Source: Candidatus Omnitrophota bacterium (GTDB lineage: Bacteria; Omnitrophota; Gorgyraeia; Zapsychrales; JANLHA01). From it: 64,000 nucleotides of DNA. Shown piece after piece: positions 1 through 64,000 of this stretch. A program made the translations under genes and the position numbers. The first letter of the stretch is position 1; every line of letters begins with the position of its first letter. The stretch is taken from positions 659,136 to 723,135 of the forward strand of contig OY759724.1 of the NCBI GenBank assembly GCA_963662715.1, written 5' to 3'. The notes beneath the pieces were generated by a model, which ran no database searches, had not been told where the DNA came from, and saw nothing but the letters and a program-made list of their open reading frames with translations.

Positions 1-418
1 AATCATTCTGGCCCTGATGAAAACTGACCCGTATTGTCGGATACGGAGCCGGCCTTTTGTTCCAATTCAGATGAGTCAGCTTTTTAAATTGCTCCACCGT
101 CAGAGACGGCGGCAAGGCGGTCAGGATATCCACCTTATGCTGCAGCTGTTCCAGCAATTCCCAAATACCCTTGTAAAGAAAAGGTTCGCCTCCTTGCAGG
201 GTCAACGGGACACCGGCCGGGAGTTTCAGACGGTTCAATCCCTGAATCCATAATTGCGGGGATAATTCAGAAAAAGAACTGTCATTAATAAACGGCTGAT
301 TTAAATTTGTTATGCAATAGGAACACCTAAGGAAACAGCGGTTCGTGAGATAAATCCCGATATAATCCGTATCCTGAGGGAGACAGATGGCAGATAAAAC
401 TTTTTCAGCTATTGGCAT
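1..418 (-). CDS. Radical SAM protein, partial (5' portion; runs off window edge)
   Basis: Manual minus-strand translation from ATG at 416-418 gives MPIAEKVLSAICLPQDTDYIGIYLTNRCFLRCSYC, containing the CX3CX2C radical-SAM cluster motif, and later TLQGGEPFLY (glycine-rich SAM-binding motif). In-frame stop upstream at 449-451. Missing from the ORF track because it lacks a stop inside the window. Confidence 0.6.
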   Translation of the reverse strand, partial: MPIAEKVLSAICLPQDTDYIGIYLTNRCFLRCSYCITNLNQPFINDSSFSELSPQLWIQGLNRLKLPAGVPLTLQGGEPFLYKGIWELLEQLQHKVDILTALPPSLTVEQFKKLTHLNWNKRPAPYPTIRVSFHQGQND

Positions 419-782
419 AGTACGAATATCAGCTTGACTGTTTATATATTAAATATTATTTTTCACTTGGTTCATGAAAGAAGCATGCCGGACAGGGCAT
501 ATCTTTATCACAAGGGAAGATGATGCCTCCTGAATCACGCAACCCCGGACTCTCCCCCCTCAGGAGTCGGACAGCCCCCGACAAAAGCCTGGACGGCGCA
601 CCGATGGACGCCTTGACAAATCCTCTAAATATTTCTTTATAATATGTGTATTATATAAAATAAAAATAACGAAAGCAATAAAAGGAAGGATATTTTACCG
701 CAAAGAATCCGCCTCTCAGGAGACGGCTGGTTTGGCCCAAAAACGCCCGGCCGCCAGCCGGGAGAAACATTTTTTCATTCAC

Positions 783-825
783 ACAAAAAACAGCCGGGAA
801 GACAGGAAGGGAGTCTTTCCGGCTG
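783..825 (-). terminator. Rho-independent terminator after the coiled-coil gene
   Basis: Imperfect 13-bp inverted repeat cagccgggaagac / gtctttccggctg (one mismatch) with a 9-nt loop. On the minus strand it is followed by TTTTTTGTGT (plus-strand a-tract 785-790). It lies 28 nt past the stop at 853. Confidence 0.55.
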
Positions 826-852
826 ATGACGGTCCTAAGGACATTTAAAAAA

Positions 853-2802
853 TTAACGCCGTTCTTTAATAAGCTGTTTAAGTTCTGTCTGCCGTTTCTG
901 ATACTCTTCAATACGTTTATTCAAAATTTCTTCTTCCTGCTTATAGAAGTCCAACAAACGTTTACCGAAATCTGCCTTCTCTTTTTCAAGCTGTTCCTGG
1001 AGCTTCCGGTTTTCTCTCTCTTGTTCGTTCGTCAATGATTCCAGGGTGGACTGCTCTTTTTGCAGCGCAGAGAATTCTTCTTTAAGATTATTGCTCAACG
1101 CTTTCAATTCCGCCATCCGGTCCTCTCTCGCTTCTTTCTCTTGTTCTAAGTCATTCAATTCTTGCGTAATACGCCTGTTTTCGGCCTGCTGATGTTTATA
1201 CAACTCCTCCAAATCATCGTATTCCGCTTTGGCCTCATCAAATTCCTTGATCAATTTCTGCAGTTTCTTATTTTCTTCCTCCTGGTCTTTGGCCAGGGTT
1301 TCCAGTTCGACCTTCTCTTTCTGCAAAGAGCCGTATTCCTCTTTCAACATCTTATTAAGGTCCTTCAATTGATCTGTGCGGGACTGTTTTTCTTCTTTCT
1401 CCTTCTCCAACGACGCCAATTCCGTCCTGATACGTTTATTCTCCGCCTGCTGCTCAATAAACAATTTTTCCAGACCATCATATTCGGCTTTGGCCTGCTC
1501 AAACTCTTTTATGACCTTTTGCAGCTTTTTATTCTCTTCCTCCTGATCTTTCGCCATCGTTTCCAGTTCGACCTTTTCTTTCTTCAAGGAAACATACTCC
1601 TCTTTCATCATCTTATTCAAATCCTTAAGTTCATCCATACGCTGCTGTTTTTCGCTCTTCTCTTCCTCCAGCCCCGCCAGCTGATCCTTGATACGCTTGT
1701 TATCCTGTTGCTGTTGCTCAAACAACACTTCCAGTTCCTCGTACTTCACCTGGGCCTTTTCAAATTCTTTTATCAACTTTTTAAGTTTCTTGCTTTCCTC
1801 TTCCTGAGCCTTGGTCAAAGACTCCAGCTCGACATTCTCCTTTTGCAAAGATGAATATTCCTCTTTTAAGGCCTTATTAACTTCCGTGATCTCATCCATC
1901 CGCGACTGCTTTTCTTTCTTTTCGGTCTCCATCTTGTTCAGCTTTTCCGACAACTTATCATTATCTTTCTGCTGTTCCTGAAACAGGGCTTCCATTTCAT
2001 TATAATCCGCCTGCACCTTTTCAAATTCAGCGATCAGCCTTTCATATTTCTCCTTTTCGCTTTCCTTCTTCTTGGCTAAAGCTTCAATCTCCATATTTTC
2101 ACTCCGCAGGCCTTCATATTCTTCCTTCAACCGGGTATTAATCGTCGTTAATTCACTGACACGTTCCTGCTTTTTGCTTGTCTCCGACTCCAGATCTTCC
2201 ATCTTCGTCTGCAAGGCTTCGTTCTCAGACTGCTGTTTCTCAAAGGACGACTCCAGGTCTTTATAATCCTTTTCCGCCTGTTCATACTGCTTCACGAGTT
2301 CCAGGTTGGTCTCCTCCAGCTGAGTATTCTTCTCCTCCTGCAGCCGGATCTCCTCCTCCTGCTGGACAATCCTGTCCCGCAAAAGATTATTCTCCTCCTG
2401 CTGCCGGACAAACATATCCTGGAGCTCATCATATTCATTTTGCCGTTTTTGAAAATCAGCCAGAACCTGTTTATTCAGATGTTTCAACTCCAGAATTTTT
2501 TCCTTAAGATCATCGTTCAACTGCTCCTGGGACTTCATTTTATTTTTCAAGACTTTGTATTCTTCTTTCAAATACTGCTTGTTCTTTTTAAGTTTCATAT
2601 TCTCTATGGCCTGCTTTTCATTTTCTTCAACACGCTTTTCATTATATTCTTTATGGACGTGGCTGTAGGGGCGCAACTGCCATTCATACAAATCCTTCTC
2701 TGCTGCCTGAACCGAAGGGCTGTACGCGCACCAAGTTATCAAGAATAAAAACACCCATGAGGCCAATAACCTTCTTAATTGCCGTTCTGTTGCTTTAGTC
2801 AT
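853..2802 (-). CDS. Secreted/periplasmic giant coiled-coil tandem-repeat protein (hypothetical)
   Basis: Start placed at the internal ATG (MTKATERQLRRLLASWVFLFLITWCAYSPSVQA-AEK), which has a signal-peptide-like N-terminus and an AGGAGA RBS 7 nt upstream. The body is K/E/Q/L-rich heptad-like sequence in about six tandem units of about 87 aa (LKEEYxxLxKExVELExLxKxQEEEnKKLqKlIKEFExAkAeY...). The ORF-track start at 2877 is an upstream extension. Confidence 0.6.
   Translation of the reverse strand: MTKATERQLRRLLASWVFLFLITWCAYSPSVQAAEKDLYEWQLRPYSHVHKEYNEKRVEENEKQAIENMKLKKNKQYLKEEYKVLKNKMKSQEQLNDDLKEKILELKHLNKQVLADFQKRQNEYDELQDMFVRQQEENNLLRDRIVQQEEEIRLQEEKNTQLEETNLELVKQYEQAEKDYKDLESSFEKQQSENEALQTKMEDLESETSKKQERVSELTTINTRLKEEYEGLRSENMEIEALAKKKESEKEKYERLIAEFEKVQADYNEMEALFQEQQKDNDKLSEKLNKMETEKKEKQSRMDEITEVNKALKEEYSSLQKENVELESLTKAQEEESKKLKKLIKEFEKAQVKYEELEVLFEQQQQDNKRIKDQLAGLEEEKSEKQQRMDELKDLNKMMKEEYVSLKKEKVELETMAKDQEEENKKLQKVIKEFEQAKAEYDGLEKLFIEQQAENKRIRTELASLEKEKEEKQSRTDQLKDLNKMLKEEYGSLQKEKVELETLAKDQEEENKKLQKLIKEFDEAKAEYDDLEELYKHQQAENRRITQELNDLEQEKEAREDRMAELKALSNNLKEEFSALQKEQSTLESLTNEQERENRKLQEQLEKEKADFGKRLLDFYKQEEEILNKRIEEYQKRQTELKQLIKERR
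960..2130 (-). repeat. In-frame tandem repeat of about 261 bp (about 87-aa units) inside the coiled-coil gene
   Basis: The protein units LKEEY...KQxRMDEL...LNKM recur about six times. The periodicity is visible in the DNA as ttcttcctcctg / tttcagttcgac-type motifs repeating at the same spacing. Confidence 0.5.
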
Positions 2803-3090
2803 ACGATTCTCCTCAATTAACGTTTTAGTTAGGAAAGACATATTAATAGTATTCAATAAAACAAAATAAAATGTCAAGAGGACAGACTAGGACTATATAG
2901 GACATTTAATATACTACTAATACTATTTTACAAAAAAAAGCTCTTCAAAAAACATAACATCAATATCTACAGCATGTTACACATCTAAAAGGCCCTGTCC
3001 AGAGAAAAATTATTTCTCTTTACTTGGAAACTTTTAATAATTATCATAATAAATTAAGGATTCCGGCAATCTCCCGGGAAAAACAGGCAC

Positions 3091-3717
3091 ATGGACAAAA
3101 TAAACACGCCCAAAGTATCGAGCTATCAAACAGTCATAAACTCCATCGAGGATGATTATGATACGTATCAATGGTTCGGCTATCTGCTGTGGCAAGAACA
3201 ACCCAAAACTCTCCTCTGTGAGGCTGCCGGCATAGATCGCCTTTATTCAAACCTGGCCGACAAAGAAAGGAACGAACTTTTAGGAAGAACGGTCATCTTT
3301 ATTTTAGTGTATGTTTTTATTCGAACCCAGATGGCATACATGGCCCTGCCCGTTTTACCGCTTTGCCTCGGTTTGTTCTTCTTAAAGAAGGGGAAAAAAG
3401 AAATCATTATAAAGCTTTCTTCGTTGTTCCTGCAACAGGAATTTTCCCAAGACATCTTTGGACAAAAAACCTTATACCAACTGGCGGAAATCATAAGCAA
3501 AAAATATCACACGACATCTTTAGTTGATGTCATTTTCTTTAATGAGAATTTCTTCAGATTATTCCTCATAGGCATTTTTCTCCTTTTTGTCTCTCCTTTT
3601 ATCTTCGTCAACATTTTTGATAACCTGCTTGTCATCATTCTTTTTATGTTTTTCATCAAATCCATCGTCACCAGCCGATGGACATATCGGCACCCCAAAC
3701 TGATGCGGCTTATATGA
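3091..3717 (+). CDS. Hypothetical membrane protein
   Basis: 208-aa ORF with an ATG start and several hydrophobic segments (FILVYVFIRT, LPVLPLCLGLFF, LFLIGIFLLFVSPFIFV, LLVIILFMFFI). No recognisable motif. It is convergent with the downstream rSAM gene. Confidence 0.4.
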   Translation: MDKINTPKVSSYQTVINSIEDDYDTYQWFGYLLWQEQPKTLLCEAAGIDRLYSNLADKERNELLGRTVIFILVYVFIRTQMAYMALPVLPLCLGLFFLKKGKKEIIIKLSSLFLQQEFSQDIFGQKTLYQLAEIISKKYHTTSLVDVIFFNENFFRLFLIGIFLLFVSPFIFVNIFDNLLVIILFMFFIKSIVTSRWTYRHPKLMRLI

Positions 3718-3751
3718 AGAACCCCCTGGATATAAGGGGACGGGTGGGGAA

Positions 3752-5674
3752 TCAGGCAAGTGTCAGGATGATCTTAATAAATAAAAAAATAGACAGAGTT
3801 AAAAGCCAGCCGTTTTGGGCTGTCGTGAGGAAGAAAAAGGTTTTTATAAGGGGGTACACGTGTTTTAAAAGCCGATATTTCATCCGCCTGGGTTGAAAAA
3901 GCAGTCGGAACGTCGTATACCATTTCCAATTCGCGTTTATAATGCGGTCCTCCTTAAGCATATCCGCAAAATGCTGGGTCCCCGGCATAGGCGTCAGAAT
4001 ACTAAGGATGGTCCAGGAAGGAAAAATCGACAGGCAAAACAACCAATTCGCTATTAAGTGGGCGTATTTATCTGAGTCAAATCCGAAAATGTAATGCCCT
4101 TTAACATTGATCCCCGCCTTTTTAACGATTCGCGTATATTCCAAATATTTTTCAGCCATTCCCAGTTTACCGCCCTGATTTTTCTCAGGCGATGAATGCC
4201 TAATTTCATATCCCACTAAAATGCCGATACAGCCACTCTTTTTGGCCAAAGATAAAATCTCAGGATTAGCGGCGATATCGATACTGCAATGTCCTGTCCA
4301 GACGATTTTTAAGGGGATCAGGGCCTCAAACAATTCCTTGACATAAGCCGGATTTGTATAAATATTACTGTCAAGAAAATGAAAATACTTATATCGAGGA
4401 CGAAGTCTTTGAACCAGCTCAATGACTTCCGATACGGGTTTTTGGTAGGTTCTCCCCTCATAGATGTTGTAGACGGCACAAAAATAACAATGAAACTTAC
4501 AGCCGCGGTTCGTTTCAAGGTAATCTTTGACTTCCGGCAGGGGCGCTTGCAACAAATACCGGTGGACTTTCTGATATTGCTCTTCCGTGCCGACTCCATG
4601 GTAGATGGGCTTCAGACGGTCATTTTCATAATCATGGATAACCTCCCCCCACACGCCCTCAGCTTCCCCCAAAACAACACTGTCACAGAACTCCGAAGCC
4701 TCATGCGGCAGGCTGGCCACATGAGGCCCCCCCATCACAACCTTGGCTCCGTGGCGTTTATACTCTTTGGCAATCTTGTATGCTTCAAAACTGTTTGAAG
4801 TGTAGCATGTTATGGCCACAAGAACATCGGCTTTATAATATCTTCTGCGCCAGAAAACCCGGGAAAAGGTTCTCACTCGATATTCCGGAGGCGTCAAAGC
4901 CTTCAGCACGGTAAAAACCGGAGGATAAAATCGCAGGGCAAAGGAAGCCATGCTTTCAAAGAAAGATCCACCGCCGAAAGGGTTGATCAGAATAAGTTCT
5001 TTGGAGGAATGATAGCGGCGCCCGACGGTGGGATATCCGCTCAGGATAAATTTTGTCGATAGGACAAAAATCAGCAAAAGAACATATTGGGAAAGGAGAA
5101 CCAGGACATCAGACAGAACATACGCCTTCATCCGGACAAAAGACTGACAAGACAAAATCCCGATATAAATGACATATAAGACCACCGGGGGGACCGTCCG
5201 TTCAAGACAAAACCGCCCCGGCCGCCATTTCACGCGGGTATCTGCTTTATACTTTTTCCGGATCATATACAAACTAAGCCAAACCAGCAGCAGCCCGTCA
5301 AGTCCTCCTCCGAGCAAGTTCAGGTTCCAGTCAGGATTTACGGCATAAAACAGAAATAACAGGAAAAATTTCCCGAAATGGATAAACAGGTAAAAGAGCA
5401 GAAAATCCCGGACATTCCGCCAGAAATCCTTGACCGAGACACAATACTTCTCCCCGGAGCACAACTCTACCAGAGCGCCGTAAAGGCCGCTTCCCAGGAC
5501 AAACTTCAACGCGTGCCCGGAGATGATAATGAGGAAGGCGTGAGTCTCGACCGCATGTTGGGGAAAATAAGAACCGCGGATATAGACCTCGGCAAAAAAA
5601 AGCAACATGACGGCGGAAATATAGGAATGAAGAATTGCGGAAGCCGACTGTAGTGACGAGAGGAATTTTTTCAT
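3752..5674 (-). CDS. B12-binding (class B) radical SAM enzyme with N-terminal polytopic membrane domain
   Basis: The N-terminal roughly 250 aa is strongly hydrophobic with multiple TM segments. It is followed by a Rossmann-like B12-binding-type segment (VLVAITCYTSNSFEAYKIAKEYKRHGAKVVMGGPHVAS) and the radical-SAM motif CKFHCYFC (CX3CX2C). ATG start at 5674. Confidence 0.7.
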   Translation of the reverse strand: MKKFLSSLQSASAILHSYISAVMLLFFAEVYIRGSYFPQHAVETHAFLIIISGHALKFVLGSGLYGALVELCSGEKYCVSVKDFWRNVRDFLLFYLFIHFGKFFLLFLFYAVNPDWNLNLLGGGLDGLLLVWLSLYMIRKKYKADTRVKWRPGRFCLERTVPPVVLYVIYIGILSCQSFVRMKAYVLSDVLVLLSQYVLLLIFVLSTKFILSGYPTVGRRYHSSKELILINPFGGGSFFESMASFALRFYPPVFTVLKALTPPEYRVRTFSRVFWRRRYYKADVLVAITCYTSNSFEAYKIAKEYKRHGAKVVMGGPHVASLPHEASEFCDSVVLGEAEGVWGEVIHDYENDRLKPIYHGVGTEEQYQKVHRYLLQAPLPEVKDYLETNRGCKFHCYFCAVYNIYEGRTYQKPVSEVIELVQRLRPRYKYFHFLDSNIYTNPAYVKELFEALIPLKIVWTGHCSIDIAANPEILSLAKKSGCIGILVGYEIRHSSPEKNQGGKLGMAEKYLEYTRIVKKAGINVKGHYIFGFDSDKYAHLIANWLFCLSIFPSWTILSILTPMPGTQHFADMLKEDRIINANWKWYTTFRLLFQPRRMKYRLLKHVYPLIKTFFFLTTAQNGWLLTLSIFLFIKIILTLA

Positions 5675-5755
5675 GCGAGGTCTCGGCAGACAGGACAGCG
5701 TCCTGTCTGCATCAATCGTTTTGCATGAAGACAGGATAAAGAGGCTGCCCTTTTT

Positions 5756-6121
5756 TCAGTCTGTTAAATCTTTGATTTTGGCAATAAGATGTTCTTGATC
5801 GAAAGGCTTGGTTATATAGGCATCTGCTTTTACGGCCCGGCCGATATCTTTATCATAATCACGGTTTCTCGCGGTCAAAAGGATGACAGGAATCGAGTGA
5901 TATTTTTCATCCGACTTTAACTGCGCACAAATACTGGCCCCCTGGATGTCGGGCAGCATCATATCCAAAATAATACAATGAGGCGGCTCCTGCCGGACCA
6001 AAGCTAAAGCGTCGGTGCCGTTATACGCACAGCTGATGTTATACCCGAGCCTTTTCAGCCGGGAAGAAATCAGGTCAACAATGTCCGGCTCATCGTCAAC
6101 AATCAAAATTTTCTTGGTCAT
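5756..6121 (-). CDS. Single-domain response-regulator receiver (CheY-like)
   Basis: 121 aa. Contains ILIVDDEPDI, the acceptor Asp context IILDMMLPD, and the TARN / KADAYITKPF receiver C-terminal motifs. RBS GCAGGAGAAGG precedes the ATG. Confidence 0.75.
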   Translation of the reverse strand: MTKKILIVDDEPDIVDLISSRLKRLGYNISCAYNGTDALALVRQEPPHCIILDMMLPDIQGASICAQLKSDEKYHSIPVILLTARNRDYDKDIGRAVKADAYITKPFDQEHLIAKIKDLTD

Positions 6122-6152
6122 CCTTCTCCTGCCCGGGTTGGCTTGTCATGGA

Positions 6153-7061
6153 TCATTTCACGAGACCTTGCTGTTTTGTGAAATCGTATTCTATTTCCAT
6201 CCGCCCCTCACCGGCATAAATCTGTCTTTTGTAAAGAGCGCCCTTGTCATAGAAATCAATCTGCCGCAATGACCCCCGCTTATAGTACTTACTTTGTCCA
6301 TGAAGTCTGTTCTGATGATAACTCTCCTCGGCAATGATTTTTCCGTCAGGCTCATAATTCTTCTTGACCCCTTCCAGAAGGCCTCTCTCCAGATTATAGG
6401 ACTGCTTCACTCTCCCGCTCTTATAAAATTCCTGAACATTCCCCGTCATTTTACCGTCAACCCATGTCGCCACTTTGGCCACCTCACCCGTGGGATAATA
6501 CTCGCGGAATATCCCGCTTTCTTTGCCTTGCTTATATTCCTGCTCCGAATACAAACTGCCGTCACTGTTATAGGTCTTAAGGACCCCTTCCAGGTCTCCC
6601 CCTTTATAAGTCCCTTCCTCGATCAACTGTTCCTTCGGGTTATATTTCTTAAAAGTACCGTGAGGTAAACCGTCCTTATAAATGTATTCCTTGCTCAAAG
6701 TTCCCACTTCATAATATTCCTGGTTGAGCCCGTCAGGACGTCCGTTCAGATATTCTATCTTGCTCTTCAGCTTCCCGTTAGGATAATAACCGGTAACTAA
6801 CCCGCTTAACCGGCCCTGCTCATACGTGCTGACCGATTTGACTTTCCCGCTTTCATAATAAGTCTTGGCTTTGCCGTGCAACTTTCCAAATTGTTTGATC
6901 CCCTTCTGTCTCAGCCGCCCGTCACGGTCATAGGATTTATAAACGCATTTCTCAACCGTTTTCTGTTTTTCCAAGGGGATGTCTTCACAGTCTCTTGCTC
7001 CGCAGGAAATAGACATAAAAGCGAAGATACTAAAAGAAAGGATTTTAAGGCTTCTTTTCAT
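6153..7061 (-). CDS. Lipoprotein with MORN-variant (YwqK-like) repeats
   Basis: The signal peptide plus a lipobox-like Cys (FAFMSISCGA) is followed by many repeats of YxxGxLxxxxxYxxGxxxG (YYPNGKLKSKIEYLNGRPDG, YKDGLPHGTFKKY, EYYPTGEVAKVATWVDGKMTG and others). Confidence 0.6.
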   Translation of the reverse strand: MKRSLKILSFSIFAFMSISCGARDCEDIPLEKQKTVEKCVYKSYDRDGRLRQKGIKQFGKLHGKAKTYYESGKVKSVSTYEQGRLSGLVTGYYPNGKLKSKIEYLNGRPDGLNQEYYEVGTLSKEYIYKDGLPHGTFKKYNPKEQLIEEGTYKGGDLEGVLKTYNSDGSLYSEQEYKQGKESGIFREYYPTGEVAKVATWVDGKMTGNVQEFYKSGRVKQSYNLERGLLEGVKKNYEPDGKIIAEESYHQNRLHGQSKYYKRGSLRQIDFYDKGALYKRQIYAGEGRMEIEYDFTKQQGLVK

Positions 7062-7187
7062 ATTACGCTCTTCTCCTTAACCGAATTCATATATTATTAT
7101 CTATTATTATCACATCTCGTCTTAGGAAGCAAAGATATTTCTCGGACTTCGAAACCCCGGCCGCCCATGCACTCAACGCAACAACTT

Positions 7188-9452
7188 TTATGGCGGTTCT
7201 GCAATCAGAGACTGAATATCATTGATATACTGTTTATGCAACAATTCCTGCGTCATAGCCTCCGCGCTTTTCAGATTTATCCGGGCCACCCCTTCCTGAA
7301 TCTTAGACAAATGATGGGGATCCAGGCTGAATTTTCGGATACCTATTCCTAAAAAAAAGGCCGTGTACCGCTCATCCTGGGCCATTTGTCCGCAAATGGA
7401 GACATCTTTATTCCTGGCCTTTGCCGCTTCCACGATTCTCTTCAGGGATCTGATGATGGCCGGGTGATGGGGCAGGTATAAATCAGCGACTTTTTCGTTT
7501 GTCCGGTCAACAGCCAACATATACTGGATAAAATCATTCGTCCCGATACTGAAAAAATCGACAAATTCGGTCAAGTCATCAATGATTTCCAGGACGGCAG
7601 GCAGCTCAATCATCATGCCGACTTCCGGGGACGGGTGATGGGGGCATCCGGCGCTTTCCAGCTCCTTTATCGTTTTCCGGACTTCCTCCTTCGCTTCAAG
7701 GAACTCTTCGACAGAAGAAATCATCGGGAACATAATCCTCAACCGGGCCTGCGTCCCGGCTCTCAAGATAGCCTTAAGCTGCTGCTGAAAGACCTCTTTA
7801 TGGCGCAGAGAAAAACGGATGGAACGCATACCCAGGAAAGGGTTTTCCTCTTTCGCATAACAATAATAAGATAAAACCTTATCCCCGCCGATGTCCAGAG
7901 TGCGAAAGGTGACCTCTTTCCCCTGCATATCATCCGCCAGCTTCTTATAAATGACGTACTGCTCTTCTTCGGTGGGCAAAGAAGACCTTATAATAAAAGG
8001 GAACTCCGTGCGGTAAAGGCCCACGCCTTCAGCCTGGTAGGCACAAGCTGTTTTCAAATCACTCAATAAATTGATATTCGCCAGCAATGTCACCCGCTCT
8101 CCGTCCGCGGTCACTGTCTGCGCGCGGGTCGGGGGGGCCGAGGCTTTAAGCCGTGATCTGTCAGCCTCTTTTTGCCGCAAGGCTTTTAAGACATCTTCCT
8201 GGGGACTAATGAATATGTGGCCCTGTTCCCCGTCGATACAGATTTTTGTGTGGGGAGGCAAATGCAGGAGATCATCCTCATCGGTTATGATAAGGGGGAT
8301 CTCCAGAGAAGCGGCCAAGATAGACAAATGCGACGTAACTCCTCCGCTTAAAAGAATCAAGCCTTTAATATTCTGGGAATATAATTTTAAGATTTCCGAA
8401 GGATACAATTCCTGGGCAATAACAATATGACTTTTGTAAAAATCGGCCCGTTCTTCCCCCTTCTCCAAGCACCCTAACAGCCTGAGGCCCACATCAAGAA
8501 CATCGTATTTCTTTTCTTTCAGATAATCGTTCGGCAAGGATTCAAACATCGTCACATATCTTTTAACCGCAACCATAATGGCTTGCCGCACAGGAACCTG
8601 CTGTTCAATCTGATGCTCGATGGAACGGATAAACTCCTCGTCTTTCAGCATTAAAAGCTGTGCGGTAAAAATAAGAGAAGCGACGTCTCCCAATTTTTCT
8701 TCGACTTGTTTTTGGGCTTTCTCTAATTGCGCTGTCGTCCGTTTTACCGCTTCATGAAAGTCGGCTATGGTCATCGTCTGACAGGAGAATGTCAAAGACA
8801 TCTGAGACAGGGAGATGTCCCGTTCATACACAGCAGCCTCAGCGAAAGCAAACCCTTCAGCCCCCACCCGCGCTTTAATAAACTTCAGCTGACTGGACTT
8901 TGCAGAGGCTGCCGGGGGCTGCCGGGGCGGCTCTTTCAACCCGGCTAAAATCTTCGTCATTTCCAGAGTATTCGCCAGCTGGGAGGCGATCACTTTACAG
9001 GCATTAATATCGGCATTTGTAAAATAATTCTTCTGCGAATTCTGAACGACAAGAACCCCGATCCGGGTCTGCCCCCTTAAAATAGGGACGCTCAGGAAGG
9101 ACTCAAAAGGCTCCTCCCCTATTTCAGGAAAATATTTAAAAGAGTGATTCCCGCTTGCGTCCCGCTCACAAATAGGCCTCATTTCCTTCAGGGACAAACC
9201 GGTCAGCCCTTCCCCCAACTTAAGACGCACGTTTTTTGCCGCCTCTTTCTTTAACCCTTTGGTCGCCGTTAAAACGAGCTCTTGCTTTTCTTCGGAATAC
9301 AGATAAATCGAACAAACATCAGTCTGCATATGGTCTGCCACCATTTCGACTGTCTTTTGGAGAAAGGCTTCCAGACTCGAGGCATCTGCAAAAAGGCCGG
9401 ATAATTCACCGACATTACATAAAAGTTGTGAATGATCCCTTTTTTTAGACAT
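7188..9452 (-). CDS. ptsP: Phosphoenolpyruvate-protein phosphotransferase PtsP (GAF domain + enzyme I, PTS-Ntr type)
   Basis: An N-terminal GAF-like region is followed by the enzyme-I PEP-utilising domain (active-site His in GGVTSHLSILAASLEIPL) and the C-terminal PEP-binding TIM barrel (GMMIELPA, GTNDFIQY). Start set at the internal ATG (MSKKRDHSQ). The track ORF extends to 9545, across the tRNA, and is over-called. Confidence 0.8.
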   Translation of the reverse strand: MSKKRDHSQLLCNVGELSGLFADASSLEAFLQKTVEMVADHMQTDVCSIYLYSEEKQELVLTATKGLKKEAAKNVRLKLGEGLTGLSLKEMRPICERDASGNHSFKYFPEIGEEPFESFLSVPILRGQTRIGVLVVQNSQKNYFTNADINACKVIASQLANTLEMTKILAGLKEPPRQPPAASAKSSQLKFIKARVGAEGFAFAEAAVYERDISLSQMSLTFSCQTMTIADFHEAVKRTTAQLEKAQKQVEEKLGDVASLIFTAQLLMLKDEEFIRSIEHQIEQQVPVRQAIMVAVKRYVTMFESLPNDYLKEKKYDVLDVGLRLLGCLEKGEERADFYKSHIVIAQELYPSEILKLYSQNIKGLILLSGGVTSHLSILAASLEIPLIITDEDDLLHLPPHTKICIDGEQGHIFISPQEDVLKALRQKEADRSRLKASAPPTRAQTVTADGERVTLLANINLLSDLKTACAYQAEGVGLYRTEFPFIIRSSLPTEEEQYVIYKKLADDMQGKEVTFRTLDIGGDKVLSYYCYAKEENPFLGMRSIRFSLRHKEVFQQQLKAILRAGTQARLRIMFPMISSVEEFLEAKEEVRKTIKELESAGCPHHPSPEVGMMIELPAVLEIIDDLTEFVDFFSIGTNDFIQYMLAVDRTNEKVADLYLPHHPAIIRSLKRIVEAAKARNKDVSICGQMAQDERYTAFFLGIGIRKFSLDPHHLSKIQEGVARINLKSAEAMTQELLHKQYINDIQSLIAEPP

Positions 9453-9483
9453 GATGAGGTCAAGATGAGAATACAAAACAGGA

Positions 9484-9560
9484 TGGTCGGGGAGGAGGGA
9501 TTCGAACCCTCGACCCCATGCTCCCAAAGCATGTGCGCTAGCCAACTGCGCTACTCCCCG
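9484..9560 (-). tRNA. tRNA-Pro (anticodon UGG)
   Basis: The reverse complement reads CGGGGAGTAGCGCAGTTGGCTAGCGCACATGCTTTGGGAGCATGGGGTCGAGGGTTCGAATCCCTCCTCCCCGACCA (77 nt). The acceptor stem is CGGGGAG/CTCCCCG. The anticodon stem CATGC/GCATG closes the loop TTTGGGA, giving anticodon TGG with G37. The T-loop is GGTTCGAATCC. CCA is encoded. Confidence 0.85.
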
Positions 9561-9673
9561 AGTGCTTATCTCAAACGGGATAGTATAACACGCTCCCTAA
9601 GTATTTGCAATCATTACTCCGGGACCTCTGCCCCCTTCTGGAATGCGATAAGCTTGTTAACCCCCGCTAATAT

Positions 9674-9679
9674 GCTATA
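9674..9679 (+). promoter_or_regulatory. Candidate -10 hexamer (TATAAT) 10 nt upstream of the AsmA-family gene ATG
   Basis: The sequence gctataatattttttATG contains a perfect TATAAT at 9674-9679 and has no Shine-Dalgarno between it and the ATG at 9689. This suggests a very short or leaderless 5' UTR. Confidence 0.25.
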
Positions 9680-9688
9680 ATATTTTTT

Positions 9689-12600
9689 ATGATACGGAAG
9701 CCTTTTCTAATAATAGCTATCGTTCTCATAATGATTTTAGGAGGACTATATTATATTAATAATGTTTTCCTCCCGATTCAACTTAAAGAGCTCATCAATT
9801 CAAAGGCTCAAACAGCCCTCAAACGTGATATTGATTTTTCGCACATCAATTATCAGCCGTTCAGGGGCTTTGTGATTAAAAACATAACCATCTTCCGTAA
9901 AGATGCCCCGAATCTCCCGCTTATTCATATTAAGGAAGTCCGCTTTAATATCCTTTTTGCTCCTCTGCTCCAACGTCAGGAACTTGTCATCCCTTCCGTA
10001 ACAATCAAGGAACCCTTCTTTCATCTTATCCGCTATCAAGACCAACAATGGAACTTCGCTGATCTGCTTCAGAAACCCGCGTCACAGAAGCAACAAAAAG
10101 GGCTCCGGCTGTTTCTAGGTAAAATTAAGATAGAAAAAGGACAAATCGAGACAGTAGATCTCCTGACGGATCCGGCAGTGAAAATCCTGTTAAACAACAT
10201 ATTTCTCACCTGCAAATACTCATTAACAAAAAGACTCCTTGACTTTTCACTGAATTCTGAAATATATACGGCCCAATCCACCTTTTCTTCCAAAGGGACC
10301 TTGCAGTTACCTGATAAAAAACTTCAAACCCAATTGAAAGCGAAAAATATTGACCTGATCCCGCTGCTGAAAATGTTTTATCACAACGAGCATATAATTT
10401 TATCAAAAGCAGATATTTCACAGGCGGATATATCGATCGCGACCCATTCAAAAGGGGCCTGGAAGATCAAAGGGGATTTTTCGGGAAAAACCAATGCCCA
10501 ATTCAACACAAAGAATTTCAAGAACGACTTTTCCGTCCAGGGATCGGATATCTTTTACGACGGGGAAAATTATAAATTTCAAGGGAAAATTTCTCTCAAC
10601 AAGGCCGAGCTTGAAGAGGACGGAATAAAAATTGCCCAGGGCAACTTGCTCTTAAAAGCCAATCAGATCATTTTCCTCCCGGCCAAGAATGCCGTGGATA
10701 TTAAAGGCCACCTTCAGATGACTCCCGTCTATATTAACCCGAACACAACTTTTTCCCTATCGGCCGGGGGATTGGATATTGCTGAATTACATTATCTGAG
10801 ATCAAAACAGGCGCAGCTTTTGACAGGAGAACTGTCCTTACAGCAATGCAAAGTCATTTCGGACGCCCATTCATTCAAATTTGACAGTCTCCAGTCCCCC
10901 TTTGTTCTTAATCAGGGAAACCGAAAAATGGACGTGACCTTGTCGTCCCCGTCCATCAAAAAGGCCGACCTTCTAGTTTCAAAAAAATCATTTCTGGCTG
11001 AAGAGATCAACCTTAAAGAGTCCGTGCTGAGAATCGTTGGCTCGGACACGACGTTCAAGACAGCCTTACATGCCGTAAATATGAAAGCCGCGTTAACCGA
11101 AACCGTACAGTTTATAGGGAATCCATCGGCGGAACTGACAATTCAACACTTTCCGGCTGACATAGAGCCCTGGAGTTATGTCGGGGCCCTGCAATTCTCC
11201 AATGACAGGATTGTTGGGATCAACAAAGTTGGGGAAATCAAGGATATCAGCGGGTACATCAAATTCACCCAGGACAGGCTTAAGACGCCCCAGCTCACTT
11301 TTGTAGCTAAGGACACCCAAGTGACTCTTTCCGGATCGATGAGCAACTTCAGCAATCCGTATCTCGGGATCGTGTTAAGCGCAGAAAGTTTTGATTTAAG
11401 TCAATTAAACACTCTCTTTGCCGATAAACTTCAAGAGCTTCAAATCGTTCCGAAAGGGCGCGCTGCCGTCGAGTTATCCTTCACCGGACAGGCCCTGTAT
11501 CCCAAAGACGCTCAGCTCGAAGTCAATGCGGAATTGGATGACGTTGAAGTGATTTCCGCCAAACTCCCAGCGCCTGTCACTCACATGAGCGGATATATTC
11601 AATATATGAATAATTACCTGTCGTGGAAAAATCTAACCGGAAATTTTTATGGAAAAACTTATTCATTAACCGGGGAGTTCAGAGACTTCCAACAGCCTCT
11701 CATCACGACACAAGTAACGTCCGAGGACGTTCAAGCCTTGGTTAAATTAAATATTGATCAGCAAAAAATCAATATTGATACCCTTAAGGGGAATTATTAC
11801 AATTCGGTATTTGATATTTTTGGAGAAGCTGATTTACAGGAATCAGGTCCTCCCCAATTCACTCTCAAAGGGGCCTTCTCCATCGACCTGGATGATATTC
11901 AACATTTGTCCCCCGGGATCAGAGAAAAAATTGACCCCTTCGGGCTCCACGGCATCCTTTCCGTCAAATGCCTGTTCCAGGGAGATATCAACACCTGGAA
12001 AACAGGCATCATCAGCCTCAATGCCTCCGGCCCAAAACTTTCCGTAAAAGGCTACTCATTAAATAAATTGAACCTTCTCTATCAACGGACAAAATCTTTT
12101 CAAAGCAAACTCACCGTATCCGCTTCCCTCTACGGCGGCGACATGAAAGTCACATCTTTGAGCAATATCAATAATGCTCTGCTCCCCAGCAAAGTGTCCC
12201 TATTGTTAACCGATCTGAATCTCGCCCAAATAAGCAAAGATGCCCAATGGAAGAAGAAAGATCTTTCCGGGACCCTTTCCCTGCAACTGCAGGCCGAGGG
12301 GCCGCTGCTGCAGACCGAAAACATAACGGGCCAGGGTTCAATTTCAATCCTCAACGGTGAAATATGGACTCTGAGCCTGCTGAAAGGCCTGGGAAAACTT
12401 TTGTTTATCCCGGAATTTGAAGGTGTGGTGTTTACGAAAGGCTCAGCTGATTTCAACATTCGCGACAACAGGATCTCGACACAGAATCTTTTGCTGATCA
12501 GCAAATCCATGGAAATGCGCGGGAAAGGATGGATAGACAAGAAAAAAAATATTCAAATGGACGTTAATCCGAAATTCTACGAAACAGAAATCCTGCGATC

Positions 12601-12832
12601 AGAATCACTCAAAAAACTCCCCACAGCCATTATCAGCCAGGCGGACAACTACATGAACATAAAAATATCAGGAAGCCTGGATAAACCTCAGTTTCATATC
12701 GACACGTCTCCGATCAGCGTTATTAAAAAAACGGCGGATGTCCTTATCGAAGGCACAACGGACATTCTCATGGAAGGCATGCAAAGCACGGTTGAGGGTG
12801 TTCAGGGTATCGTGGAAGATATCCTGCAATAG
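9689..12832 (+). CDS. AsmA-family outer-membrane biogenesis protein
   Basis: 1047 aa. An N-terminal TM anchor (FLIIAIVLIMILGGLYYI) is followed by a long low-hydrophobicity region rich in T/S/N/K and lacking cysteine pairs, the composition expected of a beta-rich periplasmic domain. This is the typical AsmA / TamB-like architecture. It is the only large plus-strand gene in this region. Confidence 0.5.
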   Translation: MIRKPFLIIAIVLIMILGGLYYINNVFLPIQLKELINSKAQTALKRDIDFSHINYQPFRGFVIKNITIFRKDAPNLPLIHIKEVRFNILFAPLLQRQELVIPSVTIKEPFFHLIRYQDQQWNFADLLQKPASQKQQKGLRLFLGKIKIEKGQIETVDLLTDPAVKILLNNIFLTCKYSLTKRLLDFSLNSEIYTAQSTFSSKGTLQLPDKKLQTQLKAKNIDLIPLLKMFYHNEHIILSKADISQADISIATHSKGAWKIKGDFSGKTNAQFNTKNFKNDFSVQGSDIFYDGENYKFQGKISLNKAELEEDGIKIAQGNLLLKANQIIFLPAKNAVDIKGHLQMTPVYINPNTTFSLSAGGLDIAELHYLRSKQAQLLTGELSLQQCKVISDAHSFKFDSLQSPFVLNQGNRKMDVTLSSPSIKKADLLVSKKSFLAEEINLKESVLRIVGSDTTFKTALHAVNMKAALTETVQFIGNPSAELTIQHFPADIEPWSYVGALQFSNDRIVGINKVGEIKDISGYIKFTQDRLKTPQLTFVAKDTQVTLSGSMSNFSNPYLGIVLSAESFDLSQLNTLFADKLQELQIVPKGRAAVELSFTGQALYPKDAQLEVNAELDDVEVISAKLPAPVTHMSGYIQYMNNYLSWKNLTGNFYGKTYSLTGEFRDFQQPLITTQVTSEDVQALVKLNIDQQKINIDTLKGNYYNSVFDIFGEADLQESGPPQFTLKGAFSIDLDDIQHLSPGIREKIDPFGLHGILSVKCLFQGDINTWKTGIISLNASGPKLSVKGYSLNKLNLLYQRTKSFQSKLTVSASLYGGDMKVTSLSNINNALLPSKVSLLLTDLNLAQISKDAQWKKKDLSGTLSLQLQAEGPLLQTENITGQGSISILNGEIWTLSLLKGLGKLLFIPEFEGVVFTKGSADFNIRDNRISTQNLLLISKSMEMRGKGWIDKKKNIQMDVNPKFYETEILRSESLKKLPTAIISQADNYMNIKISGSLDKPQFHIDTSPISVIKKTADVLIEGTTDILMEGMQSTVEGVQGIVEDILQ

Positions 12833-12878
12833 TCCCCGGGCAGGAAACCGCCCCCCCGACAACAAAAACGGCAAGCGT

Positions 12879-13475
12879 TTAGCCCAAGTATTTTTCCAGC
12901 AAGACTCTGAATTTCTTCAAAGCTTTCGCCCGATGACTGATCCGGGCTTTTACGGCAGGGTCCAGCTCCCCGAATGTTTTGAGATACCGGGGAATCATAA
13001 AAAGAGGGTCATAACCGAAGCCATTAGTCCCTTTTAGGCCTTCAGAAATCAGGCCCGGGCAGGTGCCCGAGACAACATCAATCACCCCCTTTTTATCTGC
13101 CAAAGCAATACAACAGCGATACCGGGCGGTCCTTTCTTGCAAGGGCACCCCTTTTAAAAGCCTCAGAACTTTTAAATTATTTTTCCGGTCATCGGCTTTC
13201 GGCCCGGAAAACCGGGCTGAATAAACGCCGGGCCGGTTATCCAAAGCCGTGATTTCCAACCCGGAGTCTTCTCCCATCGTTAGCGTCCCGGTAAAGGTCG
13301 CAATCGTTATGGCCTTTTTAACAGCATTACTGCGGAAAGTTGTCCCGTCCTCAACGATGGCCGGCAGTCCCTGATAATCAGCCAGAGATGTCATGCGGAC
13401 AGGCATATCTTTTAACAGGTCCTGTATTTCCACCAGTTTCCCTTTATTTTTTGTCGCGATAAGCAATTCTTGCAT
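12879..13475 (-). CDS. rdgB: Non-canonical purine NTP pyrophosphatase (RdgB/HAM1 family)
   Basis: From the internal ATG (MQELLIATKNKGKLVEIQDLL) the protein carries the Ham1 motifs TKNKGKLxE, EDSGLEI, ARFSG, FGYDPLF and AKARISHRAKAL. The track start at 13532 is an upstream extension. Confidence 0.8.
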   Translation of the reverse strand: MQELLIATKNKGKLVEIQDLLKDMPVRMTSLADYQGLPAIVEDGTTFRSNAVKKAITIATFTGTLTMGEDSGLEITALDNRPGVYSARFSGPKADDRKNNLKVLRLLKGVPLQERTARYRCCIALADKKGVIDVVSGTCPGLISEGLKGTNGFGYDPLFMIPRYLKTFGELDPAVKARISHRAKALKKFRVLLEKYLG

Positions 13476-13509
13476 CCTAAAATCCTTCCCGGAATAAATA
13501 CAGCGGAAG

Positions 13510-14235
13510 TTAGAGTTCTTGTAAAAAGACAAGGGGGTCTAACTGCTGTTTCTGCATCTTTATCAGATCCCGGATACCTTTACGGGCCAGTTTTAAAAGC
13601 TGGTCATATTGATCCTGGGAAAAGGGCTGGCCTTCCGCCGTCCCCTGAATTTCCACAAAAAGCCCCTGCCCGAGCATCACAACATTCATATCCATCCCGG
13701 CACGGGAATCTTCCTGATAGCACAGATCCAATAATAATTTTTCCTCAACGATTCCGACGCTTACAGCCGCCACATAATCGAGCAACGGAACAGCCTTTAA
13801 CATTTTGCGTTTCTTCAGATGTTTTAATGCAAGAGCCAAAGCGATAAAGCCGCCGGTAATAGCCGCCGTTCTCGTTCCCCCATCCGCCTGAATGACATCG
13901 CAATCGACTTTCACCGTCCGTTCCCCCAACCGGCCTAAATCAACGACCGAACGCAGAGACCGGCCGATCAAGCGTTGAATTTCATAAGTCCGGCCACTGG
14001 TCACATTGCGTTTGATGCGCGTTGAACAGGAACGCGGCAGCATCCCGTACTCAGCGGTAACCCAGCCCTGCCCAGAATTCTTTAAGAACCCCGGGACAGA
14101 TTCTTCGACGCTTGCCGTACACAAAACACGCGTCTGGCCGAATTCCATCAAACAGCACCCTTCCGCATATTTCGTGTAATTCTTGGTCACTTTAATCCTG
14201 CGCAATTGATTGCGGGAACGTCCGTCAGGTCTCAT
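13510..14235 (-). CDS. rph: Ribonuclease PH
   Basis: [19 protein letters not shown], the [19 protein letters not shown] phosphate-binding signature, and its length of 241 aa. The rph-rdgB pairing is a conserved arrangement. Confidence 0.85.
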
Positions 14236-14270
14236 GTTCTCCCCTTTTTTAATAAATATCTCGACATGGC

Positions 14271-14675
14271 TTATTTCTTCGGACCCCGGTATTCTGCCCT
14301 AACGGTTGTCGTAATACCGCCGCGGGGGTTCATTACGGCTTCAACCGTTGCCCAGCGAGGCTGGCAGGCTTTGACAATGTCATCCAGTATTCTGTTGACA
14401 AGATGTTCATGAAATATCCCGATATCACGAAAAGCGACAATATACATCTTAAATGATTTCAATTCCAGGCACCACCGGCGGGGCGAATAAGAAACTTGTA
14501 TCACGGCAAAGTCCGGCAACCCGGTCTTGGGGCAGATGCAGGTAAATTCCGGGACCTCAAGGTCGACCGTATATGTCCGGTTGGAATACTGATTTTCCCA
14601 GACCTCAATATCCGGAAGCGCCATGTTTCTGACACGGCCTTGCAATCCTTCGTAGGAACTTTTTTTCTTTTTCAT
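14271..14675 (-). CDS. queF: NADPH-dependent 7-cyano-7-deazaguanine reductase QueF
   Basis: 134 aa. Carries the QueF motif [15 protein letters not shown] and a tunnel-fold C-terminus. It is the last gene of the que cluster. Confidence 0.8.
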
Positions 14676-14697
14676 AACATCCTCTCGATCAATTATT

Positions 14698-15402
14698 TTA
14701 ACGCAAATTCATCAACTTATGCCATTGAGGCAGAACTTTGACATTCGGAAGAAATTTCAGGCAATAATTTTGATAGTCCATGCATTTCTTTATAATATTC
14801 TTTTCCAGCTCCATCATATTCGGCTGGAGGATCAAACACAAATCCATGTCGATACGGGCCAGCAATTCAACGGCCTGTGTTATATCATGCTTCACCGTTG
14901 TTTCCGACACAACGGCTTTCACAAAAACATCCGCCTTCCCTTTCTGCAAAGCAAGCTTTAAAAACTGTTCATGGGCCTGCCAATGCTCCTGGCCCCGGGT
15001 TGAACTTGGCAGCTTAAAGTCCATGGCAATAAAATCCAGGTCCGCAACAATCCGGCCCAATTCCTGAAAAAGCGTTCCATTGGTGTCTAAATAAAGCGGC
15101 ATACCCGCTTTCTTTAGTTTTGGAATCAAATTCTGCAGGAAAGGGACCTGCAGCAGCGGCTCCCCCCCCGTCAGACTGACAGAATGACAATTTTCCCATA
15201 ATTCCATCACGCGCAGAAAGACATCCTCCACGTCCATCTCCGGGGCGGTAAGAACGGTTTCCGACAATGATTGCGGAGTGTCACACCACACACAATTCAG
15301 ATTACAGTCAAAAAACCTCACGAAGACCTGTTTCAGCCCTGCATAGGGACCTTCCCCCTGCAAGGACGAAAATATCTCTGTAACTTTCGCTTTTGAACTC
15401 AT
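14698..15402 (-). CDS. queE: 7-carboxy-7-deazaguanine synthase QueE (radical SAM)
   Basis: Reading from the internal ATG gives MSSKAKVTEIFSSLQGEGPYAGLKQVFVRFFDCNLNCVWCDT, the characteristic QueE N-terminus with a CX14CX2C-type cluster. It overlaps the queC stop by 4 nt. Confidence 0.8.
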   Translation of the reverse strand: MSSKAKVTEIFSSLQGEGPYAGLKQVFVRFFDCNLNCVWCDTPQSLSETVLTAPEMDVEDVFLRVMELWENCHSVSLTGGEPLLQVPFLQNLIPKLKKAGMPLYLDTNGTLFQELGRIVADLDFIAMDFKLPSSTRGQEHWQAHEQFLKLALQKGKADVFVKAVVSETTVKHDITQAVELLARIDMDLCLILQPNMMELEKNIIKKCMDYQNYCLKFLPNVKVLPQWHKLMNLR

Positions 15403-16142
15403 GACCGTTTTCTCTTGGATAACATTAACGGGTCCAGTAATCCCATGTCCTGAAACCCTTTCATACGCAGGCAGCAACTGTCACACTTACCGCAAGGAAG
15501 CCGTCCGCCCTTATAACATGACCAGGTGAACTGGAAAGGGACCTGCAGCTGCAGGCCCAAATGAATAATCTGGGCTTTGGTCATATGAATTAAAGGTGTC
15601 TTGATTTTGATAGCCTTCTTTTCAACCCCGGACTTTAGACCAGATCTTAACACCCGGCTGAAAGCCGAATAAAATTCCGGACGGCAGTCCGGGTATCCCG
15701 AATAGTCTATCGCATTAGCTCCTATAAAGATAACCCTGGCCCCGACAGTCTCCGCAAAAGAAGCGGCAAAGCTTAAAAAGATGATGTTCCGGGCAGGGAC
15801 ATAGGTCGAGGGGATATCCCGGGGGGAGATGGTCCGGTGTTGAGGAAGCGGCACATTTTTATCAAGTAAAGCCGATCCCTTCCAAGGGAATGTTATACGA
15901 ACAATCTTTTGAGGGCTTTGAGTCAGCCGGGCTAATTTTTGCGCCTGTTGAATTTCTTTGCGGTGGCGCTGCCCGTAATGAAAAATAAGGCAATGGGTAT
16001 GGTACCCTTGTTTTTTTGCCAAAAAGAGTGTCGTGGCAGAATCTAAGCCCCCCGAGAGCAGGACAACGGCTCTCTTGGACGGTTGGGAAGAAAGGACGGC
16101 TTTACGGGGCGTACGGCGCGAAGATGTTCTCTTTTTATTCAT
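15399..16142 (-). CDS. queC: 7-cyano-7-deazaguanine synthase QueC
   Basis: PP-loop VVLLSGGLDSATTL and a C-terminal Zn-binding Cys cluster (CGKCDSCCLR). Start placed at the ATG (MNKKR). The track start at 16154 is a GTG. Confidence 0.8.
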   Translation of the reverse strand: MNKKRTSSRRTPRKAVLSSQPSKRAVVLLSGGLDSATTLFLAKKQGYHTHCLIFHYGQRHRKEIQQAQKLARLTQSPQKIVRITFPWKGSALLDKNVPLPQHRTISPRDIPSTYVPARNIIFLSFAASFAETVGARVIFIGANAIDYSGYPDCRPEFYSAFSRVLRSGLKSGVEKKAIKIKTPLIHMTKAQIIHLGLQLQVPFQFTWSCYKGGRLPCGKCDSCCLRMKGFQDMGLLDPLMLSKRKRS

Positions 16143-16497
16143 AATAGGTGACACTGGCTTTGTCCGACTCCCAAATTCTTACTCTGATAATTTTAAACGG
16201 TTCGCAGTCCTTGGTAAATTCCCTGTAAATATATTGTGCAAGGTTTTCCGTTGTCGGATTCTTCGCCTGAAAAACGGGAAGGTCGTTCAGGCAGCCGTGG
16301 TCCAGTTCTTTTAAGAAAGCGTTGAGTTTTGCTCTGAGTTCCTTAAAATCCATAACCAAACCTATATCATTGGTGGCCTCCGCCTGAATTGTCACCTCCA
16401 GTTTCCAGGTATGTCCGTGAAGATCTTTACACGAACCGTCGTATCCCTGCAGGAAGTGAGCGGCAGCAAAATCTCCCCCGATTGTCAACTCATACAT
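16135..16497 (-). CDS. queD: 6-carboxy-5,6,7,8-tetrahydropterin synthase QueD
   Basis: 120 aa. The PTPS motifs FAAAHFLQGYDGSCKDLHGHTWKLEV and the Zn-binding His residues are present. A GAGG RBS lies about 10 nt upstream of the ATG. Confidence 0.8.
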   Translation of the reverse strand: MYELTIGGDFAAAHFLQGYDGSCKDLHGHTWKLEVTIQAEATNDIGLVMDFKELRAKLNAFLKELDHGCLNDLPVFQAKNPTTENLAQYIYREFTKDCEPFKIIRVRIWESDKASVTYYE

Positions 16498-16510
16498 AAT
16501 GTAAACCTCG

Positions 16511-17314
16511 CTATGAAAAGGTAATTCTCTGAATATTCTTGATATTATACCCCAGAAACCGTTTAGCGAGTTTCTGAAAATGTTCCGGCTGATCGCTTAC
16601 CAGGAATTCATAACGGGGCACCCGTTTTGGGGTCCTGAGTCCCTGACGGCTGTTCAAAAGCTCTTTGACGCGCTTGCTGACTTCCATGGCAGAATCTATG
16701 AGCGCCACCTGGTTCCCCAGGACATTCTTAATGACGGATTTCAGCAAAGGGTAATGCGTGCATCCCAGAATAAGCGTGTCCGCCCGGGACTTTTTGATCT
16801 TATTGAGATATTCCTCGGCAATGCTTCGGGTCACATCTTTATGAAACCAGCCTTCTTCCACCAAAGGGACAAATAAAGGACACGGCTGGCTGATCACCGT
16901 GATCAGCGGATCCCGGGCATTGATTTGTTTGGCATAAGACTGGCTATGAATCGTTGCCTGCGTTGCGATAACTCCGACCTTTTTATTTCTTGTCACCCGG
17001 ACAGCCCGGTCCACCCCCGGCTCTATGACGCCGACAATAGGGACCGGGAACTTCCGGCAAAGACTTTCCAGGGCATAACTGGAGGAAGAATTGCAGGCCA
17101 CCACAATCATTTTAACTTTATATTTCGACAACATGGCGGCGTTTTCCAACGAAAACTTCACGATAGAATCCCTGGATTTCGTACCGTAGGGCACTCTTGC
17201 CGTGTCCCCCAAATAGACGATATCTTCATAAGGAAGGTGACGCATCATCATCTTCATAACCGTCAGTCCTCCCAATCCTGAATCAAATACCCCTATAGGT
17301 TGTCTTTTGTCCAT
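16511..17314 (-). CDS. murI: Glutamate racemase MurI
   Basis: PIGVFDSGLGGLTV, IVVACNSSS and LILGCTHYPLL (both catalytic Cys motifs). Confidence 0.8.
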   Translation of the reverse strand: MDKRQPIGVFDSGLGGLTVMKMMMRHLPYEDIVYLGDTARVPYGTKSRDSIVKFSLENAAMLSKYKVKMIVVACNSSSSYALESLCRKFPVPIVGVIEPGVDRAVRVTRNKKVGVIATQATIHSQSYAKQINARDPLITVISQPCPLFVPLVEEGWFHKDVTRSIAEEYLNKIKKSRADTLILGCTHYPLLKSVIKNVLGNQVALIDSAMEVSKRVKELLNSRQGLRTPKRVPRYEFLVSDQPEHFQKLAKRFLGYNIKNIQRITFS

Positions 17315-17401
17315 CTTTCTTCTACCTTATATGGCTTGTTTATTTTCACGGCAGGCATTGTGCTGCCCCCTTGGGGCGCGGAATCCCCAGAAGCCCCCTT
17401 A

Positions 17402-18526
17402 TCAAAACCGCCGGTGATCTACGTACTCCTTTATGCCTTTAGATATTCCATCGGCAAGACTTTGTCGGTACTGGGGGGAATTAAGCGATCGTTCCTCCCG
17501 GGAATTAGAAAGGAATCCCACTTCAATTAAAACAGCCGGCATCAAAGTATTCCGTAACACGAAAAACCCTGCCCTGAATACCCCACGGTTTTTCGCGCGT
17601 GTTTCTCTTTCAAGCCTTTCAGAAAGCAGAACAGCTAATGAATTTGACGCCGAAGCTTTATGCTGAAAAAGCATGTCCGAAACAATAGCTTCTACCGCGT
17701 CATCTTTTCTTTGCAGAGATAATTGCTTGAAAAAGATATCATGATTTCTTTCCCTTTGGGGATCCTTTTTCTCTTTCCACTCAAGATCCCTGAGGAAGTA
17801 CACTTCCAGTCCGGAAGGCCTGCGGGACGTGCTGGAATTCGCATGGATACTAATAAACAAATCCGCCCCGTACTGACTGGCCAGCTCCGTACGCTTCTCC
17901 AAAGAAATAAATTGATCGTTCGTACGGGTCATTTTCACATCATAATGATACTCTTTCAAATTATTCCTTACTCTTTTCGCGATATCAAGGACAACGTCTT
18001 TTTCATACGTTCCCGTCACTCCGATAGCCCCGGGGTCTTTTCCCCCATGCCCCGCGTCTATAACGATGCGATAAGACCTGAAGAAATCATCGGCCGTACG
18101 GTCCAACAATTCCAAAACAACTTTTCTGCGGAAGTCGGGAGGGACGATAATTCTTCCCCTCAGACGCTTAAGCGGCCTGCTCAAATAGACTTTCTTCTGA
18201 TTGACAACCACAACCTCGCTGCCGACCAGTCCTTTTGCCGATAAGGAGCCTTTACTTAACGTGACAGCTTGCGATACGCTGTCCCAGTACCAGTTGATGT
18301 CATATTGTTCACATAACTCCTTTAAAGACGTTGTTTCCCTTGGTGTCTGGACAGACACACATCCCGGCAGCAGGAAAAGAAGACACAGAACAAAAGCACA
18401 TTTATGTCTTATAGCAAAAATGGGAAAGCCTCCTTTTATTGAAGACGTCCGGATATAATTGAATATCATTATACGTTTGCCGGTCAAGACAAACAAGAAA
18501 AATAAGCAAAAACCCCAATATTTCAT
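17402..18526 (-). CDS. N-acetylmuramoyl-L-alanine amidase (Amidase_3 family, AmiC-like), lipoprotein-type N-terminus
   Basis: IVIDAGHGGKDPGAIG, ADLFISIHANS and LIEVGFLSN are Amidase_3 signatures. The N-terminus is hydrophobic with LLPGC (lipobox-like). The exact start is uncertain between two ATGs. Confidence 0.7.
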   Translation of the reverse strand: MKYWGFCLFFLFVLTGKRIMIFNYIRTSSIKGGFPIFAIRHKCAFVLCLLFLLPGCVSVQTPRETTSLKELCEQYDINWYWDSVSQAVTLSKGSLSAKGLVGSEVVVVNQKKVYLSRPLKRLRGRIIVPPDFRRKVVLELLDRTADDFFRSYRIVIDAGHGGKDPGAIGVTGTYEKDVVLDIAKRVRNNLKEYHYDVKMTRTNDQFISLEKRTELASQYGADLFISIHANSSTSRRPSGLEVYFLRDLEWKEKKDPQRERNHDIFFKQLSLQRKDDAVEAIVSDMLFQHKASASNSLAVLLSERLERETRAKNRGVFRAGFFVLRNTLMPAVLIEVGFLSNSREERSLNSPQYRQSLADGISKGIKEYVDHRRF

Positions 18527-18669
18527 GACGACGTCATGTCCTTTTGCTGCATCTTAACGAAAACACAGGCTGTCATCCCGCGCCCACAGGTGCGGGCAGA
18601 CACGACCGGGAATTATTTTCCTCCTGTAAATGATCTTTGTACGCGGGCGGGGTCAAAAAAATCATTTGG

Positions 18670-20451
18670 TTAAAAGGACCCCCCGGACATGATATCCGAG
18701 GACACATCCCCTGTTATAAGTTTCGGGGTCAAAAATATAACAATTTCCGTCTTTCTCGATAACAGATCTCTATTCCGGAACGCCATACCGACAAGAGGCA
18801 CATCCCCCAGAACAGGGACTTTATTTTCAGAGTTAATTTTCTCATCTTTAATAAGCCCGCCGATGACGATGGTAACGCCGTTCTTAACCATCACCACGGT
18901 TTCTGCTTCAGAGGTTTCCACAACAGGAATCGTGTTATTATTACTGGTCGTCAAAGTCCGGGTCACCGAACTCACCTCCGGACGGATCTTCATGGTAATA
19001 AATTCGTCCCTGTGAATCGTGGGCGTGACGTAAAGCTTAATCCCGACATCAATAAAACTGATGCTTTCGGCTGTCGTCGTAGGGCCACTGGCCGGGGTCG
19101 TTGTCGTCGTTGTCACATACGGTTCCTGGGACCCGACAAGAATCCTCGCCTCCTGATTATTTACGGCCGTGATTCTCGGAGAAGACAAAATATTTGTTTC
19201 TCCCGTGCTCTCCAACGCTTCCAGGAGAGCAGTATAGTCGTCCGTGTCCAAGGTCCCGATTGTGATCGTCCCGCCCTTATCGGAACTGTTGAGAATACTG
19301 AAGTCCCCCTTGATATTCATGTCATGGTAATCCCGGACAATCGCCTCCCAGTCGACCCCGAATTTCTGTTCCTCGCTCAAGACGACCTGCAGAATTTTCG
19401 CTTCAATGAGAACCTGTGATTCCTGGACATCGAAGGATTCCACGATTCTATCCACCTCTTCAATGGCGACGGCGGTATCCCGGACAATGACCTTATTGGA
19501 CCTCGTATCAAATTTGATCTGCCCGACATTTTTCGTTAACACCTCACTGATTTTCTGGGACAGGTCCTCCGCCTTGGCATAGCTTAACTCATAGACTTTT
19601 GTTTCCACCGGCGTATCTATTTTATTGACCAAAGCTTCCATATCAGCGATGACATCAGGAGAGTCCGAGATGACAATAATATTGGACTTGGCGTCGAAAA
19701 TGATTTTCCCCAGGTAGCTCTTCATCTGAGTCAAAAGGGTGACAACATCCTGAGCGTCGGCATAAATGATCTGCAGAATTTTTGATTCAAGGGCCCCGCC
19801 GAATTTATAACCATAGCGTTTTTCAAATTCGGGGGCCGTCATAACATGGATGATGCCCTCATTCTCTTTATAAGCTAATCCATTCGAATCCAGGATGATC
19901 CGTAAAGCATCTTCCCAGTAAACATCCTTCAGGTAAATTGTCACCGTCCCGTTCACACCTTTTCCTGCGATAATATTCTCCCCGCTTTTCTGAGCAATCA
20001 ATTTTAAAACGTCCGTAATATCAACGTTTTTCATCTGCAACACATCGATCAACCCGGAACGAGATACGTCTGTGCCTGAAGATGTCCGGCCGGGAGGGGA
20101 CTCCCCGTTATTCCGGGGGACGAGAGCGGTAGGAAGTTCCTCGTCCAAAGACTCCGCCAAAAAATCCGTCACAACAATGTTCTGCGGGTCCTTATATAAT
20201 TCCTGTCTGACAATGGAACTGATCATCGTTACCGTATTGTCCGTATCCCGGACAACCTGAGAGGTGTTAGAAACGGACCGCTCTTCCCGCAGGTCATTCC
20301 GCTGTCCGTCATAACTGTCAAGAGCCTGGCGAATCATCTCTTCCCGGTCCTGCGTCAATCCTTTGGAAACCGGGGAACAAAGGGCCATGACGACGGCAAA
20401 AACAACCCCCCGGAACATATTTCGTCTCATCAGCTGTATTCTTTCATTCAT
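18670..20451 (-). CDS. gspD: Type II secretion system secretin GspD
   Basis: A signal peptide (from ATG MNERIQLMRRNMFRGVVFAVVMALCSP, RBS GGGAGG) is followed by N0/N1-like domains (TIYLKDVYWEDALRIILDSNGLAY) and the C-terminal secretin domain (NILSSPRITAVNNQEARILVG ... VVMVKNGVTIVIGGLIKD ... VPVLGDVPLVGMAFRNRD ... IVIFLTPKLI). Confidence 0.75.
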   Translation of the reverse strand: MNERIQLMRRNMFRGVVFAVVMALCSPVSKGLTQDREEMIRQALDSYDGQRNDLREERSVSNTSQVVRDTDNTVTMISSIVRQELYKDPQNIVVTDFLAESLDEELPTALVPRNNGESPPGRTSSGTDVSRSGLIDVLQMKNVDITDVLKLIAQKSGENIIAGKGVNGTVTIYLKDVYWEDALRIILDSNGLAYKENEGIIHVMTAPEFEKRYGYKFGGALESKILQIIYADAQDVVTLLTQMKSYLGKIIFDAKSNIIVISDSPDVIADMEALVNKIDTPVETKVYELSYAKAEDLSQKISEVLTKNVGQIKFDTRSNKVIVRDTAVAIEEVDRIVESFDVQESQVLIEAKILQVVLSEEQKFGVDWEAIVRDYHDMNIKGDFSILNSSDKGGTITIGTLDTDDYTALLEALESTGETNILSSPRITAVNNQEARILVGSQEPYVTTTTTTPASGPTTTAESISFIDVGIKLYVTPTIHRDEFITMKIRPEVSSVTRTLTTSNNNTIPVVETSEAETVVMVKNGVTIVIGGLIKDEKINSENKVPVLGDVPLVGMAFRNRDLLSRKTEIVIFLTPKLITGDVSSDIMSGGSF

Positions 20452-20476
20452 AACGGCATACGCCTCCCTCAATATT

Positions 20477-20983
20477 CTATTTGTCCTCCAGCAATAATTC
20501 AACAGGGGAATCATGAATCATAATAACCACCTTATTTTCCTGAATGTCCTGTAATGTGCCTTTCCCAATGCTGTCTCCCCGGGAAAAAAAAGATGTTTGC
20601 TTATCCGCTGTATCTTCTATAATCGCCAAAGGGTGCTGGTCCATAACAATGCCTAAAAGCCGGAAATGAGACACATCCGCCTGCTGTTCCGTAAGAATTA
20701 CTGCGGCCTTTCTTTGCGGAACGGCTTTTGCGGGTTCTTTCCTGTAAGGGATAATAAAAACATCTCTTTCCCCAAAAATCCTGGAATATTCGTCAAAAGA
20801 AACAGATATTTCGGGCTGCAGAAACGCCTCGGAACGGATATTTTTTCCCGGCATCTGAGCTAAGGAAAGCCCTAACGGGACCGCCGGGGAAAAATACAGC
20901 CTCGTGACGATAAATATCGTCAAAAGAACAGAAAAAAACAATAAAATGTTCGTGATCTTCTTGTACGAATACCGGACGTCCAT
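20477..20983 (-). CDS. GspC / PilP-like inner-membrane secretin-interacting protein (putative)
   Basis: From the internal ATG (MDVRYSYKKITNILLFFSVLLTIFIV) there is one TM anchor, then a segment resembling the GspC HR / PilP domain (FRLLGIVMDQHPLAIIEDTADKQTSFFSRGDSIGKGTLQDIQENKVVIMIHDSPVELLL). It sits immediately upstream of gspD. Confidence 0.4.
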   Translation of the reverse strand: MDVRYSYKKITNILLFFSVLLTIFIVTRLYFSPAVPLGLSLAQMPGKNIRSEAFLQPEISVSFDEYSRIFGERDVFIIPYRKEPAKAVPQRKAAVILTEQQADVSHFRLLGIVMDQHPLAIIEDTADKQTSFFSRGDSIGKGTLQDIQENKVVIMIHDSPVELLLEDK

Positions 20984-21166
20984 ATCTCTCCGCGCCTCAT
21001 TTCTTCTGACGGATTTCTCCACCCCCCGGCATCCGGGCCGGGCAGAGAGCCTGTCGGAAATGCTCAAGCAGTACTCTGGCATAAGAGCCCTGTCATGTCA
21101 AATCAAAAATATAAGCCCCATAATTTATTCTCACCGACCTCTGCCTCTTGAATCCCGGGCGTGCCT

Positions 21167-21697
21167 TTAAGGGATCAAAACCTTGGTGAGGCGAAAACGG
21201 CAGCGGAGCTCATTCGTCCGCTGGGATTTTCTGCTGATATCCGCCTCATCAACAAAATAGTCATACGGCGATTTCTGCAATATGAAAATAAATTCCATGA
21301 CTTTAATAAAATCCCCTTCCAAGACCAAACTGACAGAAAATTCCTTATAATGGTTCAATCCTTTAGGCTTGTTCGGTTTCAGGTCGGCAATATTCAGATT
21401 ATTACTGGCAGCCGTTGATTCAATCTCGGTCAGGACACTCGACATCACTTCTCCGTCCGACTGTTTTTGCCGGTAACTGTCCAGCCATTGACGGTATTTC
21501 TGCTGAACAGCCTTACTTTTATGAATCGTACGGGAGGCGCTGAGCCATTCCTTTTGCGAATTCTGAATTTGCTTATCCAGCCATTCCGATCTTTCTTTTA
21601 TGGGCGTATAAACAAAATTATTCAAGACATATACGCCGATAACCCCAAGACAGACAATAAAGACATTTCTTTCCCTGCGGCTAAAATGAGTTGTCAT
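21167..21697 (-). CDS. gspM: GspM / PilO-like T2SS inner-membrane protein (putative)
   Basis: About 176 aa from the ATG (MTTHFSRRERNVFIVCLGVIGVYVL). It has a single N-terminal TM followed by a coiled-coil/periplasmic domain. Its ATG overlaps the gspL stop as TAATG, indicating translational coupling. The call rests on position between gspL and gspC/D. Confidence 0.45.
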   Translation of the reverse strand: MTTHFSRRERNVFIVCLGVIGVYVLNNFVYTPIKERSEWLDKQIQNSQKEWLSASRTIHKSKAVQQKYRQWLDSYRQKQSDGEVMSSVLTEIESTAASNNLNIADLKPNKPKGLNHYKEFSVSLVLEGDFIKVMEFIFILQKSPYDYFVDEADISRKSQRTNELRCRFRLTKVLIP

Positions 21698-23139
21698 TAC
21701 GGCGCCACGCTTTCCTTGTGAGATAATTGACATACAATCTTAAACTCGACATATTCCTCTTTAAACCTTTTCCTTTCCGTGGCATATTCTAAAGCGACCT
21801 TTTGAAATATTGCGGAATCCACCAGATTATTATGAAACTGGTTCACGGAACTTCTCGACTCTCCAAAACCGAGCAGAATAATCGTCCCCTGATGATCCAG
21901 CTGCAGCGATCGGAGAGAAATGGGTTCGGGGACCTGAAGAAAAAGTCTTTTAATAATTTCAACGAGGATCGTGCGGTCCTGAATTTTATCTTTCAAGAAC
22001 TCGATTGATTGAATCGTCTCTTCCGCCTTCCTCACGTCAGGCTGTATGGCCTTGATTTCTGCTTTCATTGCAGCTAATTGTCGGCCTTTCTGATAATTAT
22101 CAAGATTGAAAGCCACCCACAACAAAATGCACGCGCTTGTCAGGACAGCCCAGAACTTAAACAATTCTTTCCTTTTCACCTTTGAAGACTTGCTCTGGAT
22201 AATCTCCGCGGGAATAAGATTCATGCCCTCGAAGACCGGCAGGCCGAGACACCCGAGGCTTGCTGTAAAGGATAAATCTTCCTGATCCGTAAATTGCGGC
22301 TGACGGTCTTTCTTCTGCCGCATAGATATCCCGCGGGGAGAAATCACTTCCACCCCGGGGATTCCTGATGTTTCCAGCTGCCGTTGCAAAGAAACGACGG
22401 GCCGGTCAGAAAGGATATAAAAACGGGATAAAGCACTCCCCATGCGTTCTCTCGCGTACGTTTCGACAGTCATCTGAATCTGTTGCAGATAATCCCCCCC
22501 GCCGCCTTTCAGGATATCCTGATGACCGAAAGGCAGGTAACGGGAAAAAAGCAACCGGTCCCCTTGCACGATACAAAGTTCCGAACAGGAACGGTCAATA
22601 TCAAGGATAATGACGGCATCATTTTTGTGTTGAACTCGCGCAAGGATATTGGCTCTGTACCAGGAAAGGATTCCTATGGATGTCAGGACGACATTTTGAC
22701 AGGAGAGGTGCGCAGACGAGAGCACGTTCAAATATCTTTCTACGATCTCCTTCTGGACAATCTGCACAAGGATTTTAGAGTAGCCTTGCGCATCCTGGCC
22801 GACAATGGCATGACAATAGACGATATCCTCCCGGGCAAAAGGGATCTGCTGATGTATTTGCAAATCGAGCATACGCTGAATCTCCGCTGGAGAATCTGAC
22901 GGCAGCGACATCAACTTTACCGTCACAAAACGCCGGGGGATCACGAGGATAAGCCGCCCGCCCTTGCTGTGCGTCCCGGCGCCTTCCTTAACAATGGCCG
23001 GCAGTTCTTCCGGCGTTGTTTCTGTTATATCCTTTACAAAAGACCGGAAAACTACCGGGAGACCGCGCTGTATTCTTGCCTGCAGGATCTTGACCTGACC
23101 GTCGGTAATTTCAAACGTGCTTCTGTATTTGTCTTTCAT
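21697..23139 (-). CDS. gspL: GspL-like protein (PilM-type actin-like cytoplasmic domain fused to PilN-like TM/periplasmic domain)
   Basis: The N-terminal half has a PilM/FtsA-like fold (ILDIDRSCSELCIVQGDRLLFSRYLPFGHQDI). Then comes a TM segment (FWAVLTSACILLWVAF) and a PilN-like periplasmic part. The track start at 23172 is a TTG, so the start was set at the next ATG. Confidence 0.55.
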   Translation of the reverse strand: MKDKYRSTFEITDGQVKILQARIQRGLPVVFRSFVKDITETTPEELPAIVKEGAGTHSKGGRLILVIPRRFVTVKLMSLPSDSPAEIQRMLDLQIHQQIPFAREDIVYCHAIVGQDAQGYSKILVQIVQKEIVERYLNVLSSAHLSCQNVVLTSIGILSWYRANILARVQHKNDAVIILDIDRSCSELCIVQGDRLLFSRYLPFGHQDILKGGGGDYLQQIQMTVETYARERMGSALSRFYILSDRPVVSLQRQLETSGIPGVEVISPRGISMRQKKDRQPQFTDQEDLSFTASLGCLGLPVFEGMNLIPAEIIQSKSSKVKRKELFKFWAVLTSACILLWVAFNLDNYQKGRQLAAMKAEIKAIQPDVRKAEETIQSIEFLKDKIQDRTILVEIIKRLFLQVPEPISLRSLQLDHQGTIILLGFGESRSSVNQFHNNLVDSAIFQKVALEYATERKRFKEEYVEFKIVCQLSHKESVAP

Positions 23140-23156
23140 GATGTCTCTTTCAGTCC

Positions 23157-24251
23157 TCAGCTTCTTTTCCAATAGACAATGGAAAAATTATCCCGGAAAA
23201 CAACGGCCTCTATATTAGAATGAACGGCCGATGAACCATATCCCCCATCAACGTAAATACGGAAATAGCTGGAAATCTTTGTGCGGCTTTGCAGCATTTT
23301 CAGGGCAATAATTCTCTCTTCGCTGTTTAAAGCCAACTGGCCGACATCAATAATTTTGTCGTCAGCCGTCCCTAACTGCCCGTCGTCCCCTTTTCGGTAG
23401 TCGCATATTTTTTCTACAACACCGTCCGCGTCCTCCAGCTCCGTGTTCGTCTGGCTTCCCGTCAAGGACCTGGCCAGAGCCGTGAGAACCGGGCGCGAGG
23501 CGGTATCCATATTCACCTGAAACCTGCCGGCCGGGGGATAAACGGTCACATAATCTTTAATTTTTTTAAAAATATCCTCGGTCATGCCTTTGACCAAACG
23601 AAGTTCATCGACACTTTCAAAGGCGTAATTCTTACAGTGTCGTGGCGGGCTCTGATTGCTGTAAAAATCCTCTTCCGCGCCGTAAGGGGCGTTGAACGTC
23701 GTTTCATCCCCATCAACCCAATCGACAACAGAAGCCGCAACGATATCCGCGGCCTCCTCTTCAAAACCAAAATATATCACAAGATATTTTAAAATCTGGT
23801 AATTTTGTGAAGTCAGCAGATTAACGTTTATCCGGCTTTCCTCATCTTCAAATCCGAAGAAAACCTGCCTCTCCTCATCCTTCATTTTCATAAATTTAAC
23901 GTCAAAAAATCCGTCTCCCAACGGGACATTGCGGAAAAGCTCCTCCGGCTGCTGTTTGTCCTCCAGAACAATACCGCACTGATAAAGAGTATCAAACGTC
24001 CGCGTCTCAGAATTCAAGCTGTCTTTTTGAAGCTGGGCCATCGCATACATCAATCCGGCCAGGGCCGCGTGTTTCGTCCTAAACTTTTCCCTCTGATGCT
24101 TTGTTAAAGCCAATTCCACACTGGCCTGCCGGCTTATCCCCATGATTAAGACAGAAAGAATGGCTACGATCCAAAGCACGACAATAAGCATGACCCCGGA
24201 CCGGTCCTTCAGCCGGACCGGTTTTTTCTTTGTTAAAATATCTGTCATCAT
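23157..24251 (-). CDS. gspK: Minor pseudopilin GspK
   Basis: The N-terminal hydrophobic helix GVMLIVVLWIVAILSVL is the typical GspK N-terminus, followed by a large periplasmic domain. The track start is a TTG, so the start was set at the ATG with a GGAG RBS (MMTDIL...). Confidence 0.55.
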   Translation of the reverse strand: MMTDILTKKKPVRLKDRSGVMLIVVLWIVAILSVLIMGISRQASVELALTKHQREKFRTKHAALAGLMYAMAQLQKDSLNSETRTFDTLYQCGIVLEDKQQPEELFRNVPLGDGFFDVKFMKMKDEERQVFFGFEDEESRINVNLLTSQNYQILKYLVIYFGFEEEAADIVAASVVDWVDGDETTFNAPYGAEEDFYSNQSPPRHCKNYAFESVDELRLVKGMTEDIFKKIKDYVTVYPPAGRFQVNMDTASRPVLTALARSLTGSQTNTELEDADGVVEKICDYRKGDDGQLGTADDKIIDVGQLALNSEERIIALKMLQSRTKISSYFRIYVDGGYGSSAVHSNIEAVVFRDNFSIVYWKRS

Positions 24252-24268
24252 TGCGTTCTCCGGTGACA

Positions 24269-25072
24269 TCATTTCCAAAGCCCTAACGGGACAAGAATAT
24301 CTTTCTGCAACGCCAAAATATCTTCGGAATCCTGGGGATTCACGAGGACCATTTCCACTCTGATCAGAGACGGATGCTCAGTTTTTTTCCACGCCGTCTC
24401 CCAGCCGACATCATCCCCGGCAGCCCCTCTAGCGACATGCGCATAAGAGAACTTCAAGCTCCCCTCCTGAACATAACGGTTCAGGATCTCAAGCTCCTCT
24501 CCTAATTGCGATTCTTCCGAATCCCCCTCTTCGGAAGGAAAAAGTTTTTCCTCCCTGACAAGATATTGCAGGCGTTCTCCGTCGTCCGTCTGCGTTAACG
24601 TTATCGGGGTATTCCGGGAAGAAGAACTGCCGACAATAACTTTATGCACGACCCCGTAATCCGGATCCATTAAAAAATACCGCACTTCTTTCAGCCCGTC
24701 TTCCGTGGGGCGGAGCAATGTCAGCCGGGAAGCTTCTCCACAAAAAAAATCATCAGCATCCTCCCCCCCGTTTCCCTTTTGATGATAGGGCACCATACTT
24801 TCAACATCCAGGGCGAGCACATCCAAAGACCAAAAGGCCGACCGGTTGAGTTGTTCCAATCTCCGGGTCTTCTTTTGAATCTGTATGGCGCTTGCATAGG
24901 TGCCATACAGGCTTCCGGCAATAATGGAGACCATCCCTAAAGCCAACAGGATTTCCACTAAAGTAAAACCGAACGCATACGCGGGCCCGGAGAAGGCTCC
25001 GCCGGCCTTTCCCGGCCCTCTGTTTTTCCGGCAGGCGATTTCACATCCGTTTTTCATAACATCACGTGGCAT
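24269..25072 (-). CDS. gspJ: Minor pseudopilin GspJ (prepilin-type N-terminal methylation motif)
   Basis: Contains a GFTLVEILLALGMVSIIAG prepilin cleavage/methylation motif. Start set at the ATG (MPRDVMKNG), giving a leader of about 35 aa. The longer track start would give an implausible 59-aa leader. The start remains uncertain. Confidence 0.5.
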   Translation of the reverse strand: MPRDVMKNGCEIACRKNRGPGKAGGAFSGPAYAFGFTLVEILLALGMVSIIAGSLYGTYASAIQIQKKTRRLEQLNRSAFWSLDVLALDVESMVPYHQKGNGGEDADDFFCGEASRLTLLRPTEDGLKEVRYFLMDPDYGVVHKVIVGSSSSRNTPITLTQTDDGERLQYLVREEKLFPSEEGDSEESQLGEELEILNRYVQEGSLKFSYAHVARGAAGDDVGWETAWKKTEHPSLIRVEMVLVNPQDSEDILALQKDILVPLGLWK

Positions 25073-25493
25073 TAAAAACGAACCCCTGCATAGAGAAAGA
25101 ACGCTTTCTCCCGCCCAACATCCACGAGACTTCAAAAAGAAACTCATTCAGCCGTTCGCCGACGCTTTCATTGGCACTCTGAGCAGATTGCAGGGCATAA
25201 TGAAATTCCTCAAAAGGGTCCGGAAAGTCCCCCTCTTCCTGTTTATCCTGCTCGATACTCCCCCGGGCGAAAATACGCGACATATAATTATCCGAAATGT
25301 AAATGGCTTTCGAATAGTCACGGCTGTAAACCGTGGCCCTGTAACTCTGCGCCAAAGAATGGATAAGAAACGTCAGGCTCAGGGAAAAAACCGCGATGGC
25401 CAAAAGGACTTCCAGAAGCACAATCCCGGCGACAGAGGAAAAGACCTGAAAAGCTTTCCGTTGTTTTTTCCGAACAAAAAATTTCTTTAACAT
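25062..25493 (-). CDS. gspI: Minor pseudopilin GspI
   Basis: 143 aa. The N-terminus has GIVLLEVLLAIAVFSLSLTFL, a type-IV-pilin-like hydrophobic helix with Glu at +5. Confidence 0.5.
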   Translation of the reverse strand: MLKKFFVRKKQRKAFQVFSSVAGIVLLEVLLAIAVFSLSLTFLIHSLAQSYRATVYSRDYSKAIYISDNYMSRIFARGSIEQDKQEEGDFPDPFEEFHYALQSAQSANESVGERLNEFLFEVSWMLGGRKRSFSMQGFVFNAT

Positions 25494-25502
25494 AAACCCG
25501 CT

Positions 25503-26006
25503 CTAAGAATCCGAGGAAAAGGGCAATACTTCCACCAGCCCCCTGACCCCTTCCGTTGTTATTAAAAAACAATCCGTTTCCCGGCAGATATTGGCCTGAA
25601 ATTTTTCAATTTGTCCATCAGGATAAAAGACGACGGACTCTTTGCCTGCCGTTAACTGCATATCATCCGGGACCTCGTCCCGGCGTCCCCACGGACCTTC
25701 CAAAGCCTGAAACTGGCCGCCGTTCTCCTCCCAAGAATCGTCCGGGAAAGACTGTTCAATCCCGTACGTCTGAAACTGGGAGTCAAAAGAGAGCCGCATT
25801 TCAATCCCGCGGGTGATCGCGGCGCTTTGCGCATAACGCATCAAATAGGCCAGTTTATAAGCCGTATTCCGCAACTGGAGCCGCGCCAAGGACACGCTGA
25901 AATGAGGCAAGGAAACCGCTGCTATCACAGCCAACAGGACCACCACAATTAAAATTTCGATTAAAGTGAATCCTTCCTTCAACCTCCGCTCTGCCTCTTG
26001 TATCAT
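25503..26006 (-). CDS. gspH: Minor pseudopilin GspH
   Basis: MIQEAERRLKEGFTLIEILIVVVLLAVIAAVSLP carries the canonical G-FTLIE prepilin motif. The length of 167 aa fits GspH. Confidence 0.6.
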   Translation of the reverse strand: MIQEAERRLKEGFTLIEILIVVVLLAVIAAVSLPHFSVSLARLQLRNTAYKLAYLMRYAQSAAITRGIEMRLSFDSQFQTYGIEQSFPDDSWEENGGQFQALEGPWGRRDEVPDDMQLTAGKESVVFYPDGQIEKFQANICRETDCFLITTEGVRGLVEVLPFSSDS

Positions 26007-26008
26007 CT

Positions 26009-26536
26009 CTACTCCTGCTGCCAGTTGACGACATCGTCATCGCTTTCTATCCCGTCAGATCCATAAGAAAAAAGGTCATAACCTTCTGAATTATGAGCAC
26101 CCGGACACTTATAAACATACTCCTGCTTCCAGGGATCCAGCGGGACGACTTTCTTTTTGAGATACGGCCCGCCCCAATCCTGCGGGACCGGCGCTTCTGT
26201 CGGAGCTTCAATTAAAGCTTTTAATCCCTGTTCTGTTGTCGGGAAACGGCCGTTATCAAGCTCATACATATCCAAGGCCACGGATAAATTGGCCTCTATA
26301 TCAGCAACCGCTGCCGCTTGCTGAGCCTGCGATTTTTTCCCGGAAAAATTGGGAACAACCATAGCGGCCAAAACCCCGATAATAACAACTACGAGCAATA
26401 TTTCCACCAGCGTAAATCCCCTGCAGGTCCGGGCAAGGCCCGCGGCCCGGCGGCCCCTCTTATAAAGTTGAAATGCGATTGCCCCACCCCCCTGATCAAC
26501 TCTCTGATACAGCATGAAAATTATTTCTTTCCTCAT
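26009..26536 (-). CDS. gspG: Major pseudopilin GspG
   Basis: RGFTLVEILLVVVIIGVLAAMVVPNF ... ANLSVALDMYELDNGRFPTTEQGLKALIEAP ... DPWKQEYVYKCPG is the classic GspG sequence. Start set at the ATG with an AAGGGGGA RBS (MRKEIIF). The track ORF begins further upstream. Confidence 0.8.
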   Translation of the reverse strand: MRKEIIFMLYQRVDQGGGAIAFQLYKRGRRAAGLARTCRGFTLVEILLVVVIIGVLAAMVVPNFSGKKSQAQQAAAVADIEANLSVALDMYELDNGRFPTTEQGLKALIEAPTEAPVPQDWGGPYLKKKVVPLDPWKQEYVYKCPGAHNSEGYDLFSYGSDGIESDDDVVNWQQE

Positions 26537-26661
26537 AATGTGTCCCCCTTTTTGATATCTTAAAGATCCCGGGAGAACATCTCGTCCCGGGCATATTTCC
26601 TCTCCCGCGGCATTTACAGTCCGGGACAAAGAGCCTCGCGACAAAGCCGCTGTTATTTTTC

Positions 26662-27894
26662 TCAACGAATAATCAGATTCATCCTGAAAATAGGCAAAAG
26701 CATTCCCAAGACAATAAAACCGATAAACAAACCTAAAACAAGAATCAAGACAGGTTCAATAAGGCTCGTGATTCTTTTCATGGCTCTTTCAGACTGATGT
26801 TCGTAAAATACCGCCAGTTTTGTCAGTCCGACATGTAACTGGCCTGTTTCTTCCCCGATCGCGACCATATTGGCGGCGGCCTCCGGGAAAAGAGAACTGG
26901 CCTGCATCGACTGTGTTAAACTCGCCCCTTCTGTGACCTGCTGCGTCATCTTAGCGATATCCTGCTTCAGGAGTTCATTATCAATGACATGCTGAACCGT
27001 ATCAATGGCTGTGACGACCGTTACCCCGTTGCCCAGCAACGTGCCCAACGTCCTGGCAAACCGGCCTATTTCAACGTCCTTAATAAACTGTCCGATAACA
27101 GGCAATTTCAGTTTCAAACCGTCTATCTTTATCTTCCCTTCCGTCGTGGAATAAAGATGCTTTAAATATACGCCGGTCAAAACACCGGCCCCGATCAGCA
27201 ACCACCAAAAACGGGCCAGGAACCGGCTGACAGCCAGAAGCATCATCGTCACCAACGGCAATGATTCGTTCATATCAATAAAAATCGTCGAGATACGGGG
27301 GATCACCCATGTCAAGATCACAAAAATTGTCACTCCGCCGGCCAGCAGCAAAAAAGCCGGATAGAAAAGACTGGTTCTGACCTGGGCCCGCACATCATAA
27401 TCCTTCTCGACAAAATCAGCGACGCGGTCCAAAACAATATTAAGATTCCCGCCCACCTCTCCTGACCTGATGATATTGACATACAGCGGAGAAAAAAGGG
27501 CCGGGAATTGCGTCAAGGCCGTTGACAACGGCCCTCCCGCCTGAATGACGGAGATCATCTGCTGGGTCATCTGCTTGAAATGCTTATTTTTAATTTGTTT
27601 ATGAACAAGCTGCAGAGCCCGCAAAACAGGAACCCCGGCATTGACGAGGTCACTGAGCTGTCTGGTAAAAATCATAACGTCCTGAACCCGGACTTTCTGG
27701 GCCAACGGGGAAGGAGATATAACATTTTTGATCTTTTTCTGAATCTTTTTATCCGATGTCACTTTAACATCCAGGGGCGTATACCCCGTCTGAAGAAGAC
27801 GGCTGATAGCCATATCAACGTTATCGGCCTCAATCATCCCTTCGATAATTTGTGCGGGCCCCTGTTTAGCCTTATAATAGAAAACCTGTTTCAT
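26662..27894 (-). CDS. gspF: Type II secretion system inner-membrane platform protein GspF
   Basis: 410 aa. It shows two repeated GspF/PilC cytoplasmic-domain units separated by TM helices, and has the typical N-terminus (FYYKAKQGPAQIIEGMIEADNVDMAISRLLQTGYTPLDV). Confidence 0.8.
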   Translation of the reverse strand: MKQVFYYKAKQGPAQIIEGMIEADNVDMAISRLLQTGYTPLDVKVTSDKKIQKKIKNVISPSPLAQKVRVQDVMIFTRQLSDLVNAGVPVLRALQLVHKQIKNKHFKQMTQQMISVIQAGGPLSTALTQFPALFSPLYVNIIRSGEVGGNLNIVLDRVADFVEKDYDVRAQVRTSLFYPAFLLLAGGVTIFVILTWVIPRISTIFIDMNESLPLVTMMLLAVSRFLARFWWLLIGAGVLTGVYLKHLYSTTEGKIKIDGLKLKLPVIGQFIKDVEIGRFARTLGTLLGNGVTVVTAIDTVQHVIDNELLKQDIAKMTQQVTEGASLTQSMQASSLFPEAAANMVAIGEETGQLHVGLTKLAVFYEHQSERAMKRITSLIEPVLILVLGLFIGFIVLGMLLPIFRMNLIIR

Positions 27895-27912
27895 AAATAA
27901 CGCCGTTTCCCC

Positions 27913-29622
27913 TTAGAAATTCTTATCATCCTTCGTCACTCGGATAATTTCACTGGCCGTGGTTTGGCCTTTAACAACCTTTTCCCAGCCGTGCTGCAGC
28001 AGCGACACCATACCTTTATCCCTGGCTTTCCTTGCGATCTGGCTGGCTGTGGCCCGGGACAAAATCATTTCGCGAATCTCTTCATTCAGCGAAAGAAACT
28101 CGTAAATACCTTCCCGCCCGCGGTATCCCGTGAAATGACAAGACTCGCATCCGTCCGCCTCGTAAATCGTCTGCGACGTTTCTATGCGGACCGACGCTCC
28201 GAATATCTTGAGCATGTCTTCCGTAACAGAAGCCGGTTTCTTGCATAAAGGACATAACGTGCGGACGAGTCTTTGCGCGATAAAACACTCCACGGAACTG
28301 CAAATCAGATAAGGCTCCACGCCCATGTCCACAAGCCGGGTTATCCCGCTGGCCGCGTCATTCGTGTGCAAAGTCGAGAAGACCAAATGCCCGGTCAGGG
28401 CTATCTGTGTCGCTATTTCGGCGGTTTCCTTGTCCCGGACTTCTCCGACCATCATGATGTCCGGGTCATGGCGCAGCATGGCTCTCAACCCCTGGCTGAA
28501 CGTCAAGTGTATCGCGGGATTAATCTGTATCTGCGTGATGCCCTTCAACTGATATTCAATAGGGTCTTCTATCGTAATGATCTTTTTATCCGGATGGTTG
28601 ACATGCGCGAGGCAGGAATACAATGTCGTGGTTTTCCCGCTGCCGGTCGGCCCCGTAACAAAGATAATCCCGTGGGGTTTTTGGATCAACTGCTCAAGCA
28701 AAGCCTGCTCTCTGGGGGACAACCCCAGATCATTCATATCATAAAGCCGGTTTGAACTGAGGATACGGATCACGACACTTTCGCCGAACTGGGTCGGCAA
28801 AAATGACACACGGAGATCCAGGTTGATTTCCCCGACCTTAACTTTAAACCGCCCGTCTTGGGGCAGTCTTTTCTCCGCGATGTTCAGGTTGGACATGATT
28901 TTGATCCGTGAATTGATGGCTTCCTTAAAATGCCAGATATTCATAGGAACTTTTGTATCATAAAGAATTCCGTCGACCCTGTACCGGACTTTCAAATCTT
29001 TTTCGTAAGGCTCAATATGGATATCCGTCGCACGATCCTTATAGGCCTCCAGCAGGATCTGGTTGATGAACTTCCCGATTGAGGCATCGGAATCGATTTG
29101 TTCGATATCATCAACGCCCTTATCCTGTTCGTGCACCGCCGCAAACGTTCCCTTCATTTGCGCGATCGTCTCGGCTCCGACCCCGTAATACTGCCTGATG
29201 GCCTCCAGGATATCTTGCTCCCGGGCCAAAACGGTTTTTATTTTTGAAGCATGCACCAAATGAACCCCGTCTTGAATATAAATATTGTGGGGCTGGGCGG
29301 TCGCAATGGTCAAAAGATCCTCTTCCGAATCATAATCGACCGGAATGACTTTATAATGAGTCGCAATGGTGACCGGGATTCTCTGCAGAATACTTTTCTC
29401 AATGCGGAGGAGTTTTAAATCAAGAAAATCCACCCCCAGATATTCCGCCAACAGTCGATACATCCTCTTCTCTTCTTTGATAAAACCCAAATTGAACAAG
29501 ACAACCCACAACAGCTCGTGTGTCGCCTGCTGCTTCAGCAAGGCCTCATCCAACTGCTGTTGCTGGATAAAACCCTGTTCAACAAGCAGTGCCCCGAAAT
29601 CTGTTTCTGTGATGATTTTCAT
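27913..29622 (-). CDS. gspE: Type II secretion ATPase GspE
   Basis: An N-terminal N1E-like domain is followed by Walker A VTGPTGSGKTTTLY, Asp-box, Walker B IMMVGEVRD and a tetracysteine motif (CPLCKKP ... CESCHFTGYRGR). An AAGGGA RBS precedes the ATG. Confidence 0.85.
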   Translation of the reverse strand: MKIITETDFGALLVEQGFIQQQQLDEALLKQQATHELLWVVLFNLGFIKEEKRMYRLLAEYLGVDFLDLKLLRIEKSILQRIPVTIATHYKVIPVDYDSEEDLLTIATAQPHNIYIQDGVHLVHASKIKTVLAREQDILEAIRQYYGVGAETIAQMKGTFAAVHEQDKGVDDIEQIDSDASIGKFINQILLEAYKDRATDIHIEPYEKDLKVRYRVDGILYDTKVPMNIWHFKEAINSRIKIMSNLNIAEKRLPQDGRFKVKVGEINLDLRVSFLPTQFGESVVIRILSSNRLYDMNDLGLSPREQALLEQLIQKPHGIIFVTGPTGSGKTTTLYSCLAHVNHPDKKIITIEDPIEYQLKGITQIQINPAIHLTFSQGLRAMLRHDPDIMMVGEVRDKETAEIATQIALTGHLVFSTLHTNDAASGITRLVDMGVEPYLICSSVECFIAQRLVRTLCPLCKKPASVTEDMLKIFGASVRIETSQTIYEADGCESCHFTGYRGREGIYEFLSLNEEIREMILSRATASQIARKARDKGMVSLLQHGWEKVVKGQTTASEIIRVTKDDKNF

Positions 29623-29666
29623 AATCCCTTCTTCATGTTTTCATCCGGCCCGCCTTAATCAGCCCT

Positions 29667-31586
29667 TTAAAAATGCCGGTCCTCCTGAGCCAGAACAATC
29701 GCCAGGTTCTTTTGGGCGCTCTCATAACGAGGATCAATACGCAAAGCTTCCTGGAAATGATAGACAGCATGAACGGTCTCTCCCTGTTTCATATATATAG
29801 CACCGACGCTGTTATGCACCAAAGCGTTATCCGGATGATAAATAAGAATCTCGGAAAAATGCTTGCGGGCCTTTTCCAGAGCCCCTTGCTTCATATATAA
29901 ATCTCCCAAAACACTATGAATATATAAACTGTCCGGTTGACCGGCCAACGCCTGCAGATACATTTCCCGGGCTTGCTCGGGCTTGTTCTGAAGCACATAG
30001 AAGTTCCCCAAATTCTTTAATGTTTCCGGATCACGACTGTCCAGAGCGCGGGCTTTCAGCAAATATTTCTCCGACAGCTCATATTGTCCTTCTTCCATAA
30101 GAAGAACACCGTAATTGCTGTTGGCTTGCGCATACTCAGGATTCAACCGCAGGGCCTGCTCATAAAAAACTTTTGCCCTTTTTAAGTCTCTTTCTTCATA
30201 AAATATATTCCCAAGATTATTATAATTTCGAAAATTTTCCGATTGAAACAACGCGGCATCCAGAAAATGCCTTTTCGCCGGCTCTTTTTTCCCGTCTTTA
30301 AGATAGGCCAATCCCAGGTTATAATGCGCAACCGGATGACGGGGGGCATGCCGCAAAACAAATCCCCATAAAGAATAGCCGTTGTTCCAGACCCGGCTCT
30401 GCTGAAAGGTCCCCAGCGCCATCCCTCCGATGATGAATACCGCGGCGACATTCAAGGATATCCTCTGAATCCTGTGGCTGGCCGTTGCGGAAGCCAGCCT
30501 CTCATACAGAATCCCGCATAGGATACAGAAGCCTAAACAGGGCAAATACATAAACCTGTCCGCCACGGGATTGAGCCCGGAGGAAACGGGATCCGTACGC
30601 AACAGGAAAAAAATCGACACCAGGTAAAACAGGAAAGAAAAATGCAGCCATTTGTTACAGTTTTTAGTGAGTAAAAAAAGGACCAGCAAGGCACATGCCA
30701 GCAAAGATAAAAAGTACGGCACATGGGTCCAGGACACAGGGAGCGGGTAAAAATAAAGCGGGGAGAGATGAACCGGGAGAAAGAATTTGTAAACATAAAA
30801 AACAAACGACCACAGCCATAATAAAATATTTACCGAGACCGGGCTGCCGGGGCTCCCCCCCATATTCAGCCTGTAGGTTATCCACGCTACGGGAACAGCG
30901 TATAACACAAAAGGGATTTTTTCCTTCAAAACTTTCCCGCACAATCTCCTGCCGCGGAACCAATCGCAAACAAGAAGCGCAAGAGGCAGACTCACCGCCA
31001 TAGGCTTGGACAGCATGCCCAGGAATCCGAATAATATAGCAGCATAGTAGGGTCTTCTTTCTCCTGTCCGGATAAAATTCATATACTGCACCAGAGCCAG
31101 CATATAAAAGAACGCGTACAGCACATCTTTCCGGGCGCTCATCCAGGCAACAGGTTCGACGTGTATGGGATGAAGGCCAAAAATCAGGGCAGCTGCACCG
31201 GCAGCCCTGGCGGATGCCCCCAGCTGAAGGGCGAACTTATAGACGAGACAAACCACGCCTATATGAAGCAGCAGATTATCGAGATGATAGACAATCGGAT
31301 TCTCTTGAAAAAAAAGATGTTCCAGGGAGAAAGACAGGATCGTTAACGGGATATATATATCGCAAACTGTACTCTTGAAGATCCGGACAATATTGCCCAG
31401 GCTGAATTGACGGGCCATTTGATTCCATTCAAAATTATTCTGATCATCCCAGACAAAATGCCCCGTTAAAACCGGCCCATAAGCGGCCAGTATCAGCACA
31501 ATCCCTAAAAAAAGCCGTCCCCGGCCGGGAGATAAAAAAGAAATCTTTTTCATAGAAAGACGCATAAAATGAATCGCAATCTGCAT
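29667..31586 (-). CDS. TPR-repeat membrane protein with GT-C-like (PMT/TMTC-like) N-terminal polytopic domain
   Basis: The N-terminal roughly 400 aa contains about 10 TM helices. It has a DD-type motif (HFVWDDQNNF) in the first periplasmic loop, as in GT-C glycosyltransferases of the PMT/ArnT type. The C-terminal roughly 230 aa consists of TPR repeats (NLGNIFYEERDLKRAKVFYEQALRLNPEYAQA...). The start could be ATG 31586 or ATG 31553. Confidence 0.55.
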   Translation of the reverse strand: MQIAIHFMRLSMKKISFLSPGRGRLFLGIVLILAAYGPVLTGHFVWDDQNNFEWNQMARQFSLGNIVRIFKSTVCDIYIPLTILSFSLEHLFFQENPIVYHLDNLLLHIGVVCLVYKFALQLGASARAAGAAALIFGLHPIHVEPVAWMSARKDVLYAFFYMLALVQYMNFIRTGERRPYYAAILFGFLGMLSKPMAVSLPLALLVCDWFRGRRLCGKVLKEKIPFVLYAVPVAWITYRLNMGGSPGSPVSVNILLWLWSFVFYVYKFFLPVHLSPLYFYPLPVSWTHVPYFLSLLACALLVLFLLTKNCNKWLHFSFLFYLVSIFFLLRTDPVSSGLNPVADRFMYLPCLGFCILCGILYERLASATASHRIQRISLNVAAVFIIGGMALGTFQQSRVWNNGYSLWGFVLRHAPRHPVAHYNLGLAYLKDGKKEPAKRHFLDAALFQSENFRNYNNLGNIFYEERDLKRAKVFYEQALRLNPEYAQANSNYGVLLMEEGQYELSEKYLLKARALDSRDPETLKNLGNFYVLQNKPEQAREMYLQALAGQPDSLYIHSVLGDLYMKQGALEKARKHFSEILIYHPDNALVHNSVGAIYMKQGETVHAVYHFQEALRIDPRYESAQKNLAIVLAQEDRHF

Positions 31587-31631
31587 ATGTTTATGACACG
31601 ATAAACCTGTTAATATATCCCTGCCGAACGG

Positions 31632-33203
31632 TTATTTCTCCTGAAGCTCCGGGATGAAAAAGATGATATACTCCGTACGGAGAATAAATCTGTTTTCACT
31701 GCGAAAGATAAAGCCAAAAAGGGGCAAATCGCCCAGGAGGGGAACTTTAGACGTTTTTTCAACTTCTTTTTCTCTCAACAATCCCCCCAGAATAATCACG
31801 TCCGCCCCGTCGATCGGCAGTTCCGCAGAAACCTGCGGCTGAAACGGCTTGTCTGAAGAAGCCTCCAGCGTCGGACGATTATCGGCCAGCCAGTGAAGAT
31901 GCGGACTCAGCCGGACAAGATATTTCTTTTCCGGAAGGGCATTGACCAGAATTTTCATCTTCATGGCAAACCCTTCATCATCCTTAAAATCCCCGGGGAC
32001 ATTCATCGTGTCCCAGCCCCATTCCTTCTCACTATTTAACTGGGAGACCCCGGAAAAATCGTTCAAATCAATAAGCTGGCCCGCGGCATCTAAGGCGTCT
32101 TTTAAGACAGGAAAATCTTCCTTCGTAATTGTGCCCAGGCTCAACCGGTTCTCCTCAGGTGAGCCGTTCTGTTGATCCCCTAAAATATCAAAATTTTTAT
32201 AATCGGAAACAATGGCGTCCCAGTCAATGCCCCCCTGATGTTCCTCATTCAGTTGAATTCTCGAAACCTGGATGCGCCAACGGACTTTAATAAGTTTATC
32301 CAGGTCCTGAATCATTTGCTCAATCTCCGATATTTTCTGCGCCGTATCCGTCACGGTTACGGAATTCGTGTCCCCGTCAAGAACAAGCTGCCCCAGATCT
32401 TCGGTGAGTGTCTTGGAGATCTTCTCCACGACAATGTCCGCCTTAACAAACTGGAATGAAAACACCTTTGTGACCAGGGGCGGGGTATCCCAGGACCGCA
32501 GCAAAGATTGCATTTGCTTCAAGGGTTCTTCGCTGTCCATAAGAATAAGCTGCTGGTTCTTTTCATCAGCGAAAAAATGTCCTTTAAGGCTCTTCAGCTG
32601 CACCAGATTCTTTTTCATGTCATCCACGGAACGGTATTCCAGTTTAATAACTTCAACCTGTGTTTCCGGGGCAAAAGGACGCCCCATCTTCTGTTCATAC
32701 TCTTCCCGGGAAACAACACGAATGACCTGCTCCTCCTGCATATAAGCCAAGTCACTCATCAACGTCACGACGGACAATAAATTCTCAAGGGAAACATCCT
32801 TTAAGCACAAAGTGATAAACCGAGTCGGCAGGACATCAGCTTCAATATTTAAATGGCTCTTTTCTGTCAAAACTTTTATGACATCCGACAAAGGGGTCCG
32901 GGCAAAATCCACTTCGGATATGACCCGATCCCACTCGTCTTCCATTCTCTTATCTTCTTCCGGGGCAGCGGCAGGACTGACAGCGACAGCCCGCTGGACA
33001 TCCAACTCTATGGTAAAAAATTCCTTCGTCTTACCCGGGGAAAGCCCCTCCTGTTCCGGAACAGTTTCGTTCATCGGGACCGGCAACGAATCGTCGGAAG
33101 AAACAATTTCATTTTTAAGCGATGGAATCCGGGCCCCGGATTCTTCCGCATACACTTCAGCCCCTAAAAAAAGGCAAACAAGAAAAAGACAAAAATATCG
33201 CAT
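31632..33203 (-). CDS. Divergent secretin-family outer-membrane protein (second secretin)
   Basis: A signal peptide (MRYFCLFLVCLFLGAEVYA) and N-domain-like segments are followed by a C-terminus alignable to the gspD secretin domain (GGIDWDAIVSDY ... KYLVRLSPHLHWLADNRPTLEAS ... DVIILGGLLREKEVEKTSKVPLLGDLPLFGFIFRS ... EYIIFFIPEL). Compare gspD: GVDWEAIVRDY ... IKLYVTPTIHRD ... TIVIGGLIKD ... VPVLGDVPLVGMAFRNRD ... EIVIFLTPKL. Confidence 0.55.
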   Translation of the reverse strand: MRYFCLFLVCLFLGAEVYAEESGARIPSLKNEIVSSDDSLPVPMNETVPEQEGLSPGKTKEFFTIELDVQRAVAVSPAAAPEEDKRMEDEWDRVISEVDFARTPLSDVIKVLTEKSHLNIEADVLPTRFITLCLKDVSLENLLSVVTLMSDLAYMQEEQVIRVVSREEYEQKMGRPFAPETQVEVIKLEYRSVDDMKKNLVQLKSLKGHFFADEKNQQLILMDSEEPLKQMQSLLRSWDTPPLVTKVFSFQFVKADIVVEKISKTLTEDLGQLVLDGDTNSVTVTDTAQKISEIEQMIQDLDKLIKVRWRIQVSRIQLNEEHQGGIDWDAIVSDYKNFDILGDQQNGSPEENRLSLGTITKEDFPVLKDALDAAGQLIDLNDFSGVSQLNSEKEWGWDTMNVPGDFKDDEGFAMKMKILVNALPEKKYLVRLSPHLHWLADNRPTLEASSDKPFQPQVSAELPIDGADVIILGGLLREKEVEKTSKVPLLGDLPLFGFIFRSENRFILRTEYIIFFIPELQEK

Positions 33204-33334
33204 AGTTATTAATAAAACCTTTACCTTTTTAGCCCTGCCATAAAACTCATGCTTTGTGCGTCTGCAGAGCGTTGTTGAGAGGCCTTCCCGCCTCCGATGG
33301 GTTTTCCTGGCTCAGAGAGCCCCCCCAAAAATGT

Positions 33335-34672
33335 TTATTCTTTCAAATCAGATTTAAACTTATCCAGTTGTTGCCGCGAATAAACATTGTCAGGGTATTC
33401 CCTCACCAAACCTTCTTCAATATCAATGGCTTCCTGTATCCGCCCCATTTTGTAAAGGACCTCGGCTTTGGTATCTAAAAAAGCAAAATTATCCGGATCC
33501 AAAGTCAGGGCCTTATTTATCAATTCAAGCGCACGGGGCAAATGGATGTCATTTTCAGCATAAATCCAGGCCAAATCATTATAAGGCCCCGGAGATGAAG
33601 GTTGATGGTTAATGCTTTTAAGCAACAGCGTTTCTTTACCCTTGAAGTCAAGCTCGTGATACTGTTGTTGAAATTCAAAATAAGTCGGATTACTCATCGC
33701 AAAAATGACAATAGAAATAAAGGTCATGCCGCCGTTGTAAACATAATGCATAATAATCCCCGGGATAGCCGATCCCGTACGCATTCTCTGTAAAGTCAGG
33801 ATCAAACCCAGGACGGCCACCACCAATATGGCCAGCCAATCCCCCCAATATTGTTCAACGTGCAGCAAGGCAAAGAGGCATGGAATGATAATGATCGCCG
33901 CCTTTTTTCCTTTGATCTTCTCCAGGATATAATAAAAATACCCCCGGAAAAGAATCTCCTCCAGGAAAGGCGCCATAAAAACCGCAACAATCATCAACGC
34001 CGGGAAGACCCACATGGCCGTTGTTGATTCAGCAAGCTGGCTGAGCGGAGTGGCCGGCTGGGTTTCCCGCGAATAAATAATCCAGCTGGAAATCCCCGCC
34101 ATGCAGGCACCGGCCAAAAACGGCACGACGGTCAATTTCCACCAAGAAAGATTATGCCGCTTAAGCCCGAGTATTTCCAGGAACGATATGGACGTATACT
34201 TATGCACGGAACGCCGGATAATCCATAAAAGAACAAGCGGGGAGGCGGCAGAAATAACCACAACTTCCCCCAGTTCGGATTGCAGCGGCGGGTAAAGGCT
34301 GTAAAGGATCTTAAGCCCCAACGTAAACAGGGACATCCATACAGACCATATCAGGATTGATCCCAAAAGGTCCACGGACAGGGAAAGACGAAGCCCAAGG
34401 ACCTCCGGGTCCTTTCTTTCCCCGGGCAAATGTCTTGTAAAGCCATACCGTTTAACCAAATAAACCGGAAGGACAAAAAAGAAGCAATACGTTGAAAGCT
34501 GTGCCCACTGCTGAGAAAAAACGAATGCGATCAGAAGTAAGAATCCGTACACGGCCACAGGCCAGGTCAGGGTCTGAAAATATTTTTTATACAGGGCAGG
34601 ATCTTGTCTCCTGATAACGAAAGAATCAAGATAAAGGAACCCAAAAACAATTAATAATAAAACCGGAGACAT
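33335..34672 (-). CDS. CPBP-family intramembrane glutamic endopeptidase (CAAX protease/Abi) fused to C-terminal TPR domain
   Basis: A polytopic N-terminus carries the CPBP motifs EEILFRGY (motif 1), LFALLHVEQY (motif 2) and HYVYNGG (motif 3). The C-terminal roughly 110 aa are TPR-like (YNDLAWIYAENDIHLPRALELINKALTLDPDNFAFLDTKAEVLYKMGRIQEAIDI). A strong AAGGAAG RBS is present. Confidence 0.65.
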   Translation of the reverse strand: MSPVLLLIVFGFLYLDSFVIRRQDPALYKKYFQTLTWPVAVYGFLLLIAFVFSQQWAQLSTYCFFFVLPVYLVKRYGFTRHLPGERKDPEVLGLRLSLSVDLLGSILIWSVWMSLFTLGLKILYSLYPPLQSELGEVVVISAASPLVLLWIIRRSVHKYTSISFLEILGLKRHNLSWWKLTVVPFLAGACMAGISSWIIYSRETQPATPLSQLAESTTAMWVFPALMIVAVFMAPFLEEILFRGYFYYILEKIKGKKAAIIIIPCLFALLHVEQYWGDWLAILVVAVLGLILTLQRMRTGSAIPGIIMHYVYNGGMTFISIVIFAMSNPTYFEFQQQYHELDFKGKETLLLKSINHQPSSPGPYNDLAWIYAENDIHLPRALELINKALTLDPDNFAFLDTKAEVLYKMGRIQEAIDIEEGLVREYPDNVYSRQQLDKFKSDLKE

Positions 34673-34790
34673 TACAACTTCCTTTCAGCATCCCCTCAAT
34701 CTCACAAGGCCACAGCGGTAGACAGAATAACAGATTCATACACATAAAATAAAGGACCGGATAATTCTTACGAGGCAGGAAGATTGAGCT

Positions 34791-35147
34791 TTAATTTCCT
34801 GGCATTGCATCGTCAACAACAACCCTTAAACGACCGTCAGGGTAATAAAATTTCGTAACGCCACTCTTTCTTGTCCAGACACTGGCCTTCCGTCCGTTCT
34901 CATGATAATTTAATTTGCGAAGCACTTCCCCGTTCTTATAAACATAATCCAATTTCACCTGGCCATTACGGTAATAAGCCTTCTTCCGGACGATCAGGTC
35001 GTCCCGGAACTTAACATAGAGCCGAAGGTTACCATTATCATAATACTCCTTTTCGACATAATTCCCTTGGGGATGTTTGGCAAAAGCCATAGGAGCGTTA
35101 TAAATAATATTAGTAAGTATTAAAGTTAATATTAGTAATTTTTTCAT
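34791..35147 (-). CDS. Small exported protein with MORN-variant (YwqK-like) repeats
   Basis: A signal peptide is followed by repeats EYYDNGNLRLYVKF, YYRNGQVKLDYVYKNGEV and YHENGRKASVWTRKSGV. It is a paralog-type of the 6153..7061 product. Its own RBS (GGGG) and an AT-rich upstream region are present. Confidence 0.5.
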   Translation of the reverse strand: MKKLLILTLILTNIIYNAPMAFAKHPQGNYVEKEYYDNGNLRLYVKFRDDLIVRKKAYYRNGQVKLDYVYKNGEVLRKLNYHENGRKASVWTRKSGVTKFYYPDGRLRVVVDDAMPGN

Positions 35148-35324
35148 TTATACCCCTTTTTCTTTTTTTATATTATAAAACATTATTACCTTTTGGCAAA
35201 TACCTTCACACAATCCTCACATTTTTTCAAAATTGCCACATTTTCCCCTAAAATAGGGCCCCCTCCCGCTCCCGGGGAACGGCCTTACTTAATCCCTGCC
35301 CTTTCAACACAATAGAAATGAAGT

Positions 35325-36125
35325 CTACTCTGAATTTCCCATAGGAGAAACAAGAGGATTCATTTCAGGGCAAAAGTCGGTTAAAGTTTGTTTTAATATC
35401 TCCACCTTTCGTTTTAATATCGCATCATTCTTTATCCACTTATGGACGATGCGGTTTTGATTCTCTACCATAAGAGACGCAAATATTTCGGCCCGGTCCT
35501 CGTCCGGACTTTTCATGGAATAATCAGTCACAAACCCCGGAATGGAAGGCGCGTAATAATTTAACGGGTTAGCGGAGCGTTGACGGGGCCGGGGATATTC
35601 ATATTGAAATCCCGGAACATTCATACTCCCCCACAGGTCTCCTGCCCAGGAAAAGCCTGCTTGGTTTTCAAGCATATGATACAATTCATGATGAATGTTA
35701 TGCCGTTGTTTTATTTTATTTCCCCGGTTTCGCAGGAAATCAAGCATGATAAAATCATGACCTATCTGATAAAGCCCTTCCGTAGGAGAATTTTCATAAA
35801 ATTGCCTCTTAACTAAAAAAACACACTTTAAACGGATTTCTTTAAAAAAACAATCCGGATACCTCCCCAGTTCTTCTTTAAGAAGCAACAGAAAGGCATG
35901 GACGTCTTTGGCATCTTCCGGGCCGGGAGGAGCGACAACAATCTTCGTCTCCGGGACAGCCGGGAGTTCCGTCAAAATAACCCGGGCCCCGAAATCCTGC
36001 TGAATTCCGGCGATAAGCTGTTCAATATCGGAAAGGCTTTGCGCGGCGAGGAAGGATGAAGACATAACAAGCAGGCTGAGAAAAAAACAGCAGAATACAG
36101 CAATCCTAAAATGTCTCTTTTTCAC
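35325..36125 (-). CDS. Exported putative zinc metallopeptidase (HExxH motif)
   Basis: Signal peptide (FRIAVFCCFFLSLLVMSSSFLAAQS). There is a single HELYHM motif with acidic and His residues downstream. The GTG start overlaps the upstream gene stop (GTGA). No finer family assignment is possible by eye. Confidence 0.45.
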   Translation of the reverse strand: MKKRHFRIAVFCCFFLSLLVMSSSFLAAQSLSDIEQLIAGIQQDFGARVILTELPAVPETKIVVAPPGPEDAKDVHAFLLLLKEELGRYPDCFFKEIRLKCVFLVKRQFYENSPTEGLYQIGHDFIMLDFLRNRGNKIKQRHNIHHELYHMLENQAGFSWAGDLWGSMNVPGFQYEYPRPRQRSANPLNYYAPSIPGFVTDYSMKSPDEDRAEIFASLMVENQNRIVHKWIKNDAILKRKVEILKQTLTDFCPEMNPLVSPMGNSE

Positions 36126-36646
36126 TTTTTATCCGTGAGCAGTAATTCTTCCCGCAAATGAGGCCTTTTGAGCCGGAAAAGCAAATAAGCAAATACCGTG
36201 ACAGGCACGATGGATATGAAACCCCATTCGAGAATCGAGAAAAAAGAATATACAAGCAATCCCGCGATGATAAAAGACGACAAGCGATAGGCCCAGATGC
36301 GTTTATTTTTCAAATAAACAGAACAGACGACCAGGCTGAAGGAAAGGAACGCAATAATGAAAACAGTAAAGCCGTCGGGTTCGACCAACAAAATATTATA
36401 TCCGGGCTTTGTATTTAAATATTGCAGGACGGGGATCGAGAGGAAGAAAATGGACAAAATCACATAATATCCTAATAACCCCACAATCTGAATTTCCTTG
36501 GCGACCAGGTCCAGTTCACTGAAATATTTTCCTTTGAACTGCTCCCGGCGTTTCATAACCAGGTGAAAAACCAAAAAAAACGGAATAATGTTGATCAGAA
36601 ACATCCGGCACATTAATTCAATGTAGACCCAGTCTATGGAGGACAT
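36122..36646 (-). CDS. Hypothetical membrane protein
   Basis: 174 aa with 4-5 hydrophobic helices. An AGGAG RBS lies 8 nt upstream of the ATG. Its stop overlaps the start of the next gene. Confidence 0.4.
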   Translation of the reverse strand: MSSIDWVYIELMCRMFLINIIPFFLVFHLVMKRREQFKGKYFSELDLVAKEIQIVGLLGYYVILSIFFLSIPVLQYLNTKPGYNILLVEPDGFTVFIIAFLSFSLVVCSVYLKNKRIWAYRLSSFIIAGLLVYSFFSILEWGFISIVPVTVFAYLLFRLKRPHLREELLLTDKK

Positions 36647-36877
36647 TCGTTTGCTCCTACATTAAAATGATTTTTATACGGCCTGACTTTACCCTGAGTC
36701 AGGCGCCATCAGATAGTTTACACTAATCGTCCCGATAGTGATAACCATTTTCTTTGTTTGCAAAAATATCCTTATAAACGCTTTTCTTAATTTTCACGCT
36801 CAGCCCCTGAAATAATATGAACAAATCATCCCTTCAGGTGATGCGAGACAATCAGCTTTCCAAACACATGACAAACA

Positions 36878-38431
36878 TTATAAATCTATCGTATACCCGT
36901 CATTATCATTAAGATAGGGGTAACCGTGACGGTAATTTTTATGATCCAGTTCGATCAGGATTCCTTTTAATTCCTGAGGGGCAGCGTTTTCCTGCAAAGC
37001 GACCCCACGCCCCTTGTATCGCCAGATGCGATATATTCTTTCTTTTAAAAAAGGCCCAGAATAGATCGGTTTATTATACGGGTCAAAGCGGCATTCCTGC
37101 CCAAGGAATAAAAGTTTTATCCGGGAAGGATGATAAGGATAATAATGGTACTTCTTATATATATTATTAGTTTCAATGAAAACAAAACAAAGATTCATTT
37201 GAATAAAAAACAGGCAGGCAAAAACAACAGCTTTATTCAACCGGGATAAGAATAATAAACGTGCCAAGAATATGGCAAAAAATACAGACCAATATGTTCC
37301 GTACCAATAAGGCCCCCAGATAACATTGGAAACAGTCATAAACAAATTATGAAACAATATCAGCATTGACAATCCGAAAGCCCATAGGATAAGTTCGATA
37401 TGGATCGTGCTGTCCCGGGGAATCCGTCTTTGCTGATAAAATGCGCGGACGACAAGGACCGACAGCGTTATGACACATAAACAGTTCACCGCCCCTAACA
37501 ACTTAAACCATACCAGACTGTTGGGAGAGATTTTGACGATCCCCAGCGTATCAAAAATTAATAATGCTGCGTTTCGGGACAAATTTTGAATAAACACGCT
37601 GAAGGTTCTTTCATGAAATAATCCTTCGATCTTGCCGTATCCTTGAATCGGATCAAAACAGCCGGCGGAGTTTGTCATCATCGGCAGAAACTTTGTATAC
37701 AACAACAAAGCCAGCACTGGGATTAACAGGAACCCCGTGAGCCTCACCCTATCCGTCAGTAAATACGGAAAAAATAACACAACAGCAGGGTAAATGAGAA
37801 GTGCTGTTTCGTCCCAGAAGAAACTTATGAGCATCAACATGAGGAACCCGGCGAAACGCCAAGAGGGGAACGAACGGCTTTTGTCACAATGGGGTGGTGA
37901 TGATTTGCATAGCGTTGAGGCATAAAACAGGCACAGGATGATGGAAAAATTCGTCATGGCTTTCGCTGGACGAAAAAGCATGACAACAAGCGACAAGAAG
38001 CCGGGGGACAGCAAATAAAAAGCGACAGCAGCTAAAGCGGTATTGGCGTCTATTTTTATGTTTCGAAGAAACCGGAACATAAAAATGGGGGATAATATTA
38101 AAGAAAATATCCATGTCAAGGATAAGCTGGGGTGCGGAGCGACGGCTTGCCATAACCAAACACGAAACTTGGTATCGATAATTTCAAAATAGGAAGATAG
38201 CGGCCTGGATATCCGGGGTGCATATTCGAAAACATTCCAGTTTAAGCCAAGCTGAAAATCCTGCAGGCTGAGATCTTTTCCTTGGTCCAATATCTGGCTT
38301 TTTATCCAGAATTGCTCAGGATGCATCCAGACATGATCATAAGACAACAAAAGGAACGCAATAAATACGTAGGCAAAAGAAAGCAAAAGCGCGGCAGGGT
38401 AATTTCGAATAAATTGAAGGAACGCTCGCAT
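36878..38431 (-). CDS. Hypothetical polytopic membrane protein (possible GT-C-like glycosyltransferase)
   Basis: 517 aa, with at least 10 hydrophobic segments. It is rich in aromatic residues. A long periplasmic-loop-like hydrophilic stretch lies near the C-terminus. No catalytic motif was identified. Confidence 0.4.
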   Translation of the reverse strand: MRAFLQFIRNYPAALLLSFAYVFIAFLLLSYDHVWMHPEQFWIKSQILDQGKDLSLQDFQLGLNWNVFEYAPRISRPLSSYFEIIDTKFRVWLWQAVAPHPSLSLTWIFSLILSPIFMFRFLRNIKIDANTALAAVAFYLLSPGFLSLVVMLFRPAKAMTNFSIILCLFYASTLCKSSPPHCDKSRSFPSWRFAGFLMLMLISFFWDETALLIYPAVVLFFPYLLTDRVRLTGFLLIPVLALLLYTKFLPMMTNSAGCFDPIQGYGKIEGLFHERTFSVFIQNLSRNAALLIFDTLGIVKISPNSLVWFKLLGAVNCLCVITLSVLVVRAFYQQRRIPRDSTIHIELILWAFGLSMLILFHNLFMTVSNVIWGPYWYGTYWSVFFAIFLARLLFLSRLNKAVVFACLFFIQMNLCFVFIETNNIYKKYHYYPYHPSRIKLLFLGQECRFDPYNKPIYSGPFLKERIYRIWRYKGRGVALQENAAPQELKGILIELDHKNYRHGYPYLNDNDGYTIDL

Positions 38432-38685
38432 GTATGTTGGCTTAAATTTTATAAATTAAATTTTTTATTTAATAGTCTAGCAGTAAACGTCTGAAATGTC
38501 CGGGATAAAAAAGGCGCAAAAGAACGGGGCAAAAATGCCGGGCTCATCAAAAAAAGGCAAACATATGGACAAAACTTCCTGATAAGAGTATCTTAAACAT
38601 AAGAAAATTCAATCGCACTGTTCATGTTTCTCAAAGGAGTTTCCCGGGAAACGACCTCCATAAACCTAAAGGGTTGTTTATAGTT

Positions 38686-40410
38686 ATGGCGACATTATCA
38701 AAACCCTTCGGAAACAGAAAAACATATTTTCTTTCTTTACTGATTATCATCACGGTTAATTTGATTGTCTTCTCTCCCTCGTTTCATATCCGGGCCAAAG
38801 GCGACCATATCGCCTATCTCATCGAAACCGCCGACATAGAAGACCTGACAGAGTTAATTAATTACAGTTATTCCTACTGCCGGACACGGGTTATTTATCC
38901 CGGAGACCGCATCTTATTCCGCCCGCTGTTTTATGTTCTTCTTTCCCTTGAGAAATGGCTTTGGGGTTACAATTTCATTTATTGGCAAATAACGGGCTTC
39001 TTCTTTCATATCATCATCCTGTCTTTACTCCTTAGAGCATTAAATACGCTTCAGAGCCACAACATTTCATTTCTTTTTGTCCTGTTCTTTTCTGTCTTAT
39101 ACATCGGACACGATCTGGTGACATGGCACCACATGCACGGCTACTTAGTGTTCATAATTTTGCTTCTCTTCTCCTTTATTCATTTTATTCATTACGTTCA
39201 AAATGAGCAGAAAAATCACAAGAATTTATGGAGCATGATCGGATGCCTCTTGCCCGCTGTGTTTATCAATGAGTTCGGCGCTGTCGCTGCCATAATATTC
39301 TGGGGCACTTTACTGATTCACCGCAAGTTTGTTCTGTCTCCCCGGAGGAAAGGGAATGACGCGGACAAAAGATGCTTCCGGAAATTCAACAATTTGACTT
39401 TCCTCTTTCTGCCCGTGATAATCTATTTTTATTTAAGCCTGATCGACTTCAACCTGAGATTTTCAACAGGCTGTCTTTCCCAGGGATCAAACTTTTTTGC
39501 TTCTCTGGCTTCTCCCGGAAAACTCCTTATGCATTTCGTCTCCCTTCTCCTGGCCAGCTTTAGCCTTCCGGTTATTCCTGCGGCGTTCATGATATTTGTC
39601 GATGAAAAAAATTATGCCCAATTCATGAACCTTTCCCTCATCATGCAATATGACCCGCACACAAAAACTTTCTTCATATTAAATATCCTTCTTCTGCTGA
39701 CCGCCGTGACGACAGGGGGCATGCTTATTTACAACCTGAGCAAAGACAAAATCCGGCTGAGCCCTAAGCTACGCGAGGCCTGTCACAATAAACAAATTCA
39801 AGATCTTCTTATCATGACATCCCTATGCAGTTTAATGCTTACGGCTTATATTTTTGTCCTGGTATTTTTCCGGACATCAGGAAAAACCCTCTCGTATGTT
39901 TCTAATAATCTATACCATTTTTATATTCTGACCATATTCCCGGCCATTATTAGCTACTGTATATTTTTTGTCATCCATAATATCTTTATTAAGCACCAAA
40001 AAATGCTGACAAGCCTGACTGTCGTTGTGCTAGTGCTCGGAATTTCTTTAAATGCTTCAAAAGTATACATGTTAAATAACATTGCTCAAAAAAAATACGC
40101 TCCCTGGACTCAGTTTATCAGAGAATTAGGACAATTTGTCAATGAACATAAAGAAGAACCCGGGTTCTCTTTTTTCTTTGTAAGCCGAGACACCCCGAAT
40201 TATTTCCGCGTAACGGCCGAAAACAACCTGGAAAAGAAAGAGATACTCGGGTACACTTCCGATTTTCTTTTCCGGAGATATATCAACACCCTTTCTCCGA
40301 AATATTATCTTATTTTCAGACAGCACGAAGGCATTGTCCCTTTCCAATCCCAAAAAGAGGCAGAAAAATACCTGCAGCAAGAACAGACAAACCGCTTAAC
40401 AGCTGAATAA
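38686..40410 (+). CDS. Hypothetical polytopic membrane protein
   Basis: About 574 aa counted from the ATG (MATLSKPF). The track start at 38674 is a TTG. It has at least 12 hydrophobic segments and a soluble C-terminal domain. It lies divergent from 36878..38431 across an AT-rich promoter region. Confidence 0.4.
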   Translation: MATLSKPFGNRKTYFLSLLIIITVNLIVFSPSFHIRAKGDHIAYLIETADIEDLTELINYSYSYCRTRVIYPGDRILFRPLFYVLLSLEKWLWGYNFIYWQITGFFFHIIILSLLLRALNTLQSHNISFLFVLFFSVLYIGHDLVTWHHMHGYLVFIILLLFSFIHFIHYVQNEQKNHKNLWSMIGCLLPAVFINEFGAVAAIIFWGTLLIHRKFVLSPRRKGNDADKRCFRKFNNLTFLFLPVIIYFYLSLIDFNLRFSTGCLSQGSNFFASLASPGKLLMHFVSLLLASFSLPVIPAAFMIFVDEKNYAQFMNLSLIMQYDPHTKTFFILNILLLLTAVTTGGMLIYNLSKDKIRLSPKLREACHNKQIQDLLIMTSLCSLMLTAYIFVLVFFRTSGKTLSYVSNNLYHFYILTIFPAIISYCIFFVIHNIFIKHQKMLTSLTVVVLVLGISLNASKVYMLNNIAQKKYAPWTQFIRELGQFVNEHKEEPGFSFFFVSRDTPNYFRVTAENNLEKKEILGYTSDFLFRRYINTLSPKYYLIFRQHEGIVPFQSQKEAEKYLQQEQTNRLTAE

Positions 40411-40580
40411 CCAATGATCGTCACCCGTCTTCGGGACTCCACAGGCCGGATGGCAGAATGTGCCTGTCCACATCAGGGCGTGCATTTAATTTTTCTTTGG
40501 ATCTTAACAGAGAATTTAAAGGAAGGCGGACGCCGATAAAGCAACCATCCGTGCTGGATCAGGATTTCAAAAAAAGCCCA

Positions 40581-41135
40581 TTACCCCCGGAGCACAAAAA
40601 TCTTTTTAATACGGGAACAGATATCCTGCACCTGGACAGGCTTTTCGATAAATTCCACAAATTTAAAAGAAGCAAAAGAATCTTTCTGCAGACGCCGGTC
40701 TGAAAAGATAAAGACCGGAATTTTCCGGCCGATCGGACTGGCTCTTAAAGATTTCATGAAATCCCAGCCGTGAGAGGCAAGCAAATGACAGTCACAAATA
40801 ATGAGATCCGGCACCAGTTGCCTCACCTTATTTAAACCTGTCGCCTCATCCTGGGTGAGGAAAGGCTGAAACCCCAGGTATTTGACCTCCTTGCATACCT
40901 GGTAGCCCAGCCCTTTCTTCCGCATAATGCAAAGGATGACCCGGGCCAGCATGTTTTTCATTCTGCGCTCCATCTCACTAACGAGTTCAGAGGCCGTCAC
41001 CTGGTCCACCCCCAGTTCGACTAACTTATCAATAATATCCGACTTGTACAGACCGGCTAAAACCTGCTGAGCGACAAAATCATAAAGGTGAATGATATCT
41101 CTTTCTCTTTTTATTCTTTCCTGTTCATCCGTCAT
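40581..41135 (-). CDS. Receiver-domain-containing protein (atypical response regulator)
   Basis: The C-terminal about 110 aa resemble a receiver (LVPDLIICDCHLLASHGWDFMKSLRAS ... IPVFIFSD). The N-terminal 75 aa are helical with no DNA-binding motif seen. A strong AGGGAG RBS is present. Confidence 0.45.
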   Translation of the reverse strand: MTDEQERIKRERDIIHLYDFVAQQVLAGLYKSDIIDKLVELGVDQVTASELVSEMERRMKNMLARVILCIMRKKGLGYQVCKEVKYLGFQPFLTQDEATGLNKVRQLVPDLIICDCHLLASHGWDFMKSLRASPIGRKIPVFIFSDRRLQKDSFASFKFVEFIEKPVQVQDICSRIKKIFVLRG

Positions 41136-41153
41136 GGATTCCTGACTCCCTAA

Positions 41154-42713
41154 CTAAGGGCCTGCTGTTCCGGCAAGAATCGCCTGAGCGACATTTTCCG
41201 CTATTAAACGGTTGCCTTTCGGCGTACAATGGCCGAAATTACCGGCAAAAGAATCCGAGAAAATCTCGTTATATTCTCCGTGCAGAAGCTCATTCTCAAA
41301 ATTCTGTTTATTTTCCAAGAAGACGATATCCCGCTGATCCGAAAAAATTTCTTTAAGCGGCCCGACATTTCTAAGCGGGTATTGCATGCAAAAAAGACGT
41401 ACGCGCCGGTCCAGGATCATTCTGGCGATCTCCCGGTAATTCCTGACCGTGACCGGCAAATAGCTCTCTTCTTCCTCCCGCAGGGCCTTCGCTTTCTGCG
41501 CCATCTGCCGGGCTTTTTTTCCGTCTCCCATCTTTCTATAAAGCTGCGCTAATTGTTCATATTGCAAAAAATCATCCGGATATTCTTTCACCGATTCCTG
41601 CAAAACGACCTCTGCCTCCTCGAGATAGTTATGATCCATAAGCCACTTTCCGATGGTGCCGTCCACTTTAAAAAGCTTAGTATCCTGCTCAAAGACTTTT
41701 TCATAAATGTCCTTGGCCTCTTTTTCCCGTCCGAGCGCTTCATAGCAACGGGCCATTTCCATATGAGCTAAAACAGTATCCGTGTTTATGGTAACGGCTT
41801 TATTTAAAAGAGGCAGCGCTTTATCACAATGATCCTCTTCAGCATAGCTGCGGGCTAGTTCCACATAAGCCCCATAATTATCGGGGTCCAGCTGAATCGC
41901 ATGTTCAAACTGCTCTTCGGCTTCGGGATATCTCTTATGCATCCGGTAAAACCATCCTAAATGCACATGATAATAACTTTCCAGCGTTCTCAGTTTTCTA
42001 AGCTGCAGATATCCTTTTTTCCGCTTTTCAATATTTTTTTCCTGCGACATCTGAATATTGAGAATTTTTATCAGAGACTGTATCTTTTGAATATTTTCCT
42101 GGGCCGCTTCCGAGCCTTTGGCATCACTGATATATTCCTCCTCTAAAATCCGCTGCCGTTCCGCGTTATGCTGGTCCAAATAAGAATCCCCTCCCCGCCA
42201 CTCCCGCATTTTGGCCGTGATATGAAGCTTGAGATATTGCAGAAGCCGGCAGGTCCGCCAACGGGAAAAAACAGAAAACACGCCGCCCCGGTTCTGAACG
42301 GGTGCCTGCATCTTGAGCGAATCGTTGATTCCGATCATCGCGACGACGGCCTGAGGCCGGTATGTCTGAAGATATCTGGGAAGCCGCGCCAAAATATCCG
42401 AGGAAGTTTTCGAAACCAACCCTTTGTTAATGACCTTGAACGTGATCCGGGACTGTTTCCGGTTCAATATCTGCTCCAGTTGAGACGGATAGGAATTCTC
42501 GCCGCCCAAAGCCGTCGTCGATTCTCCAATGCATAAAATCCGGAACTCCTGCCGGTCAAAGGTCGCTTTATTCGAGGACTCCTGAAGAAGAGAAAAAACG
42601 GCCCCTCCTATTCTTAATCCCGCTTCTAAAATCAATATCGTCAAAACACATCCGAGAAACAGAAGAAAAATTTTCTGATAAAATTTTGTGGGCTGGTGAG
42701 GAGAACGTTTCAT
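41154..42713 (-). CDS. SGNH/GDSL-family hydrolase with a central TPR-repeat insertion
   Basis: An N-terminal TM anchor is followed by SGNH block I ILCIGESTTA and block III MIGINDS. A TPR region of about 250 aa comes next (YPEAEEQFEHAIQLDPDNYGAYVELARSYAEEDHCDKALPLLNKAV...). SGNH block V closes the protein (DSFAGNFGHCTPKGNRLIAENVAQAI). Start set at the ATG. The track start is a TTG. Confidence 0.5.
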   Translation of the reverse strand: MKRSPHQPTKFYQKIFLLFLGCVLTILILEAGLRIGGAVFSLLQESSNKATFDRQEFRILCIGESTTALGGENSYPSQLEQILNRKQSRITFKVINKGLVSKTSSDILARLPRYLQTYRPQAVVAMIGINDSLKMQAPVQNRGGVFSVFSRWRTCRLLQYLKLHITAKMREWRGGDSYLDQHNAERQRILEEEYISDAKGSEAAQENIQKIQSLIKILNIQMSQEKNIEKRKKGYLQLRKLRTLESYYHVHLGWFYRMHKRYPEAEEQFEHAIQLDPDNYGAYVELARSYAEEDHCDKALPLLNKAVTINTDTVLAHMEMARCYEALGREKEAKDIYEKVFEQDTKLFKVDGTIGKWLMDHNYLEEAEVVLQESVKEYPDDFLQYEQLAQLYRKMGDGKKARQMAQKAKALREEEESYLPVTVRNYREIARMILDRRVRLFCMQYPLRNVGPLKEIFSDQRDIVFLENKQNFENELLHGEYNEIFSDSFAGNFGHCTPKGNRLIAENVAQAILAGTAGP

Positions 42714-42733
42714 GGGGAAGTCCGGCAATTCCT

Positions 42734-43759
42734 TTAATTAACCTGCCTGCTTTGGATCTCTTGTTCAGCGAGTTTTAAAGCCCGGATATCCTTTTTATCC
42801 TGCGGGTTCATAACCGGGCAGTATAAAACCCGCAGGGGCTCCGCCTCTTTATATTTTGAATGCCATTGAATGAGAGCCGCGGCTGTCGCTAACACGGTCC
42901 GGGAAGGATTCCGGGATTTTAAAATAAGCACGGGCCCCGGATAGGCCTCCTCCAGCTGCATCAGCAGATCTTCCGGCCAGGCATGCTGTTGAAGCTGATG
43001 ATTCTCGTATTCATTCCGTCCTAAAACAGCCACCGAATCCTCACTCAAACGAAAATACCGGCCCCATTTCAGGATCTCTGTTTCCCGATAATGGCGACAA
43101 CCGAATTGCAGAAAATCTTTCATCTTATTTCCGAAAGGGGGTTCCGTCAGCAAACAGCCTCCGGCCGGCGGCGCAAAAGTTTTAATCCCCCACTCCTCAG
43201 CCAGGGCCAGCTGCCTTTTCCGGGACCGGCCGGAAATATCTAAAAGCCGGCGCCGGTCAACCATCCCCTCCTCCTCGGGAACCGTGGACGGCAGCAAAAG
43301 AGCTGAAAGAGGCCTCAGCAGTCGCCCTTTTAAAGACAAGGCTTTCTCAACGGCACGCAGGCTGTCCTTCTTTTGAGATTTCGGTCTTTGGCCCATAACT
43401 TCTCCGGTGAAAATAAATTCCCCCCCTATTTCCAGCAGGTATTGCGCGGCTTTTTCCATCATAAACAAATGGCAATCCATGCACGGGTTAAAGGCGCTGC
43501 CGTACCCGAACCGCGGGCGCTTCAGCATTTCCAGATAGTCGTTTTCCAGCTGAAAAATCTTCAAGGCGATATGCTGTTCCTCAGCCATGGCCCGGACATG
43601 ATGCATCTTCTCATTTCCCCAGGGAAAGACAAAAAAAATCCCATAGACTTCAACACCTAAATCTTTCATAAGCCGGACAGCCAAAGCACTGTCCAGGCCT
43701 CCGGATATCAGCCCTACAGCTTTTATTTTTGCGCCGCTATGACTTTCCATGTTTTTCAT
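42734..43759 (-). CDS. PP-loop ATPase of the MnmA/TrmU tRNA 2-thiouridylase family (probable)
   Basis: PP-loop KAVGLISGGLDSALAVRL. It also has NPCMDCH and AGGCLLTEPPFGNKMKDFL, which align with the two catalytic-Cys regions of MnmA (NPDILCN and DSTGICFIGER-F-FL). Length is about 340 aa. Start set at the ATG. The track start is a GTG. Confidence 0.5.
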   Translation of the reverse strand: MKNMESHSGAKIKAVGLISGGLDSALAVRLMKDLGVEVYGIFFVFPWGNEKMHHVRAMAEEQHIALKIFQLENDYLEMLKRPRFGYGSAFNPCMDCHLFMMEKAAQYLLEIGGEFIFTGEVMGQRPKSQKKDSLRAVEKALSLKGRLLRPLSALLLPSTVPEEEGMVDRRRLLDISGRSRKRQLALAEEWGIKTFAPPAGGCLLTEPPFGNKMKDFLQFGCRHYRETEILKWGRYFRLSEDSVAVLGRNEYENHQLQQHAWPEDLLMQLEEAYPGPVLILKSRNPSRTVLATAAALIQWHSKYKEAEPLRVLYCPVMNPQDKKDIRALKLAEQEIQSRQVN

Positions 43760-43800
43760 GCTTATAATTACCTGGCCCGAAAAATCAGGCACAATCGGTC

Positions 43801-44097
43801 CTACAAAAAATCAATCTGGTGATCACAGATTTCAACGGCGTGATACCCGTCAATGAGATTCAGAATACTCTGCAAGGCACTTTGAATATAGGAGCGGTCA
43901 TTCCCTATCATGCTGAAGCCCAGCATGGCTGTCTGCCATTTATCATGGCCGTCAAGTTCAGCCATCGACACATTATATGACGGCCTGATTTTATCTTTCA
44001 AACGCCTTAAGACCATGCGCTTATCCTTGAGGGATAAAGATTCCCCGATAAACAGATCCACGTATAAAACACCGATATGAATCGCCGGTTCCGACAT
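43801..44097 (-). CDS. DUF503-family protein
   Basis: 98 aa. HIGVLYVDLFIGESLSLKDKRMVLRRLKDKIR matches the DUF503 consensus (HIGVLxVEL...SLKEKRxVVRSLKDRLR). A strong GAGGAGAAGC RBS is present. Confidence 0.5.
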   Translation of the reverse strand: MSEPAIHIGVLYVDLFIGESLSLKDKRMVLRRLKDKIRPSYNVSMAELDGHDKWQTAMLGFSMIGNDRSYIQSALQSILNLIDGYHAVEICDHQIDFL

Positions 44098-44210
44098 GCT
44101 TCTCCTCAGAATGAAATTTTAAAAAAAATCTGAAGAATCAGACGTTCAGCCTTTTATATTATACCCTCCCCCCCGGGAAACACATCAGCAATATGCCCGC
44201 CAAGAGCCCG

Positions 44211-45152
44211 TTATGCTGTTCTGACCAGTTTAGCCAAAAAGAAACCTGTCATAAAACGGGTCGGAAGAACCCGGCAACATTGTGTGAGGCGGGCATCAAA
44301 ATCCCGCTTTTGCCAGGTTTCCAAGCACGGATAGGTTGCGACAGACGGCAGATCAATGGCCTGGATCTGAAAATTCCGGTCCGTCTTTCTCAGGAACCAG
44401 TCCAGCACACCCTCGTTTTCTTCCGGGGCAAAGGTACACGTGGAGTAAACCAATATCCCGCCCGGCTTTAACAAACGGCCTGCGGCCAATAAAATCCCCC
44501 GTTGTTTTCTGACCATCTCCCTGATCTTTCTCAGGCTCCAGTAAGAATACGTCTTGGGGGCCCGGATATGAAAACGGCCTTCGGAACTGCAGGGGACATC
44601 CACCAGCACCTTGTCAAACGCCTCCCCGGATGTTCTATAACGCCTGGCATCCAGACAATAAAAAGACACATTCTCAGCCCCCAGGCGAAGGGCGACGTTT
44701 TTTAACTTGTAAAATCTTGACCGGATCGCTTCCACGGCGACAATGCTTCCCTGATTCTGCATTAAAGCGGCCATTTGTGTCGTCTTGCTTCCCGGAGCGG
44801 CGCACAGATCACAGACTCTTTCCCCCGGCAGAGGATTCAAGACCAGTGCCGGCAACATACTTGCTAGACTCTGCCTGTAAAGACAGCCCTTGTCAAAATA
44901 CGATGTCTCCAACAAATTCAAAGCCTCGGGACTTTCCAGAACCCAGGCCGCGGGATTCCAGTCGACATCCTGAAAAGCGATCTTTTTTTCTTTCAATAAA
45001 GCAATAATTTCTTTGCGGTCGGTTTTCAGGGTATTAATGCGAAGACTGAGCACAGGCTCCGACATGAAGGAAGACATCACACAGGAAAAATTCTCCTCGG
45101 GAACGATATGCCGCAAACGCTCAATAAAAAGGGGCGGTAATCCGGTATCCAT
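44211..45152 (-). CDS. RNA cytosine-C5 methyltransferase (NOL1/NOP2/Sun, RsmB/RsmF family)
   Basis: SAM-binding VCDLCAAPGSKTTQMA, the catalytic motif IV DKVLVDVPCSSEG and the motif VI Cys in LVYSTCTFAPEENE. Confidence 0.7.
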   Translation of the reverse strand: MDTGLPPLFIERLRHIVPEENFSCVMSSFMSEPVLSLRINTLKTDRKEIIALLKEKKIAFQDVDWNPAAWVLESPEALNLLETSYFDKGCLYRQSLASMLPALVLNPLPGERVCDLCAAPGSKTTQMAALMQNQGSIVAVEAIRSRFYKLKNVALRLGAENVSFYCLDARRYRTSGEAFDKVLVDVPCSSEGRFHIRAPKTYSYWSLRKIREMVRKQRGILLAAGRLLKPGGILVYSTCTFAPEENEGVLDWFLRKTDRNFQIQAIDLPSVATYPCLETWQKRDFDARLTQCCRVLPTRFMTGFFLAKLVRTA

Positions 45153-45158
45153 TTTCTC

Positions 45159-45467
45159 CTACTGGGCCCTCGCTTTTTCCTCTAAAGAACGGACTTTCCC
45201 ATCCATAGACAAAACTTTATCCTTGCGTTCATCCACTTCCAGGAAAACAACGACTCTGTCCGCATGCACCAATACAGCCTGATGAATCTTTGCCGCCAGG
45301 ACATACAACGTCTCCAAGGAAGGCCCTTCGATGATCGTACCCATGGACGTTATGTGATATTTGAAGTCCTGTTCTTGTTTAAGAATCCGGACGACCGGCA
45401 CAAGAAATTCACTGACAGAAGCTGTCGGCGTTCCCAAAGGAATAACTTTCATTTCCATGACAGGCAT
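45159..45467 (-). CDS. MTH1187/YkoF-family (thiamine-binding-like) protein
   Basis: 102 aa. MEMKVIPLGT ... ITSMGTIIEGPSLETLYVLAAKIHQAV ... VVVFLEVDERKDK matches the family pattern. Strong AAGGAGGG RBS. Confidence 0.55.
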   Translation of the reverse strand: MPVMEMKVIPLGTPTASVSEFLVPVVRILKQEQDFKYHITSMGTIIEGPSLETLYVLAAKIHQAVLVHADRVVVFLEVDERKDKVLSMDGKVRSLEEKARAQ

Positions 45468-45653
45468 ATATGGCCCTCCTTGTATAAACGGCTTTCGCAG
45501 CCTGGACCTCCAGAGACAATTCCCTCATATTATAAGGGACTCTGGAAAAAAGATAAGCATTATTATCGTAAAACTCGATTGCATGTTAGCCGAAAAGATG
45601 ATAAAAAAAATACAGTATCAAACATGCGCTGTTTTTAAGCTCAAAATAGGGGG

Positions 45654-46535
45654 ATGTCTTTCATGACTGATACAACCAGGAAACGGTTCCGTTTTCATGC
45701 CAAAAACCGAAACGGCGACTATGAAGACGGGGAGATTGAATCTTTAAGCCAGAACCATGCTCTTGACCAGCTCGATGCCAAAGGCCTCTCTGTCATCTCT
45801 ATCTCAGAAATCAAACAAACGTCTCCTCAGGATGCCCCGCCGCAGGCCACGCCCCCGAAACCTCCGGCCATCTCCAAGGCCCTGGCCAATAAACTCCTGT
45901 ACGGATTTATTGTCTGTGCATTTATTTTATCGGTCCTGTTCCTGGCCGGGATTGTGCGTGACGGATCAAAACAGGCCCGGCTGACATATCATATTGTCCG
46001 GGTGAAGCCTTCGGGACCGAACGATTTCCGCCGCAAAGACATTACCATAAAAGTCCCCAGGGGGGCTAGGAGCAAGTTTATCAAAACGGTCTCCCAGAAG
46101 ATCTATGACGATGTCAAAAAGAACAATCCTGTCATGGAAGAGGCTCAATTGTTCTTTTTTTCCGAGAATCAAGACGTTGATGTTCATAATCCTATTGCTG
46201 TCCTGCGCTGGAACTGGGAAGGCTACGGAGCATGGGAATACAACTTCAGCTTTCAGCACGAACAGGATGCCGATAAAAAAGTGATATTCAAACAAAAGCA
46301 ATATAAACGGGACAAATTTGTCGTCTACGAGTTCACGTTACCGTCTAATGTCTCCATCGACTCTTCCATGACTGTGGCGAAAGACCAGCTGGAGGCTCTG
46401 GCGCCTCAATGGGAGAAAAAAGTCAAAACGATAAAAGTTGACGTTCATTATGAAGGGTACACCAGAAATTTAATGACCTGCGAATACGACTTCAGCGGGG
46501 AAGGGGCGCAATGTGCCCTCAAGTCCAAAAAATAG
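45654..46535 (+). CDS. Hypothetical membrane-anchored protein with GspF/PilC-N-terminal-like cytoplasmic domain
   Basis: The N-terminus FRFHAKNRNGDYEDGEIESLSQNHALDQLDAKGLSVISI resembles the first cytoplasmic domain of GspF/PilC. A Pro/Ala-rich linker and a single TM (LLYGFIVCAFILSVLFLAGIV) follow, then about 190 aa of periplasmic domain. The true start may be at ATG 45663. Confidence 0.45.
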   Translation: MSFMTDTTRKRFRFHAKNRNGDYEDGEIESLSQNHALDQLDAKGLSVISISEIKQTSPQDAPPQATPPKPPAISKALANKLLYGFIVCAFILSVLFLAGIVRDGSKQARLTYHIVRVKPSGPNDFRRKDITIKVPRGARSKFIKTVSQKIYDDVKKNNPVMEEAQLFFFSENQDVDVHNPIAVLRWNWEGYGAWEYNFSFQHEQDADKKVIFKQKQYKRDKFVVYEFTLPSNVSIDSSMTVAKDQLEALAPQWEKKVKTIKVDVHYEGYTRNLMTCEYDFSGEGAQCALKSKK

Positions 46536-46620
46536 GGAAAGCCCCTTGCCTAAGGCCACAGACTTTCATGGGCAGAGAGGTAAAGCACAAAAAAAGCGAT
46601 ACTTACAGAGATAAAAACAA

Positions 46621-46651
46621 CAACCCATCCCAACCAGGGGTTGCTTTTTTT
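46621..46651 (+). terminator. Rho-independent terminator
   Basis: caaccc-atcccaacca-ggggttg hairpin followed by cttttttta, about 85 nt after the stop at 46535. Confidence 0.6.
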
Positions 46652-46700
46652 ATTTGATGTCACGGCTTTCTCCTTTCTTAAAAACTCCCCCTCAAAAGCC

Positions 46701-48845
46701 CTATCGGTCCAGGGCCTGCATCGCCGTGGTAAACTCCGAAAAATCCGTTATCGGCTCCCGGCACGTCTCTTGTTGGCAGATATAAACGGCAGGACAAGCC
46801 TGTTTATGTTTTTTAGCGTAAAAAAAGGCTTTCAAAAATTCCTGTTTTTCCGTTTCCCCGGCACAAGGAGGCACCAGGGACACAACAGCATGAGGAGCAA
46901 AGGATTGATTCAGATGATCCAGCATGGCCTGCACCTCGGGGTTCTCTTGCCTCCCGATGAAAATAATTTCCTGCCGCGGGCCCAACAATAAATCACAGGC
47001 AACAAGCAACTGCGGATAAGTCGCCGGCGCTTCCTGGATGACAGAGGAAAAAAACCGGCAGAGCTTTTCGGCCTTGGCATACCATTCGGTTTGACCGGTA
47101 AATTGAGAAAGCCGGATCAGGTCCCAAGCGGCTAACGCATTGCCGGAAGGAAGAGCTCCCGAGTAAATATATTTCTGCCTGTCGATGATTTGCGGATCGT
47201 CCTGACCTGTCAGGAAAAAACCTCCCTCGGAAGGATCCTCAAAGAGTTCGATCATGCTCTCTGTCAGCATGTGCGCCTTCTGCAGATATTCCACTTTAAA
47301 TGTGGCCTGATAAAGTTCAATGAGACCATAAATAAAAAAAGCATAATCGTCTAACATGCCCAGTACGGCCGCCTCTTGATCCCGGTACCGGTGAAAAAGC
47401 CGTCCGTCATCCCGGACGAGGTTTTTGAGCAGGAAATCAGCCGTCTGTTCGGCGCTTCGGGCATATTGAGGTTTGTTAAGAACTCTCGCCCCTAACGAAA
47501 GCGCGGCCATCATAAGCCCGTTCCAATCGGCCAAGATCTTGTCGTCCCGGTGCGGACGGGGCCTCTGAGCCTGTGCCCCCCGGAGTCTCTTCCGTGCAAG
47601 ACAAAGGCATTCTTCAATCTCCTCGGGCCTCTTTCGAAAATGACGGGCTGTCTGCAGCAAGTCCTGCTCTATCATCAGAATGTTCTTCTGTGGAAACGCG
47701 CCTTTAGGACCGCTGCGGATGTTCCCTGATGTTTTTATCCCGTAATAATAGGCAAAAATCTCTTTTTCTTCCTTGGAAAGGCAGGAATCTATCTCATGAA
47801 CATCCCATAAATAATAGGCCCCTTCTTCTAACACATCCACAGGTGGAGAAGCAGAGGCGTCCCTGCGGGGCAAACTGTCGGCATCTTCCGCGGAATAAAA
47901 CCCGCCCCCTTCATCATGTAAATTCCCCAATACATATTCTATGGTTTCTTCGGCCACCCGCTTATAATCCATCTGCCCGGTGACCTGATAAGTTTCCAGA
48001 TAAGCGACGGTCAACAGGGCCTGGTCGCACAGCATCTTTTCAAAATGCGGCAGCTGCCAGAATTGATCCACGGAATACCGGTGAAACCCGCCCCGCAGAT
48101 GATCCCGGATGCCTCCCCGGCTCAAAGCCTGGAGCGTCCTGTTAACCATGAATAAAGCTTCCTGGTTACGGGAGCGGCTCCAATACCTCAACAGAAAGGA
48201 AAGGCTGTGCGGCTGGGGGAATTTCGGCCGGATACCAAACCCCCCGTTTTTTCTGTCAAAATGACTCTCCATGGACTGAAAAACTTTCTGAAGCAAAGAG
48301 GCTTCCACCGGGGAAGGCTCCGGGGAGGGCCGTGCCTCTTTCAGCAAGGCCATAATTTTATCGGCTGTCTGGTCGACCTTCCCTCTTTCCTTCTCCCACA
48401 CCTCTTTTACGGATAACAGGACCTCTTTAAATCCGGGACGTCCGCCCTGCCGGTCCAAAGCGAAATAGGTCCCCGCAAAAAAAGGACGGCCGTCAGGTGT
48501 CAGGAAAAGATTCATCGGCCACCCCCCGTTTCCGGCAAGAAGCATGACGGCCTGCATATAGTAATTATCGATGTCCGGACGCTCCTCCCGATCAAGCTTG
48601 ACAGGAATAAAATGCTGGTTAAGAATCCGGGCCACGTCCACGTCCTGAAAAGACTCCCTCGCCATAACATGACACCAATGGCACGTTGAATAGCCGATCG
48701 ATAAAAAAACCGGCCTGCTTTCCGCCTGAGCCTTACGGAAAGCTTCTTCTCCCCAAGGATACCAATCAACCGGGGTCCCGGCGTGCTGTTGCAAATAAGG
48801 GCTTTTTTCTCCGCCCAGACGGTTGCGGCGGACATTCTCTTCCAT
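46701..48845 (-). CDS. Thioredoxin-domain protein of the YyaL/DUF255 family (thioredoxin-like + six-hairpin glycosidase-like fold)
   Basis: [52 protein letters not shown] is the DUF255 thioredoxin-like N-terminus. The long alpha/alpha-toroid-like remainder is about 715 aa. Start set at the ATG (MEENVRR). Confidence 0.7.
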
Positions 48846-49000
48846 AATGTTCCTCTTGCTCTGCGGGAGGGACAGGGAAGCCAACAATCTTATACAAAGA
48901 GGTGCCGGCCTTCTGCCGCACGATCATAAACATATCGATAAATAACAAACGGCAGAGAAAATCTTCTATCCCTGCCGTCAACGTCCCAACCGGATAATGA

Positions 49001-49207
49001 TCACACTTTTATCTTCAACGCTTTCCTGTAAGTTCTGTTGATGGCTTTTACCATCCTGTCATACGCCTCCTCGGGTGTCTTCCCCTCGGTCAAATGGTCA
49101 TCACACAAAGCTGCGAATCCCGCACGATTTTTGATATTGAATATTTTGACACTTTTTTCCCCGATTTTCACCGAAACTCCTTTCTGTTCATATTCATTGC
49201 CGACCAC
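49001..49207 (-). CDS. HicB-like (UPF0150) antitoxin-fold small protein, orphan
   Basis: 68 aa. KIFNIKNRAGFAALCDDHLTEGKTPEEAYDRMVKAI resembles the HicB/UPF0150 core (xPELPGCxSQGxTxEEALxNxKEAI). It has only a GTG start and no adjacent HicA. Confidence 0.3.
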   Translation of the reverse strand: MVGNEYEQKGVSVKIGEKSVKIFNIKNRAGFAALCDDHLTEGKTPEEAYDRMVKAINRTYRKALKIKV

Positions 49208-49367
49208 CTTTCTATACTTCCCGGGACATACAAAAACAAAAATATCAGCCTCGGCTGATTCATTCTGCTTAGAAGGCCTCTACAATGAAACGGAACATCC
49301 TTCTTCAGGTGAAACGCGCGTCAAAAACACCATAAATCCCTGAGGGTTTCCCTGTTCCGAAAAAACC

Positions 49368-49730
49368 TCAGGTTTCTAAAACCTTGTTGATGGAATCCAG
49401 GATATAAACTAAATCCGAAGTCTTAACAATAAAATCATCAGCTCCGGCCTGGCGGGCGCGGGTTACATCAATAGCCTGTTCCTTATTCGTAAACATGATG
49501 ACCTTGACATTCCCGTGCTCCTCCTTCATTTGCTGGCAGATATCAAAACCATTGCCATCCGGAAGCATAATATCCAGCAGAACTAGGTCCGGCTGTGCTT
49601 CCCGGAATTTTTCCAGAGCCACCTGTCTGTTTTCTGCCGTAAGGACATCATAGCCCGTCGATTTAAGACGCATATCCATCACAGAGAGCATATCCTCTTC
49701 ATCTTCGACAATTAAAACCTTTTTAGACAT
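49368..49730 (-). CDS. Single-domain response-regulator receiver (CheY-like)
   Basis: From the ATG with an AAGGAGA RBS: MSKKVLIVEDEEDMLSVMDMRL ... DLVLLDIMLPDGNGFDIC ... VIMFTNK ... ADDFIVKT. Confidence 0.7.
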   Translation of the reverse strand: MSKKVLIVEDEEDMLSVMDMRLKSTGYDVLTAENRQVALEKFREAQPDLVLLDIMLPDGNGFDICQQMKEEHGNVKVIMFTNKEQAIDVTRARQAGADDFIVKTSDLVYILDSINKVLET

Positions 49731-49884
49731 AGTTGTCTCCTTCATTCAGTGATGATCCATATTAGGACATATCCAATATAGAAACTATTTTCTTATACTT
49801 TCAACATTAATGGAACAATTTTTTAAAATTTTATCAGCCTCCGTTGCTTTCATACGGGATCGTCCGGCAGGACGTTTCCTTTTC

Positions 49885-51261
49885 TCACGGCAGCTGAGTT
49901 TCTCTGACGGCCTCTTTTGGGAAACTAATCCACCACACACACAGCCAGATGACAATGGCCATTAAACTGATAATAAAAACAATGGTTGGGCCGTGGATGA
50001 TCACCAGAGGAATAGCGACAAAAGGCCAAAGGCCTCCCCCCATAAGAGGCTCATGAATCAGCTGTTTATATCCAAAAGCTGATATGGCTTTTGTTTCCAT
50101 CTTCGGGTCAACGACCCGAAGTAAAAGCAGTCCTGTTGACGTCACTCCCATAGACTGCCCCAGTTGAACAATGGCCCGTTCAAACCAGGCGTCCGGAAGG
50201 ATACGCCGGGCCAGCCAAAGGACACAAAAAACATTCCAAAACACTGTAACCAGAACCAGGCACAGGAAGGGGATAAAACCTTCAGCGATGTTTTTAACAT
50301 TCAAAGTCACGATAGCCGAAATAATCAGATAATCCAGAGCCAGGCAGGAAACCCGCTGCATCTTCCGCGGTTCAACGGGGATTTTCGGCAGATAGAACTT
50401 CAACAAATAGCATAACAGGATCGCCCCAAAGATGCTGAATGGCGCCAAAGGGATGATCCGGAATAACTGCTTTTCGGACAAAACAAAAATAAAGGATTCC
50501 AATAACATGAACCCGTGCTTCACGGCAAACCCTATCAATATGGCCAAAGCAATAAGCAAAAGATGCAGGAGATATGCGCCAAAAGCATTACAACCCACCG
50601 GAGCCCCCCCGGAACAGGCATCCCCTCCGGCATCCTGACTCAACTGATTCTTCACGGCCACCACATCCTCGGTCCGTTTTATGACAGCCGTGTATCCTTG
50701 CCGGACAGCCCAGTTAATAAGAAACATTCCCGTCACAAGTGCGGAGAGGATACCGAAAGTCGCCGCGGCAAAACTGTAGTCCGCCCCTTTGGCCCAGTTG
50801 AGGGTCTCGAACGTTGACTTGAGCGCAGCCGTTGTCCCGTGCCCCCCTTCGAACCCCAAAGGGATAATAATGCCGAGATGCGGCGGAGTATTAAAGGACG
50901 GGGCCAAAACAACCCAAGAGACAAAGATAGCGATACAATATTGTCCCCATGCAACAATTTGGCCATAAACAAGCTGCGGCCCGCAATATTTCCAGATATT
51001 TCTGGGGGCCAGGGAGGGCAAGCTAAAACTCATGAACAATCCGGCGAAAACGATGTTAATGAGATGCACCGGGAATTCCTCCCAGCCCCGCGTTAAGGCG
51101 GAAGGGAGAAAGCGTCCTGTCACTTGGATAATAAGCAGACCGAGAAGCCCGCTCGTTATTGACGGAGGCAAGAAAATTTTCTGGAATATTTTCTTTTTAT
51201 TAATCTTCTGGCCGGCAAGACGAAGCAAATATAAACATACAATGGAAATAATATAGTTCAT
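49885..51261 (-). CDS. Polytopic transporter, possibly sodium/glutamate symporter (GltS-like)
   Basis: About 458 aa from the ATG (MNYIISIV). It has more than 10 TM segments. A GFEGGHGTTAAL-type motif resembles the GltS re-entrant loop. The assignment is tentative. Confidence 0.4.
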   Translation of the reverse strand: MNYIISIVCLYLLRLAGQKINKKKIFQKIFLPPSITSGLLGLLIIQVTGRFLPSALTRGWEEFPVHLINIVFAGLFMSFSLPSLAPRNIWKYCGPQLVYGQIVAWGQYCIAIFVSWVVLAPSFNTPPHLGIIIPLGFEGGHGTTAALKSTFETLNWAKGADYSFAAATFGILSALVTGMFLINWAVRQGYTAVIKRTEDVVAVKNQLSQDAGGDACSGGAPVGCNAFGAYLLHLLLIALAILIGFAVKHGFMLLESFIFVLSEKQLFRIIPLAPFSIFGAILLCYLLKFYLPKIPVEPRKMQRVSCLALDYLIISAIVTLNVKNIAEGFIPFLCLVLVTVFWNVFCVLWLARRILPDAWFERAIVQLGQSMGVTSTGLLLLRVVDPKMETKAISAFGYKQLIHEPLMGGGLWPFVAIPLVIIHGPTIVFIISLMAIVIWLCVWWISFPKEAVRETQLP

Positions 51262-51523
51262 AGTCCCTGCCCCGGTGAAAAATTCACCCGCATCATCCTT
51301 ACAATCATACAAGAAACTTACGCATATGGGAACCCTAAAAATAGACAATAAACAACGGAATCCGTCCCTCCCCATAAAGGGTATCGCAAAAATCTACGGG
51401 AGATAAAAAAGGACGAGAGGGAAAAAACCTCCGGCTTGTCCGTAAACATATCATAATCTATAATGGGACAAAGACCGCTTCCTTAAAGCCAAACACTTCA
51501 AACTCTACTGAAGGGAAAAACCT

Positions 51524-52474
51524 ATGCGGATACTGAATTACGGGGCCGGAGCCGTCGGATTAGGTATTGATTCCTGTCTTTTATCATCCGGCTGTTCGGT
51601 CGATATTATCTCACGTCCGGAAACCGTCCGGGCATTAAAAGAGCACGGCCTAAAACGCACCGGGATATTCAAAGAGCACTTGACGCCCCCTTCCCGCTTC
51701 GGAGCTTATGTTTCCCTCAATGATCTGCCTTCCCAAGAATATGATTATATCCTGGTTTCCACGAAATCTTTTGATTCCCGCACGGCAGCTCAGGACATCT
51801 GTCACACCCCCCGTCTCTACAACAAACAGACCAGAATCATCCTTTTCCAAAACGGATGGGGCAATGCAGATTTATTCACATCCTTTTTTCCCAAGGAGCA
51901 AATTTTCTGCGCCCGGGTCATTACGGGTTTTATCCGGCCGGCCCTTTATACCGTCGAAGTAACCGTGCATGCCGATGCCATCCATATCGGCAGCCTCTTC
52001 CAAGAAGAGACAAGGGACATTGAAGATTTATGTCAGGCCATAACCCGGGGAGGAATTCCCTGCCAGGCGACGAAAAGCATTGGCAAGGATTTATGGGCCA
52101 AAATGCTTTATAACTGCGCCTTGAACCCCCTGGGCGCCATCCTTAACGTGCCTTACGGACACCTCGGACAACGCGATGAAACAAAAGAATTAATGAATAC
52201 CATTGTTTCCGAAGTTTTTGACGTCATGAAAGCCGCCGGCTACCATACTCACTGGTCCACGGCCGAAGCTTATCTGGACATTTTTTATTCCAGGCTCCTC
52301 CCTCTCACCGCCGGACATCATTCTTCGACGCTTCAGGATATCCGGGCGGGGAAACGGACAGAGGTCGACGCGCTCAACGGCATCGTCGTTCAACTCGCCC
52401 GGTCCCGCAATATAAATGTTCCAGCTAATCAAACGGTGTACCGCATGGTCAAATTTCTCGAACAAAAACCTTAA
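51524..52474 (+). CDS. panE: 2-dehydropantoate 2-reductase (PanE/ApbA family)
   Basis: MRILNYGAGAVGLGIDSCLL (N-terminal GxGxxG Rossmann motif), the ApbA central region, and C-terminal STLQDIRAGKRTEVDALNG (active-site Lys/Glu motif). GAAGGGA RBS. Confidence 0.7.
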   Translation: MRILNYGAGAVGLGIDSCLLSSGCSVDIISRPETVRALKEHGLKRTGIFKEHLTPPSRFGAYVSLNDLPSQEYDYILVSTKSFDSRTAAQDICHTPRLYNKQTRIILFQNGWGNADLFTSFFPKEQIFCARVITGFIRPALYTVEVTVHADAIHIGSLFQEETRDIEDLCQAITRGGIPCQATKSIGKDLWAKMLYNCALNPLGAILNVPYGHLGQRDETKELMNTIVSEVFDVMKAAGYHTHWSTAEAYLDIFYSRLLPLTAGHHSSTLQDIRAGKRTEVDALNGIVVQLARSRNINVPANQTVYRMVKFLEQKP

Positions 52475-52537
52475 ATATTCCTAACTCCCTAAAATTTTTC
52501 GAGGCTTCAATTCAACCTGTCCACGGGACAAACAGAA

Positions 52538-52566
52538 AGGCAGTGAGCTGTCACTGCCTTTCTTGA
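52538..52566. terminator. Candidate hairpin terminator between convergent genes
   Basis: aggcagtga-gctg-tcactgcct perfect 9-bp stem followed by ttcttg. The T-tract is weak, so the call is only moderate. Confidence 0.4.
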
Positions 52567-52583
52567 AAATCTCAGAAATAAAA

Positions 52584-52931
52584 TTATGCCCGAATCTTGA
52601 AAATATTATTAATGACCTTCGGGTCCCCGGCCGTAGCCTTTTTAGCGATATTAATAATATCCAAAGAAATGATGGATACAAAAATGAGGAATAACAGCAT
52701 GAAAATTTTCATATTCTTTGACCAGGAATCGATCTGCCAGTCCAAATTTTTTTCATCAATACCAAAGACAGCGGCACTGCTGAAAAACAGGACGCCGGTG
52801 CTTAAAATAAACGCAATATGCATGACACGATGCACCAGCAATTCGGCAAGGCATAGAACAACAAAAAACACCAAAAAAGACAAAGAAACAAATTCGGCTG
52901 TCTTGATCCGTTCGTCTTGAGTCCTTATCAT
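52584..52931 (-). CDS. Small hypothetical membrane protein
   Basis: 115 aa with 3 hydrophobic helices and an ATG start. No motif recognised. Confidence 0.3.
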   Translation of the reverse strand: MIRTQDERIKTAEFVSLSFLVFFVVLCLAELLVHRVMHIAFILSTGVLFFSSAAVFGIDEKNLDWQIDSWSKNMKIFMLLFLIFVSIISLDIINIAKKATAGDPKVINNIFKIRA

Positions 52932-53074
52932 TTACCCCTCCTGAAAAAATAATTTAAATATATCATAAACATCAATGACAGCTCGAGCAAGAGGAATGAT
53001 AAAAATTTGTCTCATAAAAAAGGGCAGAGAATAATCATGATTATTCTCTGCCCCAAAAAAGAAAAAGACAGGTC

Positions 53075-55021
53075 TTATTCCTTATTTTCTTCTTTATTCT
53101 TCTCCTCTACAACTTGAGCCGTTATTTTCGACGGGGCCTGTTCATAATGGGAAAACTTCATGGAATAGCTGCCCCGGCCCCCTGTCATCGAACGCAAATC
53201 TGTAGCATACTTGAACAATTCCGACAAAGGGATCTGCGCTATGATCGCTTCATTCTTGCCTTTGGCCTCCTGCCCCTGAATTCTTCCCCTCCGGGAGCTG
53301 ATGTCCCCGGAAATCTGACCGATGAAGTCACTGGGGATGACGATCGTCACTTCCATAATCGGTTCAAGTAAAATAGGCCCGGCCTGTTTCACGGCCTCTT
53401 TCAAGGCCATAGCCCCGGCGATCTGAAAAGCCATATCGGAAGAATCAACGGCGTGGAAGGAACCGTCAACAAGATTAATCTGAATATTAATGATCGGAGA
53501 TTTGGCGATAACGCCTTCGGTAATCGTCTGTTTAACGCCTTTTTCTACGGAAGGGATATAATTCTTGGGGATAGCCCCGCCGAAAATCTTATTAACAAAT
53601 TCATATTCTTCGCCGTCCCGGGGGATAGGGGCTATTTCCAGATCCACGTCCCCGTATTGCCCCCGCCCGCCAGACTGTTTTTTATATTTGTAACGGTACC
53701 GGGCCGTCTTGGTAATGGTTTCCCGGTAGCGGACTTTCGGCGTCCCCAGTTCCACATCCAGATTATACCGGCTTTTCATGCGGTCCAGAATGACCTTCAG
53801 GTGCAAATCCCCCATCCCGGAGATAATAAGCTCTTTTGTCTCGGTGTCTCGCTCGATCTGCAGAGTATGGTCCTCCTCACACATCCTATGCAAACTCGTT
53901 GATATCTTTTCCTCATCCGCCCGCGTTTTAGGCTTGATGGATGCCGACAAAGACGGCGCAGGGTAAGCGATGGGAGCAAAGGCATATTTTTCACCGGAAG
54001 CGGTGATGGTATCTGAAACATGGCTGTTTTTCAATTTCGGCAATGCGACAATATCCCCGCACTCCGCCTGGACAACTTTTGTCTGCTCCTTCCCCTGCAA
54101 AAGGCTGATGGTGCTGACATGTTCCTTGGTCTTGTTGGTGACGTTATAGCAGTCCGAATTGGCCTGCATTGTCCCGCTGACGATCCGAAACAGTGACAAC
54201 TGTCCAAGATGCGGATCAAAAAGAGACTTAAAAACAAAGCCGGAGAAAGGCCCTTCTGATGAAAGAGAGACTTCTTTTTCCTCCTCGGAATCGGAAAGCA
54301 GACCTTTAAATGCGGGCCGTTCAACCGGGGAAGGGAGATAAGCGATAACAGCCTCCAGCAGAGCTTCAACGCCTTCATCATTTAAAGCGCTGCCGCAAAT
54401 GACAGGGTAAATTTTCGCATCAACGACAGCCTGCCGCAAAACACCTTTAACATCATCCGGGGATAACGTCCCTTCCTCTAAATATTTCTCTAAAAGTTTG
54501 TCATCTGATTCGGCAATAGCCTCAATAAATTCCGAAGACTCAAGATCAATCTTAACGGCCTTATTGGACAACTGCTCCTGGATAGAAGCGATGGCTTCAT
54601 CCACTTTCGCTTCTTCTTTGTCAGTTTTGTTAACATAAATAAGACACGGCAATCCCATGGCCTTTAATCTGTCCCAGGCATCCTCTGTCCCGACTTCCAC
54701 GCCGTTAACAGCATCGACCACCAGGATCGCGGCGTCCGTCGCCTGAATGGCGGACACGGTTTCACCGACAAAGTCCATGTACCCGGGAGTATCAATCATC
54801 TGTATCTGATGATCTTTATAATTCACTCTCAGGAAACTTGAATTGATGGATATCTTGCGTTCCTGCTCGTCTTCATTATAATCACTTACGGAGGTGCCTT
54901 GCATGACATCCCCTTTTCGTGTCGTTGCCTTGCAAAAGAACAAGATGCTTTCGGCCAAAGTGGTTTTCCCGCTATGGGCATGCCCGACCAAGGTGATATT
55001 TCGTTTTAATTTTACATCCAT
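53075..55021 (-). CDS. Elongation factor G-family translational GTPase (EF-G paralog)
   Basis: G1 GHAHSGKTT, G3 DTPGYMDF and G4 NKTDK, followed by domains II-V-like sequence. Total length is 648 aa, shorter than canonical EF-G. GGGGAAGG RBS. Confidence 0.7.
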   Translation of the reverse strand: MDVKLKRNITLVGHAHSGKTTLAESILFFCKATTRKGDVMQGTSVSDYNEDEQERKISINSSFLRVNYKDHQIQMIDTPGYMDFVGETVSAIQATDAAILVVDAVNGVEVGTEDAWDRLKAMGLPCLIYVNKTDKEEAKVDEAIASIQEQLSNKAVKIDLESSEFIEAIAESDDKLLEKYLEEGTLSPDDVKGVLRQAVVDAKIYPVICGSALNDEGVEALLEAVIAYLPSPVERPAFKGLLSDSEEEKEVSLSSEGPFSGFVFKSLFDPHLGQLSLFRIVSGTMQANSDCYNVTNKTKEHVSTISLLQGKEQTKVVQAECGDIVALPKLKNSHVSDTITASGEKYAFAPIAYPAPSLSASIKPKTRADEEKISTSLHRMCEEDHTLQIERDTETKELIISGMGDLHLKVILDRMKSRYNLDVELGTPKVRYRETITKTARYRYKYKKQSGGRGQYGDVDLEIAPIPRDGEEYEFVNKIFGGAIPKNYIPSVEKGVKQTITEGVIAKSPIINIQINLVDGSFHAVDSSDMAFQIAGAMALKEAVKQAGPILLEPIMEVTIVIPSDFIGQISGDISSRRGRIQGQEAKGKNEAIIAQIPLSELFKYATDLRSMTGGRGSYSMKFSHYEQAPSKITAQVVEEKNKEENKE

Positions 55022-55138
55022 ATAGCCTTCCCCGTGTTTAATAATTAATGACTTAGCTTTACTGTAAACAAATAAAAACCCTCCCCCCTCCTCTGCAAGA
55101 TCTGCCTAGAAGCCAAAGGACCGATTTATACTTTATAT

Positions 55139-55588
55139 CTACTTAAATATGACTTCCCCGGATTCGACATCAAGGGCAACATGATGCTGTCCGGCGTCCT
55201 GGGCGGAATTTTCCCGCAACCGAATGTTCTTTTGCTTTAAAATTTCTATAGTTGAATTTAAATTCTTTATATATTCCGGGTCATTCTCATCATGCGGGAC
55301 ATTCTCTCCCGTAACAAGCGCCACTTCAATACTTTCCCTGTCCGCCCCTATAAGAGCCATATCTTCGACCATTTCCTCAATCGCCTCTGCCGCGCTCCGC
55401 AATGTTGACGAATGCCATTTTTTATCCATACGGCCGGAAAAATACAACGCATGCGCTAAACCGCCGATCTTATGATTAGCATCATAAGCTAAAATAACCA
55501 AACAGGCCCCGTTCGTATCAGATTCCAGAACAACCTCACCCTGCCCCGCCATAATCTCGCCTCGATGTACGTCAATTATCCTTTTCAC
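55139..55588 (-). CDS. cheD: CheD-like chemoreceptor glutamine deamidase
   Basis: MKRIIDVHRGEIMAGQGEVVLESDTNGACLVILAYDANHKIGGLAHALY aligns with the CheD N-terminus and catalytic Cys region (VKVGIAEMAVSK ... GSCVAVALYD ... IGGLAHIMLP). A GTG start with a strong AAAGGAGGA RBS is retained. Confidence 0.55.
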   Translation of the reverse strand: MKRIIDVHRGEIMAGQGEVVLESDTNGACLVILAYDANHKIGGLAHALYFSGRMDKKWHSSTLRSAAEAIEEMVEDMALIGADRESIEVALVTGENVPHDENDPEYIKNLNSTIEILKQKNIRLRENSAQDAGQHHVALDVESGEVIFK

Positions 55589-55624
55589 TCAGTCCTCCTT
55601 TGTTGAGATAAAAAGATGCGACAA

Positions 55625-55668
55625 TAAAAAAAAGGCAACCTGAGATTAGGTTGCCTTATTTTTCTTCG
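55625..55668. terminator. Bidirectional Rho-independent terminator
   Basis: Perfect 10-bp hairpin aaggcaacct-gagatt-aggttgcctt, flanked by an A-run (aaaaaaaa) on the 5' side and a T-run (atttttctt) on the 3' side. Confidence 0.55.
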
Positions 55669-56143
55669 CAATTTTTTATTTTAACAATCATAAAGCTATT
55701 ACCCCCCTGTAATAGTTTTAAATATTTTACTACTAAGCGCCCTTATTTGCAAGAAATATCCGCAGAAGACCGGGCAAAATAAAAATGTCCGCGATCAAAA
55801 AACATCCATTCTTCCAATATAAATGTCCCGGTTGTTTGAATTTATCGCTTTAAGTCTTGAAAAAAAACCGGAGAAATAAATTCTCCGGTTTAGTGATGAG
55901 TAACTGGTTATTTTTAACTGGACGATGCGTATTGGTGTGGAAAATCAGGTAGGTTTACCACTATACGATCGTAGTCTTAATAAATATAACACAAAAATTC
56001 TTCCGTCGCAATATTTGCCGAAAACCGGCCGGACCTGTTTTGGCCTTTTCCTCCGTTATTTCCTTCTGCTTACAGACTTTTCGGCAAAATCTATTCATGA
56101 AAATATATTGTTCACACAAATCAAACTCATAAGCACCAATAGG

Positions 56144-57550
56144 TTACAATAATTCCTGCTGTGGGCCGGCTGAATCTTGCTGCGGACGCGCCATAAAAAT
56201 CAGGGCCAAGACGGCCAAAGGGAAAAAATGCAGAATCAGGCGGGAAAGCGTCGTATCTCTCTGCTCAATCCAGATATAAGCGTTTGTGCAAAGAAACAGA
56301 AGAAACAGAATAACAAAAAACAAGGTCATGCAAAGGCAAAACCATTTGAAAAAAGGATGAATTTTTGAGCGGAACGAAAAAAACGAGCTGAAAACAAGCA
56401 AACTCCATATGACGTTCCAATTCCCGCTCCAGAATAATTCCTGAATAAGCTTGCTGAAAATAAACGGAATCCGGGCCAAATTCTGCCGACCGAGTTCATA
56501 AACAACCCCGACAGACATGCCTTGTCTCATAAATTTAAACAACGGGAAGAGCAGAGATATCCCCAAACACGGGAAAATAAAGTTTAAAGCCGTTTTCATG
56601 CGACGGCCGGACAAAGATTTGTCCGAAAACAGCAGGCCAACGAATAAAGCTCCGTAAACCAAAAGATAGGCCATGCCCTCCCGTTTTGTAAATGTGGATA
56701 TCCCGGCGAATACCCCGGCGAGGACCAAAAACCGGGTCTCTTTCTCCGCATACCACAAGAAAATCATCATAAGGGTGACACAGTTATAAACCATCAGAGT
56801 AAAATCCATATATCCTAATGAAGCATGCAGGGCAAAAAGATTGGATGTAAACAACAAGCCGACACTCCACAAAGCCCGTCTGCTGTTTAAAAAGTAATTC
56901 ACAAATTCATAGTGAATCACAATATAAGAGAGAAGATAAAAAGGGATAAAAACTTTAACAATCTGGTCACTCCAATAACCTAAATTCAAAACCATCCATG
57001 TCTGCAAGAGAGAGACATGCAGAGGATACCCCCGGTACAGAATATCCTGCGGTAAAACAATATTTTTGTTAAAGAAAAAAACTTTGGCATTAAGAGTGTT
57101 AATTTTCAAGGGGTCAAATCCATAAACGGGAATATGAAAGGCGCGCCAGAAAATATAAACACACTGAAAAACCACAAAAAGGATAATAATGATGTCTAAG
57201 AATTCCCAATAAATCTCATAAGGAGATGGTCGGGATAACTCTTTCCGCACCAAATCCTCATTAACAGCACCTTGCTGTCCCTGCCCAGACCGTTTCTTAG
57301 AAACACTCCTTATGATTCCTATAAAAATCAAGCCAAGCAAGAAAAGATGAAGCCCCTGCCCGGCAAACGAACCTCCCAGCATATTCCAGGATAACATTAC
57401 AATCGTCAAAATCCCGGTGCCCAGAATAAACGAGAGGGATATCTTAGCGGGGACCGTCAGCTCCTCCCTGGGAAAAAGAAAAGACAAAGAAACAGACCCT
57501 ATAAGCCAGGGGATAAAAAGAGCAATACCTATCGCAAAGCCCGGGATCAT
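56144..57550 (-). CDS. Hypothetical polytopic membrane protein
   Basis: 468 aa with at least 11 hydrophobic segments. The start ATG overlaps the upstream gene stop (ATGA). Confidence 0.4.
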   Translation of the reverse strand: MIPGFAIGIALFIPWLIGSVSLSFLFPREELTVPAKISLSFILGTGILTIVMLSWNMLGGSFAGQGLHLFLLGLIFIGIIRSVSKKRSGQGQQGAVNEDLVRKELSRPSPYEIYWEFLDIIIILFVVFQCVYIFWRAFHIPVYGFDPLKINTLNAKVFFFNKNIVLPQDILYRGYPLHVSLLQTWMVLNLGYWSDQIVKVFIPFYLLSYIVIHYEFVNYFLNSRRALWSVGLLFTSNLFALHASLGYMDFTLMVYNCVTLMMIFLWYAEKETRFLVLAGVFAGISTFTKREGMAYLLVYGALFVGLLFSDKSLSGRRMKTALNFIFPCLGISLLFPLFKFMRQGMSVGVVYELGRQNLARIPFIFSKLIQELFWSGNWNVIWSLLVFSSFFSFRSKIHPFFKWFCLCMTLFFVILFLLFLCTNAYIWIEQRDTTLSRLILHFFPLAVLALIFMARPQQDSAGPQQELL

Positions 57551-58290
57551 CGCCGCCCTCCCTGTCTTACAGCCATGAGACTCTTGTGATCATAAGGAGA
57601 AAACCAGTGAAATCCGGGAGGCAGAGCCTTAAAAGGCTCATCTTTCATAAACATAATGAGAACGTCAGGGTCACTGATATCGGGTTTTAAAATATCGATA
57701 GGGTAAAGGAAATACGCAAGTTCTGTTTTCCAGAACAACCCCAGGCCCTTCTCAAGATACAAATCACTTAAAAGACGTGCCCGGGCATACCCTGATATGT
57801 GTTGATGACAGTAGCGGGAAAATCCATAGGTTTGTTTATAAATTTGGGCATATTTATTCTGAACATCTTCGCCTTTGAAATGCTGATATTCAAAGGCGAA
57901 TTGTCTAAGCTGAAATTTCACCTGGAAAAATGTTAATATAAAAAGCATAATCCAGGCCCCTGTCTTGAGTGTCTTTAATCCCTTTCGGAGAAAAAAGCGG
58001 GGGGAATTGTCTGCATGACGCCTGTTTCTGTAAGCCAGCCAGAGGGAAGAAAAAAAGATCAAAGCATACCCATACCACAAAATATTCAACGGGCCAATCT
58101 GACGATAGAGACAACGGTTGGGCGTCATGGCATAAAAAGTATCAATGAAGGAAACCATGGGAGAAGACGTATGCCAGGTAAAAGGAAAAAAAACAACAAA
58201 CAAAACAAACAACACAATTCCGACTCCCAGCTTGATTGTGCGGGGTAACGTTTTCTGATCTTCTTCTTTATTATGGAAAGCAGCTGCCAT
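57547..58290 (-). CDS. Hypothetical membrane protein
   Basis: 247 aa with several TM helices. It is co-transcribed (4-nt overlap) with 56144..57550. Confidence 0.4.
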   Translation of the reverse strand: MAAAFHNKEEDQKTLPRTIKLGVGIVLFVLFVVFFPFTWHTSSPMVSFIDTFYAMTPNRCLYRQIGPLNILWYGYALIFFSSLWLAYRNRRHADNSPRFFLRKGLKTLKTGAWIMLFILTFFQVKFQLRQFAFEYQHFKGEDVQNKYAQIYKQTYGFSRYCHQHISGYARARLLSDLYLEKGLGLFWKTELAYFLYPIDILKPDISDPDVLIMFMKDEPFKALPPGFHWFSPYDHKSLMAVRQGGRR

Positions 58291-58788
58291 TGATACGGCC
58301 TTTAAAATTTAAAAATTTTCGAGATCATTATCAACCACCCATATCTTTTAGGCTAATTCACCTTAAAGGAAAAAACCTTAAAGTAAAATAAACAACTTCT
58401 ATGATATTCATTTTAAAACGTTCTTACCAGTAAAATTAATACTATTTAGGAAGCCGCTTGAGAAATACATTCTTAAAGTGTTTAGGGCATCGGGGCCTAA
58501 TTAATTTTTAAAGGAACTTCCAAGTATTTCACCTCTTAATATATTTATATGATATGTTTAACATATTGTTGATGTTAAAAATAATAGACACACATCCATG
58601 CATACCTGTCCAGGACTGTCCTAGACTGAGCAAAAGAGGCAAGAACAGAAAAACACGAATTATGAACAAATATTTCACAAAACAATAAATTTACTCCATT
58701 AATTAATATTTGGTACATTTCTTGCTTGTAATTAATACGTTAACTTCGCATCACAGCAAAAATATATATCAATTTAGGAGGTTTTTCA

Positions 58789-59577
58789 ATGAAACAGTCA
58801 CTTAGAAACATCAGCATCATCTTTTTAGCGGTTATAGGAGTTGTGGCTCTGACCAGCAGCCCGGCTTCAGCACAAGCTGCCGCAACAATTCCAGTTGACC
58901 TGGAATTGAGTTTGGTTATTGACATTTCCGGAAGTGTCAGCGCTTCTGAATATGCAACACAAATCCAGGGTTATGGAAATGCTTTTAAAAGCGCTGCTGT
59001 TATCAATGCCCTTGATAACGGACAATACGAACAAATCGCCGTTAATGTCGTATTCTACAGCGGTAGCGCCGCGGAAGTTGTGGAATGGACTCTCGTTGAC
59101 CAATCCAACTCCTCTGCTTTTGGGGACACGCTTATTGCTTTAGCCGACCCAAACAATCTGGGCAGCTTGACCGGTGTGGCCAATGCCATTGATACAGCCG
59201 ACAATCTGTTTTTCACCAATATCTACGAAGGTGACAGACTTGTTATGGATGTTTCCGGTGACGGAATTGAAAACGTAGACAGCGTAGCAGACGTTTTAAG
59301 TGCACGCGATATCGCCCTGGCCTTGGGAATTGATGCCATCAACGGTCTTGTTATTGATGATGAAACCGGTGTCGTGGATTTTTATGCTGACAACGTCGTT
59401 GGAGGAGACGGGGCTTTCTTACTCGTTGTTGATTCTTTTGATGATTTGCAGCCGGCTATCATTGAAAAACTCGCCAGAGAAATCGGCGATGATCCTGTTG
59501 TCCCTGAACCAGCCACTCTTTCCCTGTTAGGCTTTGGCTTAATGGGATTAGCTGGTTTCAGAAAAAAGAGAAGCTAA
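58789..59577 (+). CDS. von Willebrand factor A-domain protein carrying a PEP-CTERM sorting signal
   Basis: A signal peptide is followed by the vWA MIDAS motif DLELSLVIDISGSVS and the TADN / DGIENVDS motifs. The C-terminus VPEPATLSLLGFGLMGLAGFRKKRS has the PEP motif, a hydrophobic helix and a basic tail, which together define PEP-CTERM. Strong TAGGAGG RBS. Confidence 0.75.
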   Translation: MKQSLRNISIIFLAVIGVVALTSSPASAQAAATIPVDLELSLVIDISGSVSASEYATQIQGYGNAFKSAAVINALDNGQYEQIAVNVVFYSGSAAEVVEWTLVDQSNSSAFGDTLIALADPNNLGSLTGVANAIDTADNLFFTNIYEGDRLVMDVSGDGIENVDSVADVLSARDIALALGIDAINGLVIDDETGVVDFYADNVVGGDGAFLLVVDSFDDLQPAIIEKLAREIGDDPVVPEPATLSLLGFGLMGLAGFRKKRS

Positions 59578-59893
59578 TATAATTATATATATTTATGAAA
59601 CTCCACGGCCTCACGGCCGTGGTTTCTTAACTATTTTGACTGTGCAAACGCAGCTAAAATTCTATCTGCGTTTGTCCTCGGTCTTCCCGGCCTTGATATT
59701 CGATGTATCGCTTTATCGATTCTTCGTCGGCTCCAACCGTTGACACAAAATACCCTGCTGACCATATCCTGAGTTATCCCGCCATAAATACAATAAACAG
59801 CATATCGCACAAACCCATGGGAACAAAATATCGCAGGGAAAGCATTCACAGCAAGGCAGGATGACGACAAGGCATGATTCACTGCACGGGATT

Positions 59894-62800
59894 TTATTCT
59901 GACACACAATCATAACACTGAATAGCAGATTGGCCATCCTGTCCCGAATAGGTAAACAAAATAATACTTGTTTTTAGACACTGCTCTGTTTCCTCACAAG
60001 AAGAACAGTCAACATACAAGCCCTCTCCCACACAACGCTTATCTCCTTTTTCAAACCTGCATTCGAAGCAAGCTTCTCCGCTGGACAATGTCTTGGCAAA
60101 AGTGCAGTTAGGACAATTTTTGCACTCTTTCTCCGTTAAATAACCTATCGAACTGCAGGTTTCCTTCTTTTTCTGACATATATAACATTGTTCTCCTTGT
60201 TTAGTCCTTTTTGTCCCTTCACATTCCTTTTTCGAATCGGATTTGCAGGCAAGACATTCTTGCTCCGTTAACAGACCGAGATCCGAACAAAGCTGTGGTT
60301 TCTCCTCGCAGCTGTAACACTGCCGGCCTTCTTTGGTCTTCTGATCTTTCTTACACTGATTCTTAGGATCCTCTTCACACAGAGAACATTCCTCTTCAGA
60401 AATTAAACCAAGATCGATACATTCTTCCGGTTTATCCATACAGCCGTAACATTGTTTCCCTTCCCTGGTCCTCTGATCTTCGACACATTCCTTCTTCGGG
60501 TCTTTGGTGCAAATCGCGCACTCTTCTTCAGCCAGCAATCCAAGGTCGACGCATGCTTCCGGCTTGTCCATACAGCTGTAGCATTGCCGGCCTTCTTTAG
60601 TTTTCTGATCCTCGACACATTCTTTCTTCGGGTCTTTGGTGCAAATCGCGCACTCTTCTTCAGCCAGCAATCCAAGGTCGACGCATTCTTCCGGTTTGTC
60701 CATACAGCTGTAGCATTGCCGGCCTTCTTTAGTCCTCTGGTCTTCGACACATTCCTTCTTCGGATCTTCGACACATACCGCGCATTCCTCCTGTGACAGC
60801 AGACCTAAATCTTCGCACTCTTCCGGCTTATCCATACAGCTGTAGCATTGCCGGCCTTCTTTAGTCTTCTGGTCTTCGACACATTCCTTCTTCGGATCTT
60901 CGACACATACCGCGCATTCCTCCTGTGACAGCAGACCTAAATCTTCGCATTCTTCCGGCTTGTCCACACAACCGTAACATTGTTTCCCTTCCCTGGTCTT
61001 TTGATCCTCGACACATTCCTTCTTCGGGTCTTCGGCACATACCGCGCATTCCTCCTGTGACAGCAGACCTAAGTCTTCGCATTCTTCCGGCTTGTCCATA
61101 CAGCTGTAGCATTGCCGGCCTTCTTTAGTCTTCTGGTCTTCGACACATTCCTTCTTCGGATCTTCGACACATACCGCGCATTCCTCCTGTGACAGCAGAC
61201 CTAAATCGACGCATTCTTCCGGCTTGTCCACACAACCGTAACATTGTTTCCCTTCCCTGGTCTTTTGATCCTCGACACATTCCTTCTTCGGGTCTTTGGT
61301 GCAAATCGCGCACTCTTCTTCAGCCAGCAATCCAAGGTCGACGCATTCTTCCGGCTTGTCCATACAGCTGTAGCATTGCCGGCCTTCTTTAGTCCTCTGG
61401 TCTTCGACACATTCCTTCTTCGGATCTTCGACACATACCGCGCATTCCTCCTGTGACAGCAGGCCTAAATCTTCGCATTCTTCCGGCTTGTCCACACAAC
61501 CGTAACATTGTTTCCCTTCCCTGGTCTTTTGATCCTCGACACATTCCTTCTTCGGGTCTTCGGCACATACCGCGCATTCCTCCTGCGACAGCAGGCCTAA
61601 ATCTTCGCACTCTTCCGGCTTATCCATACAGCTGTAGCATTGCCGGCCTTCTTTAGTCTTCTGGTCTTCGACACATTCCTTCTTCGGATCTTCGACACAT
61701 ACCGCGCATTCCTCCTGTGACAGCAGACCTAAATCTTCGCATTCTTCCGGCTTGTCCACACAACCGTAACATTGTTTCCCTTCCCTGGTCTTTTGATCCT
61801 CGACACATTCCTTCTTCGGGTCTTCGGCACATACCGCGCATTCCTCCTGTGACAGCAGACCTAAATCTTCGCATTCTTCCGGCTTGTCCATACAGCTGTA
61901 GCATTGCCGGCCTTCTTTAGTCCTCTGGTCTTCGACACATTCCTTCTTCGGATCTTCGACACATACCGCGCATTCCTCCTGTGACAGCAGACCTAAATCG
62001 ACGCATTCTTCCGGCTTGTCCACACAACCGTAACATTGTTTCCCTTCCCTGGTCTTTTGATCCTCGACACATTCCTTCTTCGGGTCTTTGGTGCAAATCG
62101 CGCACTCTTCTTCAGCCAGCAATCCAAGGTCGACGCATTCTTCCGGTTTGTCCATACAGCTGTAGCATTGCCGGCCTTCTTTAGTCCTCTGGTCTTCGAC
62201 ACATTCCTTCTTCGGGTCTTTGGTGCAAATCGCGCACTCTTCTTCAGCCAGCAATCCAAGGTCGACGCATTCTTCCGGTTTGTCCATACAGCTGTAGCAT
62301 TGCCGGCCTTCTTTAGTCCTCTGGTCTTCGACACATTCCTTCTTCGGATCTTCGACACATACCGCGCATTCCTCCTGTGACAGCAGACCTAAATCTTCGC
62401 ATTCTTCCGGCTTGTCCACACAACCGTAACATTGTTTCCCTTCCCTGGTCTTTTGATCCTCGACACATTCCTTCTTCGGGTCTTCGGCACATACCGCGCA
62501 TTCCTCCTGCGACAGCAGGCCTAAATCTTCGCACTCTTCCGGCTTATCCATACAGCTGTAGCATTGCCGGCCTTCTTTAGTTTTCTGATCCTCGACACAT
62601 TCCTTCTTCGGATCTTCGACACATACCGCGCATTCCTCCTGCGACAGCAGACCTAAATCTTCGCATTCTTCCGGTTTATCCATACAGCTGTAGCATTGCC
62701 GGCCTTCCCTGGTCTTCTGATCTTCGACACATTCCTTCCTCGGGTCTTCGACACATACCGCGCATTCCTCCTGTGACAGCAGACCTAAGTCTTCGCATGC

Positions 62801-64000
62801 TTCCGGCTTGTCCATACAGCTGTAGCATTGCCGGCCTTCTTTGGTCTTCTGATCTTCGACACATTCTTTCTTCGGGTCTTCGACACATACCGCGCATTCC
62901 TCCTGTGACAGCAGACCTAAATCTTCGCATGCTTCCGGCTTATCCACACAGCTGTAGCATTGCCGGCCTTCTTTGGTCTTCTGATCTTCGACACATTCTT
63001 TCTTCGGGTCTTCGACACAAATCGCGCACTCTTCTTCAGCCAGCAATCCAAGGTCGACGCATGCTTCCGGTTTATCCACACAGCTGTAGCATTGCCGGCC
63101 TTCTTTAGTCTTCTGATCTTCGATACATTCCTTCTTCGGGTCTTCGACACATACCGCGCATTCCTCCTGTGACAGCAGACCTAAATCTTCGCATGCTTCC
63201 GGCTTATCCACACAGCTGTAGCATTGCCGGCCTTCTTTGGTCTTCTGATCTTCGACACATTCTTTCTTCGGGTCTTCGACACATACCGCGCATTCCTCCT
63301 GTGACAGCAGACCTAAATCTTCGCATGCTTCCGGTTTATCCACACAGCTGTAGCATTGCCGGCCTTCTTTAGTCTTCTGATCTTCGATACATTCCTTCTT
63401 CGGGTCTTCGACACATACCGCGCATTCCTCCTGCGACAGCAGGCCTAAATCAATACATTCTTCCGATTTATCCATACAGTTGTAGCATTGCCGGCCTTCC
63501 TTGGTCTTCTGATCCTCGACACATTCCTTCTTCGGGTCTTTGACACATACCGCGCATTCCTCCTGTGACAGCAGACCTAAATCGACGCATTCTTCCGGTT
63601 TATCCATACAGCTGTAGCATTGCCGGCCTTCTTTAGTTTTCTGATCCTCGACACATTCTTTCTTCGGGTCTTCAGCACATACCGCGCATTCCTCCTGTGA
63701 CAGCAGGCCTAAATCTTCGCATGCTTCCGGTTTGTCCATACAGCTGTAGCATTGCCGGCCTTCTTTGGTCTTCTGATCTTCGACACATTCTTTCTTCGGG
63801 TCTTCAGCACATACCGCGCATTCCTCCTGTGACAGCAGGCCTAAATCTTCGCATGCTTCCGGCTTGTCCATACAGCTGTAGCATTGCTGACCTTCTCTGG
63901 TCTTTTGATCTTCGACACATTCCTTCTTCGGGTCTTCGACACATACCGCGCATTCCTCCTGCGACAGCAGGCCTAAATCAATACATTCTTCCGGCTTGTC
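59894..64000 (-). CDS. Giant acidic cysteine-rich tandem-repeat protein, 3' portion (5' end beyond window)
   Basis: An open minus-strand frame runs from the window edge to the stop at 59894. The body is about 30 copies of a 44-aa unit CYSCMDKPEECEDLGLLSQEECAVCVEDPKKECVEDQKTKEGRQ with six Cys per unit in two CxxC pairs. The final roughly 180 aa are degenerate repeats ending ...QCYDCVSE. The track start at 63871 is only an internal Met, because identical repeats continue to 64000. Confidence 0.7.
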   Translation of the reverse strand, partial: DKPEECIDLGLLSQEECAVCVEDPKKECVEDQKTREGQQCYSCMDKPEACEDLGLLSQEECAVCAEDPKKECVEDQKTKEGRQCYSCMDKPEACEDLGLLSQEECAVCAEDPKKECVEDQKTKEGRQCYSCMDKPEECVDLGLLSQEECAVCVKDPKKECVEDQKTKEGRQCYNCMDKSEECIDLGLLSQEECAVCVEDPKKECIEDQKTKEGRQCYSCVDKPEACEDLGLLSQEECAVCVEDPKKECVEDQKTKEGRQCYSCVDKPEACEDLGLLSQEECAVCVEDPKKECIEDQKTKEGRQCYSCVDKPEACVDLGLLAEEECAICVEDPKKECVEDQKTKEGRQCYSCVDKPEACEDLGLLSQEECAVCVEDPKKECVEDQKTKEGRQCYSCMDKPEACEDLGLLSQEECAVCVEDPRKECVEDQKTREGRQCYSCMDKPEECEDLGLLSQEECAVCVEDPKKECVEDQKTKEGRQCYSCMDKPEECEDLGLLSQEECAVCAEDPKKECVEDQKTREGKQCYGCVDKPEECEDLGLLSQEECAVCVEDPKKECVEDQRTKEGRQCYSCMDKPEECVDLGLLAEEECAICTKDPKKECVEDQRTKEGRQCYSCMDKPEECVDLGLLAEEECAICTKDPKKECVEDQKTREGKQCYGCVDKPEECVDLGLLSQEECAVCVEDPKKECVEDQRTKEGRQCYSCMDKPEECEDLGLLSQEECAVCAEDPKKECVEDQKTREGKQCYGCVDKPEECEDLGLLSQEECAVCVEDPKKECVEDQKTKEGRQCYSCMDKPEECEDLGLLSQEECAVCAEDPKKECVEDQKTREGKQCYGCVDKPEECEDLGLLSQEECAVCVEDPKKECVEDQRTKEGRQCYSCMDKPEECVDLGLLAEEECAICTKDPKKECVEDQKTREGKQCYGCVDKPEECVDLGLLSQEECAVCVEDPKKECVEDQKTKEGRQCYSCMDKPEECEDLGLLSQEECAVCAEDPKKECVEDQKTREGKQCYGCVDKPEECEDLGLLSQEECAVCVEDPKKECVEDQKTKEGRQCYSCMDKPEECEDLGLLSQEECAVCVEDPKKECVEDQRTKEGRQCYSCMDKPEECVDLGLLAEEECAICTKDPKKECVEDQKTKEGRQCYSCMDKPEACVDLGLLAEEECAICTKDPKKECVEDQRTREGKQCYGCMDKPEECIDLGLISEEECSLCEEDPKNQCKKDQKTKEGRQCYSCEEKPQLCSDLGLLTEQECLACKSDSKKECEGTKRTKQGEQCYICQKKKETCSSIGYLTEKECKNCPNCTFAKTLSSGEACFECRFEKGDKRCVGEGLYVDCSSCEETEQCLKTSIILFTYSGQDGQSAIQCYDCVSE
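60400..64000 (-). repeat. Near-identical 132-bp in-frame tandem repeat array with higher-order periodicity of about 792 bp
   Basis: The DNA motif ccggcttgtccatacagctgtagcattgccggccttctttagtcttctggtcttcgacacattccttcttcgg... recurs every 132 bp. Sets of six units recur at 792-bp spacing (antisense track ORFs 60861/61653 and 61125/61917 are offset by exactly 792). Confidence 0.8.

Follow-up and report, generated by a model that had tools for sequence, protein, structure and literature searches.

The ORF and its repeat array

The window, that is, the whole stretch of 64,000 nucleotides that was analysed, ends inside an ORF on its minus strand (Table 1). On the minus strand, 59894-64000 translates into 1368 codons followed by a stop, and the frame runs on past the window edge, in agreement with the original prediction of a real, large ORF that is cut by the window. 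The ATG at 63871 in the ORF listing was rejected as the start because it encodes residue 44 of a unit, a Met. As had been stated, the ORF is convergent to a gene for a PEP-CTERM protein, at 58789-59577, whose product carries DUF1194 and PEP-CTERM. Profile searches of Pfam and NCBIfam matched no sorting-signal family at the C-terminus of the array protein, as had been claimed. The acidic background that was noted earlier is also real, the net charge of the window product being -176 and its composition being 18.3% Glu, 13.6% Cys, 11.2% Lys, and 8.6% Asp. It has 186 Cys (31 x 6), no His, and no Trp.

Table 1. Features of the array ORF, in window coordinates
Feature	Coordinates	Strand	Details
3' part of one ORF, 1368 codons	59894..64000	-	Stop at 59894-59896; start codon and N-terminus beyond 64000
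27 near-identical 132-nt/44-aa units	60437..64000	-	Residues 1-1188; consensus DKPEECEDLGLLSQEECAVCVEDPKKECVEDQKTKEGRQCYSCM; Tandem Repeats Finder, unit table
Recent segmental duplication within the array	60833..62548	-	Identity matrix
Two diverged units, 28 and 29	60173..60436	-	Residues 1189-1276; canonical Cys spacing kept
Penultimate tail module	60059..60172	-	Residues 1277-1314; six Cys, spacing 11, 3, 3, 12, 3
C-terminal cap module	59897..60058	-	Residues 1315-1368; six Cys, spacing 9, 3, 6, 21, 3

Tandem Repeats Finder reported, over 60420-64000, a period of 132 nt with 27.1 copies, 87% matches, and 0% indels. When the protein was cut every 44 aa, 27 near-identical units were followed by two diverged units, and together with the two divergent C-terminal modules there are 31 modules where about 30 had been predicted, the unit copy number being that of the source assembly only (a 3.36-Mb contig). 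The Cys residues are at positions 6, 17, 20, 28, 40, and 43 of the unit, and the predicted pattern CxxC-x6-C-x10-CxxC-x7-C-x11 is exact in the units cut in this way. The 22-aa half-unit symmetry was also judged to be correct; the two-fold duplication inside the module is of a CxxC-x6/7-C half-unit. Nucleotide identity among the 27 near-identical units is 71-100% and several subtypes are present in the identity matrix, in which units 19-24 (60833-61624) are 99-100% copies of units 12, 13, and 15-18 (within 61625-62548). Units 28 and 29 are about 65-76% and about 52-58% identical, respectively, to the other units at the nucleotide level and have the same fold in the AlphaFold2 (AF2) model. The tail modules also have the fold of the units (AF2, pLDDT 85). 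The penultimate one is modelled as a short helix and a hairpin and has a conserved counterpart in relatives (ALGLLS..EC.YKC..C..), while no other non-canonical part of the family is as conserved as the C-terminal cap, which has the motif ..DCSSCEE.E.C....IILF......QCYDC and 12 invariant columns in its alignment.

Relatives, coding nature and export

The module family, which comprises L001, L003-L031, and P0005-P0020, is rare: there are 33 matches among 1.84 billion representative proteins, and 22 of 29 metagenome loci have strict units. The Cys spacing is exactly 11, 3, 8, 12, 3 in 235 of 319 family modules. L001, from an Omnitrophota MAG and the only relative with a known taxon, has 2252 aa and about 47-48 diverged modules with the same Cys spacing. 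In its 45 strict units, whose mean identity is 41%, none of the six Cys varies, T34 and G37 exceed 90% conservation, position 41 is always aromatic, and the acidic positions D1, D8, D23, and E27 are conserved. The window ORF is 45-47% identical to L001 across >1100 aa (BLASTP) and has the family signature, namely, the spacing 11, 3, 8, 12, 3 with D8-[LI]-G-L-L, T34, G37, and an aromatic residue at 41, as well as the family cap ..DC..C....C....ILF......CY.C. P0015 has 4 modules, L009, L026, and L031 have 17 each, L001 has about 48, and the window protein has 31 or more. The visible part of the window protein, 1368 aa, does not establish the 'giant' size that had been claimed for it, and relatives with complete ORFs are 364-2252 aa long. 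In a sister family the module makes up the N-terminal region of secreted S8 subtilases, which have signal peptides. The units of L001 and L009 are rich in Gln, Asn, and Lys, and their acidity is weaker than in the window protein. Gene neighbourhoods of family members are not conserved.

Among the units, 17, 10, and 37 columns vary at codon positions 1, 2, and 3, respectively, and 3194 codon differences are synonymous and 2276 non-synonymous. Because of this third-position bias and synonymous excess, and because the same module with the same Cys spacing recurs in other organisms, diverged to about 41% identity, the array is a coding sequence under purifying selection and not a chance repeat. 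Near-identical 132-nt units are hard to assemble, contig L002 of the independent short-read assembly Logan SRR34447553 stops at the array, breaking where the near-identical units start, and in P0007, which comes from a different sample, three identical units are followed by a terminal frameshift, all of which would suit a mis-assembled or non-coding tandem repeat. However, there are 0% indels across the 27 copies, the variation is biased to the third codon position, the family is conserved and has complete ORFs, and the source contig is megabases long; a cytoplasmic giant protein with zinc ribbons is likewise at odds with the signal peptides found in all relatives with a known N-terminus. We consider it extremely unlikely that the array is explained by either of these. 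The same Logan contig is 100% identical over 56268-60509, and the 3' end of the ORF (59894-60509 at 100%) is therefore corroborated.

Since the window protein starts beyond 64000, its export was deduced from the relatives only. A hydrophobic N-terminal signal segment is present in 26 of 26 relatives with a known N-terminus, and 10 of 13 members of the close family have a lipobox like that of PROSITE PS51257 (signal peptide ending [LIVMFWSTAG](2)-[LIVMFYSTAGCQ]-[AGS]-C). The N-termini of the relatives have no consistent twin-arginine motif and for this reason export is presumed to be by Sec. Without the signal or lipobox Cys, the mature proteins have exactly 6n Cys (288, 102, 102, 102, and 24). 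It is probable that the window protein too is exported and that it carries a lipid anchor. Export of the relatives, most of which have a lipid anchor, makes a disulfide-stapled surface stalk the most likely reading of this protein, rather than an intracellular chain of zinc sites.

The module, its predicted fold and its cysteines

The original prediction did not recognise the module as any described domain, and this was borne out because profile searches of Pfam and NCBIfam gave no match to it and sequence and fold searches of the PDB gave no convincing relative. No Pfam repeat family of known disulfide-rich repeats (EGF, TNFR, LDL-A, TSP, Myxococcus Cys-rich repeat, and others) was matched in searches that covered seven family members and the window ORF in Pfam and the window ORF in NCBIfam. 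None of the Pfam zinc families (Zn_clus, RING, zinc ribbon, and rubredoxin among them) was matched even at E <= 10, and PF00172 gave no match at E <= 10 on three units, which cover every register. No curated profile or solved structure of a zinc ribbon or rubredoxin and no known Ca-binding motif or family matched the module. The PDB profile search returned only the MDM2 RING (E = 5e-4 to 9e-2; the match of profile A1 is weak at 5e-4), with C17, C20, C40, and C43 aligned on Zn site 1 and the P-K...KT.xG hairpin also matched. Judged from these comparisons, the 44-residue six-Cys module is a previously undescribed domain.

AF2 modelled four units with a pLDDT of 90.9 as helix 6-9, helix 14-20, and hairpin 26-33/39-45, repeated identically. 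Because C17xxC20 lies inside helix 14-20 and C40xxC43 inside the continuous strand 39-45, neither CxxC is a zinc knuckle in this model, contrary to what had been proposed for them. Of the two chemistries that were originally offered, disulfide-rich mini-domains in an exported protein is the one we favour over Cys4 zinc-ribbon or rubredoxin-like sites, given the signal segments and lipoboxes of the relatives, the position of the CxxC pairs in helix and strand, the variable C2-C3 spacing, and the four-Cys variants. The C2-C3 spacing ranges in relatives from CxxC to Cx6C (2 to 6 residues) and C5-C6 is always CxxC. A zinc ribbon or rubredoxin-like Cys4 site was rejected because the CxxC pairs are not in converging hairpin turns and no profile or structure matched, and an MDM2-type RING because its eight cross-brace ligands are not all present, only the site-1 positions being aligned.

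Four-Cys modules are rare and in them C28 is lost together with a helix Cys. Those of P0006, P0012, and P0016 are without C17 and C28, with the DP motif still aligned, and that of P0001 is without C28 and one helix Cys. The six invariant Cys would form three intradomain disulfides. The likeliest partner of C28 is a helix Cys, probably C17, which would leave C6 and C20 to pair with C40 and C43; this pairing is proposed from variant modules that are few and come from distant relatives (25-35% identity). Joint loss of C17 and C28 also fits one C17-C28 disulfide together with a metal site of C6/C20/C40/C43. The Omnitrophota lineage is often anaerobic, which was counted against disulfides.

A proposed surface stalk and its alternatives

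Based on these findings we propose, with reasonable though not strong confidence, that the ORF codes for a rod of mini-domains stapled by disulfides, that this rod is exported and probably lipid-anchored, and that its length varies by unit gain and loss. Its location is most likely the cell envelope or surface, the window ORF being the C-terminal part. As in full-length relatives, it would begin with a Sec-type signal peptide with a lipobox Cys and a short Pro/Lys/Gln-rich linker, followed by a long head-to-tail string of one mini-domain and a cap made of two divergent copies of the same fold. Each mini-domain would have a short helix (C6), a second helix (C17, C20), and a beta-hairpin with C28 on strand 1, C40 and C43 on strand 2, and the conserved T34..G37 as the turn. 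Since the inter-domain linker is only six residues, the string should be a stiff, highly acidic beads-on-a-string rod, and 31 modules at an assumed 2-3 nm each would make it tens of nanometres long. As the cap would be at the end opposite a lipid anchor, it would be kept clear of the membrane by the rod, which would act as a spacer, stalk, or adhesin; both this shape and this role are proposed from the architecture. The unit number probably changes over evolution as 132-nt units are gained or lost in frame, and the six-unit duplication in the window copy would be a recent instance of this.

It is unlikely, in our estimate, that the protein is instead an exported chain of metal-thiolate sites that bind Zn or another soft metal through four or six Cys per module and either buffer or store metal in the envelope or form a rod that metal stiffens. 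The ligands could be C17/C20/C40/C43, C6/C20/C40/C43 with one disulfide, or a binuclear Zn2Cys6-type cluster. Each unit does have two invariant CxxC pairs, the only PDB profile match is a RING with Zn site 1 and the hairpin aligned, the pattern CX2CX6CX10CX2CX7C read from C40 fits the Gal4 Zn2Cys6 consensus (CX2CX6CX5-12CX2CX6-8C), the lineage may lack oxidative folding, and Giardia VSPs, extracellular CXXC-rich proteins reported to bind Zn, are a precedent. However, both CxxC pairs are in helix or strand in the AF2 model, where strand residues i and i+3 face opposite sides, and no Pfam zinc family was matched at E <= 10. The module lacks the second-site RING ligands, since the protein has no His and D31 and E36, which align there, are conserved at only 33-38%; the variable C2-C3 spacing and the four-Cys variants are also unfavourable. 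That the module is a new extracytoplasmic metal-thiolate domain with a Zn(Cys)4 or binuclear M2Cys6-type centre in each 44-aa unit is quite improbable; in that case an uncultured, possibly host-dependent lineage would have a lipid-anchored rod with 30-50 metal sites at regular intervals outside the cytoplasm, either to store or buffer metal in the envelope or as a rigid fibre that depends on metal. We also give very little credence to a polyanionic cation-binding or matrix protein in which the disulfide-stapled modules are only a scaffold and the dense carboxylate surface is the working part and would bind, at the envelope, Ca2+, Mg2+, Fe, or surfaces of mineral or polysaccharide. Asp and Glu make up 27% of the window protein, the net charge is strongly negative, D1, D8, D23, and E27 are kept even in the diverged L001 units, and calcium-binding EGF arrays offer an analogy, but no Ca-binding motif or family matched, several relatives are less acidic (L001 and L009 units), and no mineralisation or transport genes are linked to the array gene.

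What is new in the proposed stalk is a compact, confidently predicted 44-residue fold, without a Pfam or NCBIfam model or a detectable PDB relative, that rare uncultured bacteria would use for lipid-anchored arrays with 4 to about 48 modules and that is also found in secreted subtilases. Bacterial counterparts of eukaryotic EGF-type rods of small disulfide-rich domains are uncommon. If cells that are very small and possibly epibiotic bear an acidic stalk tens of nanometres long, it would be a candidate structure for contact between cells, and the family is a test case for oxidative folding in the envelope of such lineages and for in-frame repeat expansion that tunes surface-protein length. In practical terms it yields a new domain model and a small expressible fragment for deciding between disulfide and metal.

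EGF-like and cbEGF arrays (fibrillin) and TNFR Cys-rich domains resemble the array in that modules of ~40 aa with six invariant Cys follow one another head-to-tail, with very short linkers, and make up long extracellular rods; many are acidic, and copy number differs between relatives. However, there is no sequence, profile, or fold match, the Cys spacing is different, and those domains are all-beta whereas our module is predicted to be helix-helix-hairpin in what would be a bacterial, lipid-anchored protein. The Omnitrophota tandem-repeat scaffolds, from the taxon of the closest labelled homologue, are likewise long repetitive envelope or surface proteins. Their repeats are TSP3, NHL, WD, HEAT, or lectin repeats (West-Roberts 2023, 10.1101/2023.11.21.568195; 10.64898/2026.06.07.730766), and both papers class proteins by Pfam repeats and never mention the cysteine module. 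Those giants have many thousands of residues, and what is visible of the window protein, like its complete relatives, is far below that size; unlike most Omnitrophota repeats, the array shows recent nucleotide-level expansion and its module has no Pfam model.

The module spacing CxxC-x19-CxxC is identical to that of C438/C441...C461/C464 in the MDM2-type RING (C2H2C4), and the stretch P-K...C...KT.G...C[YF].C is shared (profile E = 5e-4). It differs from this RING in that it has no second zinc site, its AF2 secondary structure is different, it has no Pfam RING match, and the protein would be extracytoplasmic; nor should a helix follow its last CxxC, since there is a Pro four residues later. 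The Gal4-type Zn2Cys6 cluster (PF00172) fits in a shifted register, C40-x2-C43-x6-C6'-x10-C17'-x2-C20'-x7-C28', and has the same internal two-fold half-unit duplication, but the module is acidic and not basic, the Pro after each CxxC blocks the Gal4 helices, PF00172 did not match, the predicted fold differs, and the protein is bacterial and probably exported. Giardia VSPs and other CXXC-rich coats share ~12-14% Cys, many CXXC, exposure with a membrane anchor, and the question of metal or disulfide. There is no homology, and VSPs are not strictly periodic and have a C-terminal TM anchor, whereas the array protein has an exact 44-aa period and probably an N-terminal lipid anchor. With the CSab motif of defensins and scorpion toxins the module shares, in its predicted fold, a two-Cys helix stapled to a Cys-bearing beta-hairpin.

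The repeat array of the window gene

The window ORF lies on the minus strand at 59894-64000. Translation gave 1368 codons and a stop codon, and the frame is open up to the window edge, as in the original prediction of a large repeat ORF running off the window; that the protein is giant, as it was also called, is unproven. The ATG listed at 63871 is merely Met 44 of a repeat unit. When the ORF was cut every 44 residues the cysteines fell at unit positions 6, 17, 20, 28, 40, and 43, which matches the predicted cysteine pattern exactly, and Tandem Repeats Finder resolved the array into 27.1 copies of a 132-nt period, at 87% matches and zero indels. The visible protein has neither His nor Trp; its Cys number 186 (31 x 6), and its 368 acidic versus 192 basic residues give a net charge of -176.

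Comparison among the units showed that codon positions 1, 2, and 3 carry 17, 10, and 37 variable nucleotide columns, respectively, and that synonymous codon differences outnumber non-synonymous ones. Because of this third-position bias and synonymous excess, the frame is coding and under purifying selection. The ORFs of 60-123 aa found on both strands in other frames of the array (window 60403-63372), such as those beginning MSKIRRRNVSK and MTADLNLRILPACP, were rejected as genes and are periodic by-products of the repeat.

The gene has undergone a recent internal duplication of about 0.8 kb (window 60833-62548). Units 12, 13, and 15-18 recur as units 19-24 with 99-100% nucleotide identity, and unit 14 is found in just one copy of the duplicated block. 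The 3' end of the gene is corroborated by an independent Logan short-read contig, L002 (SRR34447553), which is 100% identical to window 56268-60509 and breaks off at the first near-identical units. Since this contig ends there, short reads fail to resolve the array and its copy number rests on the 3.36-Mb contig of the source assembly.

Features of the window, of the 44-residue unit, and of related loci
Feature	Location	Strand	Remark
27 near-identical 44-residue units	window ORF		consensus DKPEECEDLGLLSQEECAVCVEDPKKECVEDQKTKEGRQCYSCM
Two diverged units	window ORF, after the 27 units		Cys spacing unchanged
Two more six-Cys modules	window ORF, C-terminal tail		Cys spacing altered
Helix	unit 6-9		AlphaFold2
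Bridge	unit, residue 12		AlphaFold2
Helix	unit 14-20		AlphaFold2; carries C17 and C20
Strand	unit 26-33		AlphaFold2; carries C28
Turn	unit 34-38		AlphaFold2; carries T34 and G37
Strand	unit 39-45		AlphaFold2; carries C40 and C43
DUF1194 (vWA-like) protein with PEP-CTERM anchor	window 58789-59577	+	convergent neighbour
Overlapping hydrophobic ORFs, 468 and 247 aa	window 56144-57550, 57547-58290	minus	
728-aa thioredoxin-like DUF255/DsbH-family protein	window 46701-48887	minus	11 kb from the window gene
Type II secretion/type IV pilus-like cluster	window 18670-33203	minus	27-40 kb from the window gene
NHL-repeat beta-propeller gene	L001 2133-4295; L007 1243-2526; L032 3911-6004	that of the Cys-module lipoprotein gene	
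P0006 (sister family)	L033 6001-13317		

A rare family with two architectures

No credible Pfam-A or NCBIfam match at E <= 10 was found for the window ORF, its tail, or a three-unit fragment, the sole profile match being to Polo_box_3, which was under its cut-off and without an accepted stretch. The repeat regions of seven family members were likewise without any family match, and full-text literature searches found no description of the module. Thus, the module, which the original prediction had not recognised as any described domain, is a new domain family, and its kind is a familiar one, the repetitive exported surface protein.

A scan of the GTDB species representatives yielded one relative, L001, in a Candidatus Omnitrophota MAG. 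It is a complete ORF of 2252 aa that is 45-47% identical to the window ORF across more than 1100 residues by BLASTP, and its Cys-Cys distances cycle through 11, 3, 8, 12, 3, and 7 with nearly no exceptions. Its 45 strict units have a mutual identity of just 41%, with the six Cys invariant, T34 and G37 conserved in more than 90%, position 41 occupied by Y or F in every unit, and the D8-[LI]-G-L-L motif conserved. Metagenome and viral contigs were scanned for degenerate DNA encoding G.QC[YF].C.[DE]KP..C. The metagenomes gave 29 matching contigs, of which 22 have strict units and four have complete open frames for proteins of 813-819 aa; the viral contigs gave none. An exhaustive HMMER search gave 33 matches at E <= 1e-3 among 1.84 billion representative proteins. 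The family is therefore real but rare, and the canonical spacing is exact in 235 of the 319 modules of all members. A word-indexed homology search, in a collection without the metagenome family proteins, found P0001 alone when the window ORF was the query and gave no match with the 44-aa unit profile or the L001 protein. The closest database fragment, P0007 (167 aa, 72% identity), is from another sample; its three identical units run into a tail that is out of frame, a sign of a similar recent expansion, or of an assembly break, in a second organism.

Two architectures were found. The window ORF is a member of the close family, in which a signal peptide, in most cases with a lipobox, is followed by a linker rich in Pro, Lys, and Gln, then by a number of canonical modules, and finally by a conserved C-terminal module pair ending in ..DC..C....C....ILF......CY.C. 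The total number of modules is 4 in P0015 (364 aa), 17 in L009, L026, and L031, about 48 in L001, and at least 31 in the window ORF. The sister family, at 25-35% identity, comprises secreted proteins of 1300-2400 aa (P0001, P0005, P0006, P0012, P0019, P0023, P0024, and P0034). Their signal peptide precedes 20-40 heterogeneous six-Cys modules, after which come a hydrophobic segment (such as VTYVIIIIETPHGRFVL), a linker, and an S8 subtilase at the C-terminus. A weak match, P0021 (524 aa), is unrelated; its repeat is a 22-aa unit with two Cys, PAVCEDTTANNQGEPLPCTYDP, present in about 12 identical copies, and its C-terminus consists of a hydrophobic segment and then a basic tail, RKRLGL.

Predicted fold and the state of the cysteines

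AlphaFold2 was run on four window units with an alignment of window and P0001 segments. The mean pLDDT was 90.9 and the secondary structure was identical in each unit, while the pTM was 0.51 and therefore the orientation from unit to unit is uncertain. The last 180 residues were modelled at a pLDDT of 85.4. Both tail modules are predicted to be divergent copies of the unit fold, and since they share it, the whole visible protein would be a single domain type repeated 31 times.

The original prediction read the CxxC pairs as zinc-ribbon knuckles or, if the protein is exported, the array as disulfide-rich mini-domains. The latter is the favoured reading and the zinc ribbon is disfavoured, because the relatives are exported, neither CxxC makes a knuckle in the AlphaFold2 model, and the zinc families are without a match. 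We consider it moderately likely that the module Cys form disulfides. C40 and C43 should face opposite sides of the modelled hairpin strand since they are three apart within it. Among the relatives linked to subtilases, the gap between the second and third Cys ranges from 2 to 6 residues, and the fifth and sixth Cys always form CxxC. In the rare four-Cys modules C28 and one helix Cys are absent in every case; in those of P0006, P0012, and P0016 it is C17 and C28 that are missing, with the DP motif still aligned. This joint loss suggests a C17-C28 cystine, and it is also compatible with a metal site made of C6, C20, C40, and C43. In the disulfide model, C6 and C20 are predicted to bond with C40 and C43.

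That the modules bind metal is unlikely, but it would make the finding of much greater interest. Each module has two invariant CxxC pairs, and a weak match to the MDM2 RING puts C17, C20, C40, and C43 on zinc site 1 with the hairpin matched too; however, the second-site ligands are absent from the module and its predicted secondary structure is unlike that of a RING. Similarly, the Cys spacing starting at C40 fits the Gal4 Zn2Cys6 consensus, but the predicted secondary structure is again different and neither PF00172 nor any other zinc family in Pfam-A gave a match. A Pro after each CxxC also argues against these resemblances.

Export, proposed role and gene surroundings

All 26 known N-termini of the relatives have a strongly hydrophobic segment, and 10 of the 13 from the close family have a PS51257-type lipobox, such as SVIGC, GLSGC, AVTGC, and FVVGC. 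These N-termini show no consistent twin-arginine motif, suggesting that the chains are exported unfolded by Sec. Complete mature proteins hold exactly 6n Cys once the signal and lipobox Cys are subtracted. The N-terminus of the window protein falls outside the window; by analogy with its relatives, the protein is probably exported as well.

We propose that the array is a structural stalk or spacer, and possibly an adhesin. It would be held by the N-terminal lipid anchor, with its domains separated by six-residue linkers, and would push the distal conserved cap away from the membrane. If each module is taken to measure 2-3 nm, the reach would be tens of nanometres. The stalk length would evolve by in-frame gain and loss of units. 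This proposal is based on the lipid anchor, the linkers, the distal cap, the variable module number, and the reuse of the module on secreted proteases. With its strong negative charge the protein may also bind cations or surfaces, a reading that we regard as a minor alternative to the stalk.

A conserved gene neighbourhood was looked for across the family and not found, the upstream genes (ABC transporter, response regulator, DUF924, and others) varying between loci. The only gene to recur is one for an NHL beta-propeller, directly upstream in three independent loci, L001, L007, and L032, where the NHL genes are 46-53% identical and overlap the Cys-module lipoprotein gene or lie within 33 nt of it. 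For the window gene, this side is beyond the window. Apart from housekeeping genes, its visible surroundings hold only the convergent DUF1194/PEP-CTERM gene and two genes for probable membrane proteins that could not be annotated. The 316-nt gap of the convergent pair has a GC-rich hairpin and then a T-run at 59603-59622. These two genes, the ORFs of 468 and 247 aa, have hydrophobic products without a Pfam match and lie past the vWA-like gene, about 1.6-3.8 kb away from where the window gene ends (3'). Farther away is the DUF255/DsbH-family protein; no member of the DsbA, DsbB, or VKOR families was detected among the scanned window ORFs of at least 180 aa. The type II secretion/type IV pilus-like cluster has two secretins, PilM/N, a GspK-like protein, a GspG pseudopilin, GspF, a GspE ATPase, and a TPR protein; type II secretion systems are able to bring lipoproteins to the cell surface, as in the case of PulA.

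Follow-up and report, generated by a model that had tools for sequence, protein, structure and literature searches.

The window analysed here, a 64-kb stretch (64,000 nucleotides) from an uncultured Omnitrophota-like bacterium, ends inside a long tandem array of 132-bp units, and this locus raises the question of how such an array has been built up and what kind of protein it encodes.

Array geometry, unit order and block duplication

Tandem Repeats Finder (TRF) yielded a 132-bp period over positions 60420-64000 (27.1 copies, 87% matches, no indels), and the minus-strand frame of the repeat gene was uninterrupted for 1,367 codons across all units and open at the window end (see Table 1); the 132-bp tandem array described in a preceding sequence-only reading is thus real. 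The window comprises the middle and the 3' end of the repeat gene, the 5' end of which lies outside: three further bases follow unit 1 up to the window edge, and the array and the gene extend past it (unit numbering starts at the window end and runs downwards, unit k corresponding to 63998-132k to 64129-132k). The window encodes at least 31 modules of 44 residues with six cysteines each, the most C-terminal of which, unit 31, is the special terminal module of the family ("...TSIILF...QCYDC"); no further module copies were found elsewhere within the 64 kb.

The units are less uniform than had been supposed. Their mean pairwise identity was 86.7% (17.6 differences per 132 nt; 27 units), although many pairs exhibited 0-5 differences; the longest exact repeat in the array was 269 bp and the synonymous divergence between units was large (pS 0.44), so that the near-perfect DNA identity claimed for the array was not borne out. 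A pN/pS of 0.14 at this pS reflects purifying selection on the protein and, thus, units that are translated and constrained.

The sequence-only reading had furthermore proposed that unit variants recur in a fixed six-unit (792-bp) order. Both variants quoted for this proposal do exist, the "VCAED...REGKQCYGCVD" type in units 12, 17, 19 and 23 and the "AEEECAICTKD" type in units 14, 15, 21, 26 and 27, and among the lags compared by self-identity 792 bp indeed gave the highest value (0.898), but it stood barely above 264 bp (0.886), 924 bp (0.883) and 132 bp (0.870). Multiples of 792 bp were no better than other lags (1584 bp, 0.872; 2376 bp, 0.875), and lags of 12 and 18 units were not enriched. 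The six-unit order held locally, between units 15-18 and 21-24 (0-1 differences per 132 nt at lag 6), but not array-wide: units 12-13 matched units 19-20 at lag 7 (0-1 differences), units 25-27 resembled units 13-15 more loosely (1, 5 and 8 differences), and the unit difference matrix revealed no block order among units 1-11. No constant block period runs along the array, as lag-6 and lag-7 segments lie side by side; instead, the array contains approximately 2.5 copies of the block, in a register that shifts between 6 and 7 units. A satellite-like array composed throughout of 792-bp super-units, for which the maximum at this lag could be quoted, is refuted by these data within the window and has next to no probability left, although further copies of the block may lie in the 5' part of the array past the window edge.

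Table 1. Features of the repeat locus and its surroundings (positions in the window).
Feature	Position	Strand	Basis
Two genes (247-aa protein; 468-aa PMT_2-like membrane protein)	56144..58290	-	Synteny markers; position beside the repeat gene kept in relatives
Convergent neighbour: DUF1194 (VWA-like) protein with PEP-CTERM sorting signal	58789..59577	+	Domain search, locus comparison
Predicted GC-rich, terminator-like hairpin between the convergent repeat and PEP-CTERM genes	59603..59622	.	Consensus match
Final 3 codons (VSE) and TAA stop codon of the repeat gene	59894..59905	-	Translation
4 C-terminal modules (units 28-31), progressively degenerate	59906..60433	-	Translation, unit table
27 complete, closely related 132-bp (44-aa) units	60434..64000	-	TRF, translation, unit table, difference matrix
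Third block copy, partial and older (units 25-27, resembling units 13-15)	60434..60829	-	Difference matrix
Block II (about units 19-24), 854 bp, directly abutting block I (62 bp shared)	60805..61658	-	Alignment, lag analysis
Block I (about units 12-18), 986 bp, one unit more than block II	61597..62582	-	Alignment, lag analysis

The local order is explained by a duplicated block. Direct alignment of blocks I and II gave 5 mismatches in 854 aligned bases and one exact 132-bp gap; at 99.4% identity, the two multi-unit blocks resemble each other more closely than neighbouring units do (approximately 87%). A stretch of four successive unit pairs, each with no more than one difference at a single lag, turned up in 5e-5 of the orders obtained by shuffling the units; for the lag-6 mean taken by itself the P value was 0.007, which rose to 0.13 once the choice among 13 lags was accounted for. 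The earlier suggestion that a multi-unit block expanded through unequal recombination is therefore supported: the adjacent blocks are nearly identical and one in-register unit apart, with unit subtypes differing by 15-27%. The block duplication is recent and of a kind that is common in the evolution of such arrays.

The risk that short-read assemblies fail at the array, of which the sequence-only reading had warned, received strong support. A 4.2-kb Logan contig with 100% identity to window positions 56268-60509 reaches only 76 bp into the first near-identical unit before it ends, and six contigs from relatives (L006-L011) end inside the array as well; all seven non-spanning contigs (7/7) thus terminate there. 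In consequence, the copy number and probably the very existence of the gene will go unnoticed, or appear in fragments only, in most metagenome-assembled genomes. The breakage of every short-read contig at this point, together with the at least six frameshifts inside the array of the only other spanning assembly (L005), could also be taken as a sign that mis-assembly or collapse lies behind the block duplication, the order of the units or their number. However, the frame of the window is intact through all units, the blocks are set apart by five substitutions at scattered positions and by one exact in-frame unit, a pattern untypical of collapse or duplication by an assembler, and the 3.36-Mb length of the source contig suggests a long-read assembly; an artefact of this kind is accordingly regarded as quite improbable.

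The six-cysteine module

The 44-residue module had no match in Pfam, NCBIfam or the PDB: the sole hit to a curated family, Polo_box_3, was spurious and remained below the gathering threshold (30.1 bits versus a cut-off of 34.2), NCBIfam gave none, and the L005 product and P0018 were likewise devoid of any curated family. A profile search of 1.84 billion representative proteins retrieved only about 28 relatives (P0027 and P0028, which look like unrelated cysteine-containing repeats, were left out), and no description of the module or of its pairing with an NHL protein (see below) was found in the literature. According to AlphaFold2, the module consists of two helices, the first short and the second longer, and a beta-hairpin, with pLDDT values of 87 (one unit) and 94.7 (three units, pTM 0.63); in the latter prediction, each unit displayed the same confident secondary structure. 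The confidently predicted fold, the missing structural match and the small number of relatives mark the module as a candidate new domain family.

Exactly six cysteines were present in 292 of 299 unique modules (98%), whereby the spacing of the first pair varied between CxxC (58%), CxxxC (20%) and CxxxxC (22%). The even, invariant cysteine number and the variable C2-C3 spacing would suit three disulfides per module. In the protein part encoded by the window, 186 cysteines (13.6%) and two CxxC motifs per unit but no histidine were counted; its pI is 4.4, and each central module, being highly acidic, has a net charge of -7. An assignment to the zinc ribbon or zinc knuckle repeats was rejected, as the 299 modules do not share CxxC pairs of fixed spacing and Pfam returned no zinc-ribbon hit; the cysteine-stabilised alpha-beta defensins were discarded as well, the module matching neither their pattern of a helical CxxxC bonded to a CxC in a strand nor the defensin fold.

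Two functions other than a structural one may be considered for such a protein. Its richness in cysteine, the paired CxxC motifs and the strong acidity would be compatible with modules that bind zinc or another thiophilic metal via CxxC...CxxC, the array then being a high-capacity extracellular or periplasmic metal buffer, and in a lineage that is probably anaerobic, disulfides outside the cell can be assumed with less certainty. This interpretation is nevertheless unlikely: besides the variable spacing of the first pair and the missing histidines, the near-constant number of six cysteines is that expected for three pairs, the predicted helix-plus-hairpin fold is unlike metallothionein, and zinc-ribbon matches were absent from the Pfam and PDB searches. 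Still less probability is given to a polyprotein precursor that is cut between units into many 44-residue cysteine-stabilised peptides (defensin-like toxin or signal), even though the units are numerous and near-identical, the predicted helix and beta-hairpin with six cysteines recalls cysteine-stabilised alpha-beta peptides, and the larger relatives carry an S8 peptidase in one protein with the modules.

Gene plan in orthologues and proposed explanation

The plan of the complete gene was provided by orthologous loci in Omnitrophota-like metagenome genomes, which encode a signal peptide, diverged N-terminal modules, a homogenised central array and diverged C-terminal modules. In L005, the signal peptide is followed by 8 diverged modules, approximately 25 protein-identical modules, 4 diverged modules and then the tail known from the window, amounting to about 37 modules versus at least 31 in the window (one spanning assembly per lineage). 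An AxA-type cleavage motif was present at the N-termini of L005, L007, L008, L010, L011 and P0020, and a canonical lipobox in P0018; anchoring as a lipoprotein was considered but is doubtful, as the candidate lipobox-like cysteine is not conserved (absent in P0020). The repeat protein contains no sortase, autotransporter or PEP-CTERM signal, and no cell-surface anchor was found. Directly upstream of the repeat gene lies a gene for a secreted NHL beta-propeller (L007, L008, L011), the stop of which overlaps the start of the repeat gene in L004 and L005; the NHL proteins are mutually 46-86% identical. Judged by this gene order, the repeat protein probably acts together with the NHL protein. On the other side of the repeat gene, a VWA/PEP-CTERM gene occupies the equivalent position in L005 and L006, with weak sequence similarity to the window gene, and the 247-aa and 468-aa proteins are approximately 52% identical to the 237-aa and 466-aa proteins of L006.

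The within-array nucleotide identity was 86.7% in the window, 96.1% in L005 and 95.5% in L006, compared with 67-84% between arrays, whereas the edge modules are orthologous between genomes (units 28-31 are 66-70% identical to the C-termini of L005 and L006). Each lineage possesses its own unit consensus, which points to concerted evolution of the arrays; such lineage-specific homogenised units indicate, at the level of sequence comparison, an array that turns over.

The explanation that we favour, and consider somewhat more likely than not, is a recombining, homogenised array that encodes an exported multi-module chain forming an extracellular stalk or scaffold with the NHL partner. The 132-bp units would evolve by in-register unequal homologous recombination or slippage, including a recent tandem duplication of a 6-7-unit block and the subsequent gain or loss of one unit; the same recombination would keep the units alike within a genome while lineages drift apart, and would leave the locus unassemblable from short reads. 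This DNA-level part is largely shown. The function of the protein we infer, its architecture being seen in orthologues: the product would be exported via a Sec-type signal peptide (known from orthologues) as a chain of 31 or more 44-residue modules that each fold independently, disulfide-stabilised beads that may constitute an elongated stalk or scaffold outside the cell, the copy number determining its length; it would be made together with the secreted NHL beta-propeller encoded directly upstream in orthologous loci.

Taken by itself, the block duplication is nothing unusual for a repeat array. The significance of the locus rather lies in the uncatalogued cysteine-rich module, in the conservation of the repeat gene and its NHL partner across several Omnitrophota-like lineages, and in the clean natural case that it offers of a coding array evolving in concert while purifying selection acts on it; to our knowledge, next to nothing is known of the surface biology of Omnitrophota. 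A more far-reaching proposal, which we regard as rather doubtful, is that an undescribed extracellular fold was amplified in Omnitrophota-like bacteria into a polyanionic stalk of adjustable length that, with the co-translated NHL partner, serves as a dedicated contact or attachment device. If true, a host-dependent lineage could reach or bind partner cells, minerals or metal cations, and recombination among the units would adjust the reach or capacity of the stalk.

Comparison with known systems

Six-cysteine extracellular modules are known as EGF-like, TSP and granulin domains, the Myxococcus cysteine-rich repeat and the cysteine-stabilised alpha-beta defensins; the module described here resembles them in its size of about 40 residues, its six cysteines, its tandem arrangement and its occurrence in exported proteins. 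True homologues of the module are the S8-peptidase proteins (P0001-P0004, P0006, P0008, P0012, P0015-P0017, P0019, P0030), which share the signal peptide, six cysteines per module and a related terminal module. They differ in their 14-32 strongly diverged modules without a homogenised array and in their C-terminal subtilase domain, and at the one locus examined (L003) no NHL gene was seen upstream.

With respect to gene architecture, the Periscope Proteins (SasG/Aap, Rib/alpha C, Sgo_0707 SHIRT) exhibit long tandem runs of domain-sized repeats that are highly alike in DNA and predicted to fold individually; homologous recombination has been proposed to alter their copy number, and short reads cannot resolve the arrays (PMC8201768, PMC9704523). 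The class is further characterised by repeats that build an anisotropic rod, by attachment to the cell surface and by repeat numbers that differ between closely related strains. The present gene corresponds to this class in encoding a single polypeptide of tandem domain-sized repeats, in the high DNA identity of the repeats, which attains the level of Periscope-type repeats (window units 86.7%, L005 and L006 arrays 95-96%), and in arrays that break short-read assembly. In contrast, its module is shorter (44 residues versus approximately 50-165 for the class), cysteine-rich and of unmatched fold, the gene belongs to an uncultured Omnitrophota-like bacterium and has a conserved NHL propeller partner, and neither a surface anchor nor a functional head domain was identified in its product.

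As in satellite DNA, rDNA and surface-protein gene arrays, multi-unit blocks are more alike than neighbouring units, a homogenised centre is flanked by diverged edges, and the consensus is lineage-specific. Unlike satellite-type higher-order repeats, however, the array holds only about 2.5 block copies in shifted 6/7-unit register, and it encodes a protein on which purifying selection acts (pN/pS 0.14).

Array structure and selection on the repeat protein

Tandem Repeats Finder assigned to the array a period of 132 bp from 60420 to the window end (27.1 copies, 87% matches, 0 indels). The minus-strand frame of the repeat gene contains no further stop codon from its terminal one through base 64000; its 5' part is thus located beyond the window. 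The core units 1-27 (numbered from the window end downwards) are followed by units 28, 29, 30 and 31, which differ from the core units at 33-47, 56-64, 84-91 and 99-111 nucleotides, respectively. Each unit exhibits six cysteines in the pattern C-x10-C-x2-C-x7-C-x11-C-x2-C; the window part of the protein comprises 18% Glu, 13.6% Cys (186 Cys) and 11% Lys, is devoid of His and Trp, and has a pI of 4.4 (net charge of -7 per unit).

The near-perfect unit identity claimed in the sequence-only reading was overstated: mean identity between units amounted to 86.7%, and the longest exact repeat to 269 bp. Comparison between units yielded pS 0.44 versus pN 0.06 (ratio 0.14), and 27 of 48 variable unit positions were third codon positions; in consequence, the repeat protein sequence is under purifying selection, and the unit subtypes predate the block duplication by a wide margin.

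With respect to the six-unit (792-bp) order proposed in the same reading, 792 bp was the top lag in array self-identity (0.898), with 264 bp (0.886), 924 bp (0.883) and 132 bp (0.870) just below. The unit matrix revealed three subtypes, A (...VCVED...KEGRQCYSCMD), B (...VCAED...REGKQCYGCVD) and C (...AEEECAICTKD...), in the order B A C C A B A (units 12-18), B A C A B A (19-24) and A C C (25-27). Units 15-18 matched units 21-24 at lag 6 with 0-1 differences, but units 12-13 matched units 19-20 at lag 7 (likewise 0-1 differences), and units 1-11 were A-like variants without block order; the proposed order therefore held locally, not array-wide. Four consecutive near-identical unit pairs at one lag occurred among shuffled unit orders with a frequency of 5e-5; the lag-6 mean by itself lost significance once the number of lags was taken into account (P=0.13). 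Alignment of the directly adjoining blocks I and II revealed 5 substitutions in 854 bases and a single exact 132-bp gap. Accordingly, a block of 6-7 units was recently duplicated once in tandem, one unit was gained or lost between the copies, and part of a third, older copy is present; the mechanism previously suggested, recent multi-unit expansion by recombination, was largely right.

Features of the window
Feature	Position	Strand	Remark
Secretion/pilus-like cluster	18670-33203		resembles type II secretion or MSHA-type pilus system; also contains TPR proteins
Secretins (two)	18670-20514, 31632-33203
PilM/PilN	21697-23172
T2SSF	26662-27894
T2SSE ATPase	27913-29622		with MshEN domain
DUF255 thioredoxin-domain protein	46701-48887
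EF-G paralogue	53075-55021		648 aa
CheD-like protein	55139-55588		small
Counterpart of 466-aa membrane protein	56144-57550		~52% identity
Counterpart of 237-aa protein	57547-58290		~52% identity
15-bp tandem repeat	58360-58388		1.9 copies; intergenic, upstream of DUF1194/PEP-CTERM gene
Repeat gene, stop codon	59894-59896	-
Units 28-31	59906-60433	-	stepwise degenerate towards C-terminus (unit-by-unit comparison)
Units 1-27	60434-63997	-	close 44-residue relatives; example unit KPEECEDLGLLSQEECAVCVEDPKKECVEDQKTKEGRQCYSCMD
Block II	60805-61658		~units 19-24
Block I	61597-62582		~units 12-18

The six-cysteine module and its relatives

The repeat protein matched no family in Pfam-A or NCBIfam. A profile of the window units and the modules of the first match, P0001, was run against 1.84 billion representative proteins and retrieved 30 proteins at E<=1e-3, of which two are probably false positives. 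Six Cys, neither more nor fewer, were counted in 292 out of 299 unique modules. Cys 2 and Cys 3 were spaced as CxxC (58%), CxxxC (20%) or CxxxxC (22%); commonly, a Gly follows Cys 1, and Cys 5 has a Gly before it and an aromatic residue behind it. AlphaFold2 predicted for the single unit (140-module alignment, pLDDT 87) a helix 5-8, a helix 13-19 and a hairpin 26-32/38-43; the same elements were present in each unit of a three-unit construct (pLDDT 94.7, pTM 0.63).

Two architectures were distinguished. In type 1 proteins, a signal peptide precedes 14-32 six-Cys modules that have diverged strongly, and an S8 peptidase lies at the C-terminus; type 2 proteins, including that of the window, consist of modules only, with a special last module (...G(L/V)ILF...CYxC). 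The type 1 members (P0001-P0004, P0006, P0008, P0012, P0015-P0017, P0019, P0030; e.g. locus L003, 10001-15673) are secreted proteins of 1,325-2,438 aa, in which the modules are linked to a hydrophobic ...VTYVVIIIETP... segment and to the peptidase; no NHL neighbour was present at L003, the sole type 1 locus examined. The module with its conserved gene pair is undescribed, as is the type 1 architecture.

A complete orthologous repeat gene, albeit with several frameshifts, was located on L005, a 215-kb ENA contig reached via P0007. Its product starts with a signal peptide (MIQSRQHAFRMFICVLGIACFFLFSCQGVRPVNA, followed by FDL...), a Cys-free stretch of ~85 residues and 8 diverged modules, and continues with ~25 modules identical at the protein level, 4 diverged modules and a tail matching that of the window protein; 66% of the final 179 residues of the two proteins are identical. 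The N-terminal plan is common to L007, L008, L010 and L011, the C-terminal plan to L006 and L009. In the L005 gene (7279-12544), at least 6 frameshifts within the array, most at the CIDLGLL part of the unit, leave five separate ORF calls; as the unit sequence is kept in every piece, these frameshifts resemble long-read consensus errors rather than decay.

Gene neighbourhood and concerted evolution

The conserved gene order comprises a ZIP transporter, DUF218, a small ORF, a secreted NHL beta-propeller protein (692-713 aa) and the repeat gene, followed by a convergent VWA-like PEP-CTERM gene, a 237-aa protein and a 466-aa membrane protein. The stop of the NHL gene overlaps the start of the repeat gene in L005 and in the distant L004, and the NHL proteins of both are 48% identical, so that the pairing is old and conserved in the orthologous loci (the window's upstream gene lies outside the window). 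The L004 repeat protein (locus 6225-9409), the lipoprotein P0018 of 364 aa, carries a canonical lipoprotein signal, no more than four modules and an acidic spacer bearing its own short repeats. Within the window, the secretion/pilus-like cluster is a possible export route for proteins like the repeat protein, and the DUF255 thioredoxin-domain protein might be relevant to its cysteine-rich neighbour, though 11 kb distant.

Central units were 95-96% identical within the L005 and L006 arrays (86.7% in the window), but only 67-84% between arrays, each lineage having its own protein consensus; edge modules were conserved position by position between genomes. This pattern is classically left by unequal crossing-over that homogenises the array centre. 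All seven non-spanning contigs (a Logan contig and L006-L011) ended within the array, bearing out the suspected short-read assembly risk: the Logan contig, which matches window 56268-60509 at 100% identity, breaks off 76 bp into unit 27, and L006 and L007 are two halves of one repeat gene from the same MAG. P0005 (MCA9399872.1) and P0010 (MCA9399512.1), two "partial hypothetical proteins" encoded on 1.2-kb and 1.7-kb contigs of one Omnitrophica MAG, are probably the C- and N-terminal ends, respectively, of a single type 2 gene split by its array.

Proposed mechanism, alternative readings and known systems

The array encodes protein, is subject to purifying selection, gains and loses units in register and carries the recent block duplication; these repeat dynamics are ordinary. 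A regular higher-order repeat is ruled out for the part of the array inside the window, since lag 6 and lag 7 segments are both local, units 1-11 are unordered, and 1584 and 2376 bp are unremarkable lags. An assembly artefact behind the duplicated array is an unlikely alternative, on which the contig breaks bear. A metal-binding role of the protein would fit its cysteine content; three putative disulfides per module are nevertheless favoured over a zinc site by the even, invariant Cys count, the variable spacing of one Cys pair, the signal peptide and the confidently predicted, defined fold. A peptide polyprotein is a further, improbable rival. Taken together, the sequence-only reading was partly confirmed, its interpretation being largely sound on mechanism and assembly risk and too strong on regularity and identity.

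The orthologous proteins are exported and combine a homogenised centre with diverged edges, and their genes are accompanied by the NHL partner gene. Under the disulfide reading, the product would be a long string of strongly anionic beads, each stabilised by disulfides, and may act with the NHL propeller as an extracellular stalk or scaffold whose length can be adjusted. Among known systems, the Periscope Proteins (PMC8201768, PMC9704523) come nearest in concept; the repeat protein is at most a candidate member of this class, for which surface attachment, a rod shape and a copy number that varies between strains would be needed. In very long Omnitrophota genes of complete genomes, tandem nucleotide repeats are reported to be mostly dissolved (preprint 10.64898/2026.06.07.730766, which makes no mention of a cysteine-rich module); beside these, the strongly homogenised arrays of the present gene family would stand out somewhat.
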